DNA of 48,602 bases from NCBI GenBank assembly GCA_031364505.1, contig JANLWK010000085.1:1-48602 (forward strand). The letters run 5' to 3'. Source of the stretch: Candidatus Eiseniibacteriota bacterium. GTDB taxonomy: Bacteria; Eisenbacteria; RBG-16-71-46. Position 1 is the first letter of the stretch. Each line of letters starts with the position of its first letter. Under the pieces are notes generated by a model. It was not told the origin of the DNA, did no database searches, and was given only the letters and a program-made list of their open reading frames with translations. Positions 1 through 48,602 of the stretch are shown here, one piece after another. The translations under genes were made by a program, and so were the position numbers.

Positions 1-1
1 G

Positions 2-424
2 AGTCAGTCGGCATCGAAGCTCATCTCGGAACGAATCGCCGAGCTCGGGGACTGGCGCGGGAAGACCCTCAGCAGGATGCGCAAGCTCATCAAGGCGGCG
101 GACCCGGACGTCGTCGAGGAGTGGAAGTGGGTCAAGCCCAGCAACCCCGGCACGCCGGTCTGGTCGCACGACGGCATCATCTGCACGGGTGAGTCCTACA
201 TGGACAAGGTGAAGCTCACCTTCGCCAAGGGCGCGTCCCTGAAGGATTCGGGCCGTCTATTCAACTCGAGTCTCGACGGAAACGTGCGCCGCGCGATCGA
301 CATCCACGAGGGGGAAACGGTGGACGAGTCTGCTTTCAAGGCGCTCGTTCTCCAGGCGGTCGCGCTCAACACGGCCGGCAAGTCGACGCGTACGAAGAAA
401 GCGAAGTCGGCGGCGGCGAGCTGA
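2..424 (+). CDS. DUF1801 (YdhG-like) protein, 5' end outside window
   Basis: Frame is open from base 2: [43 protein letters not shown]...[24 protein letters not shown], typical of DUF1801. Confidence 0.85.
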
Positions 425-444
425 GCCCGTCGCGCAATGTCCCA

Positions 445-897
445 GTGAAACGTGCCTCGACGAAACCCAGGCGAGCGGCCCGCAAGCCGGCCCTCCTCGC
501 CGGCGGCAACCCGCAGATCGCGAAGGCCGACGGCGACGCCCCGGTTCGCGCGTACATCGCGGCCATGCCGGGCTGGAAGCGCGACGTGGGGCGCCGCCTC
601 GATGCGCTGATCGCGCGCACCGTCCCCCGCGTCCGCAGGGCGGTCAAGTGGAACTCACCCTTCTACGGAGTCGAGGGCCAGGGCTGGTTCCTCAGTTTTC
701 ATTGCTTCACGCGATACGTGAAGGTCACGTTCTTCCGTGGCACGTCGCTGCGTCCTGCACCGCCCGGCGCGTCCAAGCACGAGGACGTGCGCTACCTCGA
801 CATCCACGAGGACGACACGATCGACGAGAAGCGGCTGGCGAACTGGATCGGGCAGGCCGCCGCGATCCCGGGCTGGAACGGCTCATCCGGGCGATAG
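445..897 (+). CDS. DUF1801 domain protein
   Basis: LLAGGNPQIAKADGDAPVRAYIAAMPGWK...AVKWNSPFYG..WFLSFHCFTRYVKVTFFRG motifs; follows the first DUF1801 gene on the same strand. Confidence 0.85.
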   Translation: MKRASTKPRRAARKPALLAGGNPQIAKADGDAPVRAYIAAMPGWKRDVGRRLDALIARTVPRVRRAVKWNSPFYGVEGQGWFLSFHCFTRYVKVTFFRGTSLRPAPPGASKHEDVRYLDIHEDDTIDEKRLANWIGQAAAIPGWNGSSGR

Positions 898-971
898 CGG
901 ACTCCGGCTCCAAGAAACGGGCGCTCGCGCGAAAGGGCGGCGCGTCGCCGTCGAGCTTCCCGCGGTCGCTG

Positions 972-2279
972 CTACGGCGTCTGTGGGGGGCCGCGGCGCA
1001 GGGTGTCGTCACCAGGCGTCGAACTCTCCACGATGAGACGCGCCCCGTGCTGGCGCGTGACGTAGGTCCACGCCCACTGGACGAGCACGAGCAGGCGATC
1101 GCTGAACAGCGTCAGATACGTGATGTGAATGGTCGCCCACACGACCCACGCGACGAAGCCGCTGAGACGCAGCCGTCCAGCGTCCATGAGCGCATAGCCG
1201 CGGCCGATGACCGCGAGGTTGCCGGGGTCGCGGTAGCGAAACGGCGGCGACGCCCGACGGTGGCGGGCACGCCGTTCGATCACCTGTGCGACATACCGGC
1301 CCTGTTGGATGGCGACCTGCGCCACGCCGGGTAACGGCCGGCCGGCCTGATCGAGCGTCATCAGATCGCCGATCACGAACACCTCCGGATGGCCGGGCAC
1401 GGTGAGATCCGGCGCCACGCGCACGCGGCCGGCGCGGTCGACCGGCGCGCCCAGCCGCGCCGCGAGCGGGGACGGACGGACGCCGGCGGTCCAGATGACG
1501 GTGCGCGAGCGGATCCACTCGTCGCCGACGCGCACGCCGTGCTCGTTCACGTCCTGTGCCGGCGCGCTCGTCCGCACCTCGACGCCGAGTTGCTCGAGCC
1601 GGCGCTGCGCCCGCCGGGCGAGTCGCTCGTCGAATCCCGCGAGGATGCGCGGCCCCGCGTCGAGCAGCAGCACACGGGCCCGCCGTGGGTCGATGTGACG
1701 AAACTCGCGATGCAGCGTGAAGTGGCGAAGCTCGGCGATCGCCCCCGCCATCTCGACGCCGGTCGGACCGGCGCCGACCAGCACGAACGTCAGCCAACCC
1801 TCATCGTCGATCGTCGCGGGCTCGCGCTCGGCCGCCTCGAATGCCCCGAGGATGCGCGCACGCACGGCGGTGGCCTCGCCGAGAGTCTTCATGCCCGGAG
1901 CCCAGCGCCGGAACTCGTCGTGGCCGAAGTAGCTCGCCTCGGATCCGGTCGCAATCACGAGCTGGTCGTACGGTTCGAACCGAGACCCGGCGGCGAGGAC
2001 GACGCGTCGCGCCGCGAGGTCGACGTCGACGACCTCGGACATCATCACCGACGTGTTTGCCTGCCGCGACAACACCTCGCGGATCGGCGCCGCGATCTCG
2101 CCCGGCGAAAGGATCGCCGCGGCGACCTGGTAGAGCAGCGGCTGAAACACGTGATGGTTCGTGCGATCGAGCACGAGCACGTCGGCCGGCGCGTGTCGCA
2201 ACCCCTGCGCGGCGGAGAGTCCGCCGAATCCAGCTCCGACGATCACGACACGCGGACGCTCGCTGACACTTATCCCCAT
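972..2279 (-). CDS. ndh: Type II NADH dehydrogenase (NAD(P)/FAD-dependent oxidoreductase)
   Basis: VVIVGAGFGGL, HVFQPLLYQVA, second dinucleotide motif VGAGPTGVEMAG, PGVAQVAIQQG; TAGAAT lies 6 nt upstream of the ATG. Confidence 0.9.
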   Translation of the reverse strand: MGISVSERPRVVIVGAGFGGLSAAQGLRHAPADVLVLDRTNHHVFQPLLYQVAAAILSPGEIAAPIREVLSRQANTSVMMSEVVDVDLAARRVVLAAGSRFEPYDQLVIATGSEASYFGHDEFRRWAPGMKTLGEATAVRARILGAFEAAEREPATIDDEGWLTFVLVGAGPTGVEMAGAIAELRHFTLHREFRHIDPRRARVLLLDAGPRILAGFDERLARRAQRRLEQLGVEVRTSAPAQDVNEHGVRVGDEWIRSRTVIWTAGVRPSPLAARLGAPVDRAGRVRVAPDLTVPGHPEVFVIGDLMTLDQAGRPLPGVAQVAIQQGRYVAQVIERRARHRRASPPFRYRDPGNLAVIGRGYALMDAGRLRLSGFVAWVVWATIHITYLTLFSDRLLVLVQWAWTYVTRQHGARLIVESSTPGDDTLRRGPPQTP

Positions 2280-2412
2280 GCCGGCATTCTAGCCGGTCAC
2301 GACGGTCGTCGGGGTCATCGAACGCGTGTAGACTCTCGCGAATGAACGTGGATCACGGTCGATGACACCCGGCGTCCTGATGATCGTCGCGTCGATCCGC
2401 CGCTGGCATTGA

Positions 2413-3447
2413 ATGCGGGGAACCCGTCGCTTCAATGGTGGGCTGACGCGCGACGCCCATGCCGGCAGCTACCTCCAGATCCTGCTGATCTGGGCGGTGT
2501 CGACGGTGCTGCTGACGCGCGTGTCCCTGGCGCTCACCGGGTACCCGCGGTTGGGGCTGGGCGAGCTGCACGTCGCGCACGTGCTGTGGGGAGGGCTGCT
2601 CATGGTGGCGGCCCTGGCCATCCTGCTGGCGACGCTGGGGGACACGTCGCGGCGTGTCGCCGCCGCGGTGGGCGGCGTCGGCTTCGGCCTGTTCATCGAC
2701 GAATTGGGCAAGTTCATCTCGCGTGACGTCGACTACTTCTTTCAGCCCGCGGTCGCGCTGATCTACGTCGTGTTCGTCGCGTTGTTCCTGCTGTTCCGAG
2801 CGGTGGAGCGTCGCTCGCTGTCGTCCGAGTCCCTGCTGGCCAACGCGGCCAGCGAGATGACCGAGGTCGTCCTCGACGGCGCCAGCGAGGCCGAGGTCGC
2901 GCGCGCGCTGGATCTCCTGGATCGGAGCGGCGCCACCGGCCCCCTGGCCGACGGGCTGCGTGCCGCGATTGCCGGCGCCGCGGCGGCACCGGTTCGCCCG
3001 CCGTCCCTCGTGGCACGGGCAAACATGGCGATGGGCCGGCGGTACCGCCGGCTGGTCGAGTGGCGCGGGTTCCAGCGCGTGGTCGTCACGCTCCTCGTGA
3101 CCCAGGCGGTCGGCGGCGTGGCGGTGGTGGTCGCGAGCGTGATGACGACGGGGTGGAGGGAGCCGATGCCGATCTATGGTGGCGGCCGCGGGGCACTCCT
3201 CGGCGTCACGTCGTCGGTGGTGTCGCTCGTGTTCGTGATCGTCGGAACGCTGCGCTTGCCGCGCTCGCGCCTCGCCGCCTACCGCTGGTACGAGCGGTCG
3301 CTGCTGATCGCGGTCTTCGTCACCCAGGTCTCGTTGTTCTGGCAATCACAGCTCGCGGCGACCTGGATCCTCGCGTGGAACCTGCTCCTGCTCGGCGGCC
3401 TCGCGACGATGATCCGGCAGGAAATGCCGCGAACCGCGATTCAATGA
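2413..3447 (+). CDS. Conserved multi-pass membrane protein of unknown function
   Basis: 344 aa with about 8 hydrophobic segments; TGYP-x-LG..HVAHVLWGGLLM and GFGLFIDELGKFI..DYFFQP motifs. Confidence 0.75.
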   Translation: MRGTRRFNGGLTRDAHAGSYLQILLIWAVSTVLLTRVSLALTGYPRLGLGELHVAHVLWGGLLMVAALAILLATLGDTSRRVAAAVGGVGFGLFIDELGKFISRDVDYFFQPAVALIYVVFVALFLLFRAVERRSLSSESLLANAASEMTEVVLDGASEAEVARALDLLDRSGATGPLADGLRAAIAGAAAAPVRPPSLVARANMAMGRRYRRLVEWRGFQRVVVTLLVTQAVGGVAVVVASVMTTGWREPMPIYGGGRGALLGVTSSVVSLVFVIVGTLRLPRSRLAAYRWYERSLLIAVFVTQVSLFWQSQLAATWILAWNLLLLGGLATMIRQEMPRTAIQ

Positions 3448-3489
3448 TGCGAGACCATTCGAAACGATCCGAGCCTGTTCCAGCCGCGC

Positions 3490-3900
3490 GCCGAGTTCGA
3501 CGCCACCGCGAACTTCACGCTGCGCGCCAAAACCGACTACGTCCGCGGCACGCAGGATCCGAGCGACGTGCCCCTGCCGCTGATGGCGCCGCTGCGTGAA
3601 GCCGGCGGCATCGAATGGCACAGCGTGAGCCAGGCGCTCGGCCGCCGTCACGTGGGCTTCGAAGTCGAGCACTTCGACGAGCAGACCCGCCTGAACCCGC
3701 TCGACACGCCGACCGGCGCCTATTCGCTCGTGAACCTCGACGCCGGCATCGAACCCGTTCTCTTCGGCCACCGCATCGGCATCGACGTCACGGCGCTCAA
3801 TGTCGGGGACACCCAGTACAAGAGCTTCCTCAGCCGCTACAAGAGCTTCGCTTTCGATCCCGGCCGCAACGTCATCCTGCAACTGACGACGATAATGTAG
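3490..3900 (+). pseudogene. C-terminal remnant of a TonB-dependent receptor
   Basis: DYVRG...PLPLMAPLR...QTRLNPLDTPTGAYSLVNL...NVGDTQYKSFLSRYK..AFDPGRNV; only ~135 aa, with no plug domain or signal peptide. Confidence 0.7.
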
Positions 3901-3981
3901 GCTCGACCGCGCCCGAGGAGCTCCGGAGCCACATCGTTCCCGATCCCGGGAAAGTGAACCGCCACTAAGGAGGGTGCTTCG

Positions 3982-4308
3982 ATGCCGCTCTATCTATCGA
4001 GGTTCAGCTACACGCCCGAGACCTGGGCCAAGATGATCGCCAAGCCCGAGGATCGTCGTAAGGCCGCGCAGTCCTACATCGAGTCGGTCGGCGGGAAGCT
4101 GCACGGGTTCTGGTACGCCTTCGGCGCACACGACGGATACAACCTCTGGGAAGCCCCGGACAACGTGTCCATGGCCGCGGTCGCGCTGGCGATCGGCGGG
4201 GGCGGCGCGCTTCGCTCGTTCGAAACGACGGTGCTCATGACCGTCGAAGAAACGATGGATGCCCTGCGCAAGGCCGGCCAGGTCAAGTACCGGGCCCCGG
4301 GAGCGTAG
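3982..4308 (+). CDS. GYD domain protein
   Basis: MPLYLSRFSYTPETW...DRRKAA..IESVGGKLHGFWYAFGAHDG; AAGGAGG RBS upstream. Confidence 0.85.
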   Translation: MPLYLSRFSYTPETWAKMIAKPEDRRKAAQSYIESVGGKLHGFWYAFGAHDGYNLWEAPDNVSMAAVALAIGGGGALRSFETTVLMTVEETMDALRKAGQVKYRAPGA

Positions 4309-4329
4309 CGTTCGCGAGTCGCCCGACGA

Positions 4330-4359
4330 AGGGGCCGGGGCGACAGGGGCCGGGGCGAC
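4330..4359 (+). repeat. 15-bp tandem duplication with four G4 runs
   Basis: AGGGGCCGGGGCGAC x2. Confidence 0.8.
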
Positions 4360-4364
4360 GGGTT

Positions 4365-4448
4365 TCAGAACCAGTTGATGTGATACATGAACTGGATCCG
4401 GATCCCGTTCGCGTAAGACGTGAGGTCGATACCATGGACCGGCTGTGC
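4365..4448 (-). pseudogene. Possible C-terminal remnant of an outer-membrane beta-barrel protein
   Basis: Reverse frame AQPVHGIDLTSYANGIRIQFMYHINWF*, with alternating hydrophobic residues and a terminal Phe. Confidence 0.35.
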
Positions 4449-4501
4449 TACATCCGCGGTCCGGCGGGAATCATCATCGAGCGGGCGGAGCGGATCGGCT
4501 G

Positions 4502-5317
4502 ATGGCAGACCCCACGGGCGCGATCTACGACACGATCGGACGGGACTACGCGCGCGGGCGGCGCTCCGATCCGCGCATCGCCGCGCGCCTGACGACCGCG
4601 TTAGGCGATGCGCAATCGGTGCTCAACGTCGGCGCCGGGGCGGGATCGTACGAGGCGCAGGACAGGAGCGTCATCGCGGCCGAGCCGTCGACGGTCATGA
4701 TCGCCCAGCGCCCGGCGGACGCCGCGCTCGCCGTCCAGGCCCGCGCCGAGACGCTGCCGTTCCGGGACCAGTCGTTCGACGCCACGATGGCCATCCTCAC
4801 GCTCCATCACTGGGCCGACCGCGCCGGCGGACTCGCCGAGTGCGCGCGCGTGGCGCGCCGACGCGTCGTCCTGCTGACCTGGGACCCCGATGCCGACGCG
4901 TTTTGGCTCGTGCAAGACTACTTTCCGGAATTCGGCGAGGTCGACCGCCAGGTGTTCCCGGCCATGGACGCGTACACCGAGGCATTCGGGTCGGGCGTGC
5001 GTGTCGAGGTCGCGCCGGTGCCGGTCCCGCGCGACTGCATCGACGGCTTCCTGGGCGCCTACTGGGCCCGCCCCGCGGCATACCTCGATGAGGCGGTGCG
5101 ATCGAGCATCTCGTCGTTCGCGCGTTCGGACACCGAGGCCGGGCTCGCGCGCCTGCGCGAGGACCTGGCGACGGGCGCGTGGTACGCCCGGCACGGTCAC
5201 GTGCTCGCGGCGGACCAGCTGGACCTGGGCTATCGGCTGGTCGTGGCCAACGTCCCGGACCGCGCGGATTCACGGCTGGGAGCCGACCGAGCGGCTCGGC
5301 CCTTGGACATTGTATAG
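4502..5317 (+). CDS. Class I SAM-dependent methyltransferase
   Basis: YDTIGRDY..RRSDPRIA, VLNVGAGAGSYE motif I, LPFRDQSFDA, CIDGFLGAYWARP; start placed at ATG 4502. Confidence 0.88.
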   Translation: MADPTGAIYDTIGRDYARGRRSDPRIAARLTTALGDAQSVLNVGAGAGSYEAQDRSVIAAEPSTVMIAQRPADAALAVQARAETLPFRDQSFDATMAILTLHHWADRAGGLAECARVARRRVVLLTWDPDADAFWLVQDYFPEFGEVDRQVFPAMDAYTEAFGSGVRVEVAPVPVPRDCIDGFLGAYWARPAAYLDEAVRSSISSFARSDTEAGLARLREDLATGAWYARHGHVLAADQLDLGYRLVVANVPDRADSRLGADRAARPLDIV

Positions 5318-5408
5318 TCTGCACCTTGAGCTCAGGTTCAATGTTGGGCAGGCTCCCGAATGAGCGACACGTCGGGAAGGAGTCACATCATTGATGAAAG
5401 GGCCCTAG

Positions 5409-6566
5409 GTGGAACCCAAGGTCACATCGCCGTCGCTCGACTCACTCCGAGCTCGAATCGATGAACTGAACACACGACTGCTCGCATTGCTCCAGGAGCG
5501 TGCCGCCGTGGTGCTCGAGATCGCCGCCACAAAGCGGGCGCAGGGTCTCGAGGGTTACGATCCGCAACGGGAGTCCGACATGCTCCAGTCGCTGGCCCAC
5601 GGCGCGACCGGACCATTCGGCGAGGCGGAAATCAGGAGTGTGTTCCAGTCGATTTTCCGCGCCTCACGCGACCTCCAGGATCACGAGCGTCGCCGCGGAC
5701 TGCGAGTCCTTGCTCCGGATCTCGTGCGCAAGGAAGGCGTGCGCGTGGGCGACGTGTCGATCGGCGGGGGTGTCCCGGTGTTGTTCGCCGGCCCCTGCTC
5801 GGTCGAGTCGCCGGAACAAATGGAAACGATCGCGGCGTTCATCGCCCGACTACCGGTCCAGAAGATCCTGCGCGCCGGCGCCTTCAAGCCCCGCACCAAC
5901 CCGCACACGTTCCAGGGTCTGCGCGAGGAAGGACTGCGGATACTTCGTGACGTCGCCGATCGACACCGGCTGGCGGTCGTGACCGAAGTACTCGATACCG
6001 GGACGCTCGACACGGTCGCGGAAGCGGCGGACATGCTCCAGATCGGCGCCCGCAACATGTACAACACGGAGCTGCTCAAGGCCGTCGGCCGGCTGCGCAA
6101 GCCCGTGTTGCTCAAGCGCGGATTCATGGCGACACTCGACGAGCTGCTGCTGGCCGCGGAGTACATCGTGTCGCAGGGGAACACATCGGTCGTGTTGTGC
6201 GAACGGGGCATTCGCACGTTCGAGGGCCAGACGCGGTTCACGCTCGACATCTCGGCGATCCCGCTCCTGCAACAGGAGACGACGTTGCCGGTGATCGTCG
6301 ACGTGAGCCACGCCCTTGGACGGCGCGACATCCTCCTGCCGTGCGCGCGCGCCGCCATGGCGGCGGGTGCCGACGGGCTGATGATCGAGGCACACGATCG
6401 CCCCAGCGAGGCGCTGTCGGACGGATTTCAGCAAGTGCGTCTCGAGGAGCTGGCAACGATCGTCGAGGCATTGGGATGGACAGGCCGATCGAGCACATCG
6501 GACTCGAACGCGACGCAGGGTGTTGCGACCGAGCCCACGGCCGGAACAGGAGCCTTGCATGGCTGA
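5409..6566 (+). CDS. Bifunctional chorismate mutase / DAHP synthase (type I-beta, Bacillus AroA(G) architecture)
   Basis: N-terminal AroQ CM domain (LRARIDELNTRLLALLQERA..K..YDPQRE) fused to GPCSVES, RAGAFKPRT, QIGARNM, LLKRG, LCERGIRTFE, DVSH. Confidence 0.92.
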   Translation: MEPKVTSPSLDSLRARIDELNTRLLALLQERAAVVLEIAATKRAQGLEGYDPQRESDMLQSLAHGATGPFGEAEIRSVFQSIFRASRDLQDHERRRGLRVLAPDLVRKEGVRVGDVSIGGGVPVLFAGPCSVESPEQMETIAAFIARLPVQKILRAGAFKPRTNPHTFQGLREEGLRILRDVADRHRLAVVTEVLDTGTLDTVAEAADMLQIGARNMYNTELLKAVGRLRKPVLLKRGFMATLDELLLAAEYIVSQGNTSVVLCERGIRTFEGQTRFTLDISAIPLLQQETTLPVIVDVSHALGRRDILLPCARAAMAAGADGLMIEAHDRPSEALSDGFQQVRLEELATIVEALGWTGRSSTSDSNATQGVATEPTAGTGALHG

Positions 6567-7347
6567 CAAGAATGGACCCGGAACGGCCGAGGAGATCACA
6601 TCATCGCCGACGCCGCAGCAGCGCGATCAATTGTTCTCGGAGGTGCGACAGCGCATCGACGACTTCGACTTCGGCCCCAAGACGTCCATGGTGTTCGACG
6701 ACATGCTCGACCGCTCGGTCCCGTTCTACCACGAGATTCAGCGCATGGTCGCCGAAGTCGCGGTCGATTTCGCCGCCGACGGGACCAACGTCTACGACCT
6801 CGGCTGCTCGACGGCCACGACGATCATGCAGATCGGGCAGGGCCTGCCCGCCGACAAGACCGTCCGGTTCGTGGGCATCGATTCGTCCAAGGAGATGCTG
6901 GAGGTCGCCGACCACAAGCTCAACGAAGCCGGGTTCGCCGCTCCCTACACGCTGGAGCTCGGCGACCTGAACGGCCCGATCGTCATCCAGAACGCGTCGG
7001 TCGTGCTGCTCGTACTGACGCTCCAGTTCGTTCGACCCCTGTATCGCGAGCACCTGATCCAGAGCATCTACGACGGTCTCGAGCCGAACGGCTGCCTGAT
7101 CCTGGTCGAAAAGGTGCTCGGCGAGCACTCCACCTTCAACCGCCTGTTCATCAATCACTACTACGAGCTCAAGCGGCGCAACGGATATAGCCAGCTCGAG
7201 ATCGCGCAGAAGCGCGAGGCGCTCGAGAACGTGCTGATCCCGTACCGGCTCGAGGAGAACAAGGAACTGCTGCGAGGATGCGGTTTTCGCAACATCGACG
7301 TGTTCTTCAAGTGGTACAACTTCTGCGCCATGGTGGCGATGAAGTGA
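6559..7347 (+). CDS. cmoA: Carboxy-S-adenosyl-L-methionine synthase CmoA
   Basis: DFDF..VFDDMLDRSVPFY, VYDLGCST, LTLQF, LILVEK, KRRNGYSQLEIAQKREALENVL, FFKWYNF; ATG 6559 overlaps the upstream stop (ATGGCTGA). Confidence 0.9.
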   Translation: MADKNGPGTAEEITSSPTPQQRDQLFSEVRQRIDDFDFGPKTSMVFDDMLDRSVPFYHEIQRMVAEVAVDFAADGTNVYDLGCSTATTIMQIGQGLPADKTVRFVGIDSSKEMLEVADHKLNEAGFAAPYTLELGDLNGPIVIQNASVVLLVLTLQFVRPLYREHLIQSIYDGLEPNGCLILVEKVLGEHSTFNRLFINHYYELKRRNGYSQLEIAQKREALENVLIPYRLEENKELLRGCGFRNIDVFFKWYNFCAMVAMK

Positions 7348-8144
7348 ACGTCGATCCCGTGCGCACGGAAGGCCTGCCGGCGGCGGGGGTGCCGGATCGA
7401 CACGCGGCCGCGCCGAACGTGGCGGTTCGCGTCGGCAACGTCTTGTTCCACTACCGAAACGGCTTGTTCCCGATCACGTTTCTGGTGCTGGCGCTCGCAT
7501 CGCGCCCGCTGCTGTTCGGCGGCAGCCTGCGATCGGATGCCGTGCTCGACGCGGTCGGGCTGGCCGTCGCGCTGTGCGGTCAGGTGCTGCGGGCCATCGT
7601 GATCGGGCTCGCGTACATCGTCCGAGGCGGCAAGAATCGCCGCATCTACGCCGAGGATCTCGTGACCGACGGCTGCTTCGCGCACTCACGGAATCCGCTG
7701 TATCTGGGGAACATGCTCGTCTATCTCGGGCTGTTCGTGATCCTCAATTCGGTGGTCGGCTACGCGGTGGGTGTCCCGTTCTTCCTGATCGCCTACCTCT
7801 GCATCACCGCGGCCGAGGAGGACTACCTGCGCCGCCAATTCGGAGCCGCCTACGAGGCATACTTCCAGCAGGTGCCTCGCTTCATTCCCAGGCTGCGCGG
7901 CATCCGCGAGACGATGCGTGGCATGCGTTTCAACTGGCCGCGGCTGATCCGCAAGGAATACGGCGCCGCGTTCTCGTGGATGACGACCGCACTCGCGATC
8001 ATCTACTGGGAGTGGTACCGCGAGCGCGGTGCGGCCGGCTCCACGACCGTACTCGTGACCGTGCTGGCGGTGTGGACCGTGCTGCTGGTCGCGTACCTCG
8101 CCGCCCGCCATCTCAAGAAGACCAGGCGCCTGCACTCGGACTGA
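7344..8144 (+). CDS. ICMT/PEMT-family integral membrane methyltransferase, LmtA (lipid A phosphate methyltransferase)-like
   Basis: GNVLFHYR, LVTDG-F-HSRNPLYLGN, AEEDYLRRQFG.AY..Y...VPRFIP, IRKEY, KKTRRLH; GTG start overlaps the cmoA stop (GTGA). Confidence 0.8.
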   Translation: MNVDPVRTEGLPAAGVPDRHAAAPNVAVRVGNVLFHYRNGLFPITFLVLALASRPLLFGGSLRSDAVLDAVGLAVALCGQVLRAIVIGLAYIVRGGKNRRIYAEDLVTDGCFAHSRNPLYLGNMLVYLGLFVILNSVVGYAVGVPFFLIAYLCITAAEEDYLRRQFGAAYEAYFQQVPRFIPRLRGIRETMRGMRFNWPRLIRKEYGAAFSWMTTALAIIYWEWYRERGAAGSTTVLVTVLAVWTVLLVAYLAARHLKKTRRLHSD

Positions 8145-8193
8145 AGGCGGGGTGGACGTTACTCTGCGAGAAAGCGGTACGCGGTGCTTGGAA

Positions 8194-8610
8194 TCACGCG
8201 TCCTGGAGCCGGGCGCCGTGATGCCGAAATGCCACCCGGCCAGCCGCCACGCATTTCACCGCATCGATCACGTCCTGTGGATCGCCGCCCTTCCGGACCC
8301 ACCCCCAAGCCCCAACGTCCATGGCCTCCTCAATGAGCGTCAAATCATCAAAATCGCTGTAGATGATGGTTCGCACATTGGGGAACTTGGAGGCGAGCTG
8401 GCGAGTCGCGTCGATCCAATCCTTGCCCGGCATTCTTGGGCCGAGGAGAAGAACGTCTGGGAGGAGCGCTCGAACCTTGTCGGAGAGATCGAAGGAGCCG
8501 GCCTGGGATCCGACGTAGTCGATGCTCGCCTCGGCGGACATGACGTAGCTCAAAAGTTCGCCGACGTCAGGACTGTCGTCCACGACCAAGACGCGAATCG
8601 CCCTGTTCAT
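8194..8610 (-). CDS. Stand-alone NarL-like receiver-domain protein (atypical)
   Basis: IRVLVVDD...PDVLLLGPRMPG...GAWGWVRK; no HTH; phospho-acceptor position is Gly. Confidence 0.7.
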   Translation of the reverse strand: MNRAIRVLVVDDSPDVGELLSYVMSAEASIDYVGSQAGSFDLSDKVRALLPDVLLLGPRMPGKDWIDATRQLASKFPNVRTIIYSDFDDLTLIEEAMDVGAWGWVRKGGDPQDVIDAVKCVAAGRVAFRHHGARLQDA

Positions 8611-8684
8611 GAACTCACTATGCGCCTTTCGACCGGCGCGATCAATGACTTTTAGATGCGCGCAAGGTGCTGGCGCATCGGCAG

Positions 8685-11600
8685 TTAGTAACGCTGCTCG
8701 CTGTTCTCTGAATGAGCCAGTTCGGCCACGACGGAGACGAGGTTCGAGGGCTCGACGGGCTTGGTCAGGTGCCTTGCGAAACCCGCCTCCAGGGCCATGT
8801 CTCGCTCTTTCTGACCGCCCAAGCCGGTAAGGGCGACGGCCGGGATCCTGCCGCCCCGGCCCGGGGGAAGCGAGCGAATGCTTCTCAGGAGCTCGAAGCC
8901 GTCCTTTCCCGGCATGGCGAGATCGCTTACCAGCACGTCAGGTCTCTGCTCCCGTAGAGCCATGAGAGCCTCGGTCGCCGATGAGACCGCGATGACCTCG
9001 GCTCCCGCATCTTCGAGAACGCGACGGACCGGCTCCCTCGAGTCCGGCTCGTCATCGACCACCAGCACCATGATGCCCGCGAGCGTGTCGGACGCCCCGG
9101 CCTCGCTTCCCTCGGCCAGGACCGGGCGCGACTCCTCGTCGACGCCTCGAAGCGGCATCGTCGCGGTGAAGGTCGTTCCTTTGCCCCTTCCCTCGCTGCT
9201 CGCTTCGATGCTCCCACCGTGAAGCCCCATGATCTGCTTCGCCACCGAAAGCCCGAGACCCAGGCCGCCGTGGCTCCGGCTCGCGCTGGAGTCCGCCTGG
9301 CGAAACGCTTCGAAGATGAAGGGCATCGCTTCGCCGCTGATGCCTTCGCCGCTATCCGCGACGGACACGATCCCGCTCGAGCCGGATCTTCGAAGGCCGA
9401 CTCTGACGAGCCCTCCTCGAGGCGTGAATTTCATGGCGTTGGTGAGCAGATTCCCCAGCACCTGTTGCAGGCGCCCAGAGTCGGCGAGAACCCAGGTCGG
9501 ACCAGGCTCGATGTCTCGCTCGAGACGAATTCCGTTCTCCTGGGCCACCGGCTCGATCGACGCCGCGGCCGCCTCGACGGAGTCGACCAGATCGATTCGC
9601 TTGAGCTGAAGCCTTGCCTTGCCGGTTCCGATCCGGTGGGCGTCCAACAGTTCGTCGATGAGCTGGCTCTGGAGCTTGCTGTTTCGTTCAATGACATCGA
9701 CCGCTCGTCTCACGTCCTCCGCGCTCGCACCCGGGCGCTTCATGATCTGCGCCCAGGAGAGAATTGCGTTGAGGGGCGAGCGAAGCTCATGGGAGAGCAC
9801 CGCGAGGAACCTGTCCCTTGCCGCGTCGATCGTCGCCAACTCCTCGACCCGCTTGGCCAGTTCCGCTTCGAGCCGCTTCCGCTCGTCATCGGACTTCTTC
9901 CTGGACGTGACGTCGCGAAACACGACCACCAAACCCATGAGAACGCCGGCTTCCGACTGGAGTGCGGCGGCACTGTAAACGACATCGAAGAACGTGCCGT
10001 CCTTCCGAATGAATGTATCCGGGCATTCCAGAACAGACGCGCCGGTCTTCAGCACCTGGAAGTCCGCGCAATGTTCCGCGGGGAAGGGCGTGCCATCGGG
10101 GTAGTGATGGTGAGTGACGTCATGCATTCTTCGCCCACGAAGCTCCGTGAGGCTCCAGCCAAAGAGTTCCTCGGCAGCGGGGTTCATCGAGGTCACGAGG
10201 CCCTCTCCATCGACCGTGTAGAGGCCCTCGCTCATGTTGGCCATGGTGGCCTCGTCGAACGCGGCGGCGATGCGTAGCTTCTGCTCGGCTTCCTTTCTCT
10301 CGGTGATGTCGGTGTTCATGCCGACCCACTCGCTCACGGAGCCGTCGCTGTCGAGAACGGGAAGCGCCCGCACCGTTGTCCAGCGCCACTGCCCGTCGGC
10401 GCGCTTGAGGCGATATTCGGTCTCCACCGGAGCGCGCTCGGCCACGGATTGCCTCCAAAGTTCCCGAGCCGACTCGCGGTCCTCGGGGTGGATCGCGTCT
10501 TGCCACCCGAAGCCCCTCCACTGCTCGAAGGTCTGCCCCGTAAAGTCTCTCCATGAAGGAGAATCTTCGCTCGCGGCCCCATCGGCGCCTGTGGTCCAGA
10601 CGATCTGAGACGATGCTTCGATCAGCGCCTTGTATCGGGCCTGGCTCGCCCTCATCGCCGCCTGAAATTGGAGCATCTCGGTTACGTCCTGGATGCCGAG
10701 CAGGATCCGTTCTTGGGTCTCTTTGGAAGTGCCGAGCGGGCGAGCGCTGAGCAACATGGTGCGCCGCCCGATGGACGGGAAGTCGTGCGTGACCTCGAAG
10801 TTGTCGAACACGCTATCCCGATCCCGCACGGCCTCGAGGAGCCCTCGAAGCTCAGGAATGTTCCATTGCCCATTTCCGAGCTCGAAGAGGGGCGTGCCCT
10901 TCAATTCGGGCGACGGAATACGGAACCTCGCATGGAACGCTTCGTTGGCATTCTCGACTCGAAGCTCCTCCGTCAACACTAGAATGGGGTCCCTGGACGC
11001 GCGGATGATTGATTCCGCGTAGTCTCGTGCCGTTGCGATCCGCTGTTCGCCTCGCCTCAGGTCGTCGATGTCTACCAGCACCAGGACGGCGCCATCGACT
11101 TTGCTATCGAGAGTGAGATAGGGCCTGATCCGGAGCGAGAAGTACCGGCCGTCCTTGTCCCTGGCTTCGCGCTCGTTTTCCCTGACGGTGTCGATGACCT
11201 CTGCCACGAGGGCGGCGATGTCCGAGCTCCGCGGCTGCGAGTCCGGCAGATCTCTGGATCTGCGCTTCGCGGTTTGCTCTCTCAATTGTTCAGCGTGGCT
11301 CGTCAAGGCCGAGGCGTCGTCGCTCGTGCCCTCCTCGAAGACCAGGTTATGGCGCACGCTACTGAAAGGGCGGCCGATGTCGGTGGCAAGCAGGCCAAAC
11401 TGGCGCTCGGCCTGCGCGCTGAAGCGGCGGATGCTGAGATCCCGGCCTACGAGTACGATGGCCTGGCGGGTCGATGTCTGAAGATTCACGAGGTCGCTGT
11501 TGAGCCTGCCTAGCTCGACGTTTCGATTGGCCATCTCTTCGTTTACGGTCGTGAGTTCCTCGTTGGTCGACTCGAGCTACTCCTTGGAGGTCTCGAGTTC

Positions 11601-13898
11601 CTCGTTGATGCTCTGGAGCTCCTCGTTCGCGGACTGCACCTCTTCATTCGAAGCCTGGAGCTCCTCCTTCGCCGCTTCATGCTGTTCCTGTAGCGACTGG
11701 AGGTAGTCACGAGTCTCGGAGAGGCTCTCCTCGAGCTCGACGACCCGTCGAGCCACGTCGCGCTTCGTTTCCGCAGTCGCGCGACCGATGGTGGCCTGGC
11801 GAGCCGCCTTCGCTTCACGCCCCGGCGCGGCGCCCACGCCCTCCTCGAAGAGCACGAGGAAGCAGCGCTCCTTGAGGTTCTTCAGTGGGATGACCTGAAT
11901 CGTGATGGTCCTGCCGCGCCCGTTGTCGGCGAGCCGAACGCCTTTCTTGCGGACGGCCCTGTTGTCCTTCTTCGCCGTGTTGATGGCGGACCTGAGCGGG
12001 AGCATGAGCCCCTCGCGAGCCATCTTGAGCAGATTGAACGTAGCCTTGCCGGTGGGAGGCGACAGATACGCCCCCGTCGGTCCGCGAAACTGGAGGATCC
12101 GAAGCTCCGAGTTGATGAGCACCCCGGGCGGAGCGAACTGGTTCACCGTAATCCTGTCCGCTTCTCTCTGCGTGTTCAGCTCGCCGCGAAGGTCTTCGGA
12201 CTCCTGCAACCTCGCCGTCGGAACGAGTGGAAGTCTCGTCGAGGTGGCGGACTCGCCGTCGGGGGCCTGCTTCATCACGGGAAGTTGGAGCGGTGCCGCT
12301 GGCGCGGCCCTCTTGGAAAAGATCCTCTGCTTCTTGTCGACGGGCTCGAAGAGATCCGTGAAGCCGCCCGCGGTCTCCGAGGATCCGAGGAAGAGGAACC
12401 CATCGGGCTTGAGCGCGTAGTGGAAGGTAGGGAAGACTTTCCGCTGGAGGCTGGGCTCGAGGTAGATGAGAAGGTTCCTGCAACTGATGAGATCGATGCG
12501 CGAGAACGGCGGGTCGGCGATGACGTTTTGCCGCGCGAAGACCACCATCTCGCGAAGGGCCTTGCTGACCCGGTAGCCGCCTTCCTCTTCGACGAAGAAA
12601 CGACGGAGCCTCTCCGGCGAGATATCCTGATCGAGCGTCTTTGCATAGAGGCCGTAGCGGGCCTTATCGAGGAGTGCGTCGTTCAGATCGGTCGCAAAGA
12701 CCTGGAGCTTCCGGAGCCTGAGAGCTCTTTCCGAAGCCTCGACGAATGACATGGCGATGGAATACGCCTCCTGGCCCGTCGAACAGCCCAGCACCCACAC
12801 GCGCAACGGCTGATCCCCCGGCTTCGAGAGAAGCTTCGGAAAGATCTTTTTCTTCAGGACCTCGAACGCCTCGGGGTTCCTGAAGAAGCTCGTGACGCTG
12901 ATGAGGACATCGCTATAGAGAGCGTCCAGCTCCTCGGTGTTGCCCCGAAGGAATTCGGCGTAACCCGGGAGCGAGTCGTGCTTGCTGAGGATCATGCGAC
13001 GGGTAATTCGTCGCTGGATCGTGCTCGACTTGTAGAGCGAGAAGTCGACGCCGGAGTGGTTCCGAAGCAGTAGAAGGATCTTCCGGAAGCCGGTGTCGGC
13101 GCTGCTCGCCCCATGCGCGGCCTCCTGGCGCGCCCGCTCCGCGCCTGTCGAAGGCGTGCCTCTTCCGCCCGAAGGTAGCGGCGTCCCATCGTCCGCGTGC
13201 GCCGCCGCCTCCGCGCGGTCGTCCTCGGGAGTGGATCGGACGGGCTCACTGTGTTGCCCGGCCACGTAGGGGTGCTTCGCGATACGCGTGAGTTCTGCCG
13301 CGATTTCACTCGGCGAGAGCACGAAATCCACGCAGCCCGCGGCCACTGCGCTACGCGGCATGGAGTCGTAGCGCGCCGAGTCGTCCTGGGCGAAGGTGAT
13401 ACCTCCCTCCGCCTTGATGGCCTCGAGCCCCAGCGTTCCGTCCGTCGCGGTGCCCGAGAGCACGACACCCACGGCCCTTTCCCTCTGGTCCTCGGCCAGC
13501 GATTCGAAGAACGAGTCGATCGCGCGGTGGGGGGCCTTGGTCTTGGGGCGCGGGGACAGCCTCAGTAGTCCGCCGTCGATCCTGAGATGCGTGTTCTTCG
13601 GGATGACATAGACCTGGTTCGCCTTCGGGCGGAGTTTGTCCGACACCTCGGAGACCGGCATCTGCGTGACACGCGAGAGGATCTGAGTGAGCGCGCTCTC
13701 ATGCTCCGGATCCAGGTGCTGGACGAGAACGAACGCCATACCGGTATCGAGCGGCAGATGCTTGAGGAGCTGGGTGAACGCCTCCAGCCCGCCGGCCGAC
13801 GCCCCGACGCCTACGATGGGAAAGGCGCCCGCTATCGCGCCGCGAGCGGGACGATCCGCCTTTCGCGGCAGCGTTCGCTTCTCGCCTCTCTTCTTCAT
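8685..13898 (-). pseudogene. CheB/CheR-PAS hybrid histidine kinase with receiver domain, interrupted by one in-frame TAG at 11577-11579
   Basis: CheB (GASAGG, VQHL, SGTATDG), CheR (ISVTSFFR, GCSTGQEAYS, ISCRNLLIY), coiled coil ELETSKE*LESTNEELTTVNEEM, PAS domains, LSHELRSPL, HATPase, REC; the ORFs 11577-14129 and 8685-11534 are in the same frame. Confidence 0.88.
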
Positions 13899-14691
13899 GC
13901 CATGCCTCGTTCGGCCAGCTCGATCATCCGTATCGGCGCCATGGATTCCCCGCAACTCGAGGCGTCCTAGCATCATCCACTTCGTTCCATTGTCAAAGAA
14001 CCGTCGTGATGGACATGGCGTCCCGCGTAGCCTGCCGATGACATCTGTGGCGGTGGTAATCCATTGCGCCATAGCGAGTTCCGCAACTGCACCGACAGTG
14101 CGATCCGGCAGGGATCCGCTGGACGACATGCGCCAGCGGGCGGACTTGATTCACGTGCGGCGAGACTTCGTGCTGGTGAGCGAGAGCTACTCGCCCGGCG
14201 CGCTGGGGTTCTTCGGATCCGTCCCACACCTCGAGCGCGTCTACCACGCGCCATGGCCGGGCGTATGCGATGCATTGCGCACGCTCGGCGGCCACCTGGG
14301 CCGCCCCACCGGGCTCGCCCCGGTCCCCAGGGACTACGCGGATCATCAGATGTGCAATTGCGGCGCCCAGCTCGGATCGGGGTGGCGGGGCTGGCTCCGG
14401 AACTATCGCCACTACGAGGTGAGGCTCACCGCGGGCATCCGGGATTCGCCCGGGACCCGGTGTGGGAGAGGCCCCGGGGTCACCTCATGCTCTTTCCGTC
14501 CACGCGGCCCGGTGATCGACGAGAAGATCGTCATTCCCGAGGGCCGCGCGCGTCGCCGTCGAGCTGATCGCCCATCGAGGGCGGTGAGTGGATTCCCCGG
14601 AATGTCGGCATGAGCAGGCAAGGTGTATCCTGACCCTTCCCGGTTGGGGCTTCCATCGTGGATCGCGCGACTCGACTGGAGGAGTCCTGCG

Positions 14692-15446
14692 ATGCGGATC
14701 GATATTCTCTACTTCGACGGCTGTCCGAACCATCGGTACGTCGCGGGCCTGTGGCATCGCCTGATGCGCGGCGTTGGCTACGAGCGCTACGGTGCGCAAG
14801 GCGGGGATTTCGGCGCCGGCGTCGCCACGTACATGGCACTGACCGACCCCACGCCCATGACGGGGGTCCACCTCAGCAACCTGGAGAACGCGCCGTACAC
14901 GGGACCGGGATCACGGCCACTGTCCGCAGCGGAGAAAGCCTATCGCGAGCGCAACGAGGAGTTCTGGCGGACGGAATCCGGTTACAAGGCCATCCAGTCC
15001 ACGAAGCCCCAGACGCTGGGATACGGACTCAACGATTCACCGGCCGGGCTCGCGGCGTGGATTCTCGAGAAGTGGCGATCCTGGGCCGACACGCGAGGCG
15101 ATCTCGACGAGCGCTTCTCGCGCGCTTCTCGCGCGACTTCCTGCTGACCACGGTGACGCTCTACTGGGTCACGCAGACGATCGCGTCCTCGATGCGGGAC
15201 TACTTCGACAACGACCACCCGCAGCTCCGTGACACGCTCGGACCCGAGGCGTTCGTCCACGTGCCCACCGGCATCGCGGTCTTCGCCCAATCGTTCGTCG
15301 ACGAGGGGACCCCCGTCCGTGAGTGGGCCGAACGACTCTACGACGTGCGCCGATGGACACCGATGCCGAGGGGCGGGCACTTCGCCCCGGCCGAGGAGCC
15401 GGAGCTGCTCGCCCGCGACATCGCGGCGTTCTTCGCCGCGCTATGA
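14692..15446 (+). pseudogene. Chimeric pseudogene: MRIDILYFDGCPNH thioredoxin-like start fused to the C-terminal part of an epoxide hydrolase, frameshifted
   Basis: GGAGGAG RBS then MRIDILYFDGCPNH|RYVAGLWHRLM..YGAQGGDFG..QSTKPQTLGYGLNDSPAGLAAWILEK..RGGHFAPAEEP; 11-bp duplication GCGCTTCTCGC at 15111-15132 shifts the frame. Confidence 0.8.
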
Positions 15447-15626
15447 GCCCGCGTCATGGTGCAATGCTCGTCAGGCGTCTTCTCATCGCACTGTCGGTGG
15501 CGTCGATGGCGGCACTCGGTTGGTCGCGTTCGTCGACACGGCCCGGCGTCCCCGCAACCACCACTCACACGATTTCACGCTCGCGGACTCGATCGGTTCC
15601 GCGCTCGAGACCGCGATTGCCACCTC

Positions 15627-15755
15627 TTCGCTCCAGACAGCACGAACATGGCGAGCGTCGCGCATTTCATGTGCGACCTGGTGACGAGCCCCGAGACGTG
15701 GGCGGACTGGAAGGAGAAGCTGCCCGTGATCATCAACGCCCGGCCAGAGTCGTGA
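15627..15755 (+). pseudogene. C-terminal remnant of an NAD(P)-binding oxidoreductase
   Basis: FAPDSTNMASVAHFMCDLVTSPETWADWKEKLPVIIN resembles the C-termini of NAD(P)H-binding proteins. Confidence 0.4.
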
Positions 15756-15829
15756 GCCATGGAGCCGTCCCGCCGTGGAATGCGCTGCGGGATGACGCGC
15801 TGTTCGCGAGCGCGCTACACTGCCGATTC

Positions 15830-16273
15830 ATGGGTCACTGGGAGCATCTCTTCATCGACGGGGAGTTCATGTCCCGGACTCGCCTGCTCTCGGGTCTGAC
15901 GGTCGAGCAGGTGAATGCGCGGCCACCGGGAGTCGCGCACACGATCTACCAGGAGCTGTGGCACACAGCGAAGTGGCAGTCGATCGTCGTTCAATGCGAT
16001 GAAGCAGCCGCGGCGGCATGGATCGACGGGGGACAGGACTTTCCGTCAGAGGCGCCTGGCAGCGAGCGCATGTGGAAAGATCTCGTCGCTGAGTTTCTCG
16101 CCGGGTCGGCGACGGCAGCAGAGCTGGGGCAATCACCGGACGCCAGGGAGAACGTGGGTCCGGGAGTCGCGGTTGCCGCGAGGCTCGCGAGCCTCGCCGT
16201 TCACAATGCCTACCACCTCGGGAAGATCGTCGCCCTGCGTCAGGTCATCAATGCGTGGCCCCCACCGGCGTAG
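15830..16273 (+). CDS. DinB family protein
   Basis: GLT.EQ..ARPPG..HTIYQELWH..KWQ and LAVHNAYHLGKIVALRQ metal-binding His motifs. Confidence 0.82.
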   Translation: MGHWEHLFIDGEFMSRTRLLSGLTVEQVNARPPGVAHTIYQELWHTAKWQSIVVQCDEAAAAAWIDGGQDFPSEAPGSERMWKDLVAEFLAGSATAAELGQSPDARENVGPGVAVAARLASLAVHNAYHLGKIVALRQVINAWPPPA

Positions 16274-17504
16274 TGCGCGGGCTCGTCGATGCCGGCGTGA
16301 CCCGATGCTCATGCACGACCAGGAGCCACACGCACAGACTGAGGAGAAATGGGGCATACGTGACGAGCGGGGAGTCGCCGGTGTTGGACGTCAGGCGCCA
16401 AATGCCTTGCGCTGCGAGCACCAACCCCAGGAGCAGGCGACCGGCCGCGCTATCGAAGGGCTTGGGCGCGAAGAACAGTGGCGCCGGCGCAAGAAGGACG
16501 AAGCCGTAGGCCATCGGCCTGGGCAGCAGGAGCACGTAGAGGAACACCGCCGTCATGATCCACCGTCGCGCGTCGCGGCAGGCATAGGCGCACCGCAACA
16601 GGGGCAAACTGCAGGCCACCAATCCTGCGGCATAGGCGATCCAGACGGCCGAGGCTACAAGCCCTGCGGCGTTTCCCCTGAGGCCGGCCATTTGAACCAG
16701 CAGTGTCGCGAGACCAAGAGCAGATGGATTCGCGACACCTTGCCCTGTCGCGTCAGGGACATGGGCCCAGAAACGCTGGTAGTGCGCCGCCGGACCGAAC
16801 AGGGTCGGCCCAAACACAACGAGGCCCAGGATGGACAGGGCGGCAACGAACCGCTTCGGGCTCGCGGTGGCACTCGAAGTTGGTACGAGTAGCAGCAGCA
16901 GAAACGCCGCGGGGGCTACCTTGAAACACGCGGCGGCTGTGATGAGCAGGGCAAACCGCATCCGCCACCCGGCCAAGTAGCAGGCAAAGGCCGCCCAAAT
17001 GAGGCCGCACTCGAGGATCGCGACGTTGCCCGCGGCGAGATCCCATTGCGCGGAAGCGTTCCATCCAAACGCGGCAACGAGCGCCACCGACAGGAGCGTT
17101 GCGTTGCGTGTGAACCACTTGGACCACACCGCAATGAGCACACCGAGCAGTCCTATCTTTCCCCACATCCAGCAGGCTGCGGCGGTCTTCGCGGGCAGAC
17201 TCGAGGCCGCCGCAAACATGGCGAGCGCCACCGGCGGGTAGACGAAGGGAAACACGCTCCGCCCCGCCAGCGCTGAGAGGTTCTCGGGCAGATAAGGATC
17301 GAGACCCTTCAACGCGGCGGCAGCCGCCAGCTGATAGGTCTTGAGATCGCCCTGATGGATGAGATTCCGCTCCACGAATCCCACTAGAAAGAGCGCGACG
17401 AGGGCGACGCCGGCAATGTCGAGGGCGTGGCAGACGCAGCCGGGCAGCCGGTAATGGAGCCAACGACGCGGAGTGGAGTTCCATGGCCGGAGTTGGGACG
17501 TCAT
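16248..17504 (-). CDS. GT87/DUF2029 polytopic membrane glycosyltransferase
   Basis: DLKTY..AA....GLDPY, PFVYPP, GNV, A-CFKVAP motifs; many TM helices; start approximate. Confidence 0.8.
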   Translation of the reverse strand: MTSQLRPWNSTPRRWLHYRLPGCVCHALDIAGVALVALFLVGFVERNLIHQGDLKTYQLAAAAALKGLDPYLPENLSALAGRSVFPFVYPPVALAMFAAASSLPAKTAAACWMWGKIGLLGVLIAVWSKWFTRNATLLSVALVAAFGWNASAQWDLAAGNVAILECGLIWAAFACYLAGWRMRFALLITAAACFKVAPAAFLLLLLVPTSSATASPKRFVAALSILGLVVFGPTLFGPAAHYQRFWAHVPDATGQGVANPSALGLATLLVQMAGLRGNAAGLVASAVWIAYAAGLVACSLPLLRCAYACRDARRWIMTAVFLYVLLLPRPMAYGFVLLAPAPLFFAPKPFDSAAGRLLLGLVLAAQGIWRLTSNTGDSPLVTYAPFLLSLCVWLLVVHEHRVTPASTSPRTTPVGATH

Positions 17505-17550
17505 GGCTCCGTTATCGACCGGCCCGTGCATCGAGCATAGCGTCGCGTCC

Positions 17551-17928
17551 TTGGCGCCGAGTGAGCTGACCCTCAACGAGGTCAGCTTCGACAAGCTCCC
17601 GCTCTACGGCGGGCTCAAGAACGCGATCGATTGGGCGAGCCGCCCGTACGGCCAGAATGCGTTCGCGCGGAAGCCGGTGGCAATCATCGGGACGTCGCCG
17701 GGCAAGATCGGCACGGCGGTCGCTCAGTCACACCTGCGCAGCATCATGGCCTTCTACAACGCGCCGCTCATGAACTCGATCGAGGCCTACATCCAATTCG
17801 AGAGTGGGCTGATCTCCGACGATGGCGTGGTCACCAATCCGAAAACCGCGGAGTTCCTGGGCGGGTTCATGAACGAGTTCCAGGGCTTCATCACGCGCGT
17901 CTACACCGTGCTCCAACGGAACCCCTGA
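17551..17928 (+). pseudogene. NADPH-dependent FMN reductase (ChrR-like) remnant with N-terminal and internal deletions
   Basis: LAPSELTLNEVSFDKLPLY is joined directly to GGLKNAIDWASRPYG; the TPEYN segment normally between them is absent. Confidence 0.75.
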
Positions 17929-17939
17929 CGAGCGCCTGC

Positions 17940-18533
17940 TCAGCCCGCCGCCGGTGGCGCGTACTGAATCCGAACCGGCATCACCGCGAGGCGATCGTAC
18001 CGTTTCACTTCGGCGCGGATCGGCCACCAGTCGTAGAGGAACACCTCCATCGGTCGCCACATCGCGACCCATCCTCCGATGATGACGCTCTCGCGCAGCA
18101 AGCCGCCGAAGCCACCGCTGTTCGGCGCGGGGGTAATGACGTTCGCGAGCCAGCCCGACGCGCCGAGAAAGGCGACTCCAATGGCCAGACTGATGCGGCC
18201 CCGCTCGAACAGGGATCGCAGCCGCCGCCGGGCCGCTTCGCTCTTCCGACGGAAGTGCTGTTGGACGGCGTCTCGCAGGATGTCGGCATCGCCCGCGTCG
18301 CCGGCGGGACGATCGACGTGAACCAAGAGACCGAGCGGTAGGGAACGCGGAATCCCGCTGGCCCAGCTCGCGATGAACTCCTCGGCCTGCGGGTCCAGGT
18401 CACGGTCGTAGAACGGGGAAGGGTCGATCGCATTGAATAGTTGCCGCAGATCCGAGACCCGCACCTCGATGATTTCGCAGCGTGGCGGAATCAGATCTCC
18501 AGCAAATGCGCCCTCGAGGGCCGCCCCTCGCAC
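17940..18533 (-). CDS. Conserved hypothetical membrane protein
   Basis: QLFNAIDPSPFYDRDLDPQAEEFI...ESVIIGGWVAMWRPMEVFLYDWWP; two TM segments. Confidence 0.75.
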   Translation of the reverse strand: MRGAALEGAFAGDLIPPRCEIIEVRVSDLRQLFNAIDPSPFYDRDLDPQAEEFIASWASGIPRSLPLGLLVHVDRPAGDAGDADILRDAVQQHFRRKSEAARRRLRSLFERGRISLAIGVAFLGASGWLANVITPAPNSGGFGGLLRESVIIGGWVAMWRPMEVFLYDWWPIRAEVKRYDRLAVMPVRIQYAPPAAG

Positions 18534-18535
18534 CG

Positions 18536-18598
18536 CTACTTGCTCAGGCCGATCTGCTGGAGGAACCCCACCAAGTCGTACATGAGGGCCACCTTGGA
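18536..18598 (-). pseudogene. Short C-terminal remnant, ester cyclase (SnoaL)-like
   Basis: SKVALMYDLVGFLQQIGLSK* immediately upstream of the 18533 gene. Confidence 0.35.
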
Positions 18599-18698
18599 TC
18601 GACGTTTAACGCCCGTCAATCCAGCACGCCGCCAGCCCCCGTCCAGAGGGGTCGCTCGATTCGTCGGGGCAGGGCTCAGGTGGGGTCGCGCCTCCAGG

Positions 18699-20813
18699 TC
18701 ATGCCAGCTTCGTCCGGCGCAAGAGCTGCGCGTTGACCGCGACGATGACCGTGCTCGCGGACATCAGTACGGCGCCGACTGCAGGGGACAGGACGAAACC
18801 CCAGGGCGAGAGAACCCCGGCGGCGAGCGGGATGGCAACGATGTTGTAGCCTGCAGCCCACCACAGATTCTGGAGCATCTTCCGATAGCTCGCGCGAGAC
18901 AGCGCGATGATCCGCGGGACATCTCGCGGGTCATTGCGGACGAGCACGATGTCGCCCGCCTCCACCGCCACGTCCGTGCCGGCGCCGATCGCCACGCCGA
19001 CGTCCGCTGTCAGGAGCGCGGGCGCATCGTTCACGCCGTCGCCGACCATGGCCACGTGCTTCCCTTGTGCCTGGAGCTCCTTGATCTTGTCCACCTTCTG
19101 CTCCGGGAGCACCTGCGCGAACACGGTGTCGATCCCGAGTTGGCTCGCCACCGCCTCGGCGACCGGTCGCGAGTCGCCGGTGAGCATCACCACCTCGATG
19201 CCTTCTGCGTGCAGGCGGCGGACGGCTTCGGCGGATTCCGGCCGGACCGCGTCCGCGATGGCGAAAACGGCGAGCGCGCGTGCCTCATCAACGAGGTAGA
19301 TCGAAGTGTGCCCGAGAGCCGCGGCCCGCTCCGCCGCGGCGTGCAACGCGTCACCCGGTGTGATGGCCAACTCGGCCATAAGATTCGGACCACCGGTTGC
19401 GAAGGTGCGCCCGTCCACCACGGCGCGTACGCCGCGACCGGGGAGGGACTCGAACTGGGACGAGGGTGGAACGGTCAGCTGGTGGTCCTGCGCGCTGGCG
19501 AGGAGCGCGCGCGCCACGGGGTGCTCAGAATCGCGCTCGACCGCGGCCGCGAGTCCCAGCACCGTGTCCGGTGTCATGCCCGGCTCCGTCGCGATGTCCA
19601 CGACGCGCTGCTCGCCGAGGGTCAGCGTACCCGTCTTGTCGAACACGACTGCGCTCACGTTGCGCGCCTCCTCGAGGCCCCGCCGGTCGCGCACAAGGAG
19701 GCCATTCCGGGCGCCGAGCGTCGTCGAGATCGCGACGACGAGCGGGATCGCGAGTCCGAGGGCGTGGGGGCAGGCAATGACGAGCACCGTGACGAGCCGT
19801 TCGACAGCGAACGCCGGATCGTCGGGGCGGACTCCGAGCCAGGTCACCAACGTGACGGCACCGGCTCCGATCGCGACGAGGGTCAGGATGAACGCGGCCC
19901 GATCAGCAAGCGCCTGCGCGCGCGAGCGCGATGACTGCGCCTGCTCGACGAGTCGCATGATGGAAGCGAGCATGGTGTGCTCGCCCGTACCGGTGACTTC
20001 GACATGGAGCGAGCCCGAGCCGTTCACGGCACCGGCGATGACCCTGTCACCCTCGCGCTTTTCGACGGGCCTTGATTCACCCGTGATCACCGATTCGTTG
20101 ACGGCACTCGTCCCGCGGCGCACGACTCCGTCGACGGGCACGCTGGCGCCAGGGCGAACGAGCACCGTGTCACTCTCCCGGAGCTCCGAGATCGGGACCT
20201 CCTCAGTGCGGTCGCCGAAGACGCGCACCGCGAGGTTCGGGAGGAGCCGGGCCAGTTCCCGCAGCGCGCCCTGGGCCTGCGTGATCGAGCGCATTTCGAT
20301 CCAGTGTCCCAGGAGCATGACTGCGACGAGCGTGGCGAGTTCCTCCCAGAGCGGCATGCCCGGGAAGCCCAGCGTCACCGCGGCGCTGAAGAGGAACGCA
20401 ACCGCGATCGCGAGGGAGATCAGCGTCATCATCCCGGGCAGCCGGCGTCTCAGCTCCTCGATGCCACCGCGGAGGAAAGGGAGGCCGCCGTAGGCGAAGA
20501 CTGCGATGCCGAACAGCGCGGGAATCCACCGCGAGCCCGGGAACGCGGGCGCCGCGTAGCCGAGCGCTCCTTGAAGCATGTGTCCCCAGACGAGGGTGGG
20601 CAGAGTGAGCAGGAGCGAGATCCAGAATCGGTCACGGAACATGGCGACCGTGTGGCCGGCATGACGGTCGTGCCCCGCGTGCGCATCGTGAGCGTCCGCG
20701 GCGGCTCCTTCGGTCGTTTGCTCGGCATGGTGTGAAGCGCTCCGTCCCGCCGGCTGCGCGCGAGTCGGTGAGTCGGGCGGATGGTCTTGGCGCGGGCCGT
20801 GGTCGTGCTTCAC
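18699..20813 (-). CDS. copB: Copper-translocating P1B-3 type ATPase
   Basis: His-rich N-terminus, TGES, CPH, DKTGTLT, SEHP, GDGVND, YN and MSAST motifs. Confidence 0.9.
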   Translation of the reverse strand: MKHDHGPRQDHPPDSPTRAQPAGRSASHHAEQTTEGAAADAHDAHAGHDRHAGHTVAMFRDRFWISLLLTLPTLVWGHMLQGALGYAAPAFPGSRWIPALFGIAVFAYGGLPFLRGGIEELRRRLPGMMTLISLAIAVAFLFSAAVTLGFPGMPLWEELATLVAVMLLGHWIEMRSITQAQGALRELARLLPNLAVRVFGDRTEEVPISELRESDTVLVRPGASVPVDGVVRRGTSAVNESVITGESRPVEKREGDRVIAGAVNGSGSLHVEVTGTGEHTMLASIMRLVEQAQSSRSRAQALADRAAFILTLVAIGAGAVTLVTWLGVRPDDPAFAVERLVTVLVIACPHALGLAIPLVVAISTTLGARNGLLVRDRRGLEEARNVSAVVFDKTGTLTLGEQRVVDIATEPGMTPDTVLGLAAAVERDSEHPVARALLASAQDHQLTVPPSSQFESLPGRGVRAVVDGRTFATGGPNLMAELAITPGDALHAAAERAAALGHTSIYLVDEARALAVFAIADAVRPESAEAVRRLHAEGIEVVMLTGDSRPVAEAVASQLGIDTVFAQVLPEQKVDKIKELQAQGKHVAMVGDGVNDAPALLTADVGVAIGAGTDVAVEAGDIVLVRNDPRDVPRIIALSRASYRKMLQNLWWAAGYNIVAIPLAAGVLSPWGFVLSPAVGAVLMSASTVIVAVNAQLLRRTKLA

Positions 20814-20973
20814 TGAGGGTCTCCTTGATCCGCTCCAACCATCACGCAGCGCAGAGTCATCAAGCTAGGCGCGAGACGCTTCACCGACAAGGGGGGGTAG
20901 AGTGGCGGCCAACGCCGTGGTGGCGACTCTGGCCGGAGTGCCGTGACGCGACATCAATTATGAGGAGGTCGAT

Positions 20974-21243
20974 ATGACGGGGTTGGATGGCAAGGTCGCG
21001 GTCATGACGGGAGGAGGATCGGGTCTCGGCGAGGCGATTGGGAAGGCACTGGCGAAGCGCGGCGTCAGGGTCGTTCTCTCGGACATCAACGTCAAAGGTG
21101 CGGAGCGGGTAGCCGCCGAGATCGGAGAGGCAGGCGGCACCGCCAATGCCGTGCAGCAGGACACCGCACGCCCCGAGGACTCGGTCCGCACTCGTGGCAC
21201 GTCACCCGCTGGGCAGGCTCGGCCAGCCAGAGGAAGTCGCACC
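20974..21243 (+). pseudogene. SDR oxidoreductase with a large internal deletion
   Basis: GAGGAGG RBS; GKVAVMTGGGSGLG N-terminus joined out of frame to C-terminal ALVARHPLGRLGQPEEVA; the catalytic YxxxK region is missing. Confidence 0.78.
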
Positions 21244-21299
21244 TGATCGAGCCGCTCCACCACATCGCGCTGCTGAACCCCTCTCCACGCCGTCCTCGA

Positions 21300-21860
21300 T
21301 CAGGGACCGGCGGGTTCCGTTGGTTGAAGCGTGACCTGAAGCCTGCCGACATCATATCCCTGCTCGGTCAAGCGCTCGAGAATGCCCGAGTAGATGGACG
21401 CGTCCATGGTCCTCGTGCGGCTCAGGATCCACAAATATTTCCGCGTCGGATGTCCGACGACCGCGTATCGATATTGCGGGTCGAGATCGATGATCCAATA
21501 GTCGCCCCAGAACGGCCAGAAGAACGTCACCTTGAGCTTGGCGTTGGTGTTCCGGTCGACCACGCGGGCGCGTCCCCGTGCGACCGTCTCGCGCCCGTCG
21601 AGCGAGTCGCGGTTACATCGATTGACGACCTGGAGCATGCCGTCCTCGCGCAGCGAATAGACGGCGGTGGTCGCCGTGCAGCCCTTCTGGAACCGCTGCG
21701 GATAGCTGGCGATCTCGTACCAGGTCCCCACGTAGCGCGCGAGTTCCACTTGCGCGACCGTCCGGATCGGCCCGGACTCCAGTCGGGGAGGAGCGGTCGA
21801 GGTGGTCGCGGCCCCGGCAATGAGCCAGACGAGACCCGTTAGAAGGATGGCCTGCATCAT
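21300..21860 (-). CDS. blc: Blc-like lipocalin
   Basis: RYVGTWYEIA (GxW), AKLKVTFFWPFWGDYWII, YLWILSRT; GAGGAG RBS. Confidence 0.9.
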   Translation of the reverse strand: MMQAILLTGLVWLIAGAATTSTAPPRLESGPIRTVAQVELARYVGTWYEIASYPQRFQKGCTATTAVYSLREDGMLQVVNRCNRDSLDGRETVARGRARVVDRNTNAKLKVTFFWPFWGDYWIIDLDPQYRYAVVGHPTRKYLWILSRTRTMDASIYSGILERLTEQGYDVGRLQVTLQPTEPAGP

Positions 21861-21906
21861 GAAATACGCTCCTCATGTTCGGGGACTCCCGCGCCGGGCT
21901 GGCCGG

Positions 21907-22416
21907 TCAACCGAGCACCTGCCTAATGACTCCACGACGATGAGTGAAGATCTCTTGGATCATGGGGCGCACGAACATCCTGTGCACAGGCGCCGAGAGG
22001 TATGAAAGCGGGAGCGCGTATTCCACCTGATCCCGGATCAGCGTGCCGTCTCGAAGCGGGATGAAGCTGTGGCGGTGAACCCAGCGCGCATACGGGCCGC
22101 GAAGCTGCGTATCGGTAAATGACCGACCCGGGATCCATTCATCGATGCGCGTCAGCCAGTAGATCGGAATCCCCAGGAGAACGAGCCGGTATTCGATCAG
22201 CGCTCCTTCGCGCATCACGATGGGCGGCGTTGTCAGGATCTGGAAGTTCAAGAATGCCGGCGTGATGGCGTCGAGATTGGCGGCGTCCGAGAAGAAGTCG
22301 AACGTCTCCTCGATGCCGGCGGCCACCGCCTGCTCGGTCACGAACGTACACGCGCCATGGGCCGTGCGGGAGCGCACAGGACCAAGATCCGACGTGCGCC
22401 GGGCTTCGAGCCTCAT
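21907..22416 (-). CDS. SRPBCC family protein
   Basis: FDFFSDAANL..ITP.FLNF..EGALIEYRL...W.T.I..W.P..SFTD.Q.RGPY..W.H.H. Confidence 0.85.
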   Translation of the reverse strand: MRLEARRTSDLGPVRSRTAHGACTFVTEQAVAAGIEETFDFFSDAANLDAITPAFLNFQILTTPPIVMREGALIEYRLVLLGIPIYWLTRIDEWIPGRSFTDTQLRGPYARWVHRHSFIPLRDGTLIRDQVEYALPLSYLSAPVHRMFVRPMIQEIFTHRRGVIRQVLG

Positions 22417-22601
22417 CGTTTCCCACTGAGTGCGCCGGCCTGAGCACGGGTGCTGACCGGTAGCTGTCGAGAACCTCTGCTCATCGGGCGCCTCGGGCGA
22501 CGCGGGGAGTGTCGGATGCGACGTTGTGCCTGCCGCATCCGACGGGTCCCCGCTTTGACGTCATGCGGTGCGACGGCTCGGACGAGCCTCGGGCTTACGC
22601 G

Positions 22602-22826
22602 TCACGCGGTCGCCCAGCGGCGCCGGATCGACCGCAAGAACAGGACCTGATAGAGCGCCGATAGCCCGACCAGTCCATAGATCACGGCGCCCAGCGCATT
22701 CTTGACTCCGAACCCACCGGCCCCGGTGAGCAAGGCCACGAGGTCGATATTCGCCAGCGCCACAAGGCCCCAGTTCAGACCGCCCACCACCAGCAGCACG
22801 GCCACGATCACGTCGAACGTCTTCAT
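22602..22826 (-). CDS. DUF378 small membrane protein
   Basis: LLVVGGLNWGLV...DLVA...IYGLVGLSALY; AAGGAG RBS. Confidence 0.85.
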   Translation of the reverse strand: MKTFDVIVAVLLVVGGLNWGLVALANIDLVALLTGAGGFGVKNALGAVIYGLVGLSALYQVLFLRSIRRRWATA

Positions 22827-22896
22827 CTCCATCTCCTTGGGTTCAAGCCGCCGCGCGCAACATCCACTCGGACGCCTTGCCGGCAGCGACGGGGCA

Positions 22897-23592
22897 CTAG
22901 TTGTTGACGATGATCTGGGCACCGAGCGCCTGGGCGCCGGAACCACCTACCAGGCCCTTCGCGAACACCGTGTAAATCTTCCCGGGCTCGAGAGAAACGC
23001 CATTGAGGGGCAACGCCACCGTGGTGGTCCCGGCCAGCCGCACCTCGAGGTTGTACGTCCCAGCGTCAACCGGTGTGAAGGCGGAGTACTGCTTGAAGGT
23101 CTTGTTCGCGAACAGGACCGGTCCTCCCTGTACGGCAACATCGACTGCCGGTGCGTCGGGCGAGAGGTGGACGAAGCGAACGTGGGACTTGCCGGACGCC
23201 GGCGGGGTGAGGTCGTCGGTCAGGACGATCGCGCCGATGTTGGCCACCACGTCACCGGCAAACACGGTGTAGCTCGTGCCGCCGGTCACGGGCAGGTTGG
23301 CATCGATCACCGTCGTTGTGGTTCCACCGACGTTCACCTTCAGGTTTCGCGTGCCGGCCGCAACGCCGAGATAGCCCGTGTTGTTCGGGAAGGTCAGACC
23401 GGTCTCGCCCACCACACCGTCCACCAACAGATCCACCGCGGGAGCGTCGGGAGAAGCGTGCACCGCCATGACGCGCGCCTGCGGCGTGACGACGGGGGCG
23501 AGTGGGTTGCTGTCGTCGTTGCTGCAACCCGCGAGCGAAAGGGTGGCGATGGCGGCCATCGCCACGAGGCGGAGACTCAGGGTCTGCGACAT
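22897..23592 (-). CDS. DUF4397 lipoprotein
   Basis: Lipobox LAGC; two repeats RVMAVHASPDAPAVD / VRFVHLSPDAPAVD; AGGAGG RBS. Confidence 0.88.
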   Translation of the reverse strand: MSQTLSLRLVAMAAIATLSLAGCSNDDSNPLAPVVTPQARVMAVHASPDAPAVDLLVDGVVGETGLTFPNNTGYLGVAAGTRNLKVNVGGTTTTVIDANLPVTGGTSYTVFAGDVVANIGAIVLTDDLTPPASGKSHVRFVHLSPDAPAVDVAVQGGPVLFANKTFKQYSAFTPVDAGTYNLEVRLAGTTTVALPLNGVSLEPGKIYTVFAKGLVGGSGAQALGAQIIVNN

Positions 23593-23700
23593 CGGATCCT
23601 CCTGATGAGATTCCCGGTGGCGGTGGCGACTCCACCTGGTCGGGTCAGCGAATCGCCGGCTTGTCCGGCGAACACGCGCATCTCGATGTCCATCGCACGA

Positions 23701-23745
23701 AAGTAGATTCCACGTTTGAACTGCTTATGAATAGATTTAACCACT
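23701..23745. promoter_or_regulatory. AT-rich putative promoter/operator between carH-like gene and DUF4397 operon
   Basis: AT-rich island with TAGAT/TTGAA/ATGAA/TTAAC spaced about 10-12 bp apart, resembling tandem CarH sites. Confidence 0.35.
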
Positions 23746-24023
23746 CCGTGATCTTTGGCGTCGCGCAGTTGGGACCTAAGAGTGGCCCTCAAATCTTGAT
23801 ATGCCTATGGCTCTGGAGGCACAATTGGCCCGCTGGTGGCTTCGCTCCGTGGCCGATTCTGAATCCTACTCAATAGATGTTCATCGAAAAGCCCACGAGC
23901 ACAAATTGCCCGATGGGCTGACATTCCGGTTCTAGCCTCGCTGACTTAAAGTGCGCGGCTGGCACGACACTCGGTCGCGGGGCACGGCGGCGAATGGCCC
24001 GGACCAATCTGGGGACGACGACG

Positions 24024-24968
24024 ATGGGCACGAACGAGAAACCCAGTCGCACGCGCAAGGCGCCGAGAGCGCTTTCGATCGGTGCACTGTCGCGTGCCGC
24101 TCGCATCCCCGTCGAGACATTGCGCACGTGGGAGCGCCGCTACGGTTCGCCGATGCCGGAGCGGAAGCCCTCGGGGCACCGTCTGTATCCGGCCGATTCC
24201 GTGGAGCATCTTCGTCGCGTCGGCCGCCTGCTGGCTCACGGCCATCGCGCGGGGGAGATCCTGGGACTCTCGCTACGAGAACTCGACGCATTGCTTTCGA
24301 TTGCCGATCCTCCTCCGACGCAGCCTGCAACGGAGTCGGAGGCCTCCCGGTTCGGAGGTGATCAGCTCGAGCGCTCCATGGAATCGACGCTGCGAGCGGC
24401 CGTGAACCTGGATCGCGAATCGATGGTGCGCGAGTTGAGAGCCAACTGGATCCGGCTCGGCCCGCTTCGCTTCCTCGAGGATTTCGCGGGCCCGTTCATG
24501 ATCGAAATCGGCAAGGCTTGGGAGCAAAAGGCCCTCGAGGTCCGGCACGAGCACTTCGCCTCCGCCTGCCTTTCCGACTTCCTGCGCGAAGTGCGGGAGC
24601 CCTTTGACCAACACGCGCGCGGGCCGCGGGTGGTGGCTGCCATACTTCCGGGCGACACACATGAGGGCGGATTGCTCATGGTCAGCGTAATCCTCGCCTT
24701 TCGCGGCTATCGCGTCGTCTACTTGGGCGCCGGAATGCCCGTCGAGCAGATCGCCGCAGCGGCGACATCGGGCAACATCGAAGTCGTGGCGATCAGCGTC
24801 TCGCCCGCCCTGCCGCGCCGGCAGATCGCCAGCGCGATCGTGCAGCTGCGCAAGCTGCTGCCGCGCCGCGTGCTGCTCTGGGTGGGCGGGGCTGGAGCGC
24901 CGCCGGCTGTCCGAGGAGTCGAGTGCTTCAACAGCCTCGATACTCTCGATGCCAGGCTCATTGCCTAG
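24024..24968 (+). CDS. MerR-family cobalamin-binding regulator (CarH/LitR-like)
   Basis: MerR HTH (SIGALSR..IPVETLRTWERRYG..P.R..SGHRLY), W-x9-EH motif (AWEQKALEVRHEHFAS), B12-binding PGDTHEGG..VVYLG; start uncertain (23994 or 24024). Confidence 0.88.
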   Translation: MGTNEKPSRTRKAPRALSIGALSRAARIPVETLRTWERRYGSPMPERKPSGHRLYPADSVEHLRRVGRLLAHGHRAGEILGLSLRELDALLSIADPPPTQPATESEASRFGGDQLERSMESTLRAAVNLDRESMVRELRANWIRLGPLRFLEDFAGPFMIEIGKAWEQKALEVRHEHFASACLSDFLREVREPFDQHARGPRVVAAILPGDTHEGGLLMVSVILAFRGYRVVYLGAGMPVEQIAAAATSGNIEVVAISVSPALPRRQIASAIVQLRKLLPRRVLLWVGGAGAPPAVRGVECFNSLDTLDARLIA

Positions 24969-25105
24969 CGGTGGAGCGGGTAAGTACGCTCGAAGTAATA
25001 GCTGCCGGCGGGGCCGGCGTCCGCGTAGCCGGTGTCGGGCTTCGTCGCCACCAGGTTGTCGGGGCCGGGGACGAACGTCGCCGAGGTTCCTCGATAGACT
25101 CGATG
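24965..25105 (-). pseudogene. Remnant of a secreted-protein domain
   Basis: HRVYRGTSATFVPGPDNLVATKPDTGYADAGPAGSYY resembles the FN3-like segment that precedes FlgD-type C-terminal domains. Confidence 0.5.
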
Positions 25106-25240
25106 CGGGGTGGGCGAGAAGTGCTCCGGGCGGATTGTGCGTCCGGACGCGACTCGTGTCTACGCGTTTCCAAGAATCCGCGCGCCCAACGTCGAAGCCA
25201 ACGCGCGGCAGCTTGGCTGTCCGTGAGGTACATTCGTCCG

Positions 25241-27568
25241 ATGCCACTTTCCGCCGGTACCCGCCTCGGTACCTACGAGATCGTCAATCCCCTCGGTGCG
25301 GGCGGCATGGGTGAGGTCTATCGCGCCAGGGACTTGCGCCTGGGGCGCGACATCGCGCTGAAAGTGCTGCCCGAGACCTTGGGACGCGACGCCAACCACC
25401 TGGCGCGATTCGAGCGCGAAGCACGCATCGTGGCGGGCCTGAACCACCCCAACATCGTCACGCTCCACTCGGTCGAGGACGTGGACGGCGTCCGGTTTCT
25501 CACCATGGAACTGGTCGAGGGCCAAAGCCTCGCGGATCTCGTCACTCCGGGCGGGCTGTCTCTCGATCGCGCGCTCTACATGGCCATCGCGATCGCCGAC
25601 GCGCTGACCGCCGCACACGAGAGACAAGTGGTTCATCGAGACTTGAAGCCCGCGAATGTCATGGTGACACCGGAGGGGCGAGTCAAGGTGCTGGATTTCG
25701 GGCTCGCCCGGTCGGTACCCGCAACGGCGCAGGCGAACACTCAGCGGTCAACCGTTGAGGATTGCCTCACGACGACCGGCGTGGTCGTGGGCACGGTGCC
25801 GTACATGGCACCGGAGCAGATTCTCGGCGAGGAAGTGGATGCGCGTGCTGACCTGTTCGCGTTCGGGGTTCTGCTGTACGAGCTGCTCGCCGGACAGCGC
25901 CCATTCATGGCACCGAACGCGATGGCGCTGAGTGCCGTGATTCTCACTCAGGCCCCACTGCCCCTCGCGAGCGTGCGTGCCGATCTTCCGCCGGACATCG
26001 GTAGCATCGTGAGCCGCTGTTTGGAGAAGAATCCGCGGGATCGCCCGCAGACTGCACGGGACGTGTCGCGCGAGCTACGCCGCGGGCGGCATGGTCACGA
26101 GCACCCGAAGGTCACGACACCCCACTCCGAGAATGTCGCCTCGGTCGCGGTGCTGCCGTTCGTGAATCGCAGCAGCGACGAACAGGACGAGTACTTCTCC
26201 GACGGCCTTGCGGACGAGCTGCTCAGCACGCTCGTCAAGGTCCCCGGCCTGCGCGTCTCGGCGCGCGCCTCCTCGTTTCATTTCAAAGGCAAGGACGTCC
26301 CGCTCGCCGATGTGGGCAGGGCTCTCAACGTCGCCACCCTATTGGACGGAAGCGTCCGAAAGGCCGGAGACCGGGTTCGGATCTCGGTACAGCTCGTCCA
26401 GGCTTCGGATGGCTACCACTTGTGGTCGGAGACGTACGATCGCACGCTCCACGACATCTTCGCCGTGCAGGACGACATCGCACAGTCGGTCGTGAAGGAG
26501 CTGCGCGCAACCCTGCTCAGCGAACCCCGGAACGAGCCCACCCGCACCGACACCGCCGCAGTCCTTGCCACCGCGTCCAAAGACAGGCCGTTCGATCCCG
26601 AGTCCTACGACCTCTACCTGCGCGGCCGCTACCTATTCGGCGCGTCGGTCGATGGCCCGGTGCGCGCGCAAGAGTTGTTTCGCAAGGCCATCGAGCGCTC
26701 GCCGCGATTCGCGCTCGCCTACGCGGGTCTCGGAGAGAGCCACGTCATGCAGTCTTGGCTCGGCTCGCGCGATCGCGACACCACCGTGTCACAAGCGAAA
26801 GGCGCGCTCGCCAGGGCTCTGGCGCTGGACAGCGAGCTGTGCGAGGCGCGCGTGCTGGCCGGGCAGATCAAGCTCTTCTTCGACTGGGACTGGGTCGGGG
26901 CCGAGCGCGAGCACGCCCAAGCGATCGAGTTGAGCCCCGGCAGTGACCTGGCGCTTCGCGAGTATGCCGTCCTTCTCGCGTCGATGGGCCGATTCGACGA
27001 AGGGCTCGATGCCGCTCGCAAGGCGCAGGCCCTCGATCCTCTGTCGGTCAACTCCACGCACGAGGTCGGCTTCGAACTTCTTTCCGTCGGCCGCCTGAGC
27101 GAAGCAGTCATCGAGTTTCGGAAGGCCATCGACCTCAATCCGACCTGGATCTGGGGGAACATCAAGCTCGGCATGACCTATTCGCAAATGGGCGAGCACG
27201 ACATGGCCATGACGTGCGTGCGACGAGCGGACGAGCTGCTGGGAGGAGCCCATGGAACCCCGCTCACTCAGACCTGGCTCGCGTCGATCGAATCACGGGC
27301 GGGTGACTCCGCGCGGGCGCGCGACACACTCGCAAGGCTGGACGAGCAGTCCCGGACGGTCTACGTCGATCCGTTCGTGATCGCGTGGCTCCATTACGTG
27401 CTCGGCGATCACGATGCAATGTTCGCGAGCCTGGAACGCGGCTACGAGGCCCGGTCGCCACTGATGGCGTTCCTCTTGCAGTCGAGGAAGTTCTTGTGGC
27501 GGGAGGCGAGTAGCGATCCCCGTTACGAGGCGATGATTCGGCGCATGGGGTTCGCAGCGCCGGCGTGA
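25241..27568 (+). CDS. Ser/Thr protein kinase with TolB-like and TPR domains
   Basis: GAGGMGEVY, HRDLKPAN, DFG, YMAPE; SVAVLPFVN..EYFSDGLADEL; TPR C-terminus; start at MPLSAGTRLG. Confidence 0.92.
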   Translation: MPLSAGTRLGTYEIVNPLGAGGMGEVYRARDLRLGRDIALKVLPETLGRDANHLARFEREARIVAGLNHPNIVTLHSVEDVDGVRFLTMELVEGQSLADLVTPGGLSLDRALYMAIAIADALTAAHERQVVHRDLKPANVMVTPEGRVKVLDFGLARSVPATAQANTQRSTVEDCLTTTGVVVGTVPYMAPEQILGEEVDARADLFAFGVLLYELLAGQRPFMAPNAMALSAVILTQAPLPLASVRADLPPDIGSIVSRCLEKNPRDRPQTARDVSRELRRGRHGHEHPKVTTPHSENVASVAVLPFVNRSSDEQDEYFSDGLADELLSTLVKVPGLRVSARASSFHFKGKDVPLADVGRALNVATLLDGSVRKAGDRVRISVQLVQASDGYHLWSETYDRTLHDIFAVQDDIAQSVVKELRATLLSEPRNEPTRTDTAAVLATASKDRPFDPESYDLYLRGRYLFGASVDGPVRAQELFRKAIERSPRFALAYAGLGESHVMQSWLGSRDRDTTVSQAKGALARALALDSELCEARVLAGQIKLFFDWDWVGAEREHAQAIELSPGSDLALREYAVLLASMGRFDEGLDAARKAQALDPLSVNSTHEVGFELLSVGRLSEAVIEFRKAIDLNPTWIWGNIKLGMTYSQMGEHDMAMTCVRRADELLGGAHGTPLTQTWLASIESRAGDSARARDTLARLDEQSRTVYVDPFVIAWLHYVLGDHDAMFASLERGYEARSPLMAFLLQSRKFLWREASSDPRYEAMIRRMGFAAPA

Positions 27569-27614
27569 GGGTGCTCTTCGCCGACATGCCTCCGCCGTGT
27601 CGGCTGGATAACTT

Positions 27615-28043
27615 TCAGTCGCGAACGCCGACGGCCTTGAGCAGCGCCAGCAGGCCGTCTTCCGTGCCGCCCCAGTGGCGTCGCACCACGTCTATACCGG
27701 CATGCTTGACGATCACTCGAAGAACGACCAAGACAAGGATCACGTCATCGATGTAGCCGAGGACCGGAATGAAATCGGGAATGATGTCGAAGGGGAGGGC
27801 CAGGTAGCCGAACAGGAGGAAGAGTCGGATCCGGAGGGACCGGGGCAGACTGCGGTCTGTCGCAAGCCGCTTGAGCAGCAGCAATGTATCTGGAAGGAGG
27901 CGCAGCGCTCCTTTCATCACGCTCGGTTTCGGTTTGGCCACCAGGAGAACGATGACCAATACCAGCCACACGACGAGCATCGCGATGCCGAGCGCGAGCG
28001 CGATCTGGATGAGGCGATGCATGTGACGGTGTTCCGCCTCCAT
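27615..28043 (-). CDS. DUF1232 (YkvA) membrane protein
   Basis: YLALPFDIIPDFIPVLGYIDD motif. Confidence 0.88.
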   Translation of the reverse strand: MEAEHRHMHRLIQIALALGIAMLVVWLVLVIVLLVAKPKPSVMKGALRLLPDTLLLLKRLATDRSLPRSLRIRLFLLFGYLALPFDIIPDFIPVLGYIDDVILVLVVLRVIVKHAGIDVVRRHWGGTEDGLLALLKAVGVRD

Positions 28044-28295
28044 GTTGAGTGATGTGCGTCGGCGCTCACACGCTTCTGCGGAACTCTCGATATGGGCGCG
28101 CGGGCCGCAGACCCCCAGTCCCTGACAATGCCTGACGTTAACCCGTTCTTCGGTGCCGCCCTACTCCGACCCGCGTGCCCGACACCACCGGAATCCGCGT
28201 CTTGAGTCACTCGAGATGCACGTAGAGGAACGCACGAGCAGGCGCAATTGATCTCGGATGCCGCGTCGACATGGCGCTTGAGGTAGATTCGCCCA

Positions 28296-30593
28296 ATGCC
28301 ACTGGCTCCCACGACCCGCCTCGGCTCGTACGAGATCATCGCCCCGCTCGGCGCGGGCGGGATGGGCGAGGTCTATCGCGCGCGCGACACGCGGCTCAAG
28401 CGCGAGGTCGCGATCAAGGTGCTGCCCCAGGACGTCGCGTCGTCGCCGGAGCGGCTCGCGCGCTTCGAGCGCGAGGCCACGACCGTGGCGGGCCTGAGTC
28501 ATCCCAACATCGTCACCCTGTTCTCCATCGAGGAGGTCGAAGGCACGCGCTTCCTCACCATGGAGCTGGTGGATGGGCGCAGCCTTGATCAGTCGGTAGT
28601 CCCTGGGGGACTGCCCGCGGCCCGCGTGGTCGAGCTCGGCATCGCGCTCGCCGACGCGCTCGCCGCGGCGCATGAGAAAGGAGTCGTCCACCGCGACCTG
28701 AAGCCCGCGAATGTGATGCTCACGAAGGACGGGCGGGTCAAGGTGCTGGACTTCGGGCTTGCCAAGCTCGCGATGCCTGACTCCAACCGGGAACTCACGC
28801 AGGCCGCGACCATGACCACACCTCTGTCGGGCGACGGACATGTCATTGGCACCGTGCCATACATGGCGCCGGAGCAGGTGAGAGGCGACGCAGTGGACAT
28901 GCGCACCGACTTGTTCGCGCTCGGGATCGTGCTCTACGAGCTGGCGAGCGGGAAGCGGCCGTTCGTGGGGGAGACCCACGTGGACATCGGCCACGCTATC
29001 CTGCGCGAGGCCCCGAAGCCGCTGCGCACGCTGCACCTGCCGCGCGATCTGGACCGCATCGTGAGCCGATGCCTCGAGAAGAACCCGCGAGAGCGGTTCC
29101 AGACGGCGCTCGACGTCTCGAACGAGCTGCGCGCGTTACGAAAGGCACTCGAGCAGAGCGAGTCAGGCGTGGTGGCCAGGCCGGTCACGGACAAGGTGGC
29201 TTCGATTGCGGTGCTGCCATTCGCGAACCGGAGCGCGAGCGCCGACGACGAATACTTCTCCGACGGTCTCGCCGACGAGCTGCTCAGCGTGCTTTCGAAG
29301 ATCAAGGGGCTTCGCGTCACCGCTCGCACGTCATCGTTCCAGTTCAGAGGATCGAAGGAAGACGTTCCCACGATCGGTCGAAAGCTGGATGTCGCCACGC
29401 TGCTCGAGGGAAGCGTGCGCAAGGCGGGGAACCGCATCCGCGTGTCCGTGCAGCTCGTGAACGTCGCAGACAGCTCGCACCTGTGGTCCGAAACATACGA
29501 CCGCACGCTGGATGACATCTTCACCGTGCAGGACGACATCGCACAATCGGTAGTGAAAGCGTTACGCGTCACGCTCCTCGGTGATTCCGCCGATTCCGAC
29601 GCCTCGGTTCGTGCGAAGGCGGATGTCGTCGCCGCGGTGACGGGGCACGGACAGAATGCCGAGGCCCATCGACTCTATCTGCAGGGCAAGTATTTCGTGG
29701 ATCGCCTGACCGAGGCGGACACGGCGCGCGGCATCGGATATCTGGAGCAGGCATTGGCCCTCGATGCAACCCACGCCGCGGCTTGGAGCGCATTGTCGCG
29801 AGCGCACGCGAACAGCGGCGGTTTCAGCTGGGAACCTCTTCTCGAGGCCTTTCGTCTCGCGCGTGCGGCGGCGGAACGATCGATGGAGTTGGCGCCGAAT
29901 CTGGCGGAAGCACACGCGACCATGGCCACGATCCACCGATACCATGATTGGGACTGGGCAGGGGCCGAGCGATCGTGCAGGCGCGCTCTCGAACTGGCGC
30001 CCGAGAACGCGGAAGCTCTGCATTCATACGGTTGGCTGTGTTTTCAGCTCAGCCGATTCACCGAGGCCGAGGCGCTCTTGATGCGCTCGATCGAGAGGGA
30101 CCCACTGACCGTCGACGGCTACGTCGGCATTGGAATGCTTTATCGATCGATGGGGCGTCCCGCGGAAGCCGAGTTCTGGCTTCGCAAGGCGATCGAGCTC
30201 ATTCCTCAGGCTATCCATACGCGCTATGTCCTCGCGCTCTTGCTCGCCGAAGTGGGACGGGATGCAGACGCAGTCGCCGTCGCGAGGGAAGAGCCGGCGC
30301 GGTGGGCGTACCTCACGGCCTTGGCGTATGTGCATGCCAAGGGAGGACGCGGCGCGGAATCCGACGACGCACTGCACGAGTTGGAAGGCACGAGTGCCAA
30401 GACCTCGGGATTCCAGATTGCCCAAGTTCACGCCGCACGCCGTGAGATCGATGCCGCCTTCGACTGGTTGGAACGGGCATTCGCGCAACGCGACCCGGGG
30501 ATGGCCTGGATGAGAGTCGAGCCGTGCTTCGCCCCGCTCCATGGCGATCCGCGCTGGGCAGCGATGTTGTCGAGACTGGGACTCGCCAATTAA
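28296..30593 (+). CDS. Ser/Thr protein kinase with TolB-like and TPR domains
   Basis: HRDLKPAN, DFG, YMAPE; SIAVLPFAN..EYFSDGLADEL; TPRs; close paralog of 25241-27568. Confidence 0.92.
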   Translation: MPLAPTTRLGSYEIIAPLGAGGMGEVYRARDTRLKREVAIKVLPQDVASSPERLARFEREATTVAGLSHPNIVTLFSIEEVEGTRFLTMELVDGRSLDQSVVPGGLPAARVVELGIALADALAAAHEKGVVHRDLKPANVMLTKDGRVKVLDFGLAKLAMPDSNRELTQAATMTTPLSGDGHVIGTVPYMAPEQVRGDAVDMRTDLFALGIVLYELASGKRPFVGETHVDIGHAILREAPKPLRTLHLPRDLDRIVSRCLEKNPRERFQTALDVSNELRALRKALEQSESGVVARPVTDKVASIAVLPFANRSASADDEYFSDGLADELLSVLSKIKGLRVTARTSSFQFRGSKEDVPTIGRKLDVATLLEGSVRKAGNRIRVSVQLVNVADSSHLWSETYDRTLDDIFTVQDDIAQSVVKALRVTLLGDSADSDASVRAKADVVAAVTGHGQNAEAHRLYLQGKYFVDRLTEADTARGIGYLEQALALDATHAAAWSALSRAHANSGGFSWEPLLEAFRLARAAAERSMELAPNLAEAHATMATIHRYHDWDWAGAERSCRRALELAPENAEALHSYGWLCFQLSRFTEAEALLMRSIERDPLTVDGYVGIGMLYRSMGRPAEAEFWLRKAIELIPQAIHTRYVLALLLAEVGRDADAVAVAREEPARWAYLTALAYVHAKGGRGAESDDALHELEGTSAKTSGFQIAQVHAARREIDAAFDWLERAFAQRDPGMAWMRVEPCFAPLHGDPRWAAMLSRLGLAN

Positions 30594-30700
30594 CGTCAGG
30601 CCGAGCGCGACTGTTCGTACAATTCGATCACTAAATGTACAGTCGCCGGCCTCAAGGGATCGATCGATCCCGAACTTGGATCGCACAACCGGAGAACACA

Positions 30701-31108
30701 ATGCTCGACACCACCGCCACGATCAAAGCGACGCAGCTGGGCTGCTCGATCACCTGCAAGGATGTCGAAGCCTCGATCCTCTTCTGGCGGGAGGCCGTCG
30801 GTTTCGCGGTGGCTCGGACGTACGAGAACGAGGGGAAGCTCGCCGGCGCCGTCGTCACGGCAGGCGATTGCAGCATCGTGCTCAATCAGGACGACGGCCA
30901 GCTGGGCTGGGACAGGATCAAGGGACAGGGCTTTTACTTGCAGATCAACGTGGCCAGCGCCGCGGAAGTGGACGCAGCCGCGGCCCGCATCAAGGCGGCG
31001 GGCGGAACACTGTTGAACGAGCCGGCGGACCGCCCGTGGGGTGCCCGCATGTTCCAGTTCAAGGACCTCGACGGATTCAAGCTCGGCGTCTCCACGCCGC
31101 TCGCCTGA
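30701..31108 (+). CDS. VOC/glyoxalase family protein
   Basis: DVEASILFW...GF...EPADRPWGARMFQFKDLDG; GGAG RBS before ATG 30701. Confidence 0.85.
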   Translation: MLDTTATIKATQLGCSITCKDVEASILFWREAVGFAVARTYENEGKLAGAVVTAGDCSIVLNQDDGQLGWDRIKGQGFYLQINVASAAEVDAAAARIKAAGGTLLNEPADRPWGARMFQFKDLDGFKLGVSTPLA

Positions 31109-31128
31109 TCGCCGCAGCCGCGGTGTCG

Positions 31129-31242
31129 CGCCAACGACAAGCCCCCGCCGCGTATGGTCGGCGGGGCTTTCGTTTTGGCCCGGGACATGAGTGGACACGG
31201 ATGGTCGCGCTGGGTCATTGACGGGGTAGCCAACGGGTAGCC
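31129..31242 (+). repeat. Diverged partial copy of the att-arm repeat (no tRNA half)
   Basis: CGCCAACGA..GCCCC-hairpin..GGACATGAGTGGACAC..GGGTCATTGACGGGGTAGCCAACGGGTAGCC aligns with 38021-38134. Confidence 0.8.
31139..31176 (+). terminator. Intrinsic terminator-like hairpin (part of the repeat)
   Basis: AAGCCCCCGCCG-loop-CGGCGGGGCTT followed by TCGTTTT, downstream of the VOC gene. Confidence 0.7.
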
Positions 31243-31291
31243 GGTTTTCGAAGCCGGGTCCTATCCGCACTCCCTGAGGTACATTCCGTCG

Positions 31292-33733
31292 ATGCCACTG
31301 ACCCCCGGCACCCGGCTCGGCCCCTACGAGATCGTCGCGCCGCTCGGCGCGGGCGGGATGGGCGAGGTGTATCGCGCGAGGGACGCCCGCCTCGGGCGCG
31401 ACGTCGCCATCAAGGTGCTGCCGCAGCATCTGCGCTCCAGCCCCGAGGCGCTCACCCGCTTCGAACGCGAGGCGCGGGCGGTTTCGTCGCTCAACCATCC
31501 GCACGTCTGCACGCTCCATGACGTGGGCCGCCATGACGACATCGACTACCTCGTGATGGAATTGGTCGAGGGCGAGACGCTGGCCCAGCGGCTGGCGAAG
31601 GGGGCGCTGCCGACGGCGGACGTGTTGAGGCTCGGCGCCCAGATCGCCGACGCGCTAGATCGGGCGCACCGCGCTGGCGTGATTCATCGCGACTTCAAGC
31701 CCGGCAACGTGATGCTGACCGAGGCCGGGGTCAAACTGATGGACTTCGGGCTCGCGCGCGCAACGGGATTGTCGGCGCCCGCGAGCCCCAGCGGCGCGGT
31801 GATGGAGGCTCTCACGCAATCGCCGACGGTGGCGGCGCCGCTGACCGTCGAGGGCTCGATCGTCGGCACCGTCCAGTACATGGCGCCGGAGCAACTCGAG
31901 GGACGGGAGGCCGACGCGCGCAGCGATCTATGGGCGCTGGGTTGCGTGCTCTACGAGGTGGCGACGGGTAGGCACGCCTTCGAGGGGACGAGCCCAGCGG
32001 GCCTGATCGCCACGATCCTGAAGGAGCAGCCGCGGCCGCTGACGGAGCAAGCGCCGCTGATGTCACCTGGGTTCGAGCGCTTGGTGAACCAGTGTCTCGC
32101 CAAGAATCCCGACGAGCGCTGGCAGACGGCGAGCGATCTGCGCCGCGAACTGACGCGGATTGCGGAGCATGGCTCGTCGTCCGGACCCGGAACTCCCCCA
32201 AGGACCGCCTTCAGCGCACTCGCGGCGCGCCGCCTGCCCCTGTGGATCGCAGCCGCCATCGTTCTTTCAGGCTCGGCTTACCTCCTCGTCCGTAGCGGGT
32301 CGCTGCACCTGGGAGCCCCCGCACCGAACCCTGCCGCCACGCCCGGTGTCATTCGATCGATTGCCGTGCTACCGCTCGACAACTACTCGAGCGATCCAAA
32401 TCAAGACTATTTCGCCGAGGGCATGACCGACGAATTGACGGCCCAGCTTGCAACGATCAGCCAGCTGCGCGTGATTTCGCGCGGCTCGGCAATGCAGTTC
32501 AAGGGAGCGCATCGACCATCGACGCCCGAAATAGCGAAAGCGCTCAACGTGGACGCGGTTGTGGAAGGGTCGGTGACGCGAGTCGGCGACAAGGTACGAA
32601 TCACGGCCCAGTTGATCGACGCCCGGGCAGATCGGCATCTGTGGGCCCGGAGCTTCGAGCGCAGCTCGGGCGACGTGTTGGCGCTCCAGGCCGAACTCGC
32701 CTCGGCCATCGCACACGAGATCGATGTACAGTTGACCCCCACCGAGCAATCGCGGCTGGCCGCCGCGCCCCGCGTCGATCCGGAGTCGCACGATGCGTAC
32801 TTGAAGGGCCGATATTTCTTCAACCGCCCTAGCGACGACAACTTGAAGAAGGCGATCGCGCACTTCGAACAGGCGGTCCAATTGAGCCCGGACTTTGCGC
32901 CGGCATACTCGGGACTGTCGGACGCTTACCTCTGGGCCGGCTACAACGAAGGATTTCTGACCGCCACCGAAGGGCGGCGAAAGTCCAAGGCGGCCGCGGA
33001 GAAAGCCGTCCACCTGGACGACAACTCCGCCGAAGCCCACGCGTCTCTCGCCACATTCAGGCTGTTTTACGAATACGACTGGGACGGATGCGAGCGCGAG
33101 TTTCGGCGGGCCATCGCCCTCAACCCCAATTACGCGTTCGCCCACGATCAGTTCGGTATGGCCCTCGCCTTCCAGGGACGGATTGACGAAGCCGTCGCCG
33201 AGGGCAAACGCGCTGCCGAGCTGGATCCGCTGTCCCCCCAGATCCCGATTGATGCCGCGATGGCCTTCATGTTTCGGGGTGACTATGCGACGGCGAGGAG
33301 CCTGGCGAAGAAGGCCGCTGAACTCGATCCGACCTACTTCTTTCCTCCCATGTTGGAAGGTTGGGTCGATTCTGAATCCGGGAAGTTCGGTGACGCCATC
33401 CCGGCATTTGCGAAAGCCAAGTCGATGGATTCGCCCGGGTTCGTGACCGCATGGCTCGCATACGCGTACGGAGCTTCCGGCGATCGCGGCCGCGCGATGA
33501 CGGAGCTGGAAGATCTCAGGAAGACGTCACTGCATCACCAGGTACCGCCCTTCAGCCTCGCGCTCGTGTATCTCGGGCTGGGCGATCATCCGCGCGCAAT
33601 GGGATACCTGGAACAAGCCTATGCCACCGACTCGCAGTGGCTGGGATGGCTGAAGCTGGATCACGTCTTCGATCCACTCCGCTCCGACCCACGTTTCGTG
33701 GCGCTGTTACGGAAACTGGGATTCGAGCAGTGA
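31292..33733 (+). CDS. Ser/Thr protein kinase with TM helix, TolB-like and TPR domains
   Basis: HRDFKPGN, DFG, YMAPE; hydrophobic segment LWIAAAIVLSGSAYLLV; SIAVLPLDN..DYFAEGMTDEL; TPRs. Confidence 0.92.
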   Translation: MPLTPGTRLGPYEIVAPLGAGGMGEVYRARDARLGRDVAIKVLPQHLRSSPEALTRFEREARAVSSLNHPHVCTLHDVGRHDDIDYLVMELVEGETLAQRLAKGALPTADVLRLGAQIADALDRAHRAGVIHRDFKPGNVMLTEAGVKLMDFGLARATGLSAPASPSGAVMEALTQSPTVAAPLTVEGSIVGTVQYMAPEQLEGREADARSDLWALGCVLYEVATGRHAFEGTSPAGLIATILKEQPRPLTEQAPLMSPGFERLVNQCLAKNPDERWQTASDLRRELTRIAEHGSSSGPGTPPRTAFSALAARRLPLWIAAAIVLSGSAYLLVRSGSLHLGAPAPNPAATPGVIRSIAVLPLDNYSSDPNQDYFAEGMTDELTAQLATISQLRVISRGSAMQFKGAHRPSTPEIAKALNVDAVVEGSVTRVGDKVRITAQLIDARADRHLWARSFERSSGDVLALQAELASAIAHEIDVQLTPTEQSRLAAAPRVDPESHDAYLKGRYFFNRPSDDNLKKAIAHFEQAVQLSPDFAPAYSGLSDAYLWAGYNEGFLTATEGRRKSKAAAEKAVHLDDNSAEAHASLATFRLFYEYDWDGCEREFRRAIALNPNYAFAHDQFGMALAFQGRIDEAVAEGKRAAELDPLSPQIPIDAAMAFMFRGDYATARSLAKKAAELDPTYFFPPMLEGWVDSESGKFGDAIPAFAKAKSMDSPGFVTAWLAYAYGASGDRGRAMTELEDLRKTSLHHQVPPFSLALVYLGLGDHPRAMGYLEQAYATDSQWLGWLKLDHVFDPLRSDPRFVALLRKLGFEQ

Positions 33734-33863
33734 TGTGAGTGATCGGGTTTCATCGGACCGCGGACGAGCTGTCTAGAGCAGCGGTCTGGTGGACCGCATG
33801 CCTGATCGCCGCGTGCTGGATCGATTTCTTCACTGGGCGAACTGCGCTATCTTCTTGCGCCAC

Positions 33864-33899
33864 GGCCCCGTAGCTCAGACGGATAGAGCAGCGGTTTCC
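33864..33899 (+). tRNA. 5' half of tRNA-Arg(CCT), truncated within the anticodon
   Basis: GGCCCCGTAGCTCAGACGGATAGAGCAGCGGTTTCC (acceptor 5' strand, D arm, anticodon stem 5' strand); no 3' half follows. Confidence 0.8.
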
Positions 33900-34007
33900 C
33901 CATCGAAGTTCGCATGATCGGAGCTTGGGGGCGCCGGAATTCCGGATAAACTGCGCCGGACGTTCGCGGCGTGCCGCATCTCCACCCGGCCGAGAGTGTG
34001 ATCGAGT

Positions 34008-37000
34008 ATGGCGGATCGACAGCACCAAGCGCGCGAGCAACGAGAAGGCGAGCTGTTTCGCCTGCTGGTGGAAAACATTCAGGATTACGCCATCTTCGTC
34101 ATCGACACGGAAGGCCGGGTCGAAAACTGGAACCCGGGAGCGGAACGGCTGCTCGGTTATCCGGAAGCGGAAATTATCGGGCATTCGATCACTCCCTTGT
34201 TCACCCCGGAGGACATCGCGAAGGGCTTTCCGCAGCGGGAAATGCAGCAGGCGTTGGAGCAAGGTCGGGGAAACGATGACCGCTGGCACGTCCGCAAGGA
34301 CGGCTCCAGCTTCTGGTGCGGCGGGACGATGACGCCTTTGTGGGACGACAGCCGCCAGCTCAAGGGTTTCGCCAAGATCATGCGGGACCGCACGGAGTGG
34401 AGGCGGAACCAGGACGCCGTCGAGGAGCAAGTCCGGCTCGCCGCCTTCATCAAGGACGTGGGTCTCGCGCTCACCCAAAGCGACGATCTCCCGGACATGC
34501 TGCACCATTGCGCGGAGGCCATGGTCCGGCACCTAAACGGGGCATTCGCGCGCATCTGGACCCTTGATCCGCAGCGAAACGTGCTGGAGCTCCGGGCCAG
34601 CGCCGGTCGGTACACGCATCTGGATGGCCCGCATAGCCGCGTTCCGGTGGGCAAGTACAAGATCGGCCTGATCGCCCAGGAGCGCCAACCGCATTTGACC
34701 AACGCGGTGGCGAGCGACCGTCGTGTGAGCGATCGGGAGTGGGCCCGGCGTGAAGGTATGACGGCTTTCGCCGGCTATCCGCTGCTCGTGGAAGACCGGC
34801 TGGTAGGCGTCATGGCGATGTTCTCCGGGCACGATCTGTCGGATTCGACCCTCGAGGCGATGTCGTCGGTTGCCAACGGAGTTGCCCTCGGGATCGAGCG
34901 GAAATCCGCCGATGCGGAACGGCGACGGCACCAGGAATGGCTGCGGGTGACGCTGGCCAGCATCGGTGACGCCGTCATCGCCACCGACACCGAGGGCCGT
35001 GTCACGTTCCTGAATCCCGTCGCCCGGGAGCTGACGGGATGGAGCCAGGCGGACGCCCACGGGCAGCCTCTCGCAACCGTGTTCCGGGTCCTCCACGAAG
35101 AAACGCGTCTCCCCGTCGAGAACCCCGTCAGCAACGTTTTACGAGAAGGCCGGGGCGTGGGTCTGGGCAATTACACGGTGCTGGTCGCCCGGGACGGCAC
35201 GGAGCGGCCCATCGACGACTCCGCCGCCCCCATTCTCGACACGACCGGATCGCTGGCGGGAGTGGTCCTCGTGTTCCGCGACGTGACCGAACAACGTCGG
35301 GTGGAGCACCAGATGCGAGCGAGCGAGGCCCGTAAAGCGGCGATCCTGGAAACGGCTCTCGACTGCATCATCACGATGGATGCAATGGGGAAGGTGGTCG
35401 AGTTCAACCCCGCCGCCGAGAAGACGTTCGGCTACCGCCGCTCGGAGGTCGTCGGCCAGGAGCTCGCCGATTTAATCATTCCGGCATCGCTACGGGACCG
35501 GCACCACAAGGGCATGGCGCACTACCTGGCGACGGGAGAGGGGCCGGTTCTCGGAAAGCGACTCGAACTCCCCGCCCGGCGTGCGGATGGGACGGAGTTC
35601 CCCGTTGAGCTGGCAATCACCCGCATCCCGACCCCGGGCCCGCCGCTGTTCACGGCCTATCTGCGGGACATCAGCGAACGCAAGCGTCTCGAAGAGTCGT
35701 TGCGGGCGAGCGAGGAAAGGTTCCGCGGGCTGATGGAACAGGCACCCTTCAGCGTGCAGGTGTTCGCACCCGATGGGCGCACCGTACGGGTCAATCGCGC
35801 ATGGGAGGAATTGTGGGGCGTCACCCTCGACCAACTGGCCGGGTACAACATCCTGGCGGACGAGCAACTCGAGGCACGGGGTGTGCTTTCCTATATCCGA
35901 CGAGCCTTCGCCGGCGACCCCGCATTCGTGCCCGCGATTCGATATGACCCCAACGAGACGCTCCCCGACCAGACCCGACACCAGGATCCGGTGCGGTGGG
36001 TAGCCGCCGTCGCCTACCCCCTCAAGGACGACGCTGGCCAGGTTCGGGAGGTCGTCCTGGTCCACGACGACGTCACCGCGCGCATGCGCGCCGAAGCGGC
36101 ACTGCGCGAGAGCGAGGAAAAGTTGCGGTTGATGGCGGACACGATCCCGCAGCTGGCATGGATGGCCAGGCCGGACGGCCATATCTTCTGGTACAATCGC
36201 CGCTGGTACGAATACACCGGCACCACCGCCGAGCAGATGGATGGCTGGGGCTGGCAGTCCGTACACGATCCGGACGTACTGCCCAAGGTGCTCGAGCGAT
36301 GGAAGGGGTCGATCGCCAGCGGCCAGCCGTTCGACATGGTGTTCCCCCTCAGGGGCGCGGACCGCCATTTCCGTCCGTTCCTCACGCGCGTCAATCCGCT
36401 ACGGGACGAGAGCGGCCGGATCCTGTACTGGTTCGGGACGAATACCGACATCAGCGAAATCAAGAACATGGAAGAGGCGCTGCGGGACGCCGACCGCCGC
36501 AAAGACGAGTTCCTCGCAACATTGGCCCACGAGTTGCGCAACCCGCTCGCCCCAATCCGCAATTCGCTCCAGATCCTCAAGATGCCGCGGGTCGACCCGG
36601 CGACCGTCCAGCAGACCCGGGACATGATGGAGCGGCAGGTCCATCATCTCGTCCGACTCGTCGACGACCTGCTGGACGTGTCGCGTGTCATGCGGGGCAA
36701 GATCGAATTGCGCAAGGAGCCGGTGGAACTGGCCACCGTCGTCGCCCGGGCCGTCGAGACCGCTCAGCCGCTCATCGAGGTCCAGGGACACCGACTCGAA
36801 CTCTCGCTTCCGTCCGAATCGCTACTGGTGGACGCCGACCCGGTGCGACTGGCCCAGGTCGTCGGCAACCTATTGACGAACGCGGCAAAGTATACCGAGG
36901 CGAACGGATACATCTGGCTGACGGCCCAGCGAGATGGCGACCAGGCGGTGTTGCGGGTGCGGGACAACGGCATCGGTGTCACACCCGAGATGCTCCCGCA

Positions 37001-37619
37001 TGTCTTCGAGTTGTTCGTCCAAGTGGATCACGCTTCCACTAAAGCGCAGGGTGGGCTCGGGATCGGACTGACGCTCGTGAAGAATCTCGTCGAAATGCAC
37101 GGCGGCACCGTCGACGCCCATAGCGCCGGGCTCGGTAAAGGCTGCGAGTTTGTGGTGCGATTGCCGCTCGTGTTGCAAAAACGCCAGCAGGCGCACGAAT
37201 CGGACATCGCGGAACAGCAACCCGAGCCTGCGCGATCTTCCGGCCACCGGCTGATGGTCGTCGACGACAACCAGGACGCCGCCATCAGCTTCGCCATGCT
37301 GCTCCGGCTGCAAGGGCACGAGGTACGCATCGCCCACAACGGACCGGCGGCGTTGCAGATGGCGCAGGACTATACGCCCGACGTCGTGTTCCTGGACATC
37401 GGCATGCCCGGCATGGACGGCTATGAGGTCGCACGCCAGATGAGACAGCAGCCCGGCAAGGAGGATGTCGTACTGGCGGCACTCACGGGCTGGGGCCAGC
37501 GAGAAGATCGGCGGCGAACGGAGGAAGCGGGCTTCAACCACCACTTTGTCAAGCCACCGGACCTGAAGGCGGTCGAAAACCTGCTGTCACAACTACCCAC
37601 GCCAAGACCGCGTGCCTGA
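34008..37619 (+). CDS. Multi-PAS/GAF hybrid histidine kinase with receiver domain
   Basis: PAS (DYAIF..WNPGAE..RKDG), GAF, further PAS domains, LAHELRNPL, GGLGIGL, REC (FLDIGMPGMDG). Confidence 0.92.
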   Translation: MADRQHQAREQREGELFRLLVENIQDYAIFVIDTEGRVENWNPGAERLLGYPEAEIIGHSITPLFTPEDIAKGFPQREMQQALEQGRGNDDRWHVRKDGSSFWCGGTMTPLWDDSRQLKGFAKIMRDRTEWRRNQDAVEEQVRLAAFIKDVGLALTQSDDLPDMLHHCAEAMVRHLNGAFARIWTLDPQRNVLELRASAGRYTHLDGPHSRVPVGKYKIGLIAQERQPHLTNAVASDRRVSDREWARREGMTAFAGYPLLVEDRLVGVMAMFSGHDLSDSTLEAMSSVANGVALGIERKSADAERRRHQEWLRVTLASIGDAVIATDTEGRVTFLNPVARELTGWSQADAHGQPLATVFRVLHEETRLPVENPVSNVLREGRGVGLGNYTVLVARDGTERPIDDSAAPILDTTGSLAGVVLVFRDVTEQRRVEHQMRASEARKAAILETALDCIITMDAMGKVVEFNPAAEKTFGYRRSEVVGQELADLIIPASLRDRHHKGMAHYLATGEGPVLGKRLELPARRADGTEFPVELAITRIPTPGPPLFTAYLRDISERKRLEESLRASEERFRGLMEQAPFSVQVFAPDGRTVRVNRAWEELWGVTLDQLAGYNILADEQLEARGVLSYIRRAFAGDPAFVPAIRYDPNETLPDQTRHQDPVRWVAAVAYPLKDDAGQVREVVLVHDDVTARMRAEAALRESEEKLRLMADTIPQLAWMARPDGHIFWYNRRWYEYTGTTAEQMDGWGWQSVHDPDVLPKVLERWKGSIASGQPFDMVFPLRGADRHFRPFLTRVNPLRDESGRILYWFGTNTDISEIKNMEEALRDADRRKDEFLATLAHELRNPLAPIRNSLQILKMPRVDPATVQQTRDMMERQVHHLVRLVDDLLDVSRVMRGKIELRKEPVELATVVARAVETAQPLIEVQGHRLELSLPSESLLVDADPVRLAQVVGNLLTNAAKYTEANGYIWLTAQRDGDQAVLRVRDNGIGVTPEMLPHVFELFVQVDHASTKAQGGLGIGLTLVKNLVEMHGGTVDAHSAGLGKGCEFVVRLPLVLQKRQQAHESDIAEQQPEPARSSGHRLMVVDDNQDAAISFAMLLRLQGHEVRIAHNGPAALQMAQDYTPDVVFLDIGMPGMDGYEVARQMRQQPGKEDVVLAALTGWGQREDRRRTEEAGFNHHFVKPPDLKAVENLLSQLPTPRPRA

Positions 37620-37629
37620 AAAGCGACCT

Positions 37630-37702
37630 GGCGGTGGCGGAGCGCTTCGATCGTTTGAAACGACCGTGCTCCTGACCGTCGACGAAACGATGGATGCCCT
37701 GC
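37630..37702 (+). pseudogene. Fragment of a GYD gene paralog
   Basis: GGGGALRSFETTVLLTVDETMDAL closely matches 4195-4267 of the intact GYD gene. Confidence 0.8.
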
Positions 37703-37703
37703 A

Positions 37704-37813
37704 CGACACACGTTCGCGTGTCAGTGGCGGGAACGCGGTGGAAACCTGCCGCGCTGCCGCAAATCTTGGGACACGCGAGCATCGAGACCACGCCGCGGTG
37801 TTATGCCAGACAC
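37704..37813 (+). mobile_element. Decayed C-terminus of a tyrosine recombinase/integrase
   Basis: RHTFACQWRERGGNL then, after a 1-nt frameshift, AALPQILGHASIETTPRCYAR = RHTFA...LGH...TT..Y catalytic box II. Confidence 0.78.
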
Positions 37814-37922
37814 ACGGCCAAACCACAGCCAAGACCGCACCCAAGCCACCGCCGGGCGCTCTACAAAGTTCTATAGGGTGCCTTGCGCAAGTTGAAGTAA
37901 TCGAACACAGTGCCCGGCCCAT

Positions 37923-38150
37923 GGCCCCGTAGCTCAGACGGATAGAGCAGCGGTTTCCTAATTCCGATCAGCGATTTCTCACCGACGTCGACACGCCTCA
38001 CGCAAGTCATTCGGAATACTCGCCAACGAAGAGCCCCGCCCGGAGATGCCCGAGCGGGGCGATCGTTTTTCGATGGACTTGAGCGGACACCAACGGTCAC
38101 GGTGGGTCATTGAAGGGGTAGCCAAGGGGTAGCCAAGTATGGTGGCGGTT
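37923..38150 (+). repeat. tRNA-Arg(CCT) 5' half (37923-37961) plus conserved att-arm, copy A
   Basis: tRNA identity ends at the anticodon loop TTCCTAA; then hairpin GCCCCGC..GCGGGGC with T run and AAGGGGTAGCC x2 (38113-38136). Confidence 0.88.
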
Positions 38151-38416
38151 ATTCGTCTTGTATCACCCCACCTTCCTCCTCATGAGACGCTCCGCTTCCG
38201 CGGCGGGGAGAGTGCGCGCTGAGAGCGCGGGGAGCGCGGGGAGGCGGGCTCAGGTGCTGGCCGAGACGATGCCGCGAGCCGCGGCGAGAGGGGCGCGGCC
38301 GGTGCCGAGGGCCGGGTGGGGCTCAGGCGTCGGGATTCGATGTGGAGCGGGGTGCCGGTACGGCGTACAGTCGGCTCCACGCGCATGAAAGTTCCTATCC
38401 TTCCACGGAGACCATC

Positions 38417-40744
38417 ATGATGCGTTTGCGTCGACTGCTACCACTCGTTCTCCTCTCGTGTCTGCCGAGCTTCGCGACGGCGTCATCGGAAAACGTCACG
38501 ACCTCGCTGTCGGTCTTCGACATCCATACGCCGGGGATTTGGCGCCAGGAAGTTCGCGGGCGCGACGTCGCCCGCTCGGTTCGGAACTACAACTGGGTGA
38601 TCAACCAGCGCATCTGGCTCGATCGCAACGCGGTGGGCGTGTGGGTCTCGGGTCAGGCGCTCGAGAGTTTCACGTGCGTGAGCAACAGCATTGTCAGGAA
38701 CCCCATGGGGCCGGGGTTCTGGCGCATCCGGCGCACGTTTTATCAGAACGACGTCCGGCGCTTTCGACTCCATTACCGCGTGTTCTGGGTGGGTCATGCG
38801 AACACGGTCATCCGTGATTCGATCCCCGATCCGAGCGCGATAACTCCCCCGAACTCGCGGTTCACCATGACGATGGATCATCTCGAAATGGTACTGCCGG
38901 TGGAGCCCACCGACCCTACGCAGGACACCGATCCTCCCATCAACGAATTGGTCGAGATCACGGACGAAAACGGGGGCATGCACCTTCTCGGTCAGCCCGG
39001 TTTCGAAACGATGCCGGACACGCAATTGAATCCGGGTGGCTACCAGCTCGCGACGACCGAGCTGTCGACGTACACCTTGCCGCCTGCAGCTCAACGCATC
39101 AGCGATCCCGGAATGCCGCCGATGACGGGCCAGGTCGAGATCTCGCCGGGTGTCGTCATGGAGTTCCTGATGGACGTGTTCGGAAACGTGCAGGTCGATC
39201 ACGCACCGCCACCCGGACCGGACGATCCGTTCTCGTCCACAGTGCTCGGACGCGAGAAGCATCAAGGGCTCGTCGGTCAGCCGACCAGAATCGACGGAGA
39301 CGAGCTGCCGGTCGATCAGAACGTGGTTCCGCTCCAGCTCTATAGCTGGGCGCTCACGCCCAGCGGGGAGGTGCTCGGCGCGCTGTCCGGGCAGAACGTC
39401 ATCGGACCGCCGGTGGATATGAACGGGAATTCCGTTGCCGACAATGCCCTGGGTGCCCCGGTGCCGATGGATCCCACGGTGCGCGACATCGACAATGTTC
39501 TCGATCCCGCCGCCCAGCCGGTGGATGTCGTGATCGAGGAAGACGACGAGCCCACCAGCCTCGAGCTGAGCGCTTACAACGCGAAGCTGACCGCCGCGGG
39601 TCTCGCGGACGTGTACCCGCCCTTCAAGTTCGGCATCAAGAGGGTCAAGCTGCGCAAGGCATGGGGCATCGATCGGCGCATGGTGATGGACACATGGCTT
39701 CATCACTGGGTGTGGAGTGCCCAGAACTACGTCGTCGTGCGGGCGGGTCCGTATCGTGTATGCGTTTCGAAAGTCGGGCTATCGAGCTACACGAGCGATC
39801 ACCGGAAGTTCCCGGTCGGCCAGTCTCCACAGGCGTCGAACTACGGGCTGCAGCATCTGCGATTCTTCCGCCTCTGCTATCGGATCTATCGTCCGCATCC
39901 GGACCAAGTGCGCATCAAGGTCGACCAACTCTTCATCGTCGTGCCGCTCGATGCGAACGATCCCAATTCGGACCTCATGGCGCTCGTGACCACGGGCGAC
40001 GAAAACAAGCTCTTCCAAATCGTTCCACCCCCCGTGCTCGCCGGGCTCCAGCCGGATCCTTTGCCCTTCGGTCAGGACGGCGTGTTCATGGAACCGCTCG
40101 ATCCGATCACGGACTGCATGGACATCGGTGGTGGCGGCACCAACATCTTCGACGGCGACCTGTCGGCGCTCGGTACGTCGCAACAGAACGTGCCCGTGGT
40201 CGCGAACGAGGATCTGGCGACGGAGCTGCGAAACGACCAGCTCCAGCTCTATTGCTGGATCTTGTCGCCGAACGGCACGATGAAATCCGAGTCCTTCACG
40301 GACCAGGTCCACCCATCGACGCCGGTGGTGTTCACGATTCCGGGGACGCCGGCAATTCCATGGTTCCGGGATGCGAACGATCTTCCAGTGCCGGACCCGA
40401 CGCTGCTCGCGCTACGTCTGAACCTTGTGACGGGTGTTGAGGGCCCGCAGCAGTTCGCCGCACGCCTGCACCAGAACGTTCCCAATCCGTTCAATGGATC
40501 GACGACGGTCTGGTTCAGTGTGCCGGGGCGTACGGGAGCGGGGGAGACGTTGCCCGTGCGGCTCTCGATCTTCGACGTACAGGGCCGCGAGATCACGCGG
40601 CTCCTCGATGGCCGGCTCGAGCCAGGCAACTACACGATCCCGGTGGAACGGAGCGACCTCGGACGATCGCATTCCGCAGTGTTCTTCTATCGCCTCGAGG
40701 TCGCGGGGGAGAAGATCACTCGGAAGCTGGTGCCGCTGAACTGA
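38417..40744 (+). CDS. Large secreted protein with two internal repeats and FlgD/T9SS-like C-terminal domain
   Basis: GGAG RBS; signal peptide MMRLRRLLPLVLLSCLPSFATA; C-terminal LHQNVPNPFN.STT..F...V.LSIFDVQGR.I..L..G...PG......VFFYRL. Confidence 0.8.
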   Translation: MMRLRRLLPLVLLSCLPSFATASSENVTTSLSVFDIHTPGIWRQEVRGRDVARSVRNYNWVINQRIWLDRNAVGVWVSGQALESFTCVSNSIVRNPMGPGFWRIRRTFYQNDVRRFRLHYRVFWVGHANTVIRDSIPDPSAITPPNSRFTMTMDHLEMVLPVEPTDPTQDTDPPINELVEITDENGGMHLLGQPGFETMPDTQLNPGGYQLATTELSTYTLPPAAQRISDPGMPPMTGQVEISPGVVMEFLMDVFGNVQVDHAPPPGPDDPFSSTVLGREKHQGLVGQPTRIDGDELPVDQNVVPLQLYSWALTPSGEVLGALSGQNVIGPPVDMNGNSVADNALGAPVPMDPTVRDIDNVLDPAAQPVDVVIEEDDEPTSLELSAYNAKLTAAGLADVYPPFKFGIKRVKLRKAWGIDRRMVMDTWLHHWVWSAQNYVVVRAGPYRVCVSKVGLSSYTSDHRKFPVGQSPQASNYGLQHLRFFRLCYRIYRPHPDQVRIKVDQLFIVVPLDANDPNSDLMALVTTGDENKLFQIVPPPVLAGLQPDPLPFGQDGVFMEPLDPITDCMDIGGGGTNIFDGDLSALGTSQQNVPVVANEDLATELRNDQLQLYCWILSPNGTMKSESFTDQVHPSTPVVFTIPGTPAIPWFRDANDLPVPDPTLLALRLNLVTGVEGPQQFAARLHQNVPNPFNGSTTVWFSVPGRTGAGETLPVRLSIFDVQGREITRLLDGRLEPGNYTIPVERSDLGRSHSAVFFYRLEVAGEKITRKLVPLN

Positions 40745-40864
40745 GCTGGGCGCGGATAGAGCCGATGTGTCGCGGTGAGGGGTACCATTTCCCGACCACT
40801 GATGGGCTGACGAAAAATGTGTGCGGCCCGTCTGGTCAGCCTCGCCGAGGGCGTCTCAAGGTTG

Positions 40865-40886
40865 ACCGTAACCCAACCGTAACCCA
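40865..40886 (+). repeat. 11-bp tandem repeat upstream of tRNA half (arm-type site candidate)
   Basis: ACCGTAACCCA x2. Confidence 0.75.
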
Positions 40887-40906
40887 TCGTTCCCGCATCT
40901 CGTTGT

Positions 40907-41133
40907 GGCCCCGTAGCTCAGACGGATAGAGCAGCGGTTTCCTAATTCCGATCAGCGATTTCTCACCGATGTCGATACGCCTCTCCTAAGTCATTCGGAA
41001 CACTCGTCAACGAAGAGCCCCGCCCGGAGATGCCGAGCGGGGCGATCGTTTTTCGATGGACTCGAGCGGACACGAACGGTCACGGTGGGTCATTGAAGGG
41101 GTAGCCAAAGGGTAGCCAAGTATGGCGGCGGTT
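40907..41133 (+). repeat. tRNA-Arg(CCT) 5' half (40907-40945) plus conserved att-arm, copy B
   Basis: Near-identical to copy A, including GGGTAGCCAA x2. Confidence 0.88.
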
Positions 41134-41176
41134 GGGAGGCCGGACGCCTGAGTCGCCGATCGGGTAGAGTCCCCCG

Positions 41177-43765
41177 ATGCCACTCGCCCCCGGCACCCGC
41201 CTCGGCCCCTACGAGATCGTCGCGCCGCTCGGCGCGGGCGGGATGGGCGAGGTGTTTCGCGCGCGCGACACCCGGCTCGAACGCGACGTTGCAGTGAAGG
41301 TGCTGCCGCAGCATCTCTCCGCGAACCCCGAGGTGCGTGCCCGCTTCGAGCGCGAGGCGAAGACCGTCTCCTCGCTCAACCACCCGCACATCTGCACGCT
41401 GCACGACGTCGGACGCGAGGGCGACACCGACTATCTGGTGATGGAGTTGGTCGAGGGCGAGACGTTGGCCCAGCGGCTCACGAAGGGGCCGCTGGCCACC
41501 GCCGAAATACTCAAACTCGGCGCTCAGATTGCCGAAGCGCTCGACCGCGCGCACCGTGCCGGCGTGGTCCACCGGGACCTCAAGCCCGGAAACGTGATGC
41601 TGACGAAATCGGGTGCGAAGCTGATGGACTTCGGGCTTGCGCGGTCGGCGGGCATGCCTGGCGCCGCGCGAGGCAGTGGAGACTTTTCCGGGCTGACGCA
41701 GTCGCCCACAGTTGCCGCACCACTGACCGCCGAAGGCACGATCGTCGGGACATTTCAGTACATGGCGCCCGAGCAGCTCGAGGGAAAAGAAGCAGACGCA
41801 AGATCGGACATCTGGGCGCTGGGCTGCGTGTTCTATGAAATGGCGACGGGGAAGCGCGCGTTCGAGGGCAGGAGCCAGGCGTCGCTGATCGCCGCCATCA
41901 TGAACACGGAACCCGCTCCGCTCGGCGCGTTGGCACCCATGGCGCCGCCGGCGTTCGAACGGTTGGTGAAACAGTGCATCGCCAAGGATCCCGACGACCG
42001 CTGGCAGTCGGCAGGGGACCTGAGCCACGAGCTCAAGTGGATCGCGGATGCGGGCTCGCGCGCCGGCGTGCCGACGCCGGTCTCGGCGCAACGCGCGAGC
42101 CGCGAGCGCATCGCCTGGCTGCTCACCGCGGTGCTCGCGGTGGTTGCCGCCACCTTCGCGCTGCGTTCGGGCAATCGCTCGGGCGGGCAGGTGACCTTCA
42201 AGCAGCTCAGCTACCAGCCGGCGGCGATCTTCCGGGCCGCCTTCGCTCCGGACGGCAAGACCATCGTGTACAGCGCAGCACGCGAGGGTAACACGCCCGA
42301 GATCTTCACCGTCCGCCCGGAGTATCCCGAGCCCCAGTCGCTCGGACTGCATAGCGCACAACTCCTCTCGGTGTCCTCGACGGGAGAGTTGGCCGTGCTC
42401 ACCGACGCGCGTTACCTCGCCCATCGGCTCTTCACCGGTACGCTGGCTCGCATGCCGCTGGGCGGCGGAGCGCCGCGCGAGATACTCGAGAGTGTTCGCG
42501 AGGCGGACTGGTCGCCGGACGGCTCGCAGCTCGCAATCATTCGCCTCGTCCAGGGCAGGGATCGACTCGAGTTCCCGATCGGCCACGTGCTGTGCGAATC
42601 CGGTGGGTACCTGAGCGATCTCCGAGTGTCACCGCGGGGAGACCGGATCGCGTACTTCGAACATCCGTCGCGCTTCGACGATCGCGGTTCGGTGAACGTC
42701 GTCGATCTCCACGGCAAGAAGACCGTGCTCTCGGATGGCTACTGGGGCGAGGAAGGAATCGCTTGGACCAAGGACGGCGCGGAGATCCTGTTCTCGGCGA
42801 GCTACGGCGGTAACACATGGACGATCTACGCCGTGACGCTGGCCGGCAAGCGGCGCGTTGCCCTCGAGAGCGCCGGCGGGCTCACGATCCACGACGTGGC
42901 CCGAGATGGACGCTGGCTCGCGACCCGGGATGATCAGCGCGATGGGATCATGGTCCACACTCCCGAGTCGAACGAGGACCGGGATCTCTCCTGGCTCGAT
43001 CTCTCCGAGGGCGCGATCCTCTCGCAGGATGGGCGGACGGTCATCTTCAGCGAGCAGAGCGCCGCGATGGGGACCAACTACGCGGTGGGTCTTCGGAAGA
43101 CCGATAGATCACCCGTGGTGAAGTTGGGGGAAGGAACCCCGAGAGACCTGTCCGCGGACGGCAAGTCCGTGCTCGCGGTGGTCGCATCCACACCGCCCCA
43201 GATCGTGATCTATCCCACGGGGGCAGGCGAGCTCCGGCATCTCGATCGAGGCGGTTTGGAGAATGTCGAGTCCGCGGAGTGGTTCCCCAACGGCGACAGC
43301 ATCCTGATCTGCGGCAACGAGCCGGGCACGGCGACACGGTTCTACGTCAAGGATCTGGCGGGGGGCACCCCGCGCGGTGTGACGCCCCCGGGAACGAACA
43401 GCGGGAAGCTCTCGCCGGATGGCAAGCTCGTCCTGGCGAAGGGGCCCGATGGCAAGTTTTTCCTTTATTCGCTCTTCGGAGGCGAACCGCGACCCATACC
43501 GTGGTTGTCGGAATTCGAGAGGCTCATCTGCTGGACTGCGGACGGACGCTCGGTGCTCGTGAGCAGCGACGCGATGATTCCCAGCCGCGTCGAGCGGGTC
43601 GATCTCGAGACCGGACGCCGAACCCTCTTCAAGGAGATCGCGCCATCGGACCGTGTTGGATTGATGTTGGTTAATCTCAGCTTCCTTACGCAGGACGAAC
43701 GATCGTACGCCTACGGAATCACCCGGCAGACGTCGACTCTATTCCTCGTGGAGAGCAAGAAGTGA
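41177..43765 (+). CDS. Ser/Thr protein kinase with TM helix and PD40/TolB-like beta-propeller
   Basis: HRDLKPGN, DFG, YMAPE; TM helix; repeated FAPDG/WSPDG/SPRGD blades. Confidence 0.92.
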   Translation: MPLAPGTRLGPYEIVAPLGAGGMGEVFRARDTRLERDVAVKVLPQHLSANPEVRARFEREAKTVSSLNHPHICTLHDVGREGDTDYLVMELVEGETLAQRLTKGPLATAEILKLGAQIAEALDRAHRAGVVHRDLKPGNVMLTKSGAKLMDFGLARSAGMPGAARGSGDFSGLTQSPTVAAPLTAEGTIVGTFQYMAPEQLEGKEADARSDIWALGCVFYEMATGKRAFEGRSQASLIAAIMNTEPAPLGALAPMAPPAFERLVKQCIAKDPDDRWQSAGDLSHELKWIADAGSRAGVPTPVSAQRASRERIAWLLTAVLAVVAATFALRSGNRSGGQVTFKQLSYQPAAIFRAAFAPDGKTIVYSAAREGNTPEIFTVRPEYPEPQSLGLHSAQLLSVSSTGELAVLTDARYLAHRLFTGTLARMPLGGGAPREILESVREADWSPDGSQLAIIRLVQGRDRLEFPIGHVLCESGGYLSDLRVSPRGDRIAYFEHPSRFDDRGSVNVVDLHGKKTVLSDGYWGEEGIAWTKDGAEILFSASYGGNTWTIYAVTLAGKRRVALESAGGLTIHDVARDGRWLATRDDQRDGIMVHTPESNEDRDLSWLDLSEGAILSQDGRTVIFSEQSAAMGTNYAVGLRKTDRSPVVKLGEGTPRDLSADGKSVLAVVASTPPQIVIYPTGAGELRHLDRGGLENVESAEWFPNGDSILICGNEPGTATRFYVKDLAGGTPRGVTPPGTNSGKLSPDGKLVLAKGPDGKFFLYSLFGGEPRPIPWLSEFERLICWTADGRSVLVSSDAMIPSRVERVDLETGRRTLFKEIAPSDRVGLMLVNLSFLTQDERSYAYGITRQTSTLFLVESKK

Positions 43766-43901
43766 GGACGGGCTGGTCGGCATCCACCGCGGGCGAAGAC
43801 CGCCAGGTAGCAGGGGCGAGCACGCCATGAACAGCGGTCGAGTAGACCGCGTGCTTGATTGATTTCGTCGTCGAGCCGCGTGCGCTATCTTCGTCCGCCG
43901 T

Positions 43902-44129
43902 GGCCCCGTAGCTCAGACGGATAGAGCAGCGGTTTCCTAATTCCGATCAGCGATTTCTCACCGACGTCGATACGCCTCACGTAAGTCATTCGGAACACTC
44001 GCCAACGAAGAGCCCCGCCCGGAGGTGCCCGAGCGACGCAATCGTTTTTCAATGGACTGGAGCGGACACGAACGGTCACGGTGGGTCATTGAAGGGGTAG
44101 CCAAAGGGTAGCCAACTATGACGGCGGTT
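43902..44129 (+). repeat. tRNA-Arg(CCT) 5' half (43902-43940) plus conserved att-arm, copy C
   Basis: Near-identical to copies A and B. Confidence 0.88.
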
Positions 44130-44172
44130 GGGAGGCCGGGCCCCTGAGTCGCCGATCGAGTAGAGTCCCCCG

Positions 44173-46872
44173 ATGCCACTCGCCCCCGGCACCCGCCTTG
44201 GCCCCTACGAGATCGTCGCGCCGCTCGGCGCGGGCGGGATGGGCGAGGTGTTTCGCGCGAAGGACACGCGCCTCGGCCGCGACGTCGCGGTCAAGGTGCT
44301 GCCCCAGCACCTCTCCGCCAACTCCGAGGTGCGCGCGCGCTTCGAGCGCGAGGCGAAGACGGTCTCCTCGCTCAACCACCCGAACATCTGCACGTTGTTC
44401 GACGTGGGGCGCGAGGGTGACACCGACTACCTCGTCATGGAGCTGATCGAGGGCGAGACCTTGGCCCAGCGACTCGCGAAGGGCGCGCTGCCCATCGCCG
44501 ATGCGCTCCGCATCGGCGCTCAGATCGCCGATGCGCTCGACCGCGCGCATCGCGCCGGGGTGATTCATCGTGACCTCAAGCCCGGCAATGTGATGCTTAC
44601 GAAGAGCGGCGCCAAGCTCATGGACTTCGGACTCGCGCGCGCGACGGGGCTGGCGGGCGACCGCGGTGTCAGCGGTGCGACCCTGTCGACGATTACGCAG
44701 TCGCCCACCATGGCCGCGCCGTTGACCGCCGAGGGCTCCATCGTCGGCACGTTCCAGTACATGTCGCCTGAGCAGCTCGAGGGCAAGGAGGCGGACACCC
44801 GCAGCGATCTCTGGGCGCTCGGCTGCGTGCTGTACGAGATGGCGACCGGCCGGCGCGCGTTCGAGGGCGCGACGCAGGCGAGCCTGATCGGCACCATCAT
44901 GCGTGACTCGCCACGGCCGATGGCGGAGCTGGCGCCGATGTCGCCGCCTGCGCTCGACCGGCTCGTGGGCGCGCTGCTCGCGAAAGACCCGGACGACCGC
45001 GTCCAGACGGCGCACGACGTGAAGCTTCAGCTCCAGTGGACGGGAGACGGTTCGTCCGCGGGTTCGCTCCCCACCGCGATCGCCGGGATCGCGGCCCGGC
45101 CCCGTGCCAGCCGGGAGCGTCTCGCATGGGTCATCGCCGCGGTCGGTGTGGCGCTTGGAATCGTCGGCATCGTCGTCGTGCTGCGCCTTCGGCCGGCCGT
45201 TCCGGGGCAGGGCGTAACGCGCTTCTCCATCGCCGCGCCCGAAAACGTGAACCTCAACTCGGATCCCACGATGTCGGCCATCTCGCCCGACGGTCGTACG
45301 CTCGCATTCGTCGCCGCCGATTCCGGGGGCACGGTCCGAATCTGGGTGCGCCCGCTCGAGAGCCTCACGCCGCGGCCGCTACTCGGGACCGAGAACGGGG
45401 TGCTTCCTTTCTGGTCGCCCGACAGCCGCAATCTGGCGTTCTTCTCCGACAACGGAAAACTCAAGAAGATACCGATCGCGGGCGGAAATCCGGAGGAGAT
45501 CTGCGACGCGGCCGATGGCCGTGGCGGAAGCTGGGGCTCGGATGGCGTGATCGTGTTCGCCCCCAAGGCCTCGGGTCCACTGTTTCGTGTCCCGGCGAGC
45601 GGAGGAGATGCGGTGCAAGCCACGCGTCTCGACTCGTCACGCCAGGAGACCGGTCACCGCTGGCCCTGCTTCCTTCCCGACGGAAAGCACTTCCTCTTCG
45701 TGGGGATGCCGGCGCGCCGGGGCAGCTTCGACTTCTTCGTCGGCTCACTCGATTCGAAGGGGACGAAGCACCTGGGAAGCGCGAGCTCTGCTCCGGTCTT
45801 TGCCTCGGCCGGGTATCTCATCTTCGTTCACAACACCTCGATCGTGGCCCAGGGATTCGACCCTCGGCGTCTAGCGTCGAGCGGTTCCCCGGTCACCCTG
45901 GGCGAGGCGCCACCGCCTTCCGGGTACACCGGGGCGCAAACGGTGACCGCCTCGAACAACGGAGTCCTCGCCCACGCGGGGGGAGGGTTGCCGAACACGG
46001 AACTCCAGTGGCTCGACCGCGCGGGGCAGCCGGCCGGGGCGATTCCCGTGCCCGCGGGCCGCTACCAGGAAGCTCGATTGTCGCCCGATGGGAAGCGGCT
46101 CTGCATCGAGAGGCGAAACTCCGCTTCCGAAGTGGACCTCTGGCTCGTCGACCTGGACCGCGCGACCTCCACCCGCTTCACCTTCGGACCGACGACCAAC
46201 TACTGGCCGGCCTGGTCTCCGGACGGCAGTCGCATCGCCTTCGCATCGAACCGGTCCGGTCCCGATGACATCTACGTCAAGCCCACCAACGGGGCGGCGG
46301 AAGAGACGCCGATCCTCACGGGCGGCGCCCTGTTCAAGGACCCGTACAGCTGGTCGGCGGACGGGCGCTTCATCGTCTTCGAGGAACCGAACGATCGAAC
46401 CGGCTGGGACCTTCGAATGGTGCCGGTGGACGGGGATCGCAAGCCAATTTCATATCTTCACACCGCGTTCAACGAGCGCGCCGGAGTCGTTTCACCGGAT
46501 GGACGCTGGATCGCCTATACGTCCGACGAATCCGGAAAGCAGGACGTCTATGTCCAGTCGTTTCCCGCTCCCGGCAGCAAGCACCAGGTCTCGACCGGAT
46601 CGGCCGGCTTGCGCGTCATCTGGTCACGCGGCGGCAAGGAGTTGGTCTTCGTCGCCGGTGATGGATTCACGCTCATGGCCGTCGACGTCACGACCAGCCC
46701 CGCTTTTCACGTCAGCGCGCCCCGCAAACTCTTCAAGCTACGGCAGGACTACGTGGGGATAGAGGTCACTCCGGACGGACAGCGCGTGCTTGTCGTCGCC
46801 CCCGCGGGACAGGGCGCGGCCCCCACGATCACGATCGAGCAGAACTGGACCGCGGGACTGAAGAAGCCATGA
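44173..46872 (+). CDS. Ser/Thr protein kinase with TM helix and PD40/TolB-like beta-propeller
   Basis: HRDLKPGN, DFG, YMSPE; ISPDG/FWSPD/WSPDG/SPDGRWIAY blades. Confidence 0.92.
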   Translation: MPLAPGTRLGPYEIVAPLGAGGMGEVFRAKDTRLGRDVAVKVLPQHLSANSEVRARFEREAKTVSSLNHPNICTLFDVGREGDTDYLVMELIEGETLAQRLAKGALPIADALRIGAQIADALDRAHRAGVIHRDLKPGNVMLTKSGAKLMDFGLARATGLAGDRGVSGATLSTITQSPTMAAPLTAEGSIVGTFQYMSPEQLEGKEADTRSDLWALGCVLYEMATGRRAFEGATQASLIGTIMRDSPRPMAELAPMSPPALDRLVGALLAKDPDDRVQTAHDVKLQLQWTGDGSSAGSLPTAIAGIAARPRASRERLAWVIAAVGVALGIVGIVVVLRLRPAVPGQGVTRFSIAAPENVNLNSDPTMSAISPDGRTLAFVAADSGGTVRIWVRPLESLTPRPLLGTENGVLPFWSPDSRNLAFFSDNGKLKKIPIAGGNPEEICDAADGRGGSWGSDGVIVFAPKASGPLFRVPASGGDAVQATRLDSSRQETGHRWPCFLPDGKHFLFVGMPARRGSFDFFVGSLDSKGTKHLGSASSAPVFASAGYLIFVHNTSIVAQGFDPRRLASSGSPVTLGEAPPPSGYTGAQTVTASNNGVLAHAGGGLPNTELQWLDRAGQPAGAIPVPAGRYQEARLSPDGKRLCIERRNSASEVDLWLVDLDRATSTRFTFGPTTNYWPAWSPDGSRIAFASNRSGPDDIYVKPTNGAAEETPILTGGALFKDPYSWSADGRFIVFEEPNDRTGWDLRMVPVDGDRKPISYLHTAFNERAGVVSPDGRWIAYTSDESGKQDVYVQSFPAPGSKHQVSTGSAGLRVIWSRGGKELVFVAGDGFTLMAVDVTTSPAFHVSAPRKLFKLRQDYVGIEVTPDGQRVLVVAPAGQGAAPTITIEQNWTAGLKKP

Positions 46873-47241
46873 CGCTCACTCCCGGCACCCGCCTCGGCCC
46901 CTACGAGATCGTTGCGCCTCTAGGAGCGGGGGGGATGGGCGAGGTGTACCGCGCGCGACCCGGGCATCGGGCGCGACGTGGCGATCAAGGCGTTGCCGGT
47001 CGCGTTCGCCCAGGACCCGGAACGCCGTGCGTGGCGTGCGATGGTCCGGCGACGGCCGTGCGCTGATACTGTTCGACCAGAAGCGCCGCGTGATCGCCGT
47101 CCCCGTGCAATTCGAAGGTGGGTTCCGACAGGGGGCACCGCACACGCTGTTCGCGCTGCCTCCGACACCGCACTGGTCGGCATGTCACCCGACCTGCGCC
47201 GCTTTCTCCTTCTCGAAGGCGAGCCGCTGCCCAATCCCTGA
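46869..47241 (+). pseudogene. Collapsed kinase-propeller gene (5' end joined to 3' end)
   Basis: MTLTPGTRLGPYEIVAPLGAGGMGEVYRAR..VAIKALP..FAQDPER joined to RWSGDGRAL..VIAVPV..GAPHTLF..DLRRFLL; frameshifts; start overlaps the previous stop (ATGA). Confidence 0.8.
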
Positions 47242-47248
47242 AGGCGCG

Positions 47249-47309
47249 ATGATGCTCACTCCGGGCACGCACCTCCGCCCCTAGATCGTCGCGCCGCACG
47301 GCGCGGGTG
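47249..47309 (+). pseudogene. Second kinase 5'-end remnant
   Basis: ATGATGCTCACTCCGGGCACGCACCTCCGCCCCTAGATCGTCGCGCCGCACGGCGCGGG is a degenerate MLTPGT.L.P..IVAP.GAG. Confidence 0.7.
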
Positions 47310-47441
47310 CTCGCAGCGAAACTCGCTGCAGAGCGCGCTTCGCATGAACGTGTACACGGGCAGGAGTGCTGGGGCAGCGGTCTGGTAGACCGCGTGCACG
47401 CTTGATTTCTGCGTTGCACTTGGTTGTGACACAGTGACGTG

Positions 47442-48602
47442 ATGCCGCTGACCGCAGGCACTCACTTGGGCCCCTACGAGATCCTCGCCCCGCTCGGCGC
47501 GGGGGGCATGGGCGAGGTGTACCGTGCGCGCGACCCCAAGCTCGGGCGTGAAGTCGCCATTAAGGTTTTGCCCACCGAGTCGCTGCACGACGAAACGGCA
47601 CGCGCTCGGCTGCTGCGTGAAGCGCGGCTCGCAGCGACGCTCAACCACCCGAACATCTGCACCATGCATGAGGTGGGCGAGGCCGATGGGCACGTCTACC
47701 TCGCGATGGAGCTGATCGAGGGCCGGCCGCTGAGCGACATGATCGCCGAGCGCCCCACGGGCCTTCCCATCGAGAACGTAACGCGCTACGGAGCGCAGAT
47801 CGCATCGGCCCTGGCGCACGCGCATGAGCGGCACGTGATCCACCGCGATCTCAAGAGTTCGAACGTGGTGGTCACGGCGGACGGACGGGTGAAGGTGCTG
47901 GACTTCGGCGTCGCGCGTCGCGCCTGCGAGGCGCCAAATGAAAGTGACCCCGCAATGAGCATTGCGCTCACCGAGACCGGCGCGGTCGTCGGGACGCCAC
48001 ACTATCTCGCGCCGGAAGTGTTGCGCGGGGGAGTGGCGGATGAGCGGAGCGACCTGTGGGCGCTGGGGGTGCTGCTGCACGAGATGGCGAGCGGGACTCT
48101 TCCGTTCAGGGGAACGACCAGCTTCGAGCTGGCGTCGGCGATCATGAACGACATCCCGGCGACGCTACCAGATCGCGTGCCGGCGGGGCTGAAGGCGGTA
48201 GCCGGGCGGTGCCTGTCGAAGGAGCCCGGGGAGCGCTACCAGCGAGCCAGCGAGGTGCGCGCGGCGCTTGAAGCCTTGCAATCGGGAGAATCGGCAACCA
48301 CCGCGGCTCCCGCAATCAAAGCGTCGCGAGTTCTACCGGTCGCGATGACGGTGCTGGTGCTGGCGCTGGCCACAGCGATCGTGGTGGGCTGGTATGTGCG
48401 TCGGCAGTCGGCGGCTCCTCCCGAAATCAAGCAGCGGCAACTGACCTCGAACCCCGCCGGTAACCCGGTGTTCACGGGATATATCTCGCCTGACGGCAAG
48501 ACTCTGGCAATCGTGGACCGCAGCGGTCTTTCGTTTCGTTCCATCGAGAGCGGCGAGAGCCATCCCATCGAACTCCCAGCGGGGTTGACGCTCGACTATC
48601 CG
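47442..48602 (+). CDS. Ser/Thr protein kinase with TM helix and start of a beta-propeller, 3' end outside window
   Basis: MPLTAGTHLGPYEILAPLGAGGMGEVY, HRDLKSSN, DFG, YLAPE, TM helix, QLTSNP..ISPDGK; absent from the ORF track because it has no stop in the window. Confidence 0.88.
   Translation, partial: MPLTAGTHLGPYEILAPLGAGGMGEVYRARDPKLGREVAIKVLPTESLHDETARARLLREARLAATLNHPNICTMHEVGEADGHVYLAMELIEGRPLSDMIAERPTGLPIENVTRYGAQIASALAHAHERHVIHRDLKSSNVVVTADGRVKVLDFGVARRACEAPNESDPAMSIALTETGAVVGTPHYLAPEVLRGGVADERSDLWALGVLLHEMASGTLPFRGTTSFELASAIMNDIPATLPDRVPAGLKAVAGRCLSKEPGERYQRASEVRAALEALQSGESATTAAPAIKASRVLPVAMTVLVLALATAIVVGWYVRRQSAAPPEIKQRQLTSNPAGNPVFTGYISPDGKTLAIVDRSGLSFRSIESGESHPIELPAGLTLDYP

What the first reader, a model, noticed from the sequence alone, without database searches (positions are those of the whole stretch)
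5409..8144. Self-contained carboxy-SAM operon (CM-DAHP synthase, cmoA, LmtA-like membrane transferase) without cmoB: candidate lipid carboxymethylation system
Seen: three genes coupled by overlapping stop/start codons (ATGGCTGA at 6559-6566, GTGA at 7344-7347). Established: CmoA makes carboxy-SAM from SAM using prephenate as carboxyl donor and normally serves CmoB for tRNA cmo5U; the Arg in EIAQKR matches the E. coli EISQKR motif. A CM-DAHP synthase pulls flux into the shikimate pathway and produces prephenate. Where cmoB would be expected there is instead an ICMT/PEMT-type membrane methyltransferase resembling Leptospira LmtA, which methylates the lipid A 1-phosphate. Inference: the operon supplies its own prephenate, makes Cx-SAM and transfers a carboxymethyl group to lipid A or another membrane lipid. 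I know of no described membrane-lipid use of Cx-SAM.
Basis: partly seen in the sequence, partly recalled or inferred. Interest (0 to 1): 0.9.

Follow-up and report, generated by a model that had tools for sequence, protein, structure and literature searches.

The report
Carboxy-SAM operon with membrane transferase
Three tightly coupled genes make prephenate and the rare cofactor carboxy-SAM and encode a membrane-embedded transferase; this pairing recurs across many bacterial phyla and points to an undescribed carboxymethyl modification of a membrane molecule.

Summary
Window 5409-8144 (+) holds three overlapping genes: a bifunctional chorismate mutase/DAHP synthase, CmoA (TIGR00740, 236.8 bits, cut-off 193.3) and a six-helix membrane protein with an ICMT fold, distantly LmtA-like (91.5 bits, cut-off 325).

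The genome has no cmoB over the cut-off. It does have a separate AroH-type chorismate mutase and other DAHP-synthase paralogues, so the operon copy is an extra one.

- **Adjacency:** cmoA lies next to orthologues of the membrane gene in 155 of 160 loci, from at least 12 phylum-level groups, in either gene order. Four of the five misses sit at contig ends.
- **Co-occurrence:** among 60 relatives, the membrane gene occurs only in genomes that also have cmoA.
- **Fusion:** in one subfamily the membrane enzyme is fused to a chorismate mutase domain. This ties it to prephenate, CmoA's co-substrate.

Best reading: a carboxy-SAM-dependent carboxymethyltransferase acting on an anionic membrane lipid at the cytoplasmic face. 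Lipid A 1-phosphate is the leading candidate, but the acceptor is unproven.

No paper describing this was found in seven searches. This scan had already noted the same pair on at least eight other genomes. There is no biochemical evidence yet.

The parts
5409..6566 (+). Bifunctional chorismate mutase (residues 13-90, about nt 5445-5678) / DAHP synthase (residues 115-353, about nt 5751-6467). An extra, operon-dedicated copy that supplies prephenate.
   Evidence: NF009239 446.9 bits (cut-off 279), PF01817 69.3 bits, PF00793 260 bits. The genome also has DAHP_synth_1 matches on contigs C51, C109 and C44 and an AroH-type CM_1 on C123.
6559..7347 (+). cmoA, carboxy-S-adenosyl-L-methionine synthase (SAM + prephenate -> Cx-SAM). 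It is the only cmoA in the genome.
   Evidence: TIGR00740 236.8 bits against a cut-off of 193.3. E 2.3e-48 to E. coli CmoA 4gek over residues 20-262, with the QKR arginine aligned. Single copy in G000.
7344..8144 (+). Integral-membrane ICMT-fold transferase with six predicted helices and an LmtA-like C-terminal helical hairpin. Candidate Cx-SAM-dependent carboxymethyltransferase.
   Evidence: PF04191 40.3 bits; TIGR04571 91.5 bits over profile positions 10-245 of 252. AF2 model pLDDT 90.8. VIA-align Z 11.6 to ICMT 5vg9 and 11.1 to Ma-ICMT 4a2n. cmoA adjacent in 155 of 160 orthologous loci.
6559..6566 (+). ATGGCTGA: the cmoA start overlaps the stop of the CM-DAHP synthase gene.
   Evidence: Read directly.
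7344..7347 (+). GTGA: the membrane-transferase start overlaps the cmoA stop.
   Evidence: Read directly. In the other loci the two ORFs likewise overlap or lie within tens of bases of each other.

Best explanation
The three genes form one self-sufficient pathway. The extra chorismate mutase/DAHP synthase raises the supply of prephenate. CmoA uses prephenate to carboxylate SAM to carboxy-SAM (Cx-SAM). The ICMT-fold membrane enzyme, whose cofactor site faces the cytoplasm, then transfers the carboxymethyl group from Cx-SAM to an anionic oxygen (phosphate or carboxylate) of a membrane-embedded molecule in the inner leaflet of the cytoplasmic membrane. Because the nearest characterised relative over the full length is LmtA, the lipid A 1-phosphate methyltransferase, the leading candidate acceptor is the lipid A 1-phosphate or a similar lipid phosphate. 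The product would then be a phosphoglycolate-type head group, +58 Da. Shown here: the gene identities, the fold, the linkage, the co-occurrence and the fusions. Inferred: Cx-SAM as donor, the nucleophile type and the acceptor.
For: (1) Adjacency. cmoA is directly upstream of the orthologous membrane gene in 79 of 80 genome loci from at least 12 phylum-level groups by record title. In metagenome contigs it is adjacent in 76 of 80 loci, 69 upstream and 7 downstream. Four of the five misses have the gene at a contig or locus end. Nothing else is conserved around the pair.
(2) All 64 neighbouring cmoA genes scanned (of the 79 found) match TIGR00740, best E 4.2e-77.
(3) Co-occurrence among 60 relatives. 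Orthologues of the membrane gene occur only in G015 and G027. Both carry cmoA and the same three-gene cluster with different flanking genes.
(4) Fusions. Of the 12 long forms among the 150 best family representatives, 5 carry a C-terminal CM_2 chorismate mutase domain. Five metagenome contigs encode such fusions in one open frame, each followed by cmoA.
(5) A chorismate mutase domain lies beside the pair in 25 of 80 genome loci: 16 as CM-DAHP synthase, 9 stand-alone.
(6) cmoB is over its cut-off in only 2 of 11 host genomes. In those two, the sole cmoA sits beside the membrane gene, not beside cmoB.
(7) Fold and motifs. ICMT fold at Z 11.6, rmsd 2.7 A over 137 residues. The ICMT cofactor motifs are kept, and Arg83 aligns with Arg173 of Tribolium ICMT; that residue's role in binding the substrate carboxylate is recalled, not checked here. 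The family-specific motif GLAYIxRGG (R94, G95 and G96 invariant in 63 sequences) is absent from 16 paralogue loci that lack cmoA.
(8) This genome has its own housekeeping CM_1 and other DAHP synthase paralogues.
Against: There is no biochemical or lipidomic evidence of any kind. The acceptor is not indicated by any conserved neighbour. The gene fails the LmtA cut-off by a wide margin (91.5 against 325 bits), so the lipid A assignment rests on distant homology only. One locus (L160) has 349 bases upstream and about 4 kb downstream without cmoA. In five loci the adjacent cmoA is partial away from a contig end (L031, L064, L099, L203, L204), which means either sequencing errors or decay. No basic residue could be placed next to the transferable group, because model coordinates and cofactor docking were not available. 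lpxC is present in this genome and in 4 of 5 hosts from little-studied phyla; that is compatible with lipid A but does not discriminate.
Confidence: 0.68

Rival explanations
1. The pair is a Cx-SAM-dependent carboxymethylation system, but the acceptor is not a structural lipid. It could be a membrane-anchored protein terminus (as for ICMT and prenylcysteine) or a hydrophobic small molecule such as a quinone, isoprenoid acid or fatty acid.
For: The core fold and cofactor motifs are those of ICMT, a protein carboxyl methyltransferase. No lipid-biosynthesis gene is conserved beside the pair. All linkage and fusion evidence fits this reading equally well.
Against: The full-length match, including the N-terminal helices and the C-terminal hairpin, is to the lipid A enzyme LmtA (E 6.7e-26 here, best 2e-32 in the family). 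ICMT matches only the cofactor half, at about 1e-10. Bacteria are not known to prenylate proteins in general (established knowledge). A two- or three-gene module that moves between phyla needs an acceptor present in all of them.
Confidence: 0.2
2. The membrane enzyme is an ordinary SAM-dependent methyltransferase. cmoA sits beside it for another reason, for example serving an unrecognised tRNA enzyme, or lowering SAM or raising phenylpyruvate levels.
For: PEMT/ICMT family members characterised so far use SAM (established knowledge). The cofactor-binding motifs are the standard ones. In 2 of 11 host genomes a cmoB exists elsewhere and would also use this cmoA.
Against: Adjacency in 155 of 160 loci and in two gene orders. 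The membrane gene was found only where cmoA is present among 60 relatives. Fusion of the membrane enzyme itself to chorismate mutase has no rationale for a plain SAM user. No cmoB in 9 of 11 hosts.
Confidence: 0.08
3. The CmoA homologue here makes a different SAM derivative, or Cx-SAM acts on the membrane protein as a regulator or is consumed in a non-transfer reaction.
For: Activity is not tested. The window's protein misses the stricter enterobacterial CmoA model NF011995 (173.8 against 285 bits).
Against: It passes the equivalog model TIGR00740. It aligns end to end with E. coli and Haemophilus CmoA structures with the QKR arginine kept. K218 is invariant and R219 at least 90% conserved in 64 sequences. 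Dedicated chorismate mutases beside it fit the known prephenate requirement.
Confidence: 0.04

Closest known systems
CmoA/CmoB, the tRNA cmo5U34 pathway of E. coli
   Same: The same first enzyme (Cx-SAM synthase using prephenate) and the same logic of a synthase gene coupled to a transferase gene.
   Different: The partner is not the soluble Rossmann-fold CmoB but a polytopic ICMT-fold membrane protein. cmoB is absent from this genome. The acceptor cannot be tRNA-like, given an active site embedded in the membrane.
LmtA of Leptospira (lipid A Kdo2 1-phosphate O-methyltransferase, TIGR04571)
   Same: Closest characterised relative over the whole length (profile positions 10-245 of 252): an ICMT-type core plus a C-terminal helical hairpin, acting on a lipid phosphate from the cytoplasmic side.
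   Different: 91.5 bits against a cut-off of 325, so not an orthologue. LmtA transfers methyl from SAM and is not known to need cmoA (established knowledge, not tested here). An LmtA sequence could not be fetched for a residue-by-residue comparison.
ICMT / Ste14 (structures 4a2n, 5v7p, 5vg9)
   Same: Same fold for residues 28-183 (Z 11.1-11.6) and the same cofactor motifs (LV..G.F...R.P.Y and EE..L...FG..Y..Y). Arg83 aligns with Tribolium ICMT Arg173.
   Different: PF04140 scores 17.5 bits, under its cut-off of 24. The family has an extra C-terminal hairpin with an RKEYG motif and an invariant RGG loop motif. It is linked to cmoA and chorismate mutase.
Other Cx-SAM-dependent carboxymethyltransferases: TglF (3-thiaglutamate), MccB C-terminal domain (microcin C-like), phage CmoX (5-carboxymethylcytosine)
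   Same: A CmoA homologue encoded next to a repurposed methyltransferase-fold enzyme. In CmoB and CmoX a basic residue binds the cofactor carboxylate (passages read in PMC10491745 and PMC12783734).
   Different: All of these are soluble class I or C5-MTase folds acting on peptides, nucleotides or DNA. None is an integral-membrane enzyme and none has a lipid acceptor.
Bacillus-type bifunctional chorismate mutase/DAHP synthase (NF009239)
   Same: Gene 1 passes this equivalog model (446.9 against 279 bits).
   Different: Here it is an additional copy placed in the cmoA operon, not the housekeeping entry into aromatic amino acid synthesis.

Membership tests
CmoA (carboxy-SAM synthase, TIGR00740) | Score over the curated equivalog cut-off | tested here: met
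   236.8 bits against 193.3. All 64 neighbours of the membrane gene that were scanned match the model.
CmoA (carboxy-SAM synthase, TIGR00740) | Arginine that binds the Cx-SAM carboxylate (E. coli Arg199; number and role recalled) | tested here: met
   R219 in EIAQKR aligns with the arginine of EISQKR in 4gek_A. It is at least 90% conserved in A3, and K218 is invariant.
CmoA (carboxy-SAM synthase, TIGR00740) | Prephenate-dependent carboxylation of SAM | not testable with these tools
   Needs an enzyme assay. Chorismate mutase genes beside cmoA in 25 of 80 loci are indirect support.
CmoB (tRNA U34 carboxymethyltransferase, TIGR00452) | A gene over the cut-off anywhere in the genome | tested here: not met
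   Best match 28.4 bits against 275 in G000, which is 92% complete.
LmtA (TIGR04571) | Score over the curated cut-off (325 bits) | tested here: not met
   91.5 bits. All 63 family members match the model but weakly, best E 2e-32.
LmtA (TIGR04571) | Full-length architecture (ICMT core plus C-terminal extension) | tested here: met
   Residues 30-262 align to profile positions 10-245 of 252. The model shows an extra hairpin at 198-259.
LmtA (TIGR04571) | Acts on the lipid A 1-phosphate | not testable with these tools
   lpxC is present in G000 and in 4 of 5 other hosts. This is compatible only.
ICMT/PEMT membrane methyltransferase superfamily | Pfam domain over the gathering score | tested here: met
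   PF04191 PEMT 40.3 bits against 25. PF04140 ICMT scores only 17.5 bits against 24.
ICMT/PEMT membrane methyltransferase superfamily | ICMT fold | tested here: met
   VIA-align Z 11.6 (rmsd 2.7 A, 137 residues) to 5vg9 and Z 11.1 to 4a2n, standing above unrelated rows at Z 7.8 or less for that region. Foldseek top hit is 4a2n at E 3.2e-3.
ICMT/PEMT membrane methyltransferase superfamily | SAM as the methyl donor | not testable with these tools
   The linkage evidence argues for Cx-SAM instead.
Bifunctional CM/DAHP synthase (NF009239) | Score over the cut-off with both domains present | tested here: met
   446.9 bits against 279; CM_2 at 13-90 and DAHP_synth_1 at 115-353.

The most novel reading that the evidence does not exclude
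A widespread class of envelope lipids that nobody has seen exists in more than a dozen Gram-negative phyla. Lipid A, or another lipid phosphate, carries a carboxymethyl (phosphoglycolate-type) group installed by the first integral-membrane Cx-SAM-dependent transferase. In some lineages the system would be under control of Cus/Czc/Pmr-like metal or envelope-stress two-component systems, and in some the new carboxylate would be methyl-esterified by a second ICMT-type enzyme, in analogy to CmoM.
Probability: 0.3. Interest if true: 0.9.

Novelty: new variant of a known kind. Interest (0 to 1): 0.8.

Why it matters
Cx-SAM is known as a donor only for tRNA, two peptide or nucleotide antibiotics and phage DNA. 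A membrane-embedded user would open a fourth area, lipid or envelope chemistry. It would also give a function to a family of about 550 sequence clusters (50% identity, E <= 1e-30) now annotated as 'isoprenylcysteine carboxyl methyltransferase family protein'.

A carboxymethylated lipid phosphate would change surface charge and metal binding. It would be invisible to lipidomics pipelines that do not look for +58.005 Da.

The hypothesis is directly testable. E. coli already makes Cx-SAM, so expressing one gene in wild type and in a cmoA deletion is enough.

Tried and rejected
- **CmoA binding the membrane enzyme:** Complex prediction with alignments A3 and A2 gave score 0.00 and no verdict. It says nothing either way.
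- **Foldseek against the PDB:** no match at E <= 0.001. The fold call therefore rests on VIA-align and the profile search.
- **CmoA fused to the membrane enzyme:** the 'longer' search found one 528-aa protein, P0124. It is the frameshifted cmoA of G015 running into the next gene, not a real fusion.
- **R-N-P instead of ICMT's R-H-P as a Cx-SAM signature:** rejected. Paralogues without cmoA also have RNP.
- **The class I methyltransferase upstream (4445-5317) as part of the system:** rejected. It has no homologue in any of the 160 loci.
- **Promoter and terminator scan of 4300-8800:** no promoter-like site, and one terminator-like site inside gene 1, below the shuffle expectation.
- **GC profile:** no island signature.
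- **The listing of cluster members** for the fusion proteins could not be run because the database is switched off. Their reality was checked instead on metagenome contigs.
- **The ICMT structure paper** (doi 10.1038/nature25439) is not held. The role of Arg173 is therefore recalled.
- **LmtA comparison:** no LmtA sequence could be fetched, so there was no direct motif comparison.
- **Protein atlas:** returned only generic 'methyltransferase family' clusters.
- **Literature:** seven searches found no paper on a membrane or lipid use of Cx-SAM. I read passages of PMC10491745 and PMC12783734 and only listings or abstracts of the rest. No supplements were read.
Full report
**What is there.** Window 5409-8144 (+) holds three ORFs whose starts overlap the preceding stops: ATGGCTGA at 6559-6566 and GTGA at 7344-7347.

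- Gene 1 (385 aa) passes the NCBIfam equivalog for the Bacillus-type bifunctional chorismate mutase/DAHP synthase, at 446.9 bits against a cut-off of 279. It has CM_2 at residues 13-90 and DAHP_synth_1 at 115-353.
- Gene 2 (262 aa) passes the CmoA equivalog TIGR00740, at 236.8 bits against 193.3. It aligns end to end with the E. coli and Haemophilus CmoA structures (E 2.3e-48 and 4.3e-46), and the arginine of its EIAQKR motif sits on the arginine of EISQKR.
- Gene 3 (266 aa) is a PEMT/ICMT-superfamily membrane protein (PF04191, 40.3 bits against 25). Its best NCBIfam match is the LmtA model over nearly its whole length, but at 91.5 bits against a cut-off of 325.

**The genome around it.** By the record titles of its closest relatives this is a Candidatus Eisenbacteria MAG of 4.2 Mb, 92% complete. 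It has a single cmoA and nothing resembling cmoB: the best TIGR00452 match is 28.4 bits against 275. It has three further DAHP_synth_1 matches, on contigs C51, C109 and C44. The operon holds its only CM_2 domain, but an AroH-type chorismate mutase (CM_1, 123.9 bits) lies on C123. The operon's CM-DAHP synthase is therefore an additional copy, not the housekeeping one. lpxC is present. The flanking genes do not recur elsewhere: a class I methyltransferase and a GYD protein upstream, and a convergent response regulator plus PAS hybrid kinase downstream. Neither GC content nor the promoter/terminator scan marks a boundary.

**Conservation of the linkage.** A word-seeded search found 869 homologues of gene 3 at E <= 1e-10, more than 120 of them above 52% identity. 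An exhaustive profile search of 1.84 billion cluster representatives gave 548 at E <= 1e-30.

In species-representative genomes, 196 stretches encode a relative. The best 80 loci come, by record title, from Eisenbacteria, Gemmatimonadota, Acidobacteriota, Nitrospirota, Planctomycetota (including anammox Brocadiaceae), Hydrogenedentota, Krumholzibacteriia, Binatota, Armatimonadota, Cryosericum, Verrucomicrobiota, Bacteroidota/Rhodothermaeota, and alpha-, beta-, gamma- and 'delta'-proteobacteria. tblastn finds cmoA immediately upstream in 79 of these 80; the one miss, L056, starts at the contig end.

In metagenome contigs cmoA is adjacent in 76 of 80 loci, 69 upstream and 7 downstream. Three of the four misses are at contig ends. 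One, L160, has 349 bases upstream and about 4 kb downstream without cmoA. In five loci the adjacent cmoA is partial away from a contig end. Three of these come from assemblies whose names suggest long reads, so I cannot tell indel errors from decay.

All 64 neighbouring cmoA genes that I scanned match TIGR00740. All 63 membrane genes scanned match the LmtA model only weakly. Clustering all ORFs of the 80 genome loci shows that nothing but the pair, plus chorismate mutase or DAHP synthase, is conserved.

**Co-occurrence.** Among 60 relatives of the window's genome, orthologues of gene 3 (66-69% identity) occur only in G015 and G027. These belong to other genera of the same family; the two same-genus genomes (75% and 96% complete) lack it. 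G015 and G027 carry the same three-gene cluster between quite different neighbours.

cmoA occurs in four of the 61 genomes: these three and G053. In G053 it sits in an unrelated cluster. So the module is accessory and moves as a unit, and among these relatives the membrane gene was found only in genomes that have cmoA. G038, one of the 61 genomes and the source of one paralogue locus, is flagged unpublished.

**cmoB.** It is over its cut-off in 0 of 5 and 2 of 5 further host genomes. With the window's genome, that makes 2 of 11. In the two gammaproteobacterial genomes that have cmoB, the only cmoA is the one beside the membrane gene, and cmoB lies on another contig. One Akkermansiaceae bin has two cmoA copies, each with its own membrane gene.

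**Link to prephenate.** A chorismate mutase domain lies next to the pair in 25 of 80 genome loci. In 16 it is a CM-DAHP synthase as here, and in 9 (mostly Thermoanaerobaculia) a stand-alone 110-130 aa protein.

Stronger evidence comes from fusions. Among the 150 best family representatives I scanned the 12 long ones in Pfam. Five are fusions of the membrane enzyme to a C-terminal CM_2 domain (P0187, P0210, P0212, P0214, P0218). Five metagenome contigs encode such fusions in one continuous frame, each followed by cmoA (L128-L132). A plain SAM-dependent membrane methyltransferase has no reason to be fused to the enzyme that makes prephenate. A Cx-SAM user does, because CmoA consumes prephenate.

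The fusion also fixes the topology: the C-terminus must be cytoplasmic. That agrees with the basic residues in the loops at 90-117 and 177-204 and in the tail (with the helices).

**Structure.** AlphaFold2 with 63 sequences gives a confident model, mean pLDDT 90.8 and pTM 0.87, with six long helices. Residues 28-183 superpose on Tribolium ICMT (Z 11.6, rmsd 2.7 A, 137 residues) and Methanosarcina ICMT (Z 11.1). Residues 194-266 form an additional helical hairpin.

The profile alignment to ICMT keeps the cofactor motifs and aligns Arg83 with Tribolium Arg173. From memory of the structure paper, which I could not read, that arginine holds the substrate carboxylate. This suggests an anionic oxygen nucleophile here too.

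Invariant in 63 family members and absent from ICMT and from 16 cmoA-less paralogue loci is the loop motif GLAYIxRGG (R94, G95, G96). Nearly invariant are W198, R200, K204, Y206 and K258/K259, all on the cytoplasmic side. These are candidates for binding the extra carboxylate, as Lys91/Arg315 do in CmoB and an arginine does in CmoX (passages read in PMC10491745 and PMC12783734). I could not test this geometrically.

**Mechanism proposed.** The extra CM-DAHP synthase raises prephenate. CmoA makes Cx-SAM. The membrane enzyme binds Cx-SAM from the cytoplasm and transfers the carboxymethyl group to a phosphate or carboxylate oxygen of a lipid in the inner leaflet.

The acceptor must be common to all these diderm lineages, because the module brings no other biosynthetic gene with it. 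The distant but full-length kinship to LmtA makes the lipid A 1-phosphate, or another lipid phosphate, the first candidate.

Weak contextual hints point to the envelope:

- OmpR-type regulators whose best match is the heavy-metal (Cus/Czc-type) model TIGR01387 lie beside the pair in 8 loci. In 6 of these (four phyla by record title) a sensor kinase is also present on the same strand; for 5 of the 6 the best match is the heavy-metal kinase model TIGR01386, and for L106 the PhoR/PnpS models score higher.
- RND transporters lie upstream in 5 loci.
- An ArnT-like glycosyltransferase occurs in 4 loci.

I put 0.68 on a Cx-SAM-dependent carboxymethylation of a membrane lipid, about 0.3 on lipid A specifically, and 0.2 on a non-lipid acceptor.

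**Comparison and novelty.** The system works like CmoA/CmoB, TglE/TglF, MccS/MccB and phage CmoA/CmoX: a Cx-SAM synthase beside a repurposed methyltransferase. The transferase here has a different, integral-membrane fold, and the acceptor class would be new.

Seven literature searches found no description of it. The 2023 review of SAM chemistry and the 2025 CmoX paper list no membrane use in the passages I read.

This scan has already flagged the same cmoA/membrane-gene pair on at least eight other genomes. My independent counts agree with those notes. I cannot tell from the short notes whether the chorismate mutase fusions, the reversed gene order and the single-cmoA situation in cmoB-bearing genomes were seen before. 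All evidence is comparative, and the decisive experiment is simple (see next steps).

Noticed in passing
L127 (G053:C1:4597500-4607500), cmoA at about 4252-4995: In a same-class relative, cmoA (216 bits) has no membrane partner. It lies between a B12-binding radical SAM protein, dCTP-deaminase-like proteins and a NodU/CmcH-type carbamoyltransferase. This may be yet another Cx-SAM use, on a nucleotide or in a natural product.
   Followed up: partly
L097:5811-6449; also L149 and L055; proteins P0126 and P0224: A second, shorter ICMT-type gene follows the membrane transferase in a few loci. Two database proteins carry two ICMT/PEMT domains in tandem. This could methyl-esterify the newly added carboxylate, as CmoM does for cmo5U; that is speculation.
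   Followed up: partly
L029/L031 (G015), cmoA region; protein P0124: The cmoA of this single-contig MAG changes frame after LFINHYYEI and runs into the membrane gene, giving a 528-aa 'fusion' in public databases. It is either a sequencing indel or a pseudogene. Similar internal truncations occur in L064, L099, L203 and L204.
   Followed up: partly
L041, L045, L065, L084, L088, L106 (two-component systems); L061, L063, L108, L109, L110 (RND): Response regulator plus sensor kinase genes of the heavy-metal/Pmr-like type lie on the same strand directly beside the pair in six loci, from four phyla by record title. CusA/CzcA-like or multidrug RND pumps lie upstream in five loci.
   Followed up: partly
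Protein P0234 (442 aa): One family member carries a C-terminal OmpA-family (peptidoglycan-binding) domain after an alanine- and lysine-rich linker. It was seen once, and its source contig could not be inspected.
   Followed up: no
window 4445-5317 (+) and 3982-4308 (+): A class I SAM methyltransferase (Methyltransf_11) sits 92 bases upstream of the operon, preceded by a GYD-domain protein. The methyltransferase has no homologue in any of the 160 related loci, so it is probably unrelated.
   Followed up: yes
window 8194-8610 (-) and 8685-11534 (-): Convergent with the operon are a stand-alone receiver-domain protein and a 949-aa hybrid histidine kinase with several PAS domains.
   Followed up: no
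L119 and L124 (G069, Akkermansiaceae bin): There are two separate copies of the cmoA/membrane-gene pair in one 5.9 Mb genome bin. This is either a duplication or mixed strains.
   Followed up: partly

What the first reader, a model, noticed from the sequence alone, without database searches (positions are those of the whole stretch)
33864..44129. Array of tRNA-Arg(CCT) 5' halves delimiting 3-4 kb single-gene units: an integron-like, tRNA-anchored cassette array
Seen: four direct copies of the tRNA 5' half at 33864, 37923, 40907 and 43902 (spacings 4059, 2984, 2995 bp). Each interval holds one large intact gene (hybrid histidine kinase, novel secreted protein, Ser/Thr kinase). Three copies break exactly after the 7-nt anticodon loop TTCCTAA and continue into the same ~190-bp arm. 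Established: many tyrosine integrases use the anticodon loop as their 7-bp crossover, but usually duplicate the 3' part of the tRNA; 5'-half duplication is the less common geometry. Inference: repeated integration of small non-autonomous units at one tRNA site, with internal junctions regenerating attP-like sites, gives an accreting and possibly excisable array of signalling genes.
Basis: partly seen in the sequence, partly recalled or inferred. Interest (0 to 1): 0.88.

Follow-up and report, generated by a model that had tools for sequence, protein, structure and literature searches.

The report
tRNA-Arg gene-unit array from repeated integration
A row of gene-carrying DNA units, each ending in a fresh copy of the front half of one tRNA gene, has piled up in front of that tRNA in this bacterium and its relatives, a rarer mirror-image form of the known way mobile DNA builds genomic islands at tRNA genes.

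Summary
Four exact direct copies of the tRNA-Arg(CCT) 5' half lie at 33864, 37923, 40907 and 43902. The last three run into a ~190-nt arm that is 94% alike between copies.

The intact tRNA lies about 1.6 kb beyond the window, on contig C363, which continues the kinase gene cut by the window's end.

Relatives show the same layout: half...half...intact tRNA, with the intact gene always last. In six genomes a Xer-like tyrosine integrase sits just upstream of the tRNA or half and reads toward it. The window keeps a frameshifted 40-aa remnant of that integrase at 37704-37816. No intact copy was found in this genome.

The arm has a conserved build in many genera: a hairpin, then two direct repeats with period 11. 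Every half keeps a tRNA-upstream box.

So each unit is [arm - cargo - tRNA upstream box - 5' half]. I read this as site-specific accretion at the anticodon loop in the rarer 5'-side geometry.

The histidine kinase and two kinase units recur in other genera at 85-93% nt identity with different neighbours.

Present-day mobility and an integron-like trans mechanism are not shown. Gene conversion between arms is likely. This is a new variant of a known kind.

The parts
31129..31242 (+). Decayed distal arm (hairpin, GGACA box, one GGGTAGCCAA) upstream of kinase K31292, with no tRNA half.
   Evidence: 75-77% identical to the three arms. Motif hits at 31193 and 31224. Sequence read.
31292..33733 (+). 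Ser/Thr kinase with TPR repeats (K31292). It is the left-most unit or the left flank.
   Evidence: Pfam Pkinase plus TPR. G070:C235 holds its C-terminal part at 89.7% nt.
33779..33863 (+). Hairpin plus tRNA-upstream box of class P (CTGCGCTATCTT) in front of copy 1.
   Evidence: 83.5% identical to 43847-43937 and 81% to the region upstream of the intact tRNA on C363. Motifs. The box is identical, 58 of 58, to the one upstream of the intact tRNA of G070:C116.
33864..33899 (+). tRNA-Arg(CCT) 5' half, copy 1. It is cut after GGTTTCC and no arm follows.
34008..37619 (+). Hybrid histidine kinase, the cargo of unit 1.
   Evidence: Pfam. Full-length orthologues in 3 of 88 other family genomes: G070 91%, G004 87%, G067 86% aa (partial). 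None found in the same-genus genomes G001 and G002.
37630..37702 (+). Fragment of a GYD-domain gene; debris inside unit 1.
   Evidence: 90% identical to window 4195-4267, which lies in a GYD-domain ORF.
37704..37816 (+). C-terminal remnant of the cognate tyrosine integrase, about 40 aa with one frameshift.
   Evidence: tblastn with the G003 and G034 integrases gives 55-74% identity in two frames (RHTFACQW......LGHASIETT...Y). Translation read.
37882..37922 (+). tRNA-upstream box of class X in front of copy 2.
   Evidence: 88.8% identical, together with the half, to the region upstream of the intact tRNA of G004:C49. The same class lies upstream of intact tRNAs in G015, G021, G005 and G033.
37923..37961 (+). 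tRNA 5' half, copy 2 (39 nt).
37962..38150 (+). Arm, copy 2: proximal motif, 11-12-bp hairpin with a T run, GGACA box, and GGGTAGCCAA twice with period 11.
38342..40744 (+). 800-aa protein with no Pfam family and a weak T9SS-type C-terminal tail; the cargo of unit 2.
   Evidence: No Pfam hit. TIGR04183 below its cut-off. One homologue in 88 other family genomes, G033:C204, at 82% aa; the likeness covers the coding sequence only and the gene is not at a tRNA there.
40866..40906 (+). Upstream stretch of copy 3, with the direct repeat CCGTAACCCA twice.
   Evidence: Sequence read. It fits neither upstream class.
40907..40945 (+). tRNA 5' half, copy 3.
40946..41176 (+). Arm, copy 3, running up to the start codon of kinase KA.
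   Evidence: 94.1% identical to copy 4 over 273 nt..
41177..43765 (+). Ser/Thr kinase with PD40 repeats (KA); the cargo of unit 3.
   Evidence: Pfam. G073:C100 holds KA, the box and the half at 84.5% nt (86% aa). The shared block runs from the start codon to the anticodon loop.
43832..43901 (+). Hairpin plus class P upstream box (GTGCGCTATCTT) in front of copy 4.
43902..43940 (+). tRNA 5' half, copy 4.
43941..44172 (+). Arm, copy 4. Its hairpin is weakened by substitutions.
44173..46872 (+). Ser/Thr kinase with PD40 repeats (KB).
   Evidence: Pfam. Its 5' part is 85-97% identical to KA, and the identity fades over about 1.1 kb.
46869..47310 (+). Two kinase pseudogene pieces: an internally deleted copy and a second N-terminal fragment.
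   Evidence: Repeat families D5-D7. Sequence read.
47375..47414 (+). First 40 nt of the 'hairpin plus box' module. It is then joined directly to the last ~25 nt before KC, which is what a deleted internal junction would leave.
   Evidence: 83-86% identical to 43832-43871. Compared with G002 and G004, which keep a decayed arm upstream of KC.
47439..48602 (+). N-terminal 387-388 aa of kinase KC, which continues on contig C363 and is followed there by a class P box and the intact tRNA-Arg(CCT).
   Evidence: The window part is 92% identical to residues 46-430 of G004's 930-aa kinase. The C363 part is 92% identical to residues 456-930. The nt block is 93.5% identical up to the anticodon loop.

Best explanation
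The region is a tandem accretion of integrative units at the anticodon loop of tRNA-Arg(CCT), in the less common 5'-side geometry.

The proposed steps are:
1. A Xer-like tyrosine integrase recombines a circular element with the tRNA gene within the 7-nt anticodon loop.
2. The element's attachment site is [tRNA upstream box + tRNA positions 1-38 | arm].
3. The element lands upstream of the tRNA's 3' half and gives the gene a new upstream box and a new 5' half.
4. The old box and half are pushed leftward, now fused to the element's arm.
5. Repetition gives half|arm-cargo-box-half|arm-cargo-...-box-intact tRNA.

In this genome the units have lost their integrase; one 40-aa remnant is left. One internal junction has been deleted (47375-47414). 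The three arms have probably been homogenised by gene conversion. As assembled, the array looks fossil, or dependent on an integrase supplied in trans.

Shown here:
- the geometry of the array;
- the intact tRNA at the right end;
- the conserved build of the arm;
- the upstream box at every half;
- the integrase remnant;
- integrase-bearing prototypes in relatives;
- the same cargo blocks in other genera, ending exactly at the crossover.

Inferred:
- the recombination chemistry;
- the order of arrivals;
- promoter function of the boxes;
- protein binding at the arm's direct repeats.
For: Repeats and the tRNA
1. There are four exact halves and three arms at 94% identity.
2. The intact tRNA is on C363 with an identical 5' half. 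C363 continues the kinase cut by the window's end.

Geometry in relatives
3. In 9 of 9 relatives' arrays where an intact tRNA and at least one displaced half share a contig, the intact gene is at the downstream end on the same strand. These are G014, G022, G034, G004, G030, G003, G098, G102 and G065.
4. In a census of 89 family genomes, 56 hold the 30-nt core. By my count from the table, 33 hold at least 2 copies. 16 hold at least 2 on one contig, on the same strand, within 25 kb.

Integrase
5. A 339-aa PF00589 protein in G003 has homologues at 57-65% just upstream of the tRNA or half, on the same strand, in G034, G002, G019, G016 and G007 (9 nt from the tRNA).
6. G003 carries a complete 6.3-kb element on one contig: half|arm ... 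two HTH_17 proteins - integrase - ORF - box - tRNA.
7. The window remnant matches this family at 55-74%.

Arm and upstream box
8. Of 38 displaced-half junctions, 19 have both a GC-rich hairpin and a period-9-13 direct 8-mer repeat at the expected distances, against 22 of 220 random places in the same loci. The repeats are variants of GGTAGCCA with period 11.
9. G030:C23 has half plus arm at 75% identity over 218 nt, followed by an XRE gene and unrelated DNA. G007:C52 has half plus arm followed by restriction-modification genes.
10. The stretches upstream of displaced halves fall in the same classes as those upstream of intact tRNAs.

Cargo shared between genera
11. The shared blocks are:
   - HK with G004, 85.7% nt;
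   - KC plus box plus half with G004, 93.5% nt;
   - KA plus box plus half with G073, 84.5% nt.
   The KA and KC blocks run through to the crossover. For HK the coding block (85.7% nt) and the box plus half (88.8% nt) match separately, and the ~270 nt between them do not align.
12. Nine ORFs flanking the G004 array match G000 at only 30-80% aa, median 62%.
Against: - No intact integrase of this type was found in G000. The MAG is 92% complete, so absence is not proven.
- No circular or excised forms could be looked for. The Logan contigs of runs X1-X4 gave only short-sided joints.
- Copy 1 and the junction left of HK in G004 lack the arm.
- KC-box ends in the intact tRNA here but in a displaced half in G004 and G002. 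Simple accretion with a fixed left flank does not predict that.
- The left arms are not shared between genera along with their cargo.
- The three G000 arms are far more alike than their cargo. Identity between units 3 and 4 decays gradually into the kinase genes, which points to in-situ conversion or duplication for part of the pattern.
- The sigma-70 consensus scan found no promoter in 30900-47600. Promoter function of the boxes rests only on their position upstream of intact tRNAs.
- The integrase has no recognised arm-binding domain.
- The inter-genus identities rest on MAG contigs, some of them short. Mis-binning or chimeras could mimic transfer.
Confidence: 0.68

Rival explanations
1. A working cassette system. 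The small integrase-less units [arm-cargo-box-half] are functional mobile cassettes. An integrase supplied in trans captures and excises them one at a time, as in an integron or in cis-mobilisable elements. The array is therefore a live, reshufflable gene store and not a graveyard.
For: - By my tally of the arrays annotated, most units are small (0.66-8 kb), lack an integrase, and still keep complete ends.
- The same cargo has different neighbours and array positions in different genomes:
  - HK has 4 different upstream neighbours in 4 genomes.
  - KC is last in the array in G000 but left of other units in G004 and G002.
- G002 and G004 keep a decayed arm upstream of KC.
- Cargo is patchy in the family: HK in 3 of 88 other genomes, the 800-aa protein in 1 of 88.
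- Some relatives have an integrase next to the intact tRNA, where it could act on a neighbouring array (G034).
Against: - No integrase of this type was found in this genome.
- Integrase remnants at units (window 37704-37816; G019) show that at least some units are decayed full elements.
- Arms are not carried along with the cargo between genera.
- No excision products were seen or could be tested.
Confidence: 0.2
2. One old integration followed by local duplication. A single half|arm junction (an attL) arose once. It then spread within the kinase gene cluster by unequal crossing-over and gene conversion, so that most of the repeats are not separate integration events.
For: - The region is a run of 8 kinase genes or pseudogenes, from 24923 to the window's end.
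- The arms are 94% alike.
- Identity between units 3 and 4 extends about 1 kb into the kinase genes and fades gradually.
- The distal arm also precedes K31292, at 75-77%.
Against: - The left edge of the repeat falls at tRNA position 1 in copies 2 and 3, behind three unrelated upstream sequences.
- Cargo is unrelated between units (HK, the 800-aa protein, kinases), and in relatives it lies on either strand.
- The upstream box and half of copy 2 are the ones joined to an intact 3' half in G004, so that junction was made at the anticodon loop itself.
- The same architecture with other cargo occurs in many genera.
Confidence: 0.08
3. An assembly or binning artefact. The array, or its order, was produced by mis-joining reads of several strains across 60-230-nt repeats.
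For: - The window is a short-read MAG contig from a 474-contig bin.
- The copies share an exact 62-63-nt stretch.
- The listed Logan pieces do not span a whole half plus arm.
Against: - Listed Logan contigs cover each unique-to-repeat transition with 0-6 differences: 33000-33884, 38096-38595, 40490-40934, 42157-43927 and 43911-44214.
- The arms differ at about 6% of positions, which lets assemblers tell them apart.
- The same kind of array occurs in one-contig and few-contig genomes (G022 1 contig, G014 9, G034 20).
Confidence: 0.03
4. An interrupted tRNA gene or a small-RNA gene. Either the 'arm' is a group I intron in tRNA-Arg(CCU), or the half plus arm is a tRNA-derived small-RNA gene in its own right.
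For: - The break lies in the anticodon loop, after a U.
- A strong hairpin with a T run lies about 100 nt downstream, so a ~140-nt transcript is conceivable.
- That group I introns occur in bacterial tRNA-Arg(CCU) genes is my recollection and comes from no call.
Against: - Rfam found no match at E<=1 in 30500-48602, on either strand.
- No 3' half follows any arm.
- ARAGORN finds no tRNA in the window.
- Across genomes the arm is conserved as modules, not as one structured RNA.
Confidence: 0.01

Closest known systems
tDNA genomic islands with a displaced 5' fragment (Islander; Hudson, Lau & Williams 2015, PMC4383910; abstract and passages read)
   Same: - A tyrosine integrase splits a tRNA gene.
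- The island restores the gene.
- The displaced end fragment lies upstream, in the same orientation.
- The crossover is centred on the anticodon.
- Tandem arrays are recognised.
   Different: - Islander counts only 159 of 3919 islands with a 5' fragment, and only 4 tandems of three or more in 2168 genomes. It also requires each member to have its own integrase.
- Here there are at least 4 displaced 5' halves plus the intact gene.
- No intact integrase is present.
- The units mostly carry a single gene.
- The pattern recurs across a whole family.
Tycheposon-built islands at tRNA genes in Prochlorococcus (Hackl et al., bioRxiv 10.1101/2020.12.28.424599; abstract and passages read)
   Same: - Repeated integration at one tRNA pushes older elements further into the island.
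- Partial tRNAs separate neighbouring elements.
- Fragmented integrases and stray partial tRNAs mark old events.
- Cargo behaves as plug-in modules.
   Different: - Those are a different lineage and a different integrase group; the relationship was not tested here.
- Tycheposons usually carry integration and replication modules. The units here carry none.
- Which tRNA part tycheposons carry I could not check, because the supplements are closed.
- The conserved arm build and the delivery of a tRNA upstream box are not described in the passages I read.
Site-specific accretion of ICEs, IMEs and cis-mobilisable elements (listing and abstracts only: PMC5704250, PMC13651849; Bellanger et al. 2011 recalled, not seen)
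   Same: Integrase-less units flanked by att sites sit in tandem with related elements. They could be moved by a neighbour's integrase.
   Different: - Those arrays are usually two members.
- They are usually at the 3' end of a gene.
- They are tied to conjugative elements. No conjugation or mobilisation genes were seen here.
ssrA-anchored tandem islands of Dehalococcoides (PMC3146451; listing and abstract only)
   Same: Several islands integrate at one small-RNA gene by a common site-specific mechanism.
   Different: The target there is the tmRNA gene. That paper's details were not read.
Integrons
   Same: An ordered row of mostly single-gene units, bounded by recombination sites and built by a tyrosine recombinase at one anchor.
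   Different: - No IntI: the best integron-integrase model scores 63.5 bits against a cut-off of 265.
- No attI was identified.
- No RNA family of any kind matched in Rfam; attC was not looked for by any other means.
- The units bring their own upstream box and a tRNA part.
- New units would enter at the tRNA, not next to an integrase gene.

Membership tests
tDNA-integrated genomic island (Islander criteria) | An intact tDNA plus a cognate end fragment in the same orientation, with a 5' fragment lying upstream. | tested here: met
   The halves start at tRNA position 1. All are on the + strand, upstream of the intact gene on C363.
tDNA-integrated genomic island (Islander criteria) | An integrase gene inside each island. 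| tested here: not met
   The window holds only a ~40-aa frameshifted remnant. PF00589 hits in G000 lie on other contigs and match the G003 integrase at 28% (C131), at 45% over a 64-aa stretch (C241) or not significantly (C48). The feature is met in the relatives G003, G007 and G034.
tDNA-integrated genomic island (Islander criteria) | Crossover at one of the known tRNA sublocations (anticodon loop, T loop). | tested here: met
   Identity to the tRNA ends within or after the 7-nt anticodon loop. Variants seen are TTCCTAA, TTCCTGA, TTCCCAA and TTCCTAG.
Integron | An IntI-type integrase next to attI. | tested here: not met
   The integrases at this tRNA score 51.6-63.5 bits on TIGR02249 against a cut-off of 265. 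No integrase is present in the window.
Integron | Cassettes bounded by attC sites. | tested here: inconclusive
   The Rfam E-value search of 30500-48602 gave 0 matches of any family. The junctions are tRNA half plus arm, not attC-like by eye. No dedicated attC model was run.
Cis-mobilisable or integrative mobilisable element in accretion | A unit flanked by att sites that lacks its own integrase. | tested here: met
   Units 37962-40945 and 40946-43940 are bounded by half|arm junctions and hold one ORF each.
Cis-mobilisable or integrative mobilisable element in accretion | Excision or transfer with the help of a resident element's integrase. | not testable with these tools
   Only contigs of the public runs could be laid. 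No usable joints were found.
Tycheposon | A tyrosine recombinase of the tycheposon clade plus a replication module. | not tested
   No phylogeny was made against tycheposon integrases. No primase, helicase or polymerase domain turned up in the window's units.
Group I intron in tRNA-Arg(CCU) | An intron fold, and a 3' exon that completes the tRNA. | tested here: not met
   No Rfam match. No 3' half follows any arm.

The most novel reading that the evidence does not exclude
This bacterial family has a dedicated gene-capture platform at tRNA-Arg(CCT). Integrase-less cassettes of 0.7-8 kb each carry a tRNA upstream box, the tRNA 5' half and a structured arm with period-11 repeats. A Xer-like integrase, with HTH_17 partners supplied in trans, inserts, excises and exchanges them between genera. 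Every capture 're-heads' the tRNA gene, and the array is an ordered, reshufflable store of signalling and defence genes. It would be a functional analogue of an integron built on a tRNA gene.
Probability: 0.2. Interest if true: 0.8.

Novelty: new variant of a known kind. Interest (0 to 1): 0.58.

Why it matters
tRNA genes are the classic landing sites of mobile DNA, but nearly all mapped islands replace the 3' part of the gene.

Here a whole family of GC-rich sediment and soil bacteria uses the mirror geometry. That geometry forces each incoming unit to bring the tRNA's upstream control region as well as its 5' half.

The result is an unusually long row of small, mostly single-gene units: kinases, a histidine kinase, secreted proteins and, in relatives, defence genes.

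This offers three things:
- a way to delimit accessory genes in poorly studied genomes;
- a testable integrase/att pair with a compact, well-defined site;
- a natural case for asking whether integrase-less units at tRNA genes behave as cassettes.

It also warns annotators that runs of tRNA 5' halves are not failed tRNA predictions.

Tried and rejected
Group I intron or other known RNA. The Rfam E-value search of 30500-48602 gave 0 matches, so this was rejected.

Reads. The look-up of sequencing runs listed 20 runs. X1-X4, all from one study, hold 42-93% of the sampled words. Laying their Logan contigs gave only short pieces. All listed joints had a shorter side of 20-29 letters, which the tool warns are unreliable. 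No piece spanned a whole half plus arm. Depth was low in X1 over 38731-40814 and 44983-46545, but the tool states that a hole proves nothing, so I draw nothing from it. Circular junctions and unit-level polymorphism therefore remain untested.

Baseline identity between genera. Searching two window proteins (11577-14126 and 972-2276) in G001, G002, G004, G014 and G020 gave only weak or paralogous hits. I used ORFs flanking the relatives' arrays instead.

The 800-aa protein as evidence of transfer. Its one homologue, in G033 at 82% aa, sits among genes that match G000 at 44-86%. Its identity is therefore not exceptional there. Only its patchiness (1 of 88 other family genomes) stands.

Sigma-70 scan. 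It found 0 promoter-like sites in 30900-47600, so it gives no support for the upstream boxes as promoters.

IstB-like ATPase on C363. I read one from the translation. The ORF I sent to Pfam gave no family. Only the rve/Mu-type transposase ORF is supported.

Literature. Five searches found no description of this tRNA-Arg(CCT) 5'-side array. The terms covered genomic islands, tRNA, integrase, tandem and anticodon loop; tDNA fragment and tandem arrays; accretion and cis-mobilizable; partial tRNA, promoter and displaced; Gemmatimonad and tRNA-Arg. Papers outside the library, and supplements (closed), may hold one. That the organism is a member of Gemmatimonadota is my guess from protein features and was not tested.

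The tally (52 of 61 genomes) includes the unpublished genome G038. No other claim rests on it.

Full report
**1. The observation**

The 36-nt core of the tRNA half occurs four times on the + strand, at 33864, 37923, 40907 and 43902. All four copies have no mismatch, and none of 100 shuffles gave any match.

Copies 2-4 carry 39 nt, through the anticodon loop TTCCTAA. They continue into an arm that is 93.5-94.8% alike over 229-232 nt, half included. Copy 1 ends after GGTTTCC and has no arm.

ARAGORN finds no tRNA in the window. Rfam finds nothing at E<=1 in 30500-48602, so the arm is not a known intron or RNA family.

The three intervals hold a hybrid histidine kinase, an 800-aa protein without a Pfam family, and a Ser/Thr kinase with PD40 repeats.

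**2. Where the intact tRNA is**

The window is a whole contig, C33, of a 474-contig, 70% G+C genome bin. ARAGORN finds one tRNA-Arg(CCT) in the genome, on C363. Its first 39 nt are identical to the halves.

The kinase cut by the window's end (KC, 387 aa) is 92% identical to residues 46-430 of a 930-aa kinase of relative G004. The open frame at the start of reverse-complemented C363 (475 aa) is 92% identical to residues 456-930 of the same protein. C363 therefore follows C33 after a gap of roughly 25 codons, and the intact tRNA lies about 1.6 kb right of the window.

The arm and the half occur nowhere else in the genome, apart from a decayed distal arm at 31129-31242.

**3. The same layout in relatives**

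A 341-nt query (upstream box, half and arm) matched 52 of 61 related genomes, often several times on one contig.

In a census of 89 family genomes with a 30-nt core allowing up to 2 mismatches:
- 56 hold it;
- 33 hold at least two copies, by my count from the table;
- 16 hold at least two on one contig, on the same strand, within 25 kb.

I fetched and annotated these arrays. In 9 of 9 relatives' arrays where an intact tRNA and a displaced half share a contig, the intact gene is the last, downstream member. These are G014, G022, G034, G004, G030, G003, G098, G102 and G065. G022 is a one-contig genome, so such arrays are not an artefact of fragmented assembly.

Units range from 662 nt (G098) to about 12.7 kb (the integrase-bearing unit next to the tRNA in G034). 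Cargo includes:
- kinases;
- T9SS-tailed proteins, judged from their C-terminal motifs (my reading, not from a family search);
- a HEPN/nucleotidyltransferase pair;
- a TPR-S sensor protein;
- metal-transport genes, judged by reading translations (G027, no family search);
- restriction-modification genes.

**4. The integrase**

In G003 a 6.3-kb element lies complete on one contig. Its order is half|arm, two HTH_17 (excisionase-type) proteins, a 339-aa PF00589 integrase, one ORF, an upstream box and the intact tRNA.

Homologues at 57-65% sit just upstream of the tRNA or of a half, reading toward it, in G034, G002 (the same genus as the window), G019, G016 and G007. In G007 the stop codon is 9 nt from the tRNA. 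G007's displaced half plus arm lies on another contig, followed by Mrr-type nuclease and methylase genes.

The window keeps a remnant of this integrase at 37704-37816. It comprises the RHTFACQW... and ...LGHASIETT...Y segments, 55-74% identical, in two frames, about 100 nt upstream of copy 2.

No intact homologue was found in G000. The best PF00589 hits are Xer-like genes on other contigs, one at 28% identity and one at 45% over a 64-aa stretch.

By NCBIfam the integrase is Xer-like. It falls below every curated cut-off, including the integron-integrase one.

**5. The arm is an element-borne attachment arm**

An alignment of 26 half|arm junctions shows a shared build:
- about 30 variable nt;
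- an AAGTCATT-like motif;
- a strong GC hairpin with a T run;
- two GGACA boxes;
- about 130-155 nt from the crossover, two direct repeats of a GGTAGCCA-like word with period 11. The word differs between genomes (GGGTAGCC, GGCGACCA, CGGTAGCC, GTAGCAGA, GGCTACCA).

In a scripted test, 19 of 38 junctions had both a hairpin and such a repeat at the expected distances. In the control, 22 of 220 random places in the same loci did.

G030:C23 has half plus arm at 75% identity over 218 nt, followed by an XRE gene and unrelated DNA. The arm therefore belongs to the site and not to the kinases. The hairpins of arms 2 and 3 score as terminator-like.

**6. Every half keeps a tRNA-upstream box**

I examined 64 copies in 38 loci. 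The 30 nt upstream fall into the same classes for the 21 copies the script called intact (7 P, 9 X, 5 other) and for the 43 it called displaced (20 P, 8 X, 15 other). Three 'half' calls are really an intact gene (G036), a copy at a contig end (G083) or a gene truncated after the anticodon stem (G027).

In G003 the boxes of the displaced and the intact copy agree at 29 of 30 positions.

The repeated unit is therefore [arm - cargo - upstream box - 5' half]. Each unit supplies the sequence that stands where the tRNA's promoter should be. Promoter function is inferred; the sigma-70 scan found nothing.

**7. Cargo blocks shared between genera**

| Block | Other genome | Identity | Where the shared block ends |
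|---|---|---|---|
| HK (33981-37609), and separately its box X plus half | G004:C49, joined there to the intact 3' half | 85.7% nt / 87% aa | at the crossover |
| KC plus box P plus half | G004 | 93.5% nt | in a displaced half |
| KC plus box P plus half | G002 | 87-91% nt | in a displaced half |
| KA plus box P plus half | G073:C100 | 84.5% nt | at the crossover |

Nine ORFs flanking the G004 array match G000 at 30-80% aa, median 62%. That baseline is well below the identities of the shared blocks.

Full-length HK occurs in 3 of 88 other family genomes. It was not found in the two same-genus genomes. It has four different upstream neighbours in four genomes.

This pattern fits horizontal spread of units bounded at the crossover. 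The caveat is that some of these contigs are short MAG contigs.

**8. What does not fit simple accretion**

- KC-box is joined to the intact tRNA here but to a displaced half in G004 and G002. Both of those genomes keep a decayed arm upstream of KC. In G000, 47375-47414 is the start of a 'hairpin plus box' module that runs directly into the last ~25 nt before KC. That is what deletion of an internal junction would leave.
- The three G000 arms are 94% alike although their cargo is unrelated. Identity between units 3 and 4 fades from 97% to about 60% over 1.1 kb into the kinase genes. That looks like gene conversion.
- Left arms are not shared between genera together with the cargo.

Recombination between repeats has therefore reshaped the array after the integrations.

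**9. Reads**

Four runs of one study hold the region. Their Logan contigs cover each transition from unique sequence into a repeat with 0-6 differences. They do not span a whole repeat, and they gave no reliable joints. Order and excision remain untested.

**10. Comparison with what is known**

Islander defines exactly this configuration, a 5' fragment upstream of the tDNA. It reports 159 such islands among 3919 and only 4 tandems of three or more, with an integrase required in each member (PMC4383910, passages read).

The tycheposon preprint describes successive integrations at one tRNA. It also describes partial tRNAs between elements, and remnants with fragmented integrases (passages read).

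Site-specific accretion of integrase-less units is described for ICE- and IME-type elements (abstracts only).

The mechanism class is therefore known. What is new here:
- the 5'-side geometry with delivery of an upstream box, used throughout a bacterial family;
- the length of the arrays;
- the predominance of small integrase-less units;
- the defined build of the arm.

Five literature searches found no description of it.

**11. Verdict**

The finding is real, and its core interpretation holds: a tRNA-anchored, integrase-made, accreting array. The 'integron-like, excisable cassette' part remains a hypothesis, at about 0.2. In this genome the array looks largely fossil and has been partly homogenised. 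I rate it a new variant of a known kind, with interest 0.58.

Noticed in passing
L023:17253-18038 (G003), L034:356-1141 (G004:C25), L039:13264-14070 (G015), L043:548-1357 (G007): A second integrase type, 47-51% identical to the first, lies at the same tRNA-Arg(CCT) locus: downstream of the tRNA on the opposite strand in G003, G004:C25 and G015 (G007's copy lies on the same contig; its position relative to the tRNA was not worked out). Elements using the usual 3'-side geometry may target the same gene from the other side.
   Followed up: no
window 24923-48602: Eight Ser/Thr kinase genes or pseudogenes stand in a row: 24923, 28296, 31292, 41177, 44173, two fragments at 46869-47310, and 47439. 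They share a near-identical N-terminal MPL.PGTRLGPYEI motif.
   Followed up: partly
window 37630-37702 and 4195-4267: A 73-nt stretch between the histidine kinase and the integrase remnant is 90% identical to the 3' part of a GYD-domain gene 33 kb away in the same window.
   Followed up: partly
G000:C363 (L056) 2862-4217: A transposase with rve and Mu-transposase C-terminal domains lies about 0.8 kb downstream of the intact tRNA-Arg(CCT), on the other strand, and a P-type ATPase follows it. A short direct repeat (TTCCGGATATTCTGGCCCCT, twice) lies just after the tRNA.
   Followed up: partly
L050 (G098:C54) 3835-7456: Two units of only 700 and 662 nt have near-identical arms, and at most a 111-aa ORF was predicted in either (one, in the 662-nt unit). 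They may be nearly empty units or duplicated sites.
   Followed up: no
window 43940, run X1: One Logan contig runs through kinase KA and copy 4. After the anticodon loop it continues with 8 letters (ACCGAAGG) that fit neither the arm nor, beyond ACCG, the C363 tRNA. This is too short to interpret.
   Followed up: no
G000 genome, contigs C44, C64, C266, C279, C360: ARAGORN calls five tRNA-Ala genes of 85-98 nt, longer than the normal ~76 nt, and two tRNAs with irregular anticodon loops on C169 and C315. These may be false calls in GC-rich DNA, or interrupted genes.
   Followed up: no
L058 (G070:C235) and L060 (G070:C116): In G070 the K31292 and HK orthologues (about 90% nt) are neighbours, with a 547-aa gene between them instead of a tRNA half. 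G070's intact tRNA carries an upstream box identical (58 of 58) to the one at window 33842-33899.
   Followed up: partly
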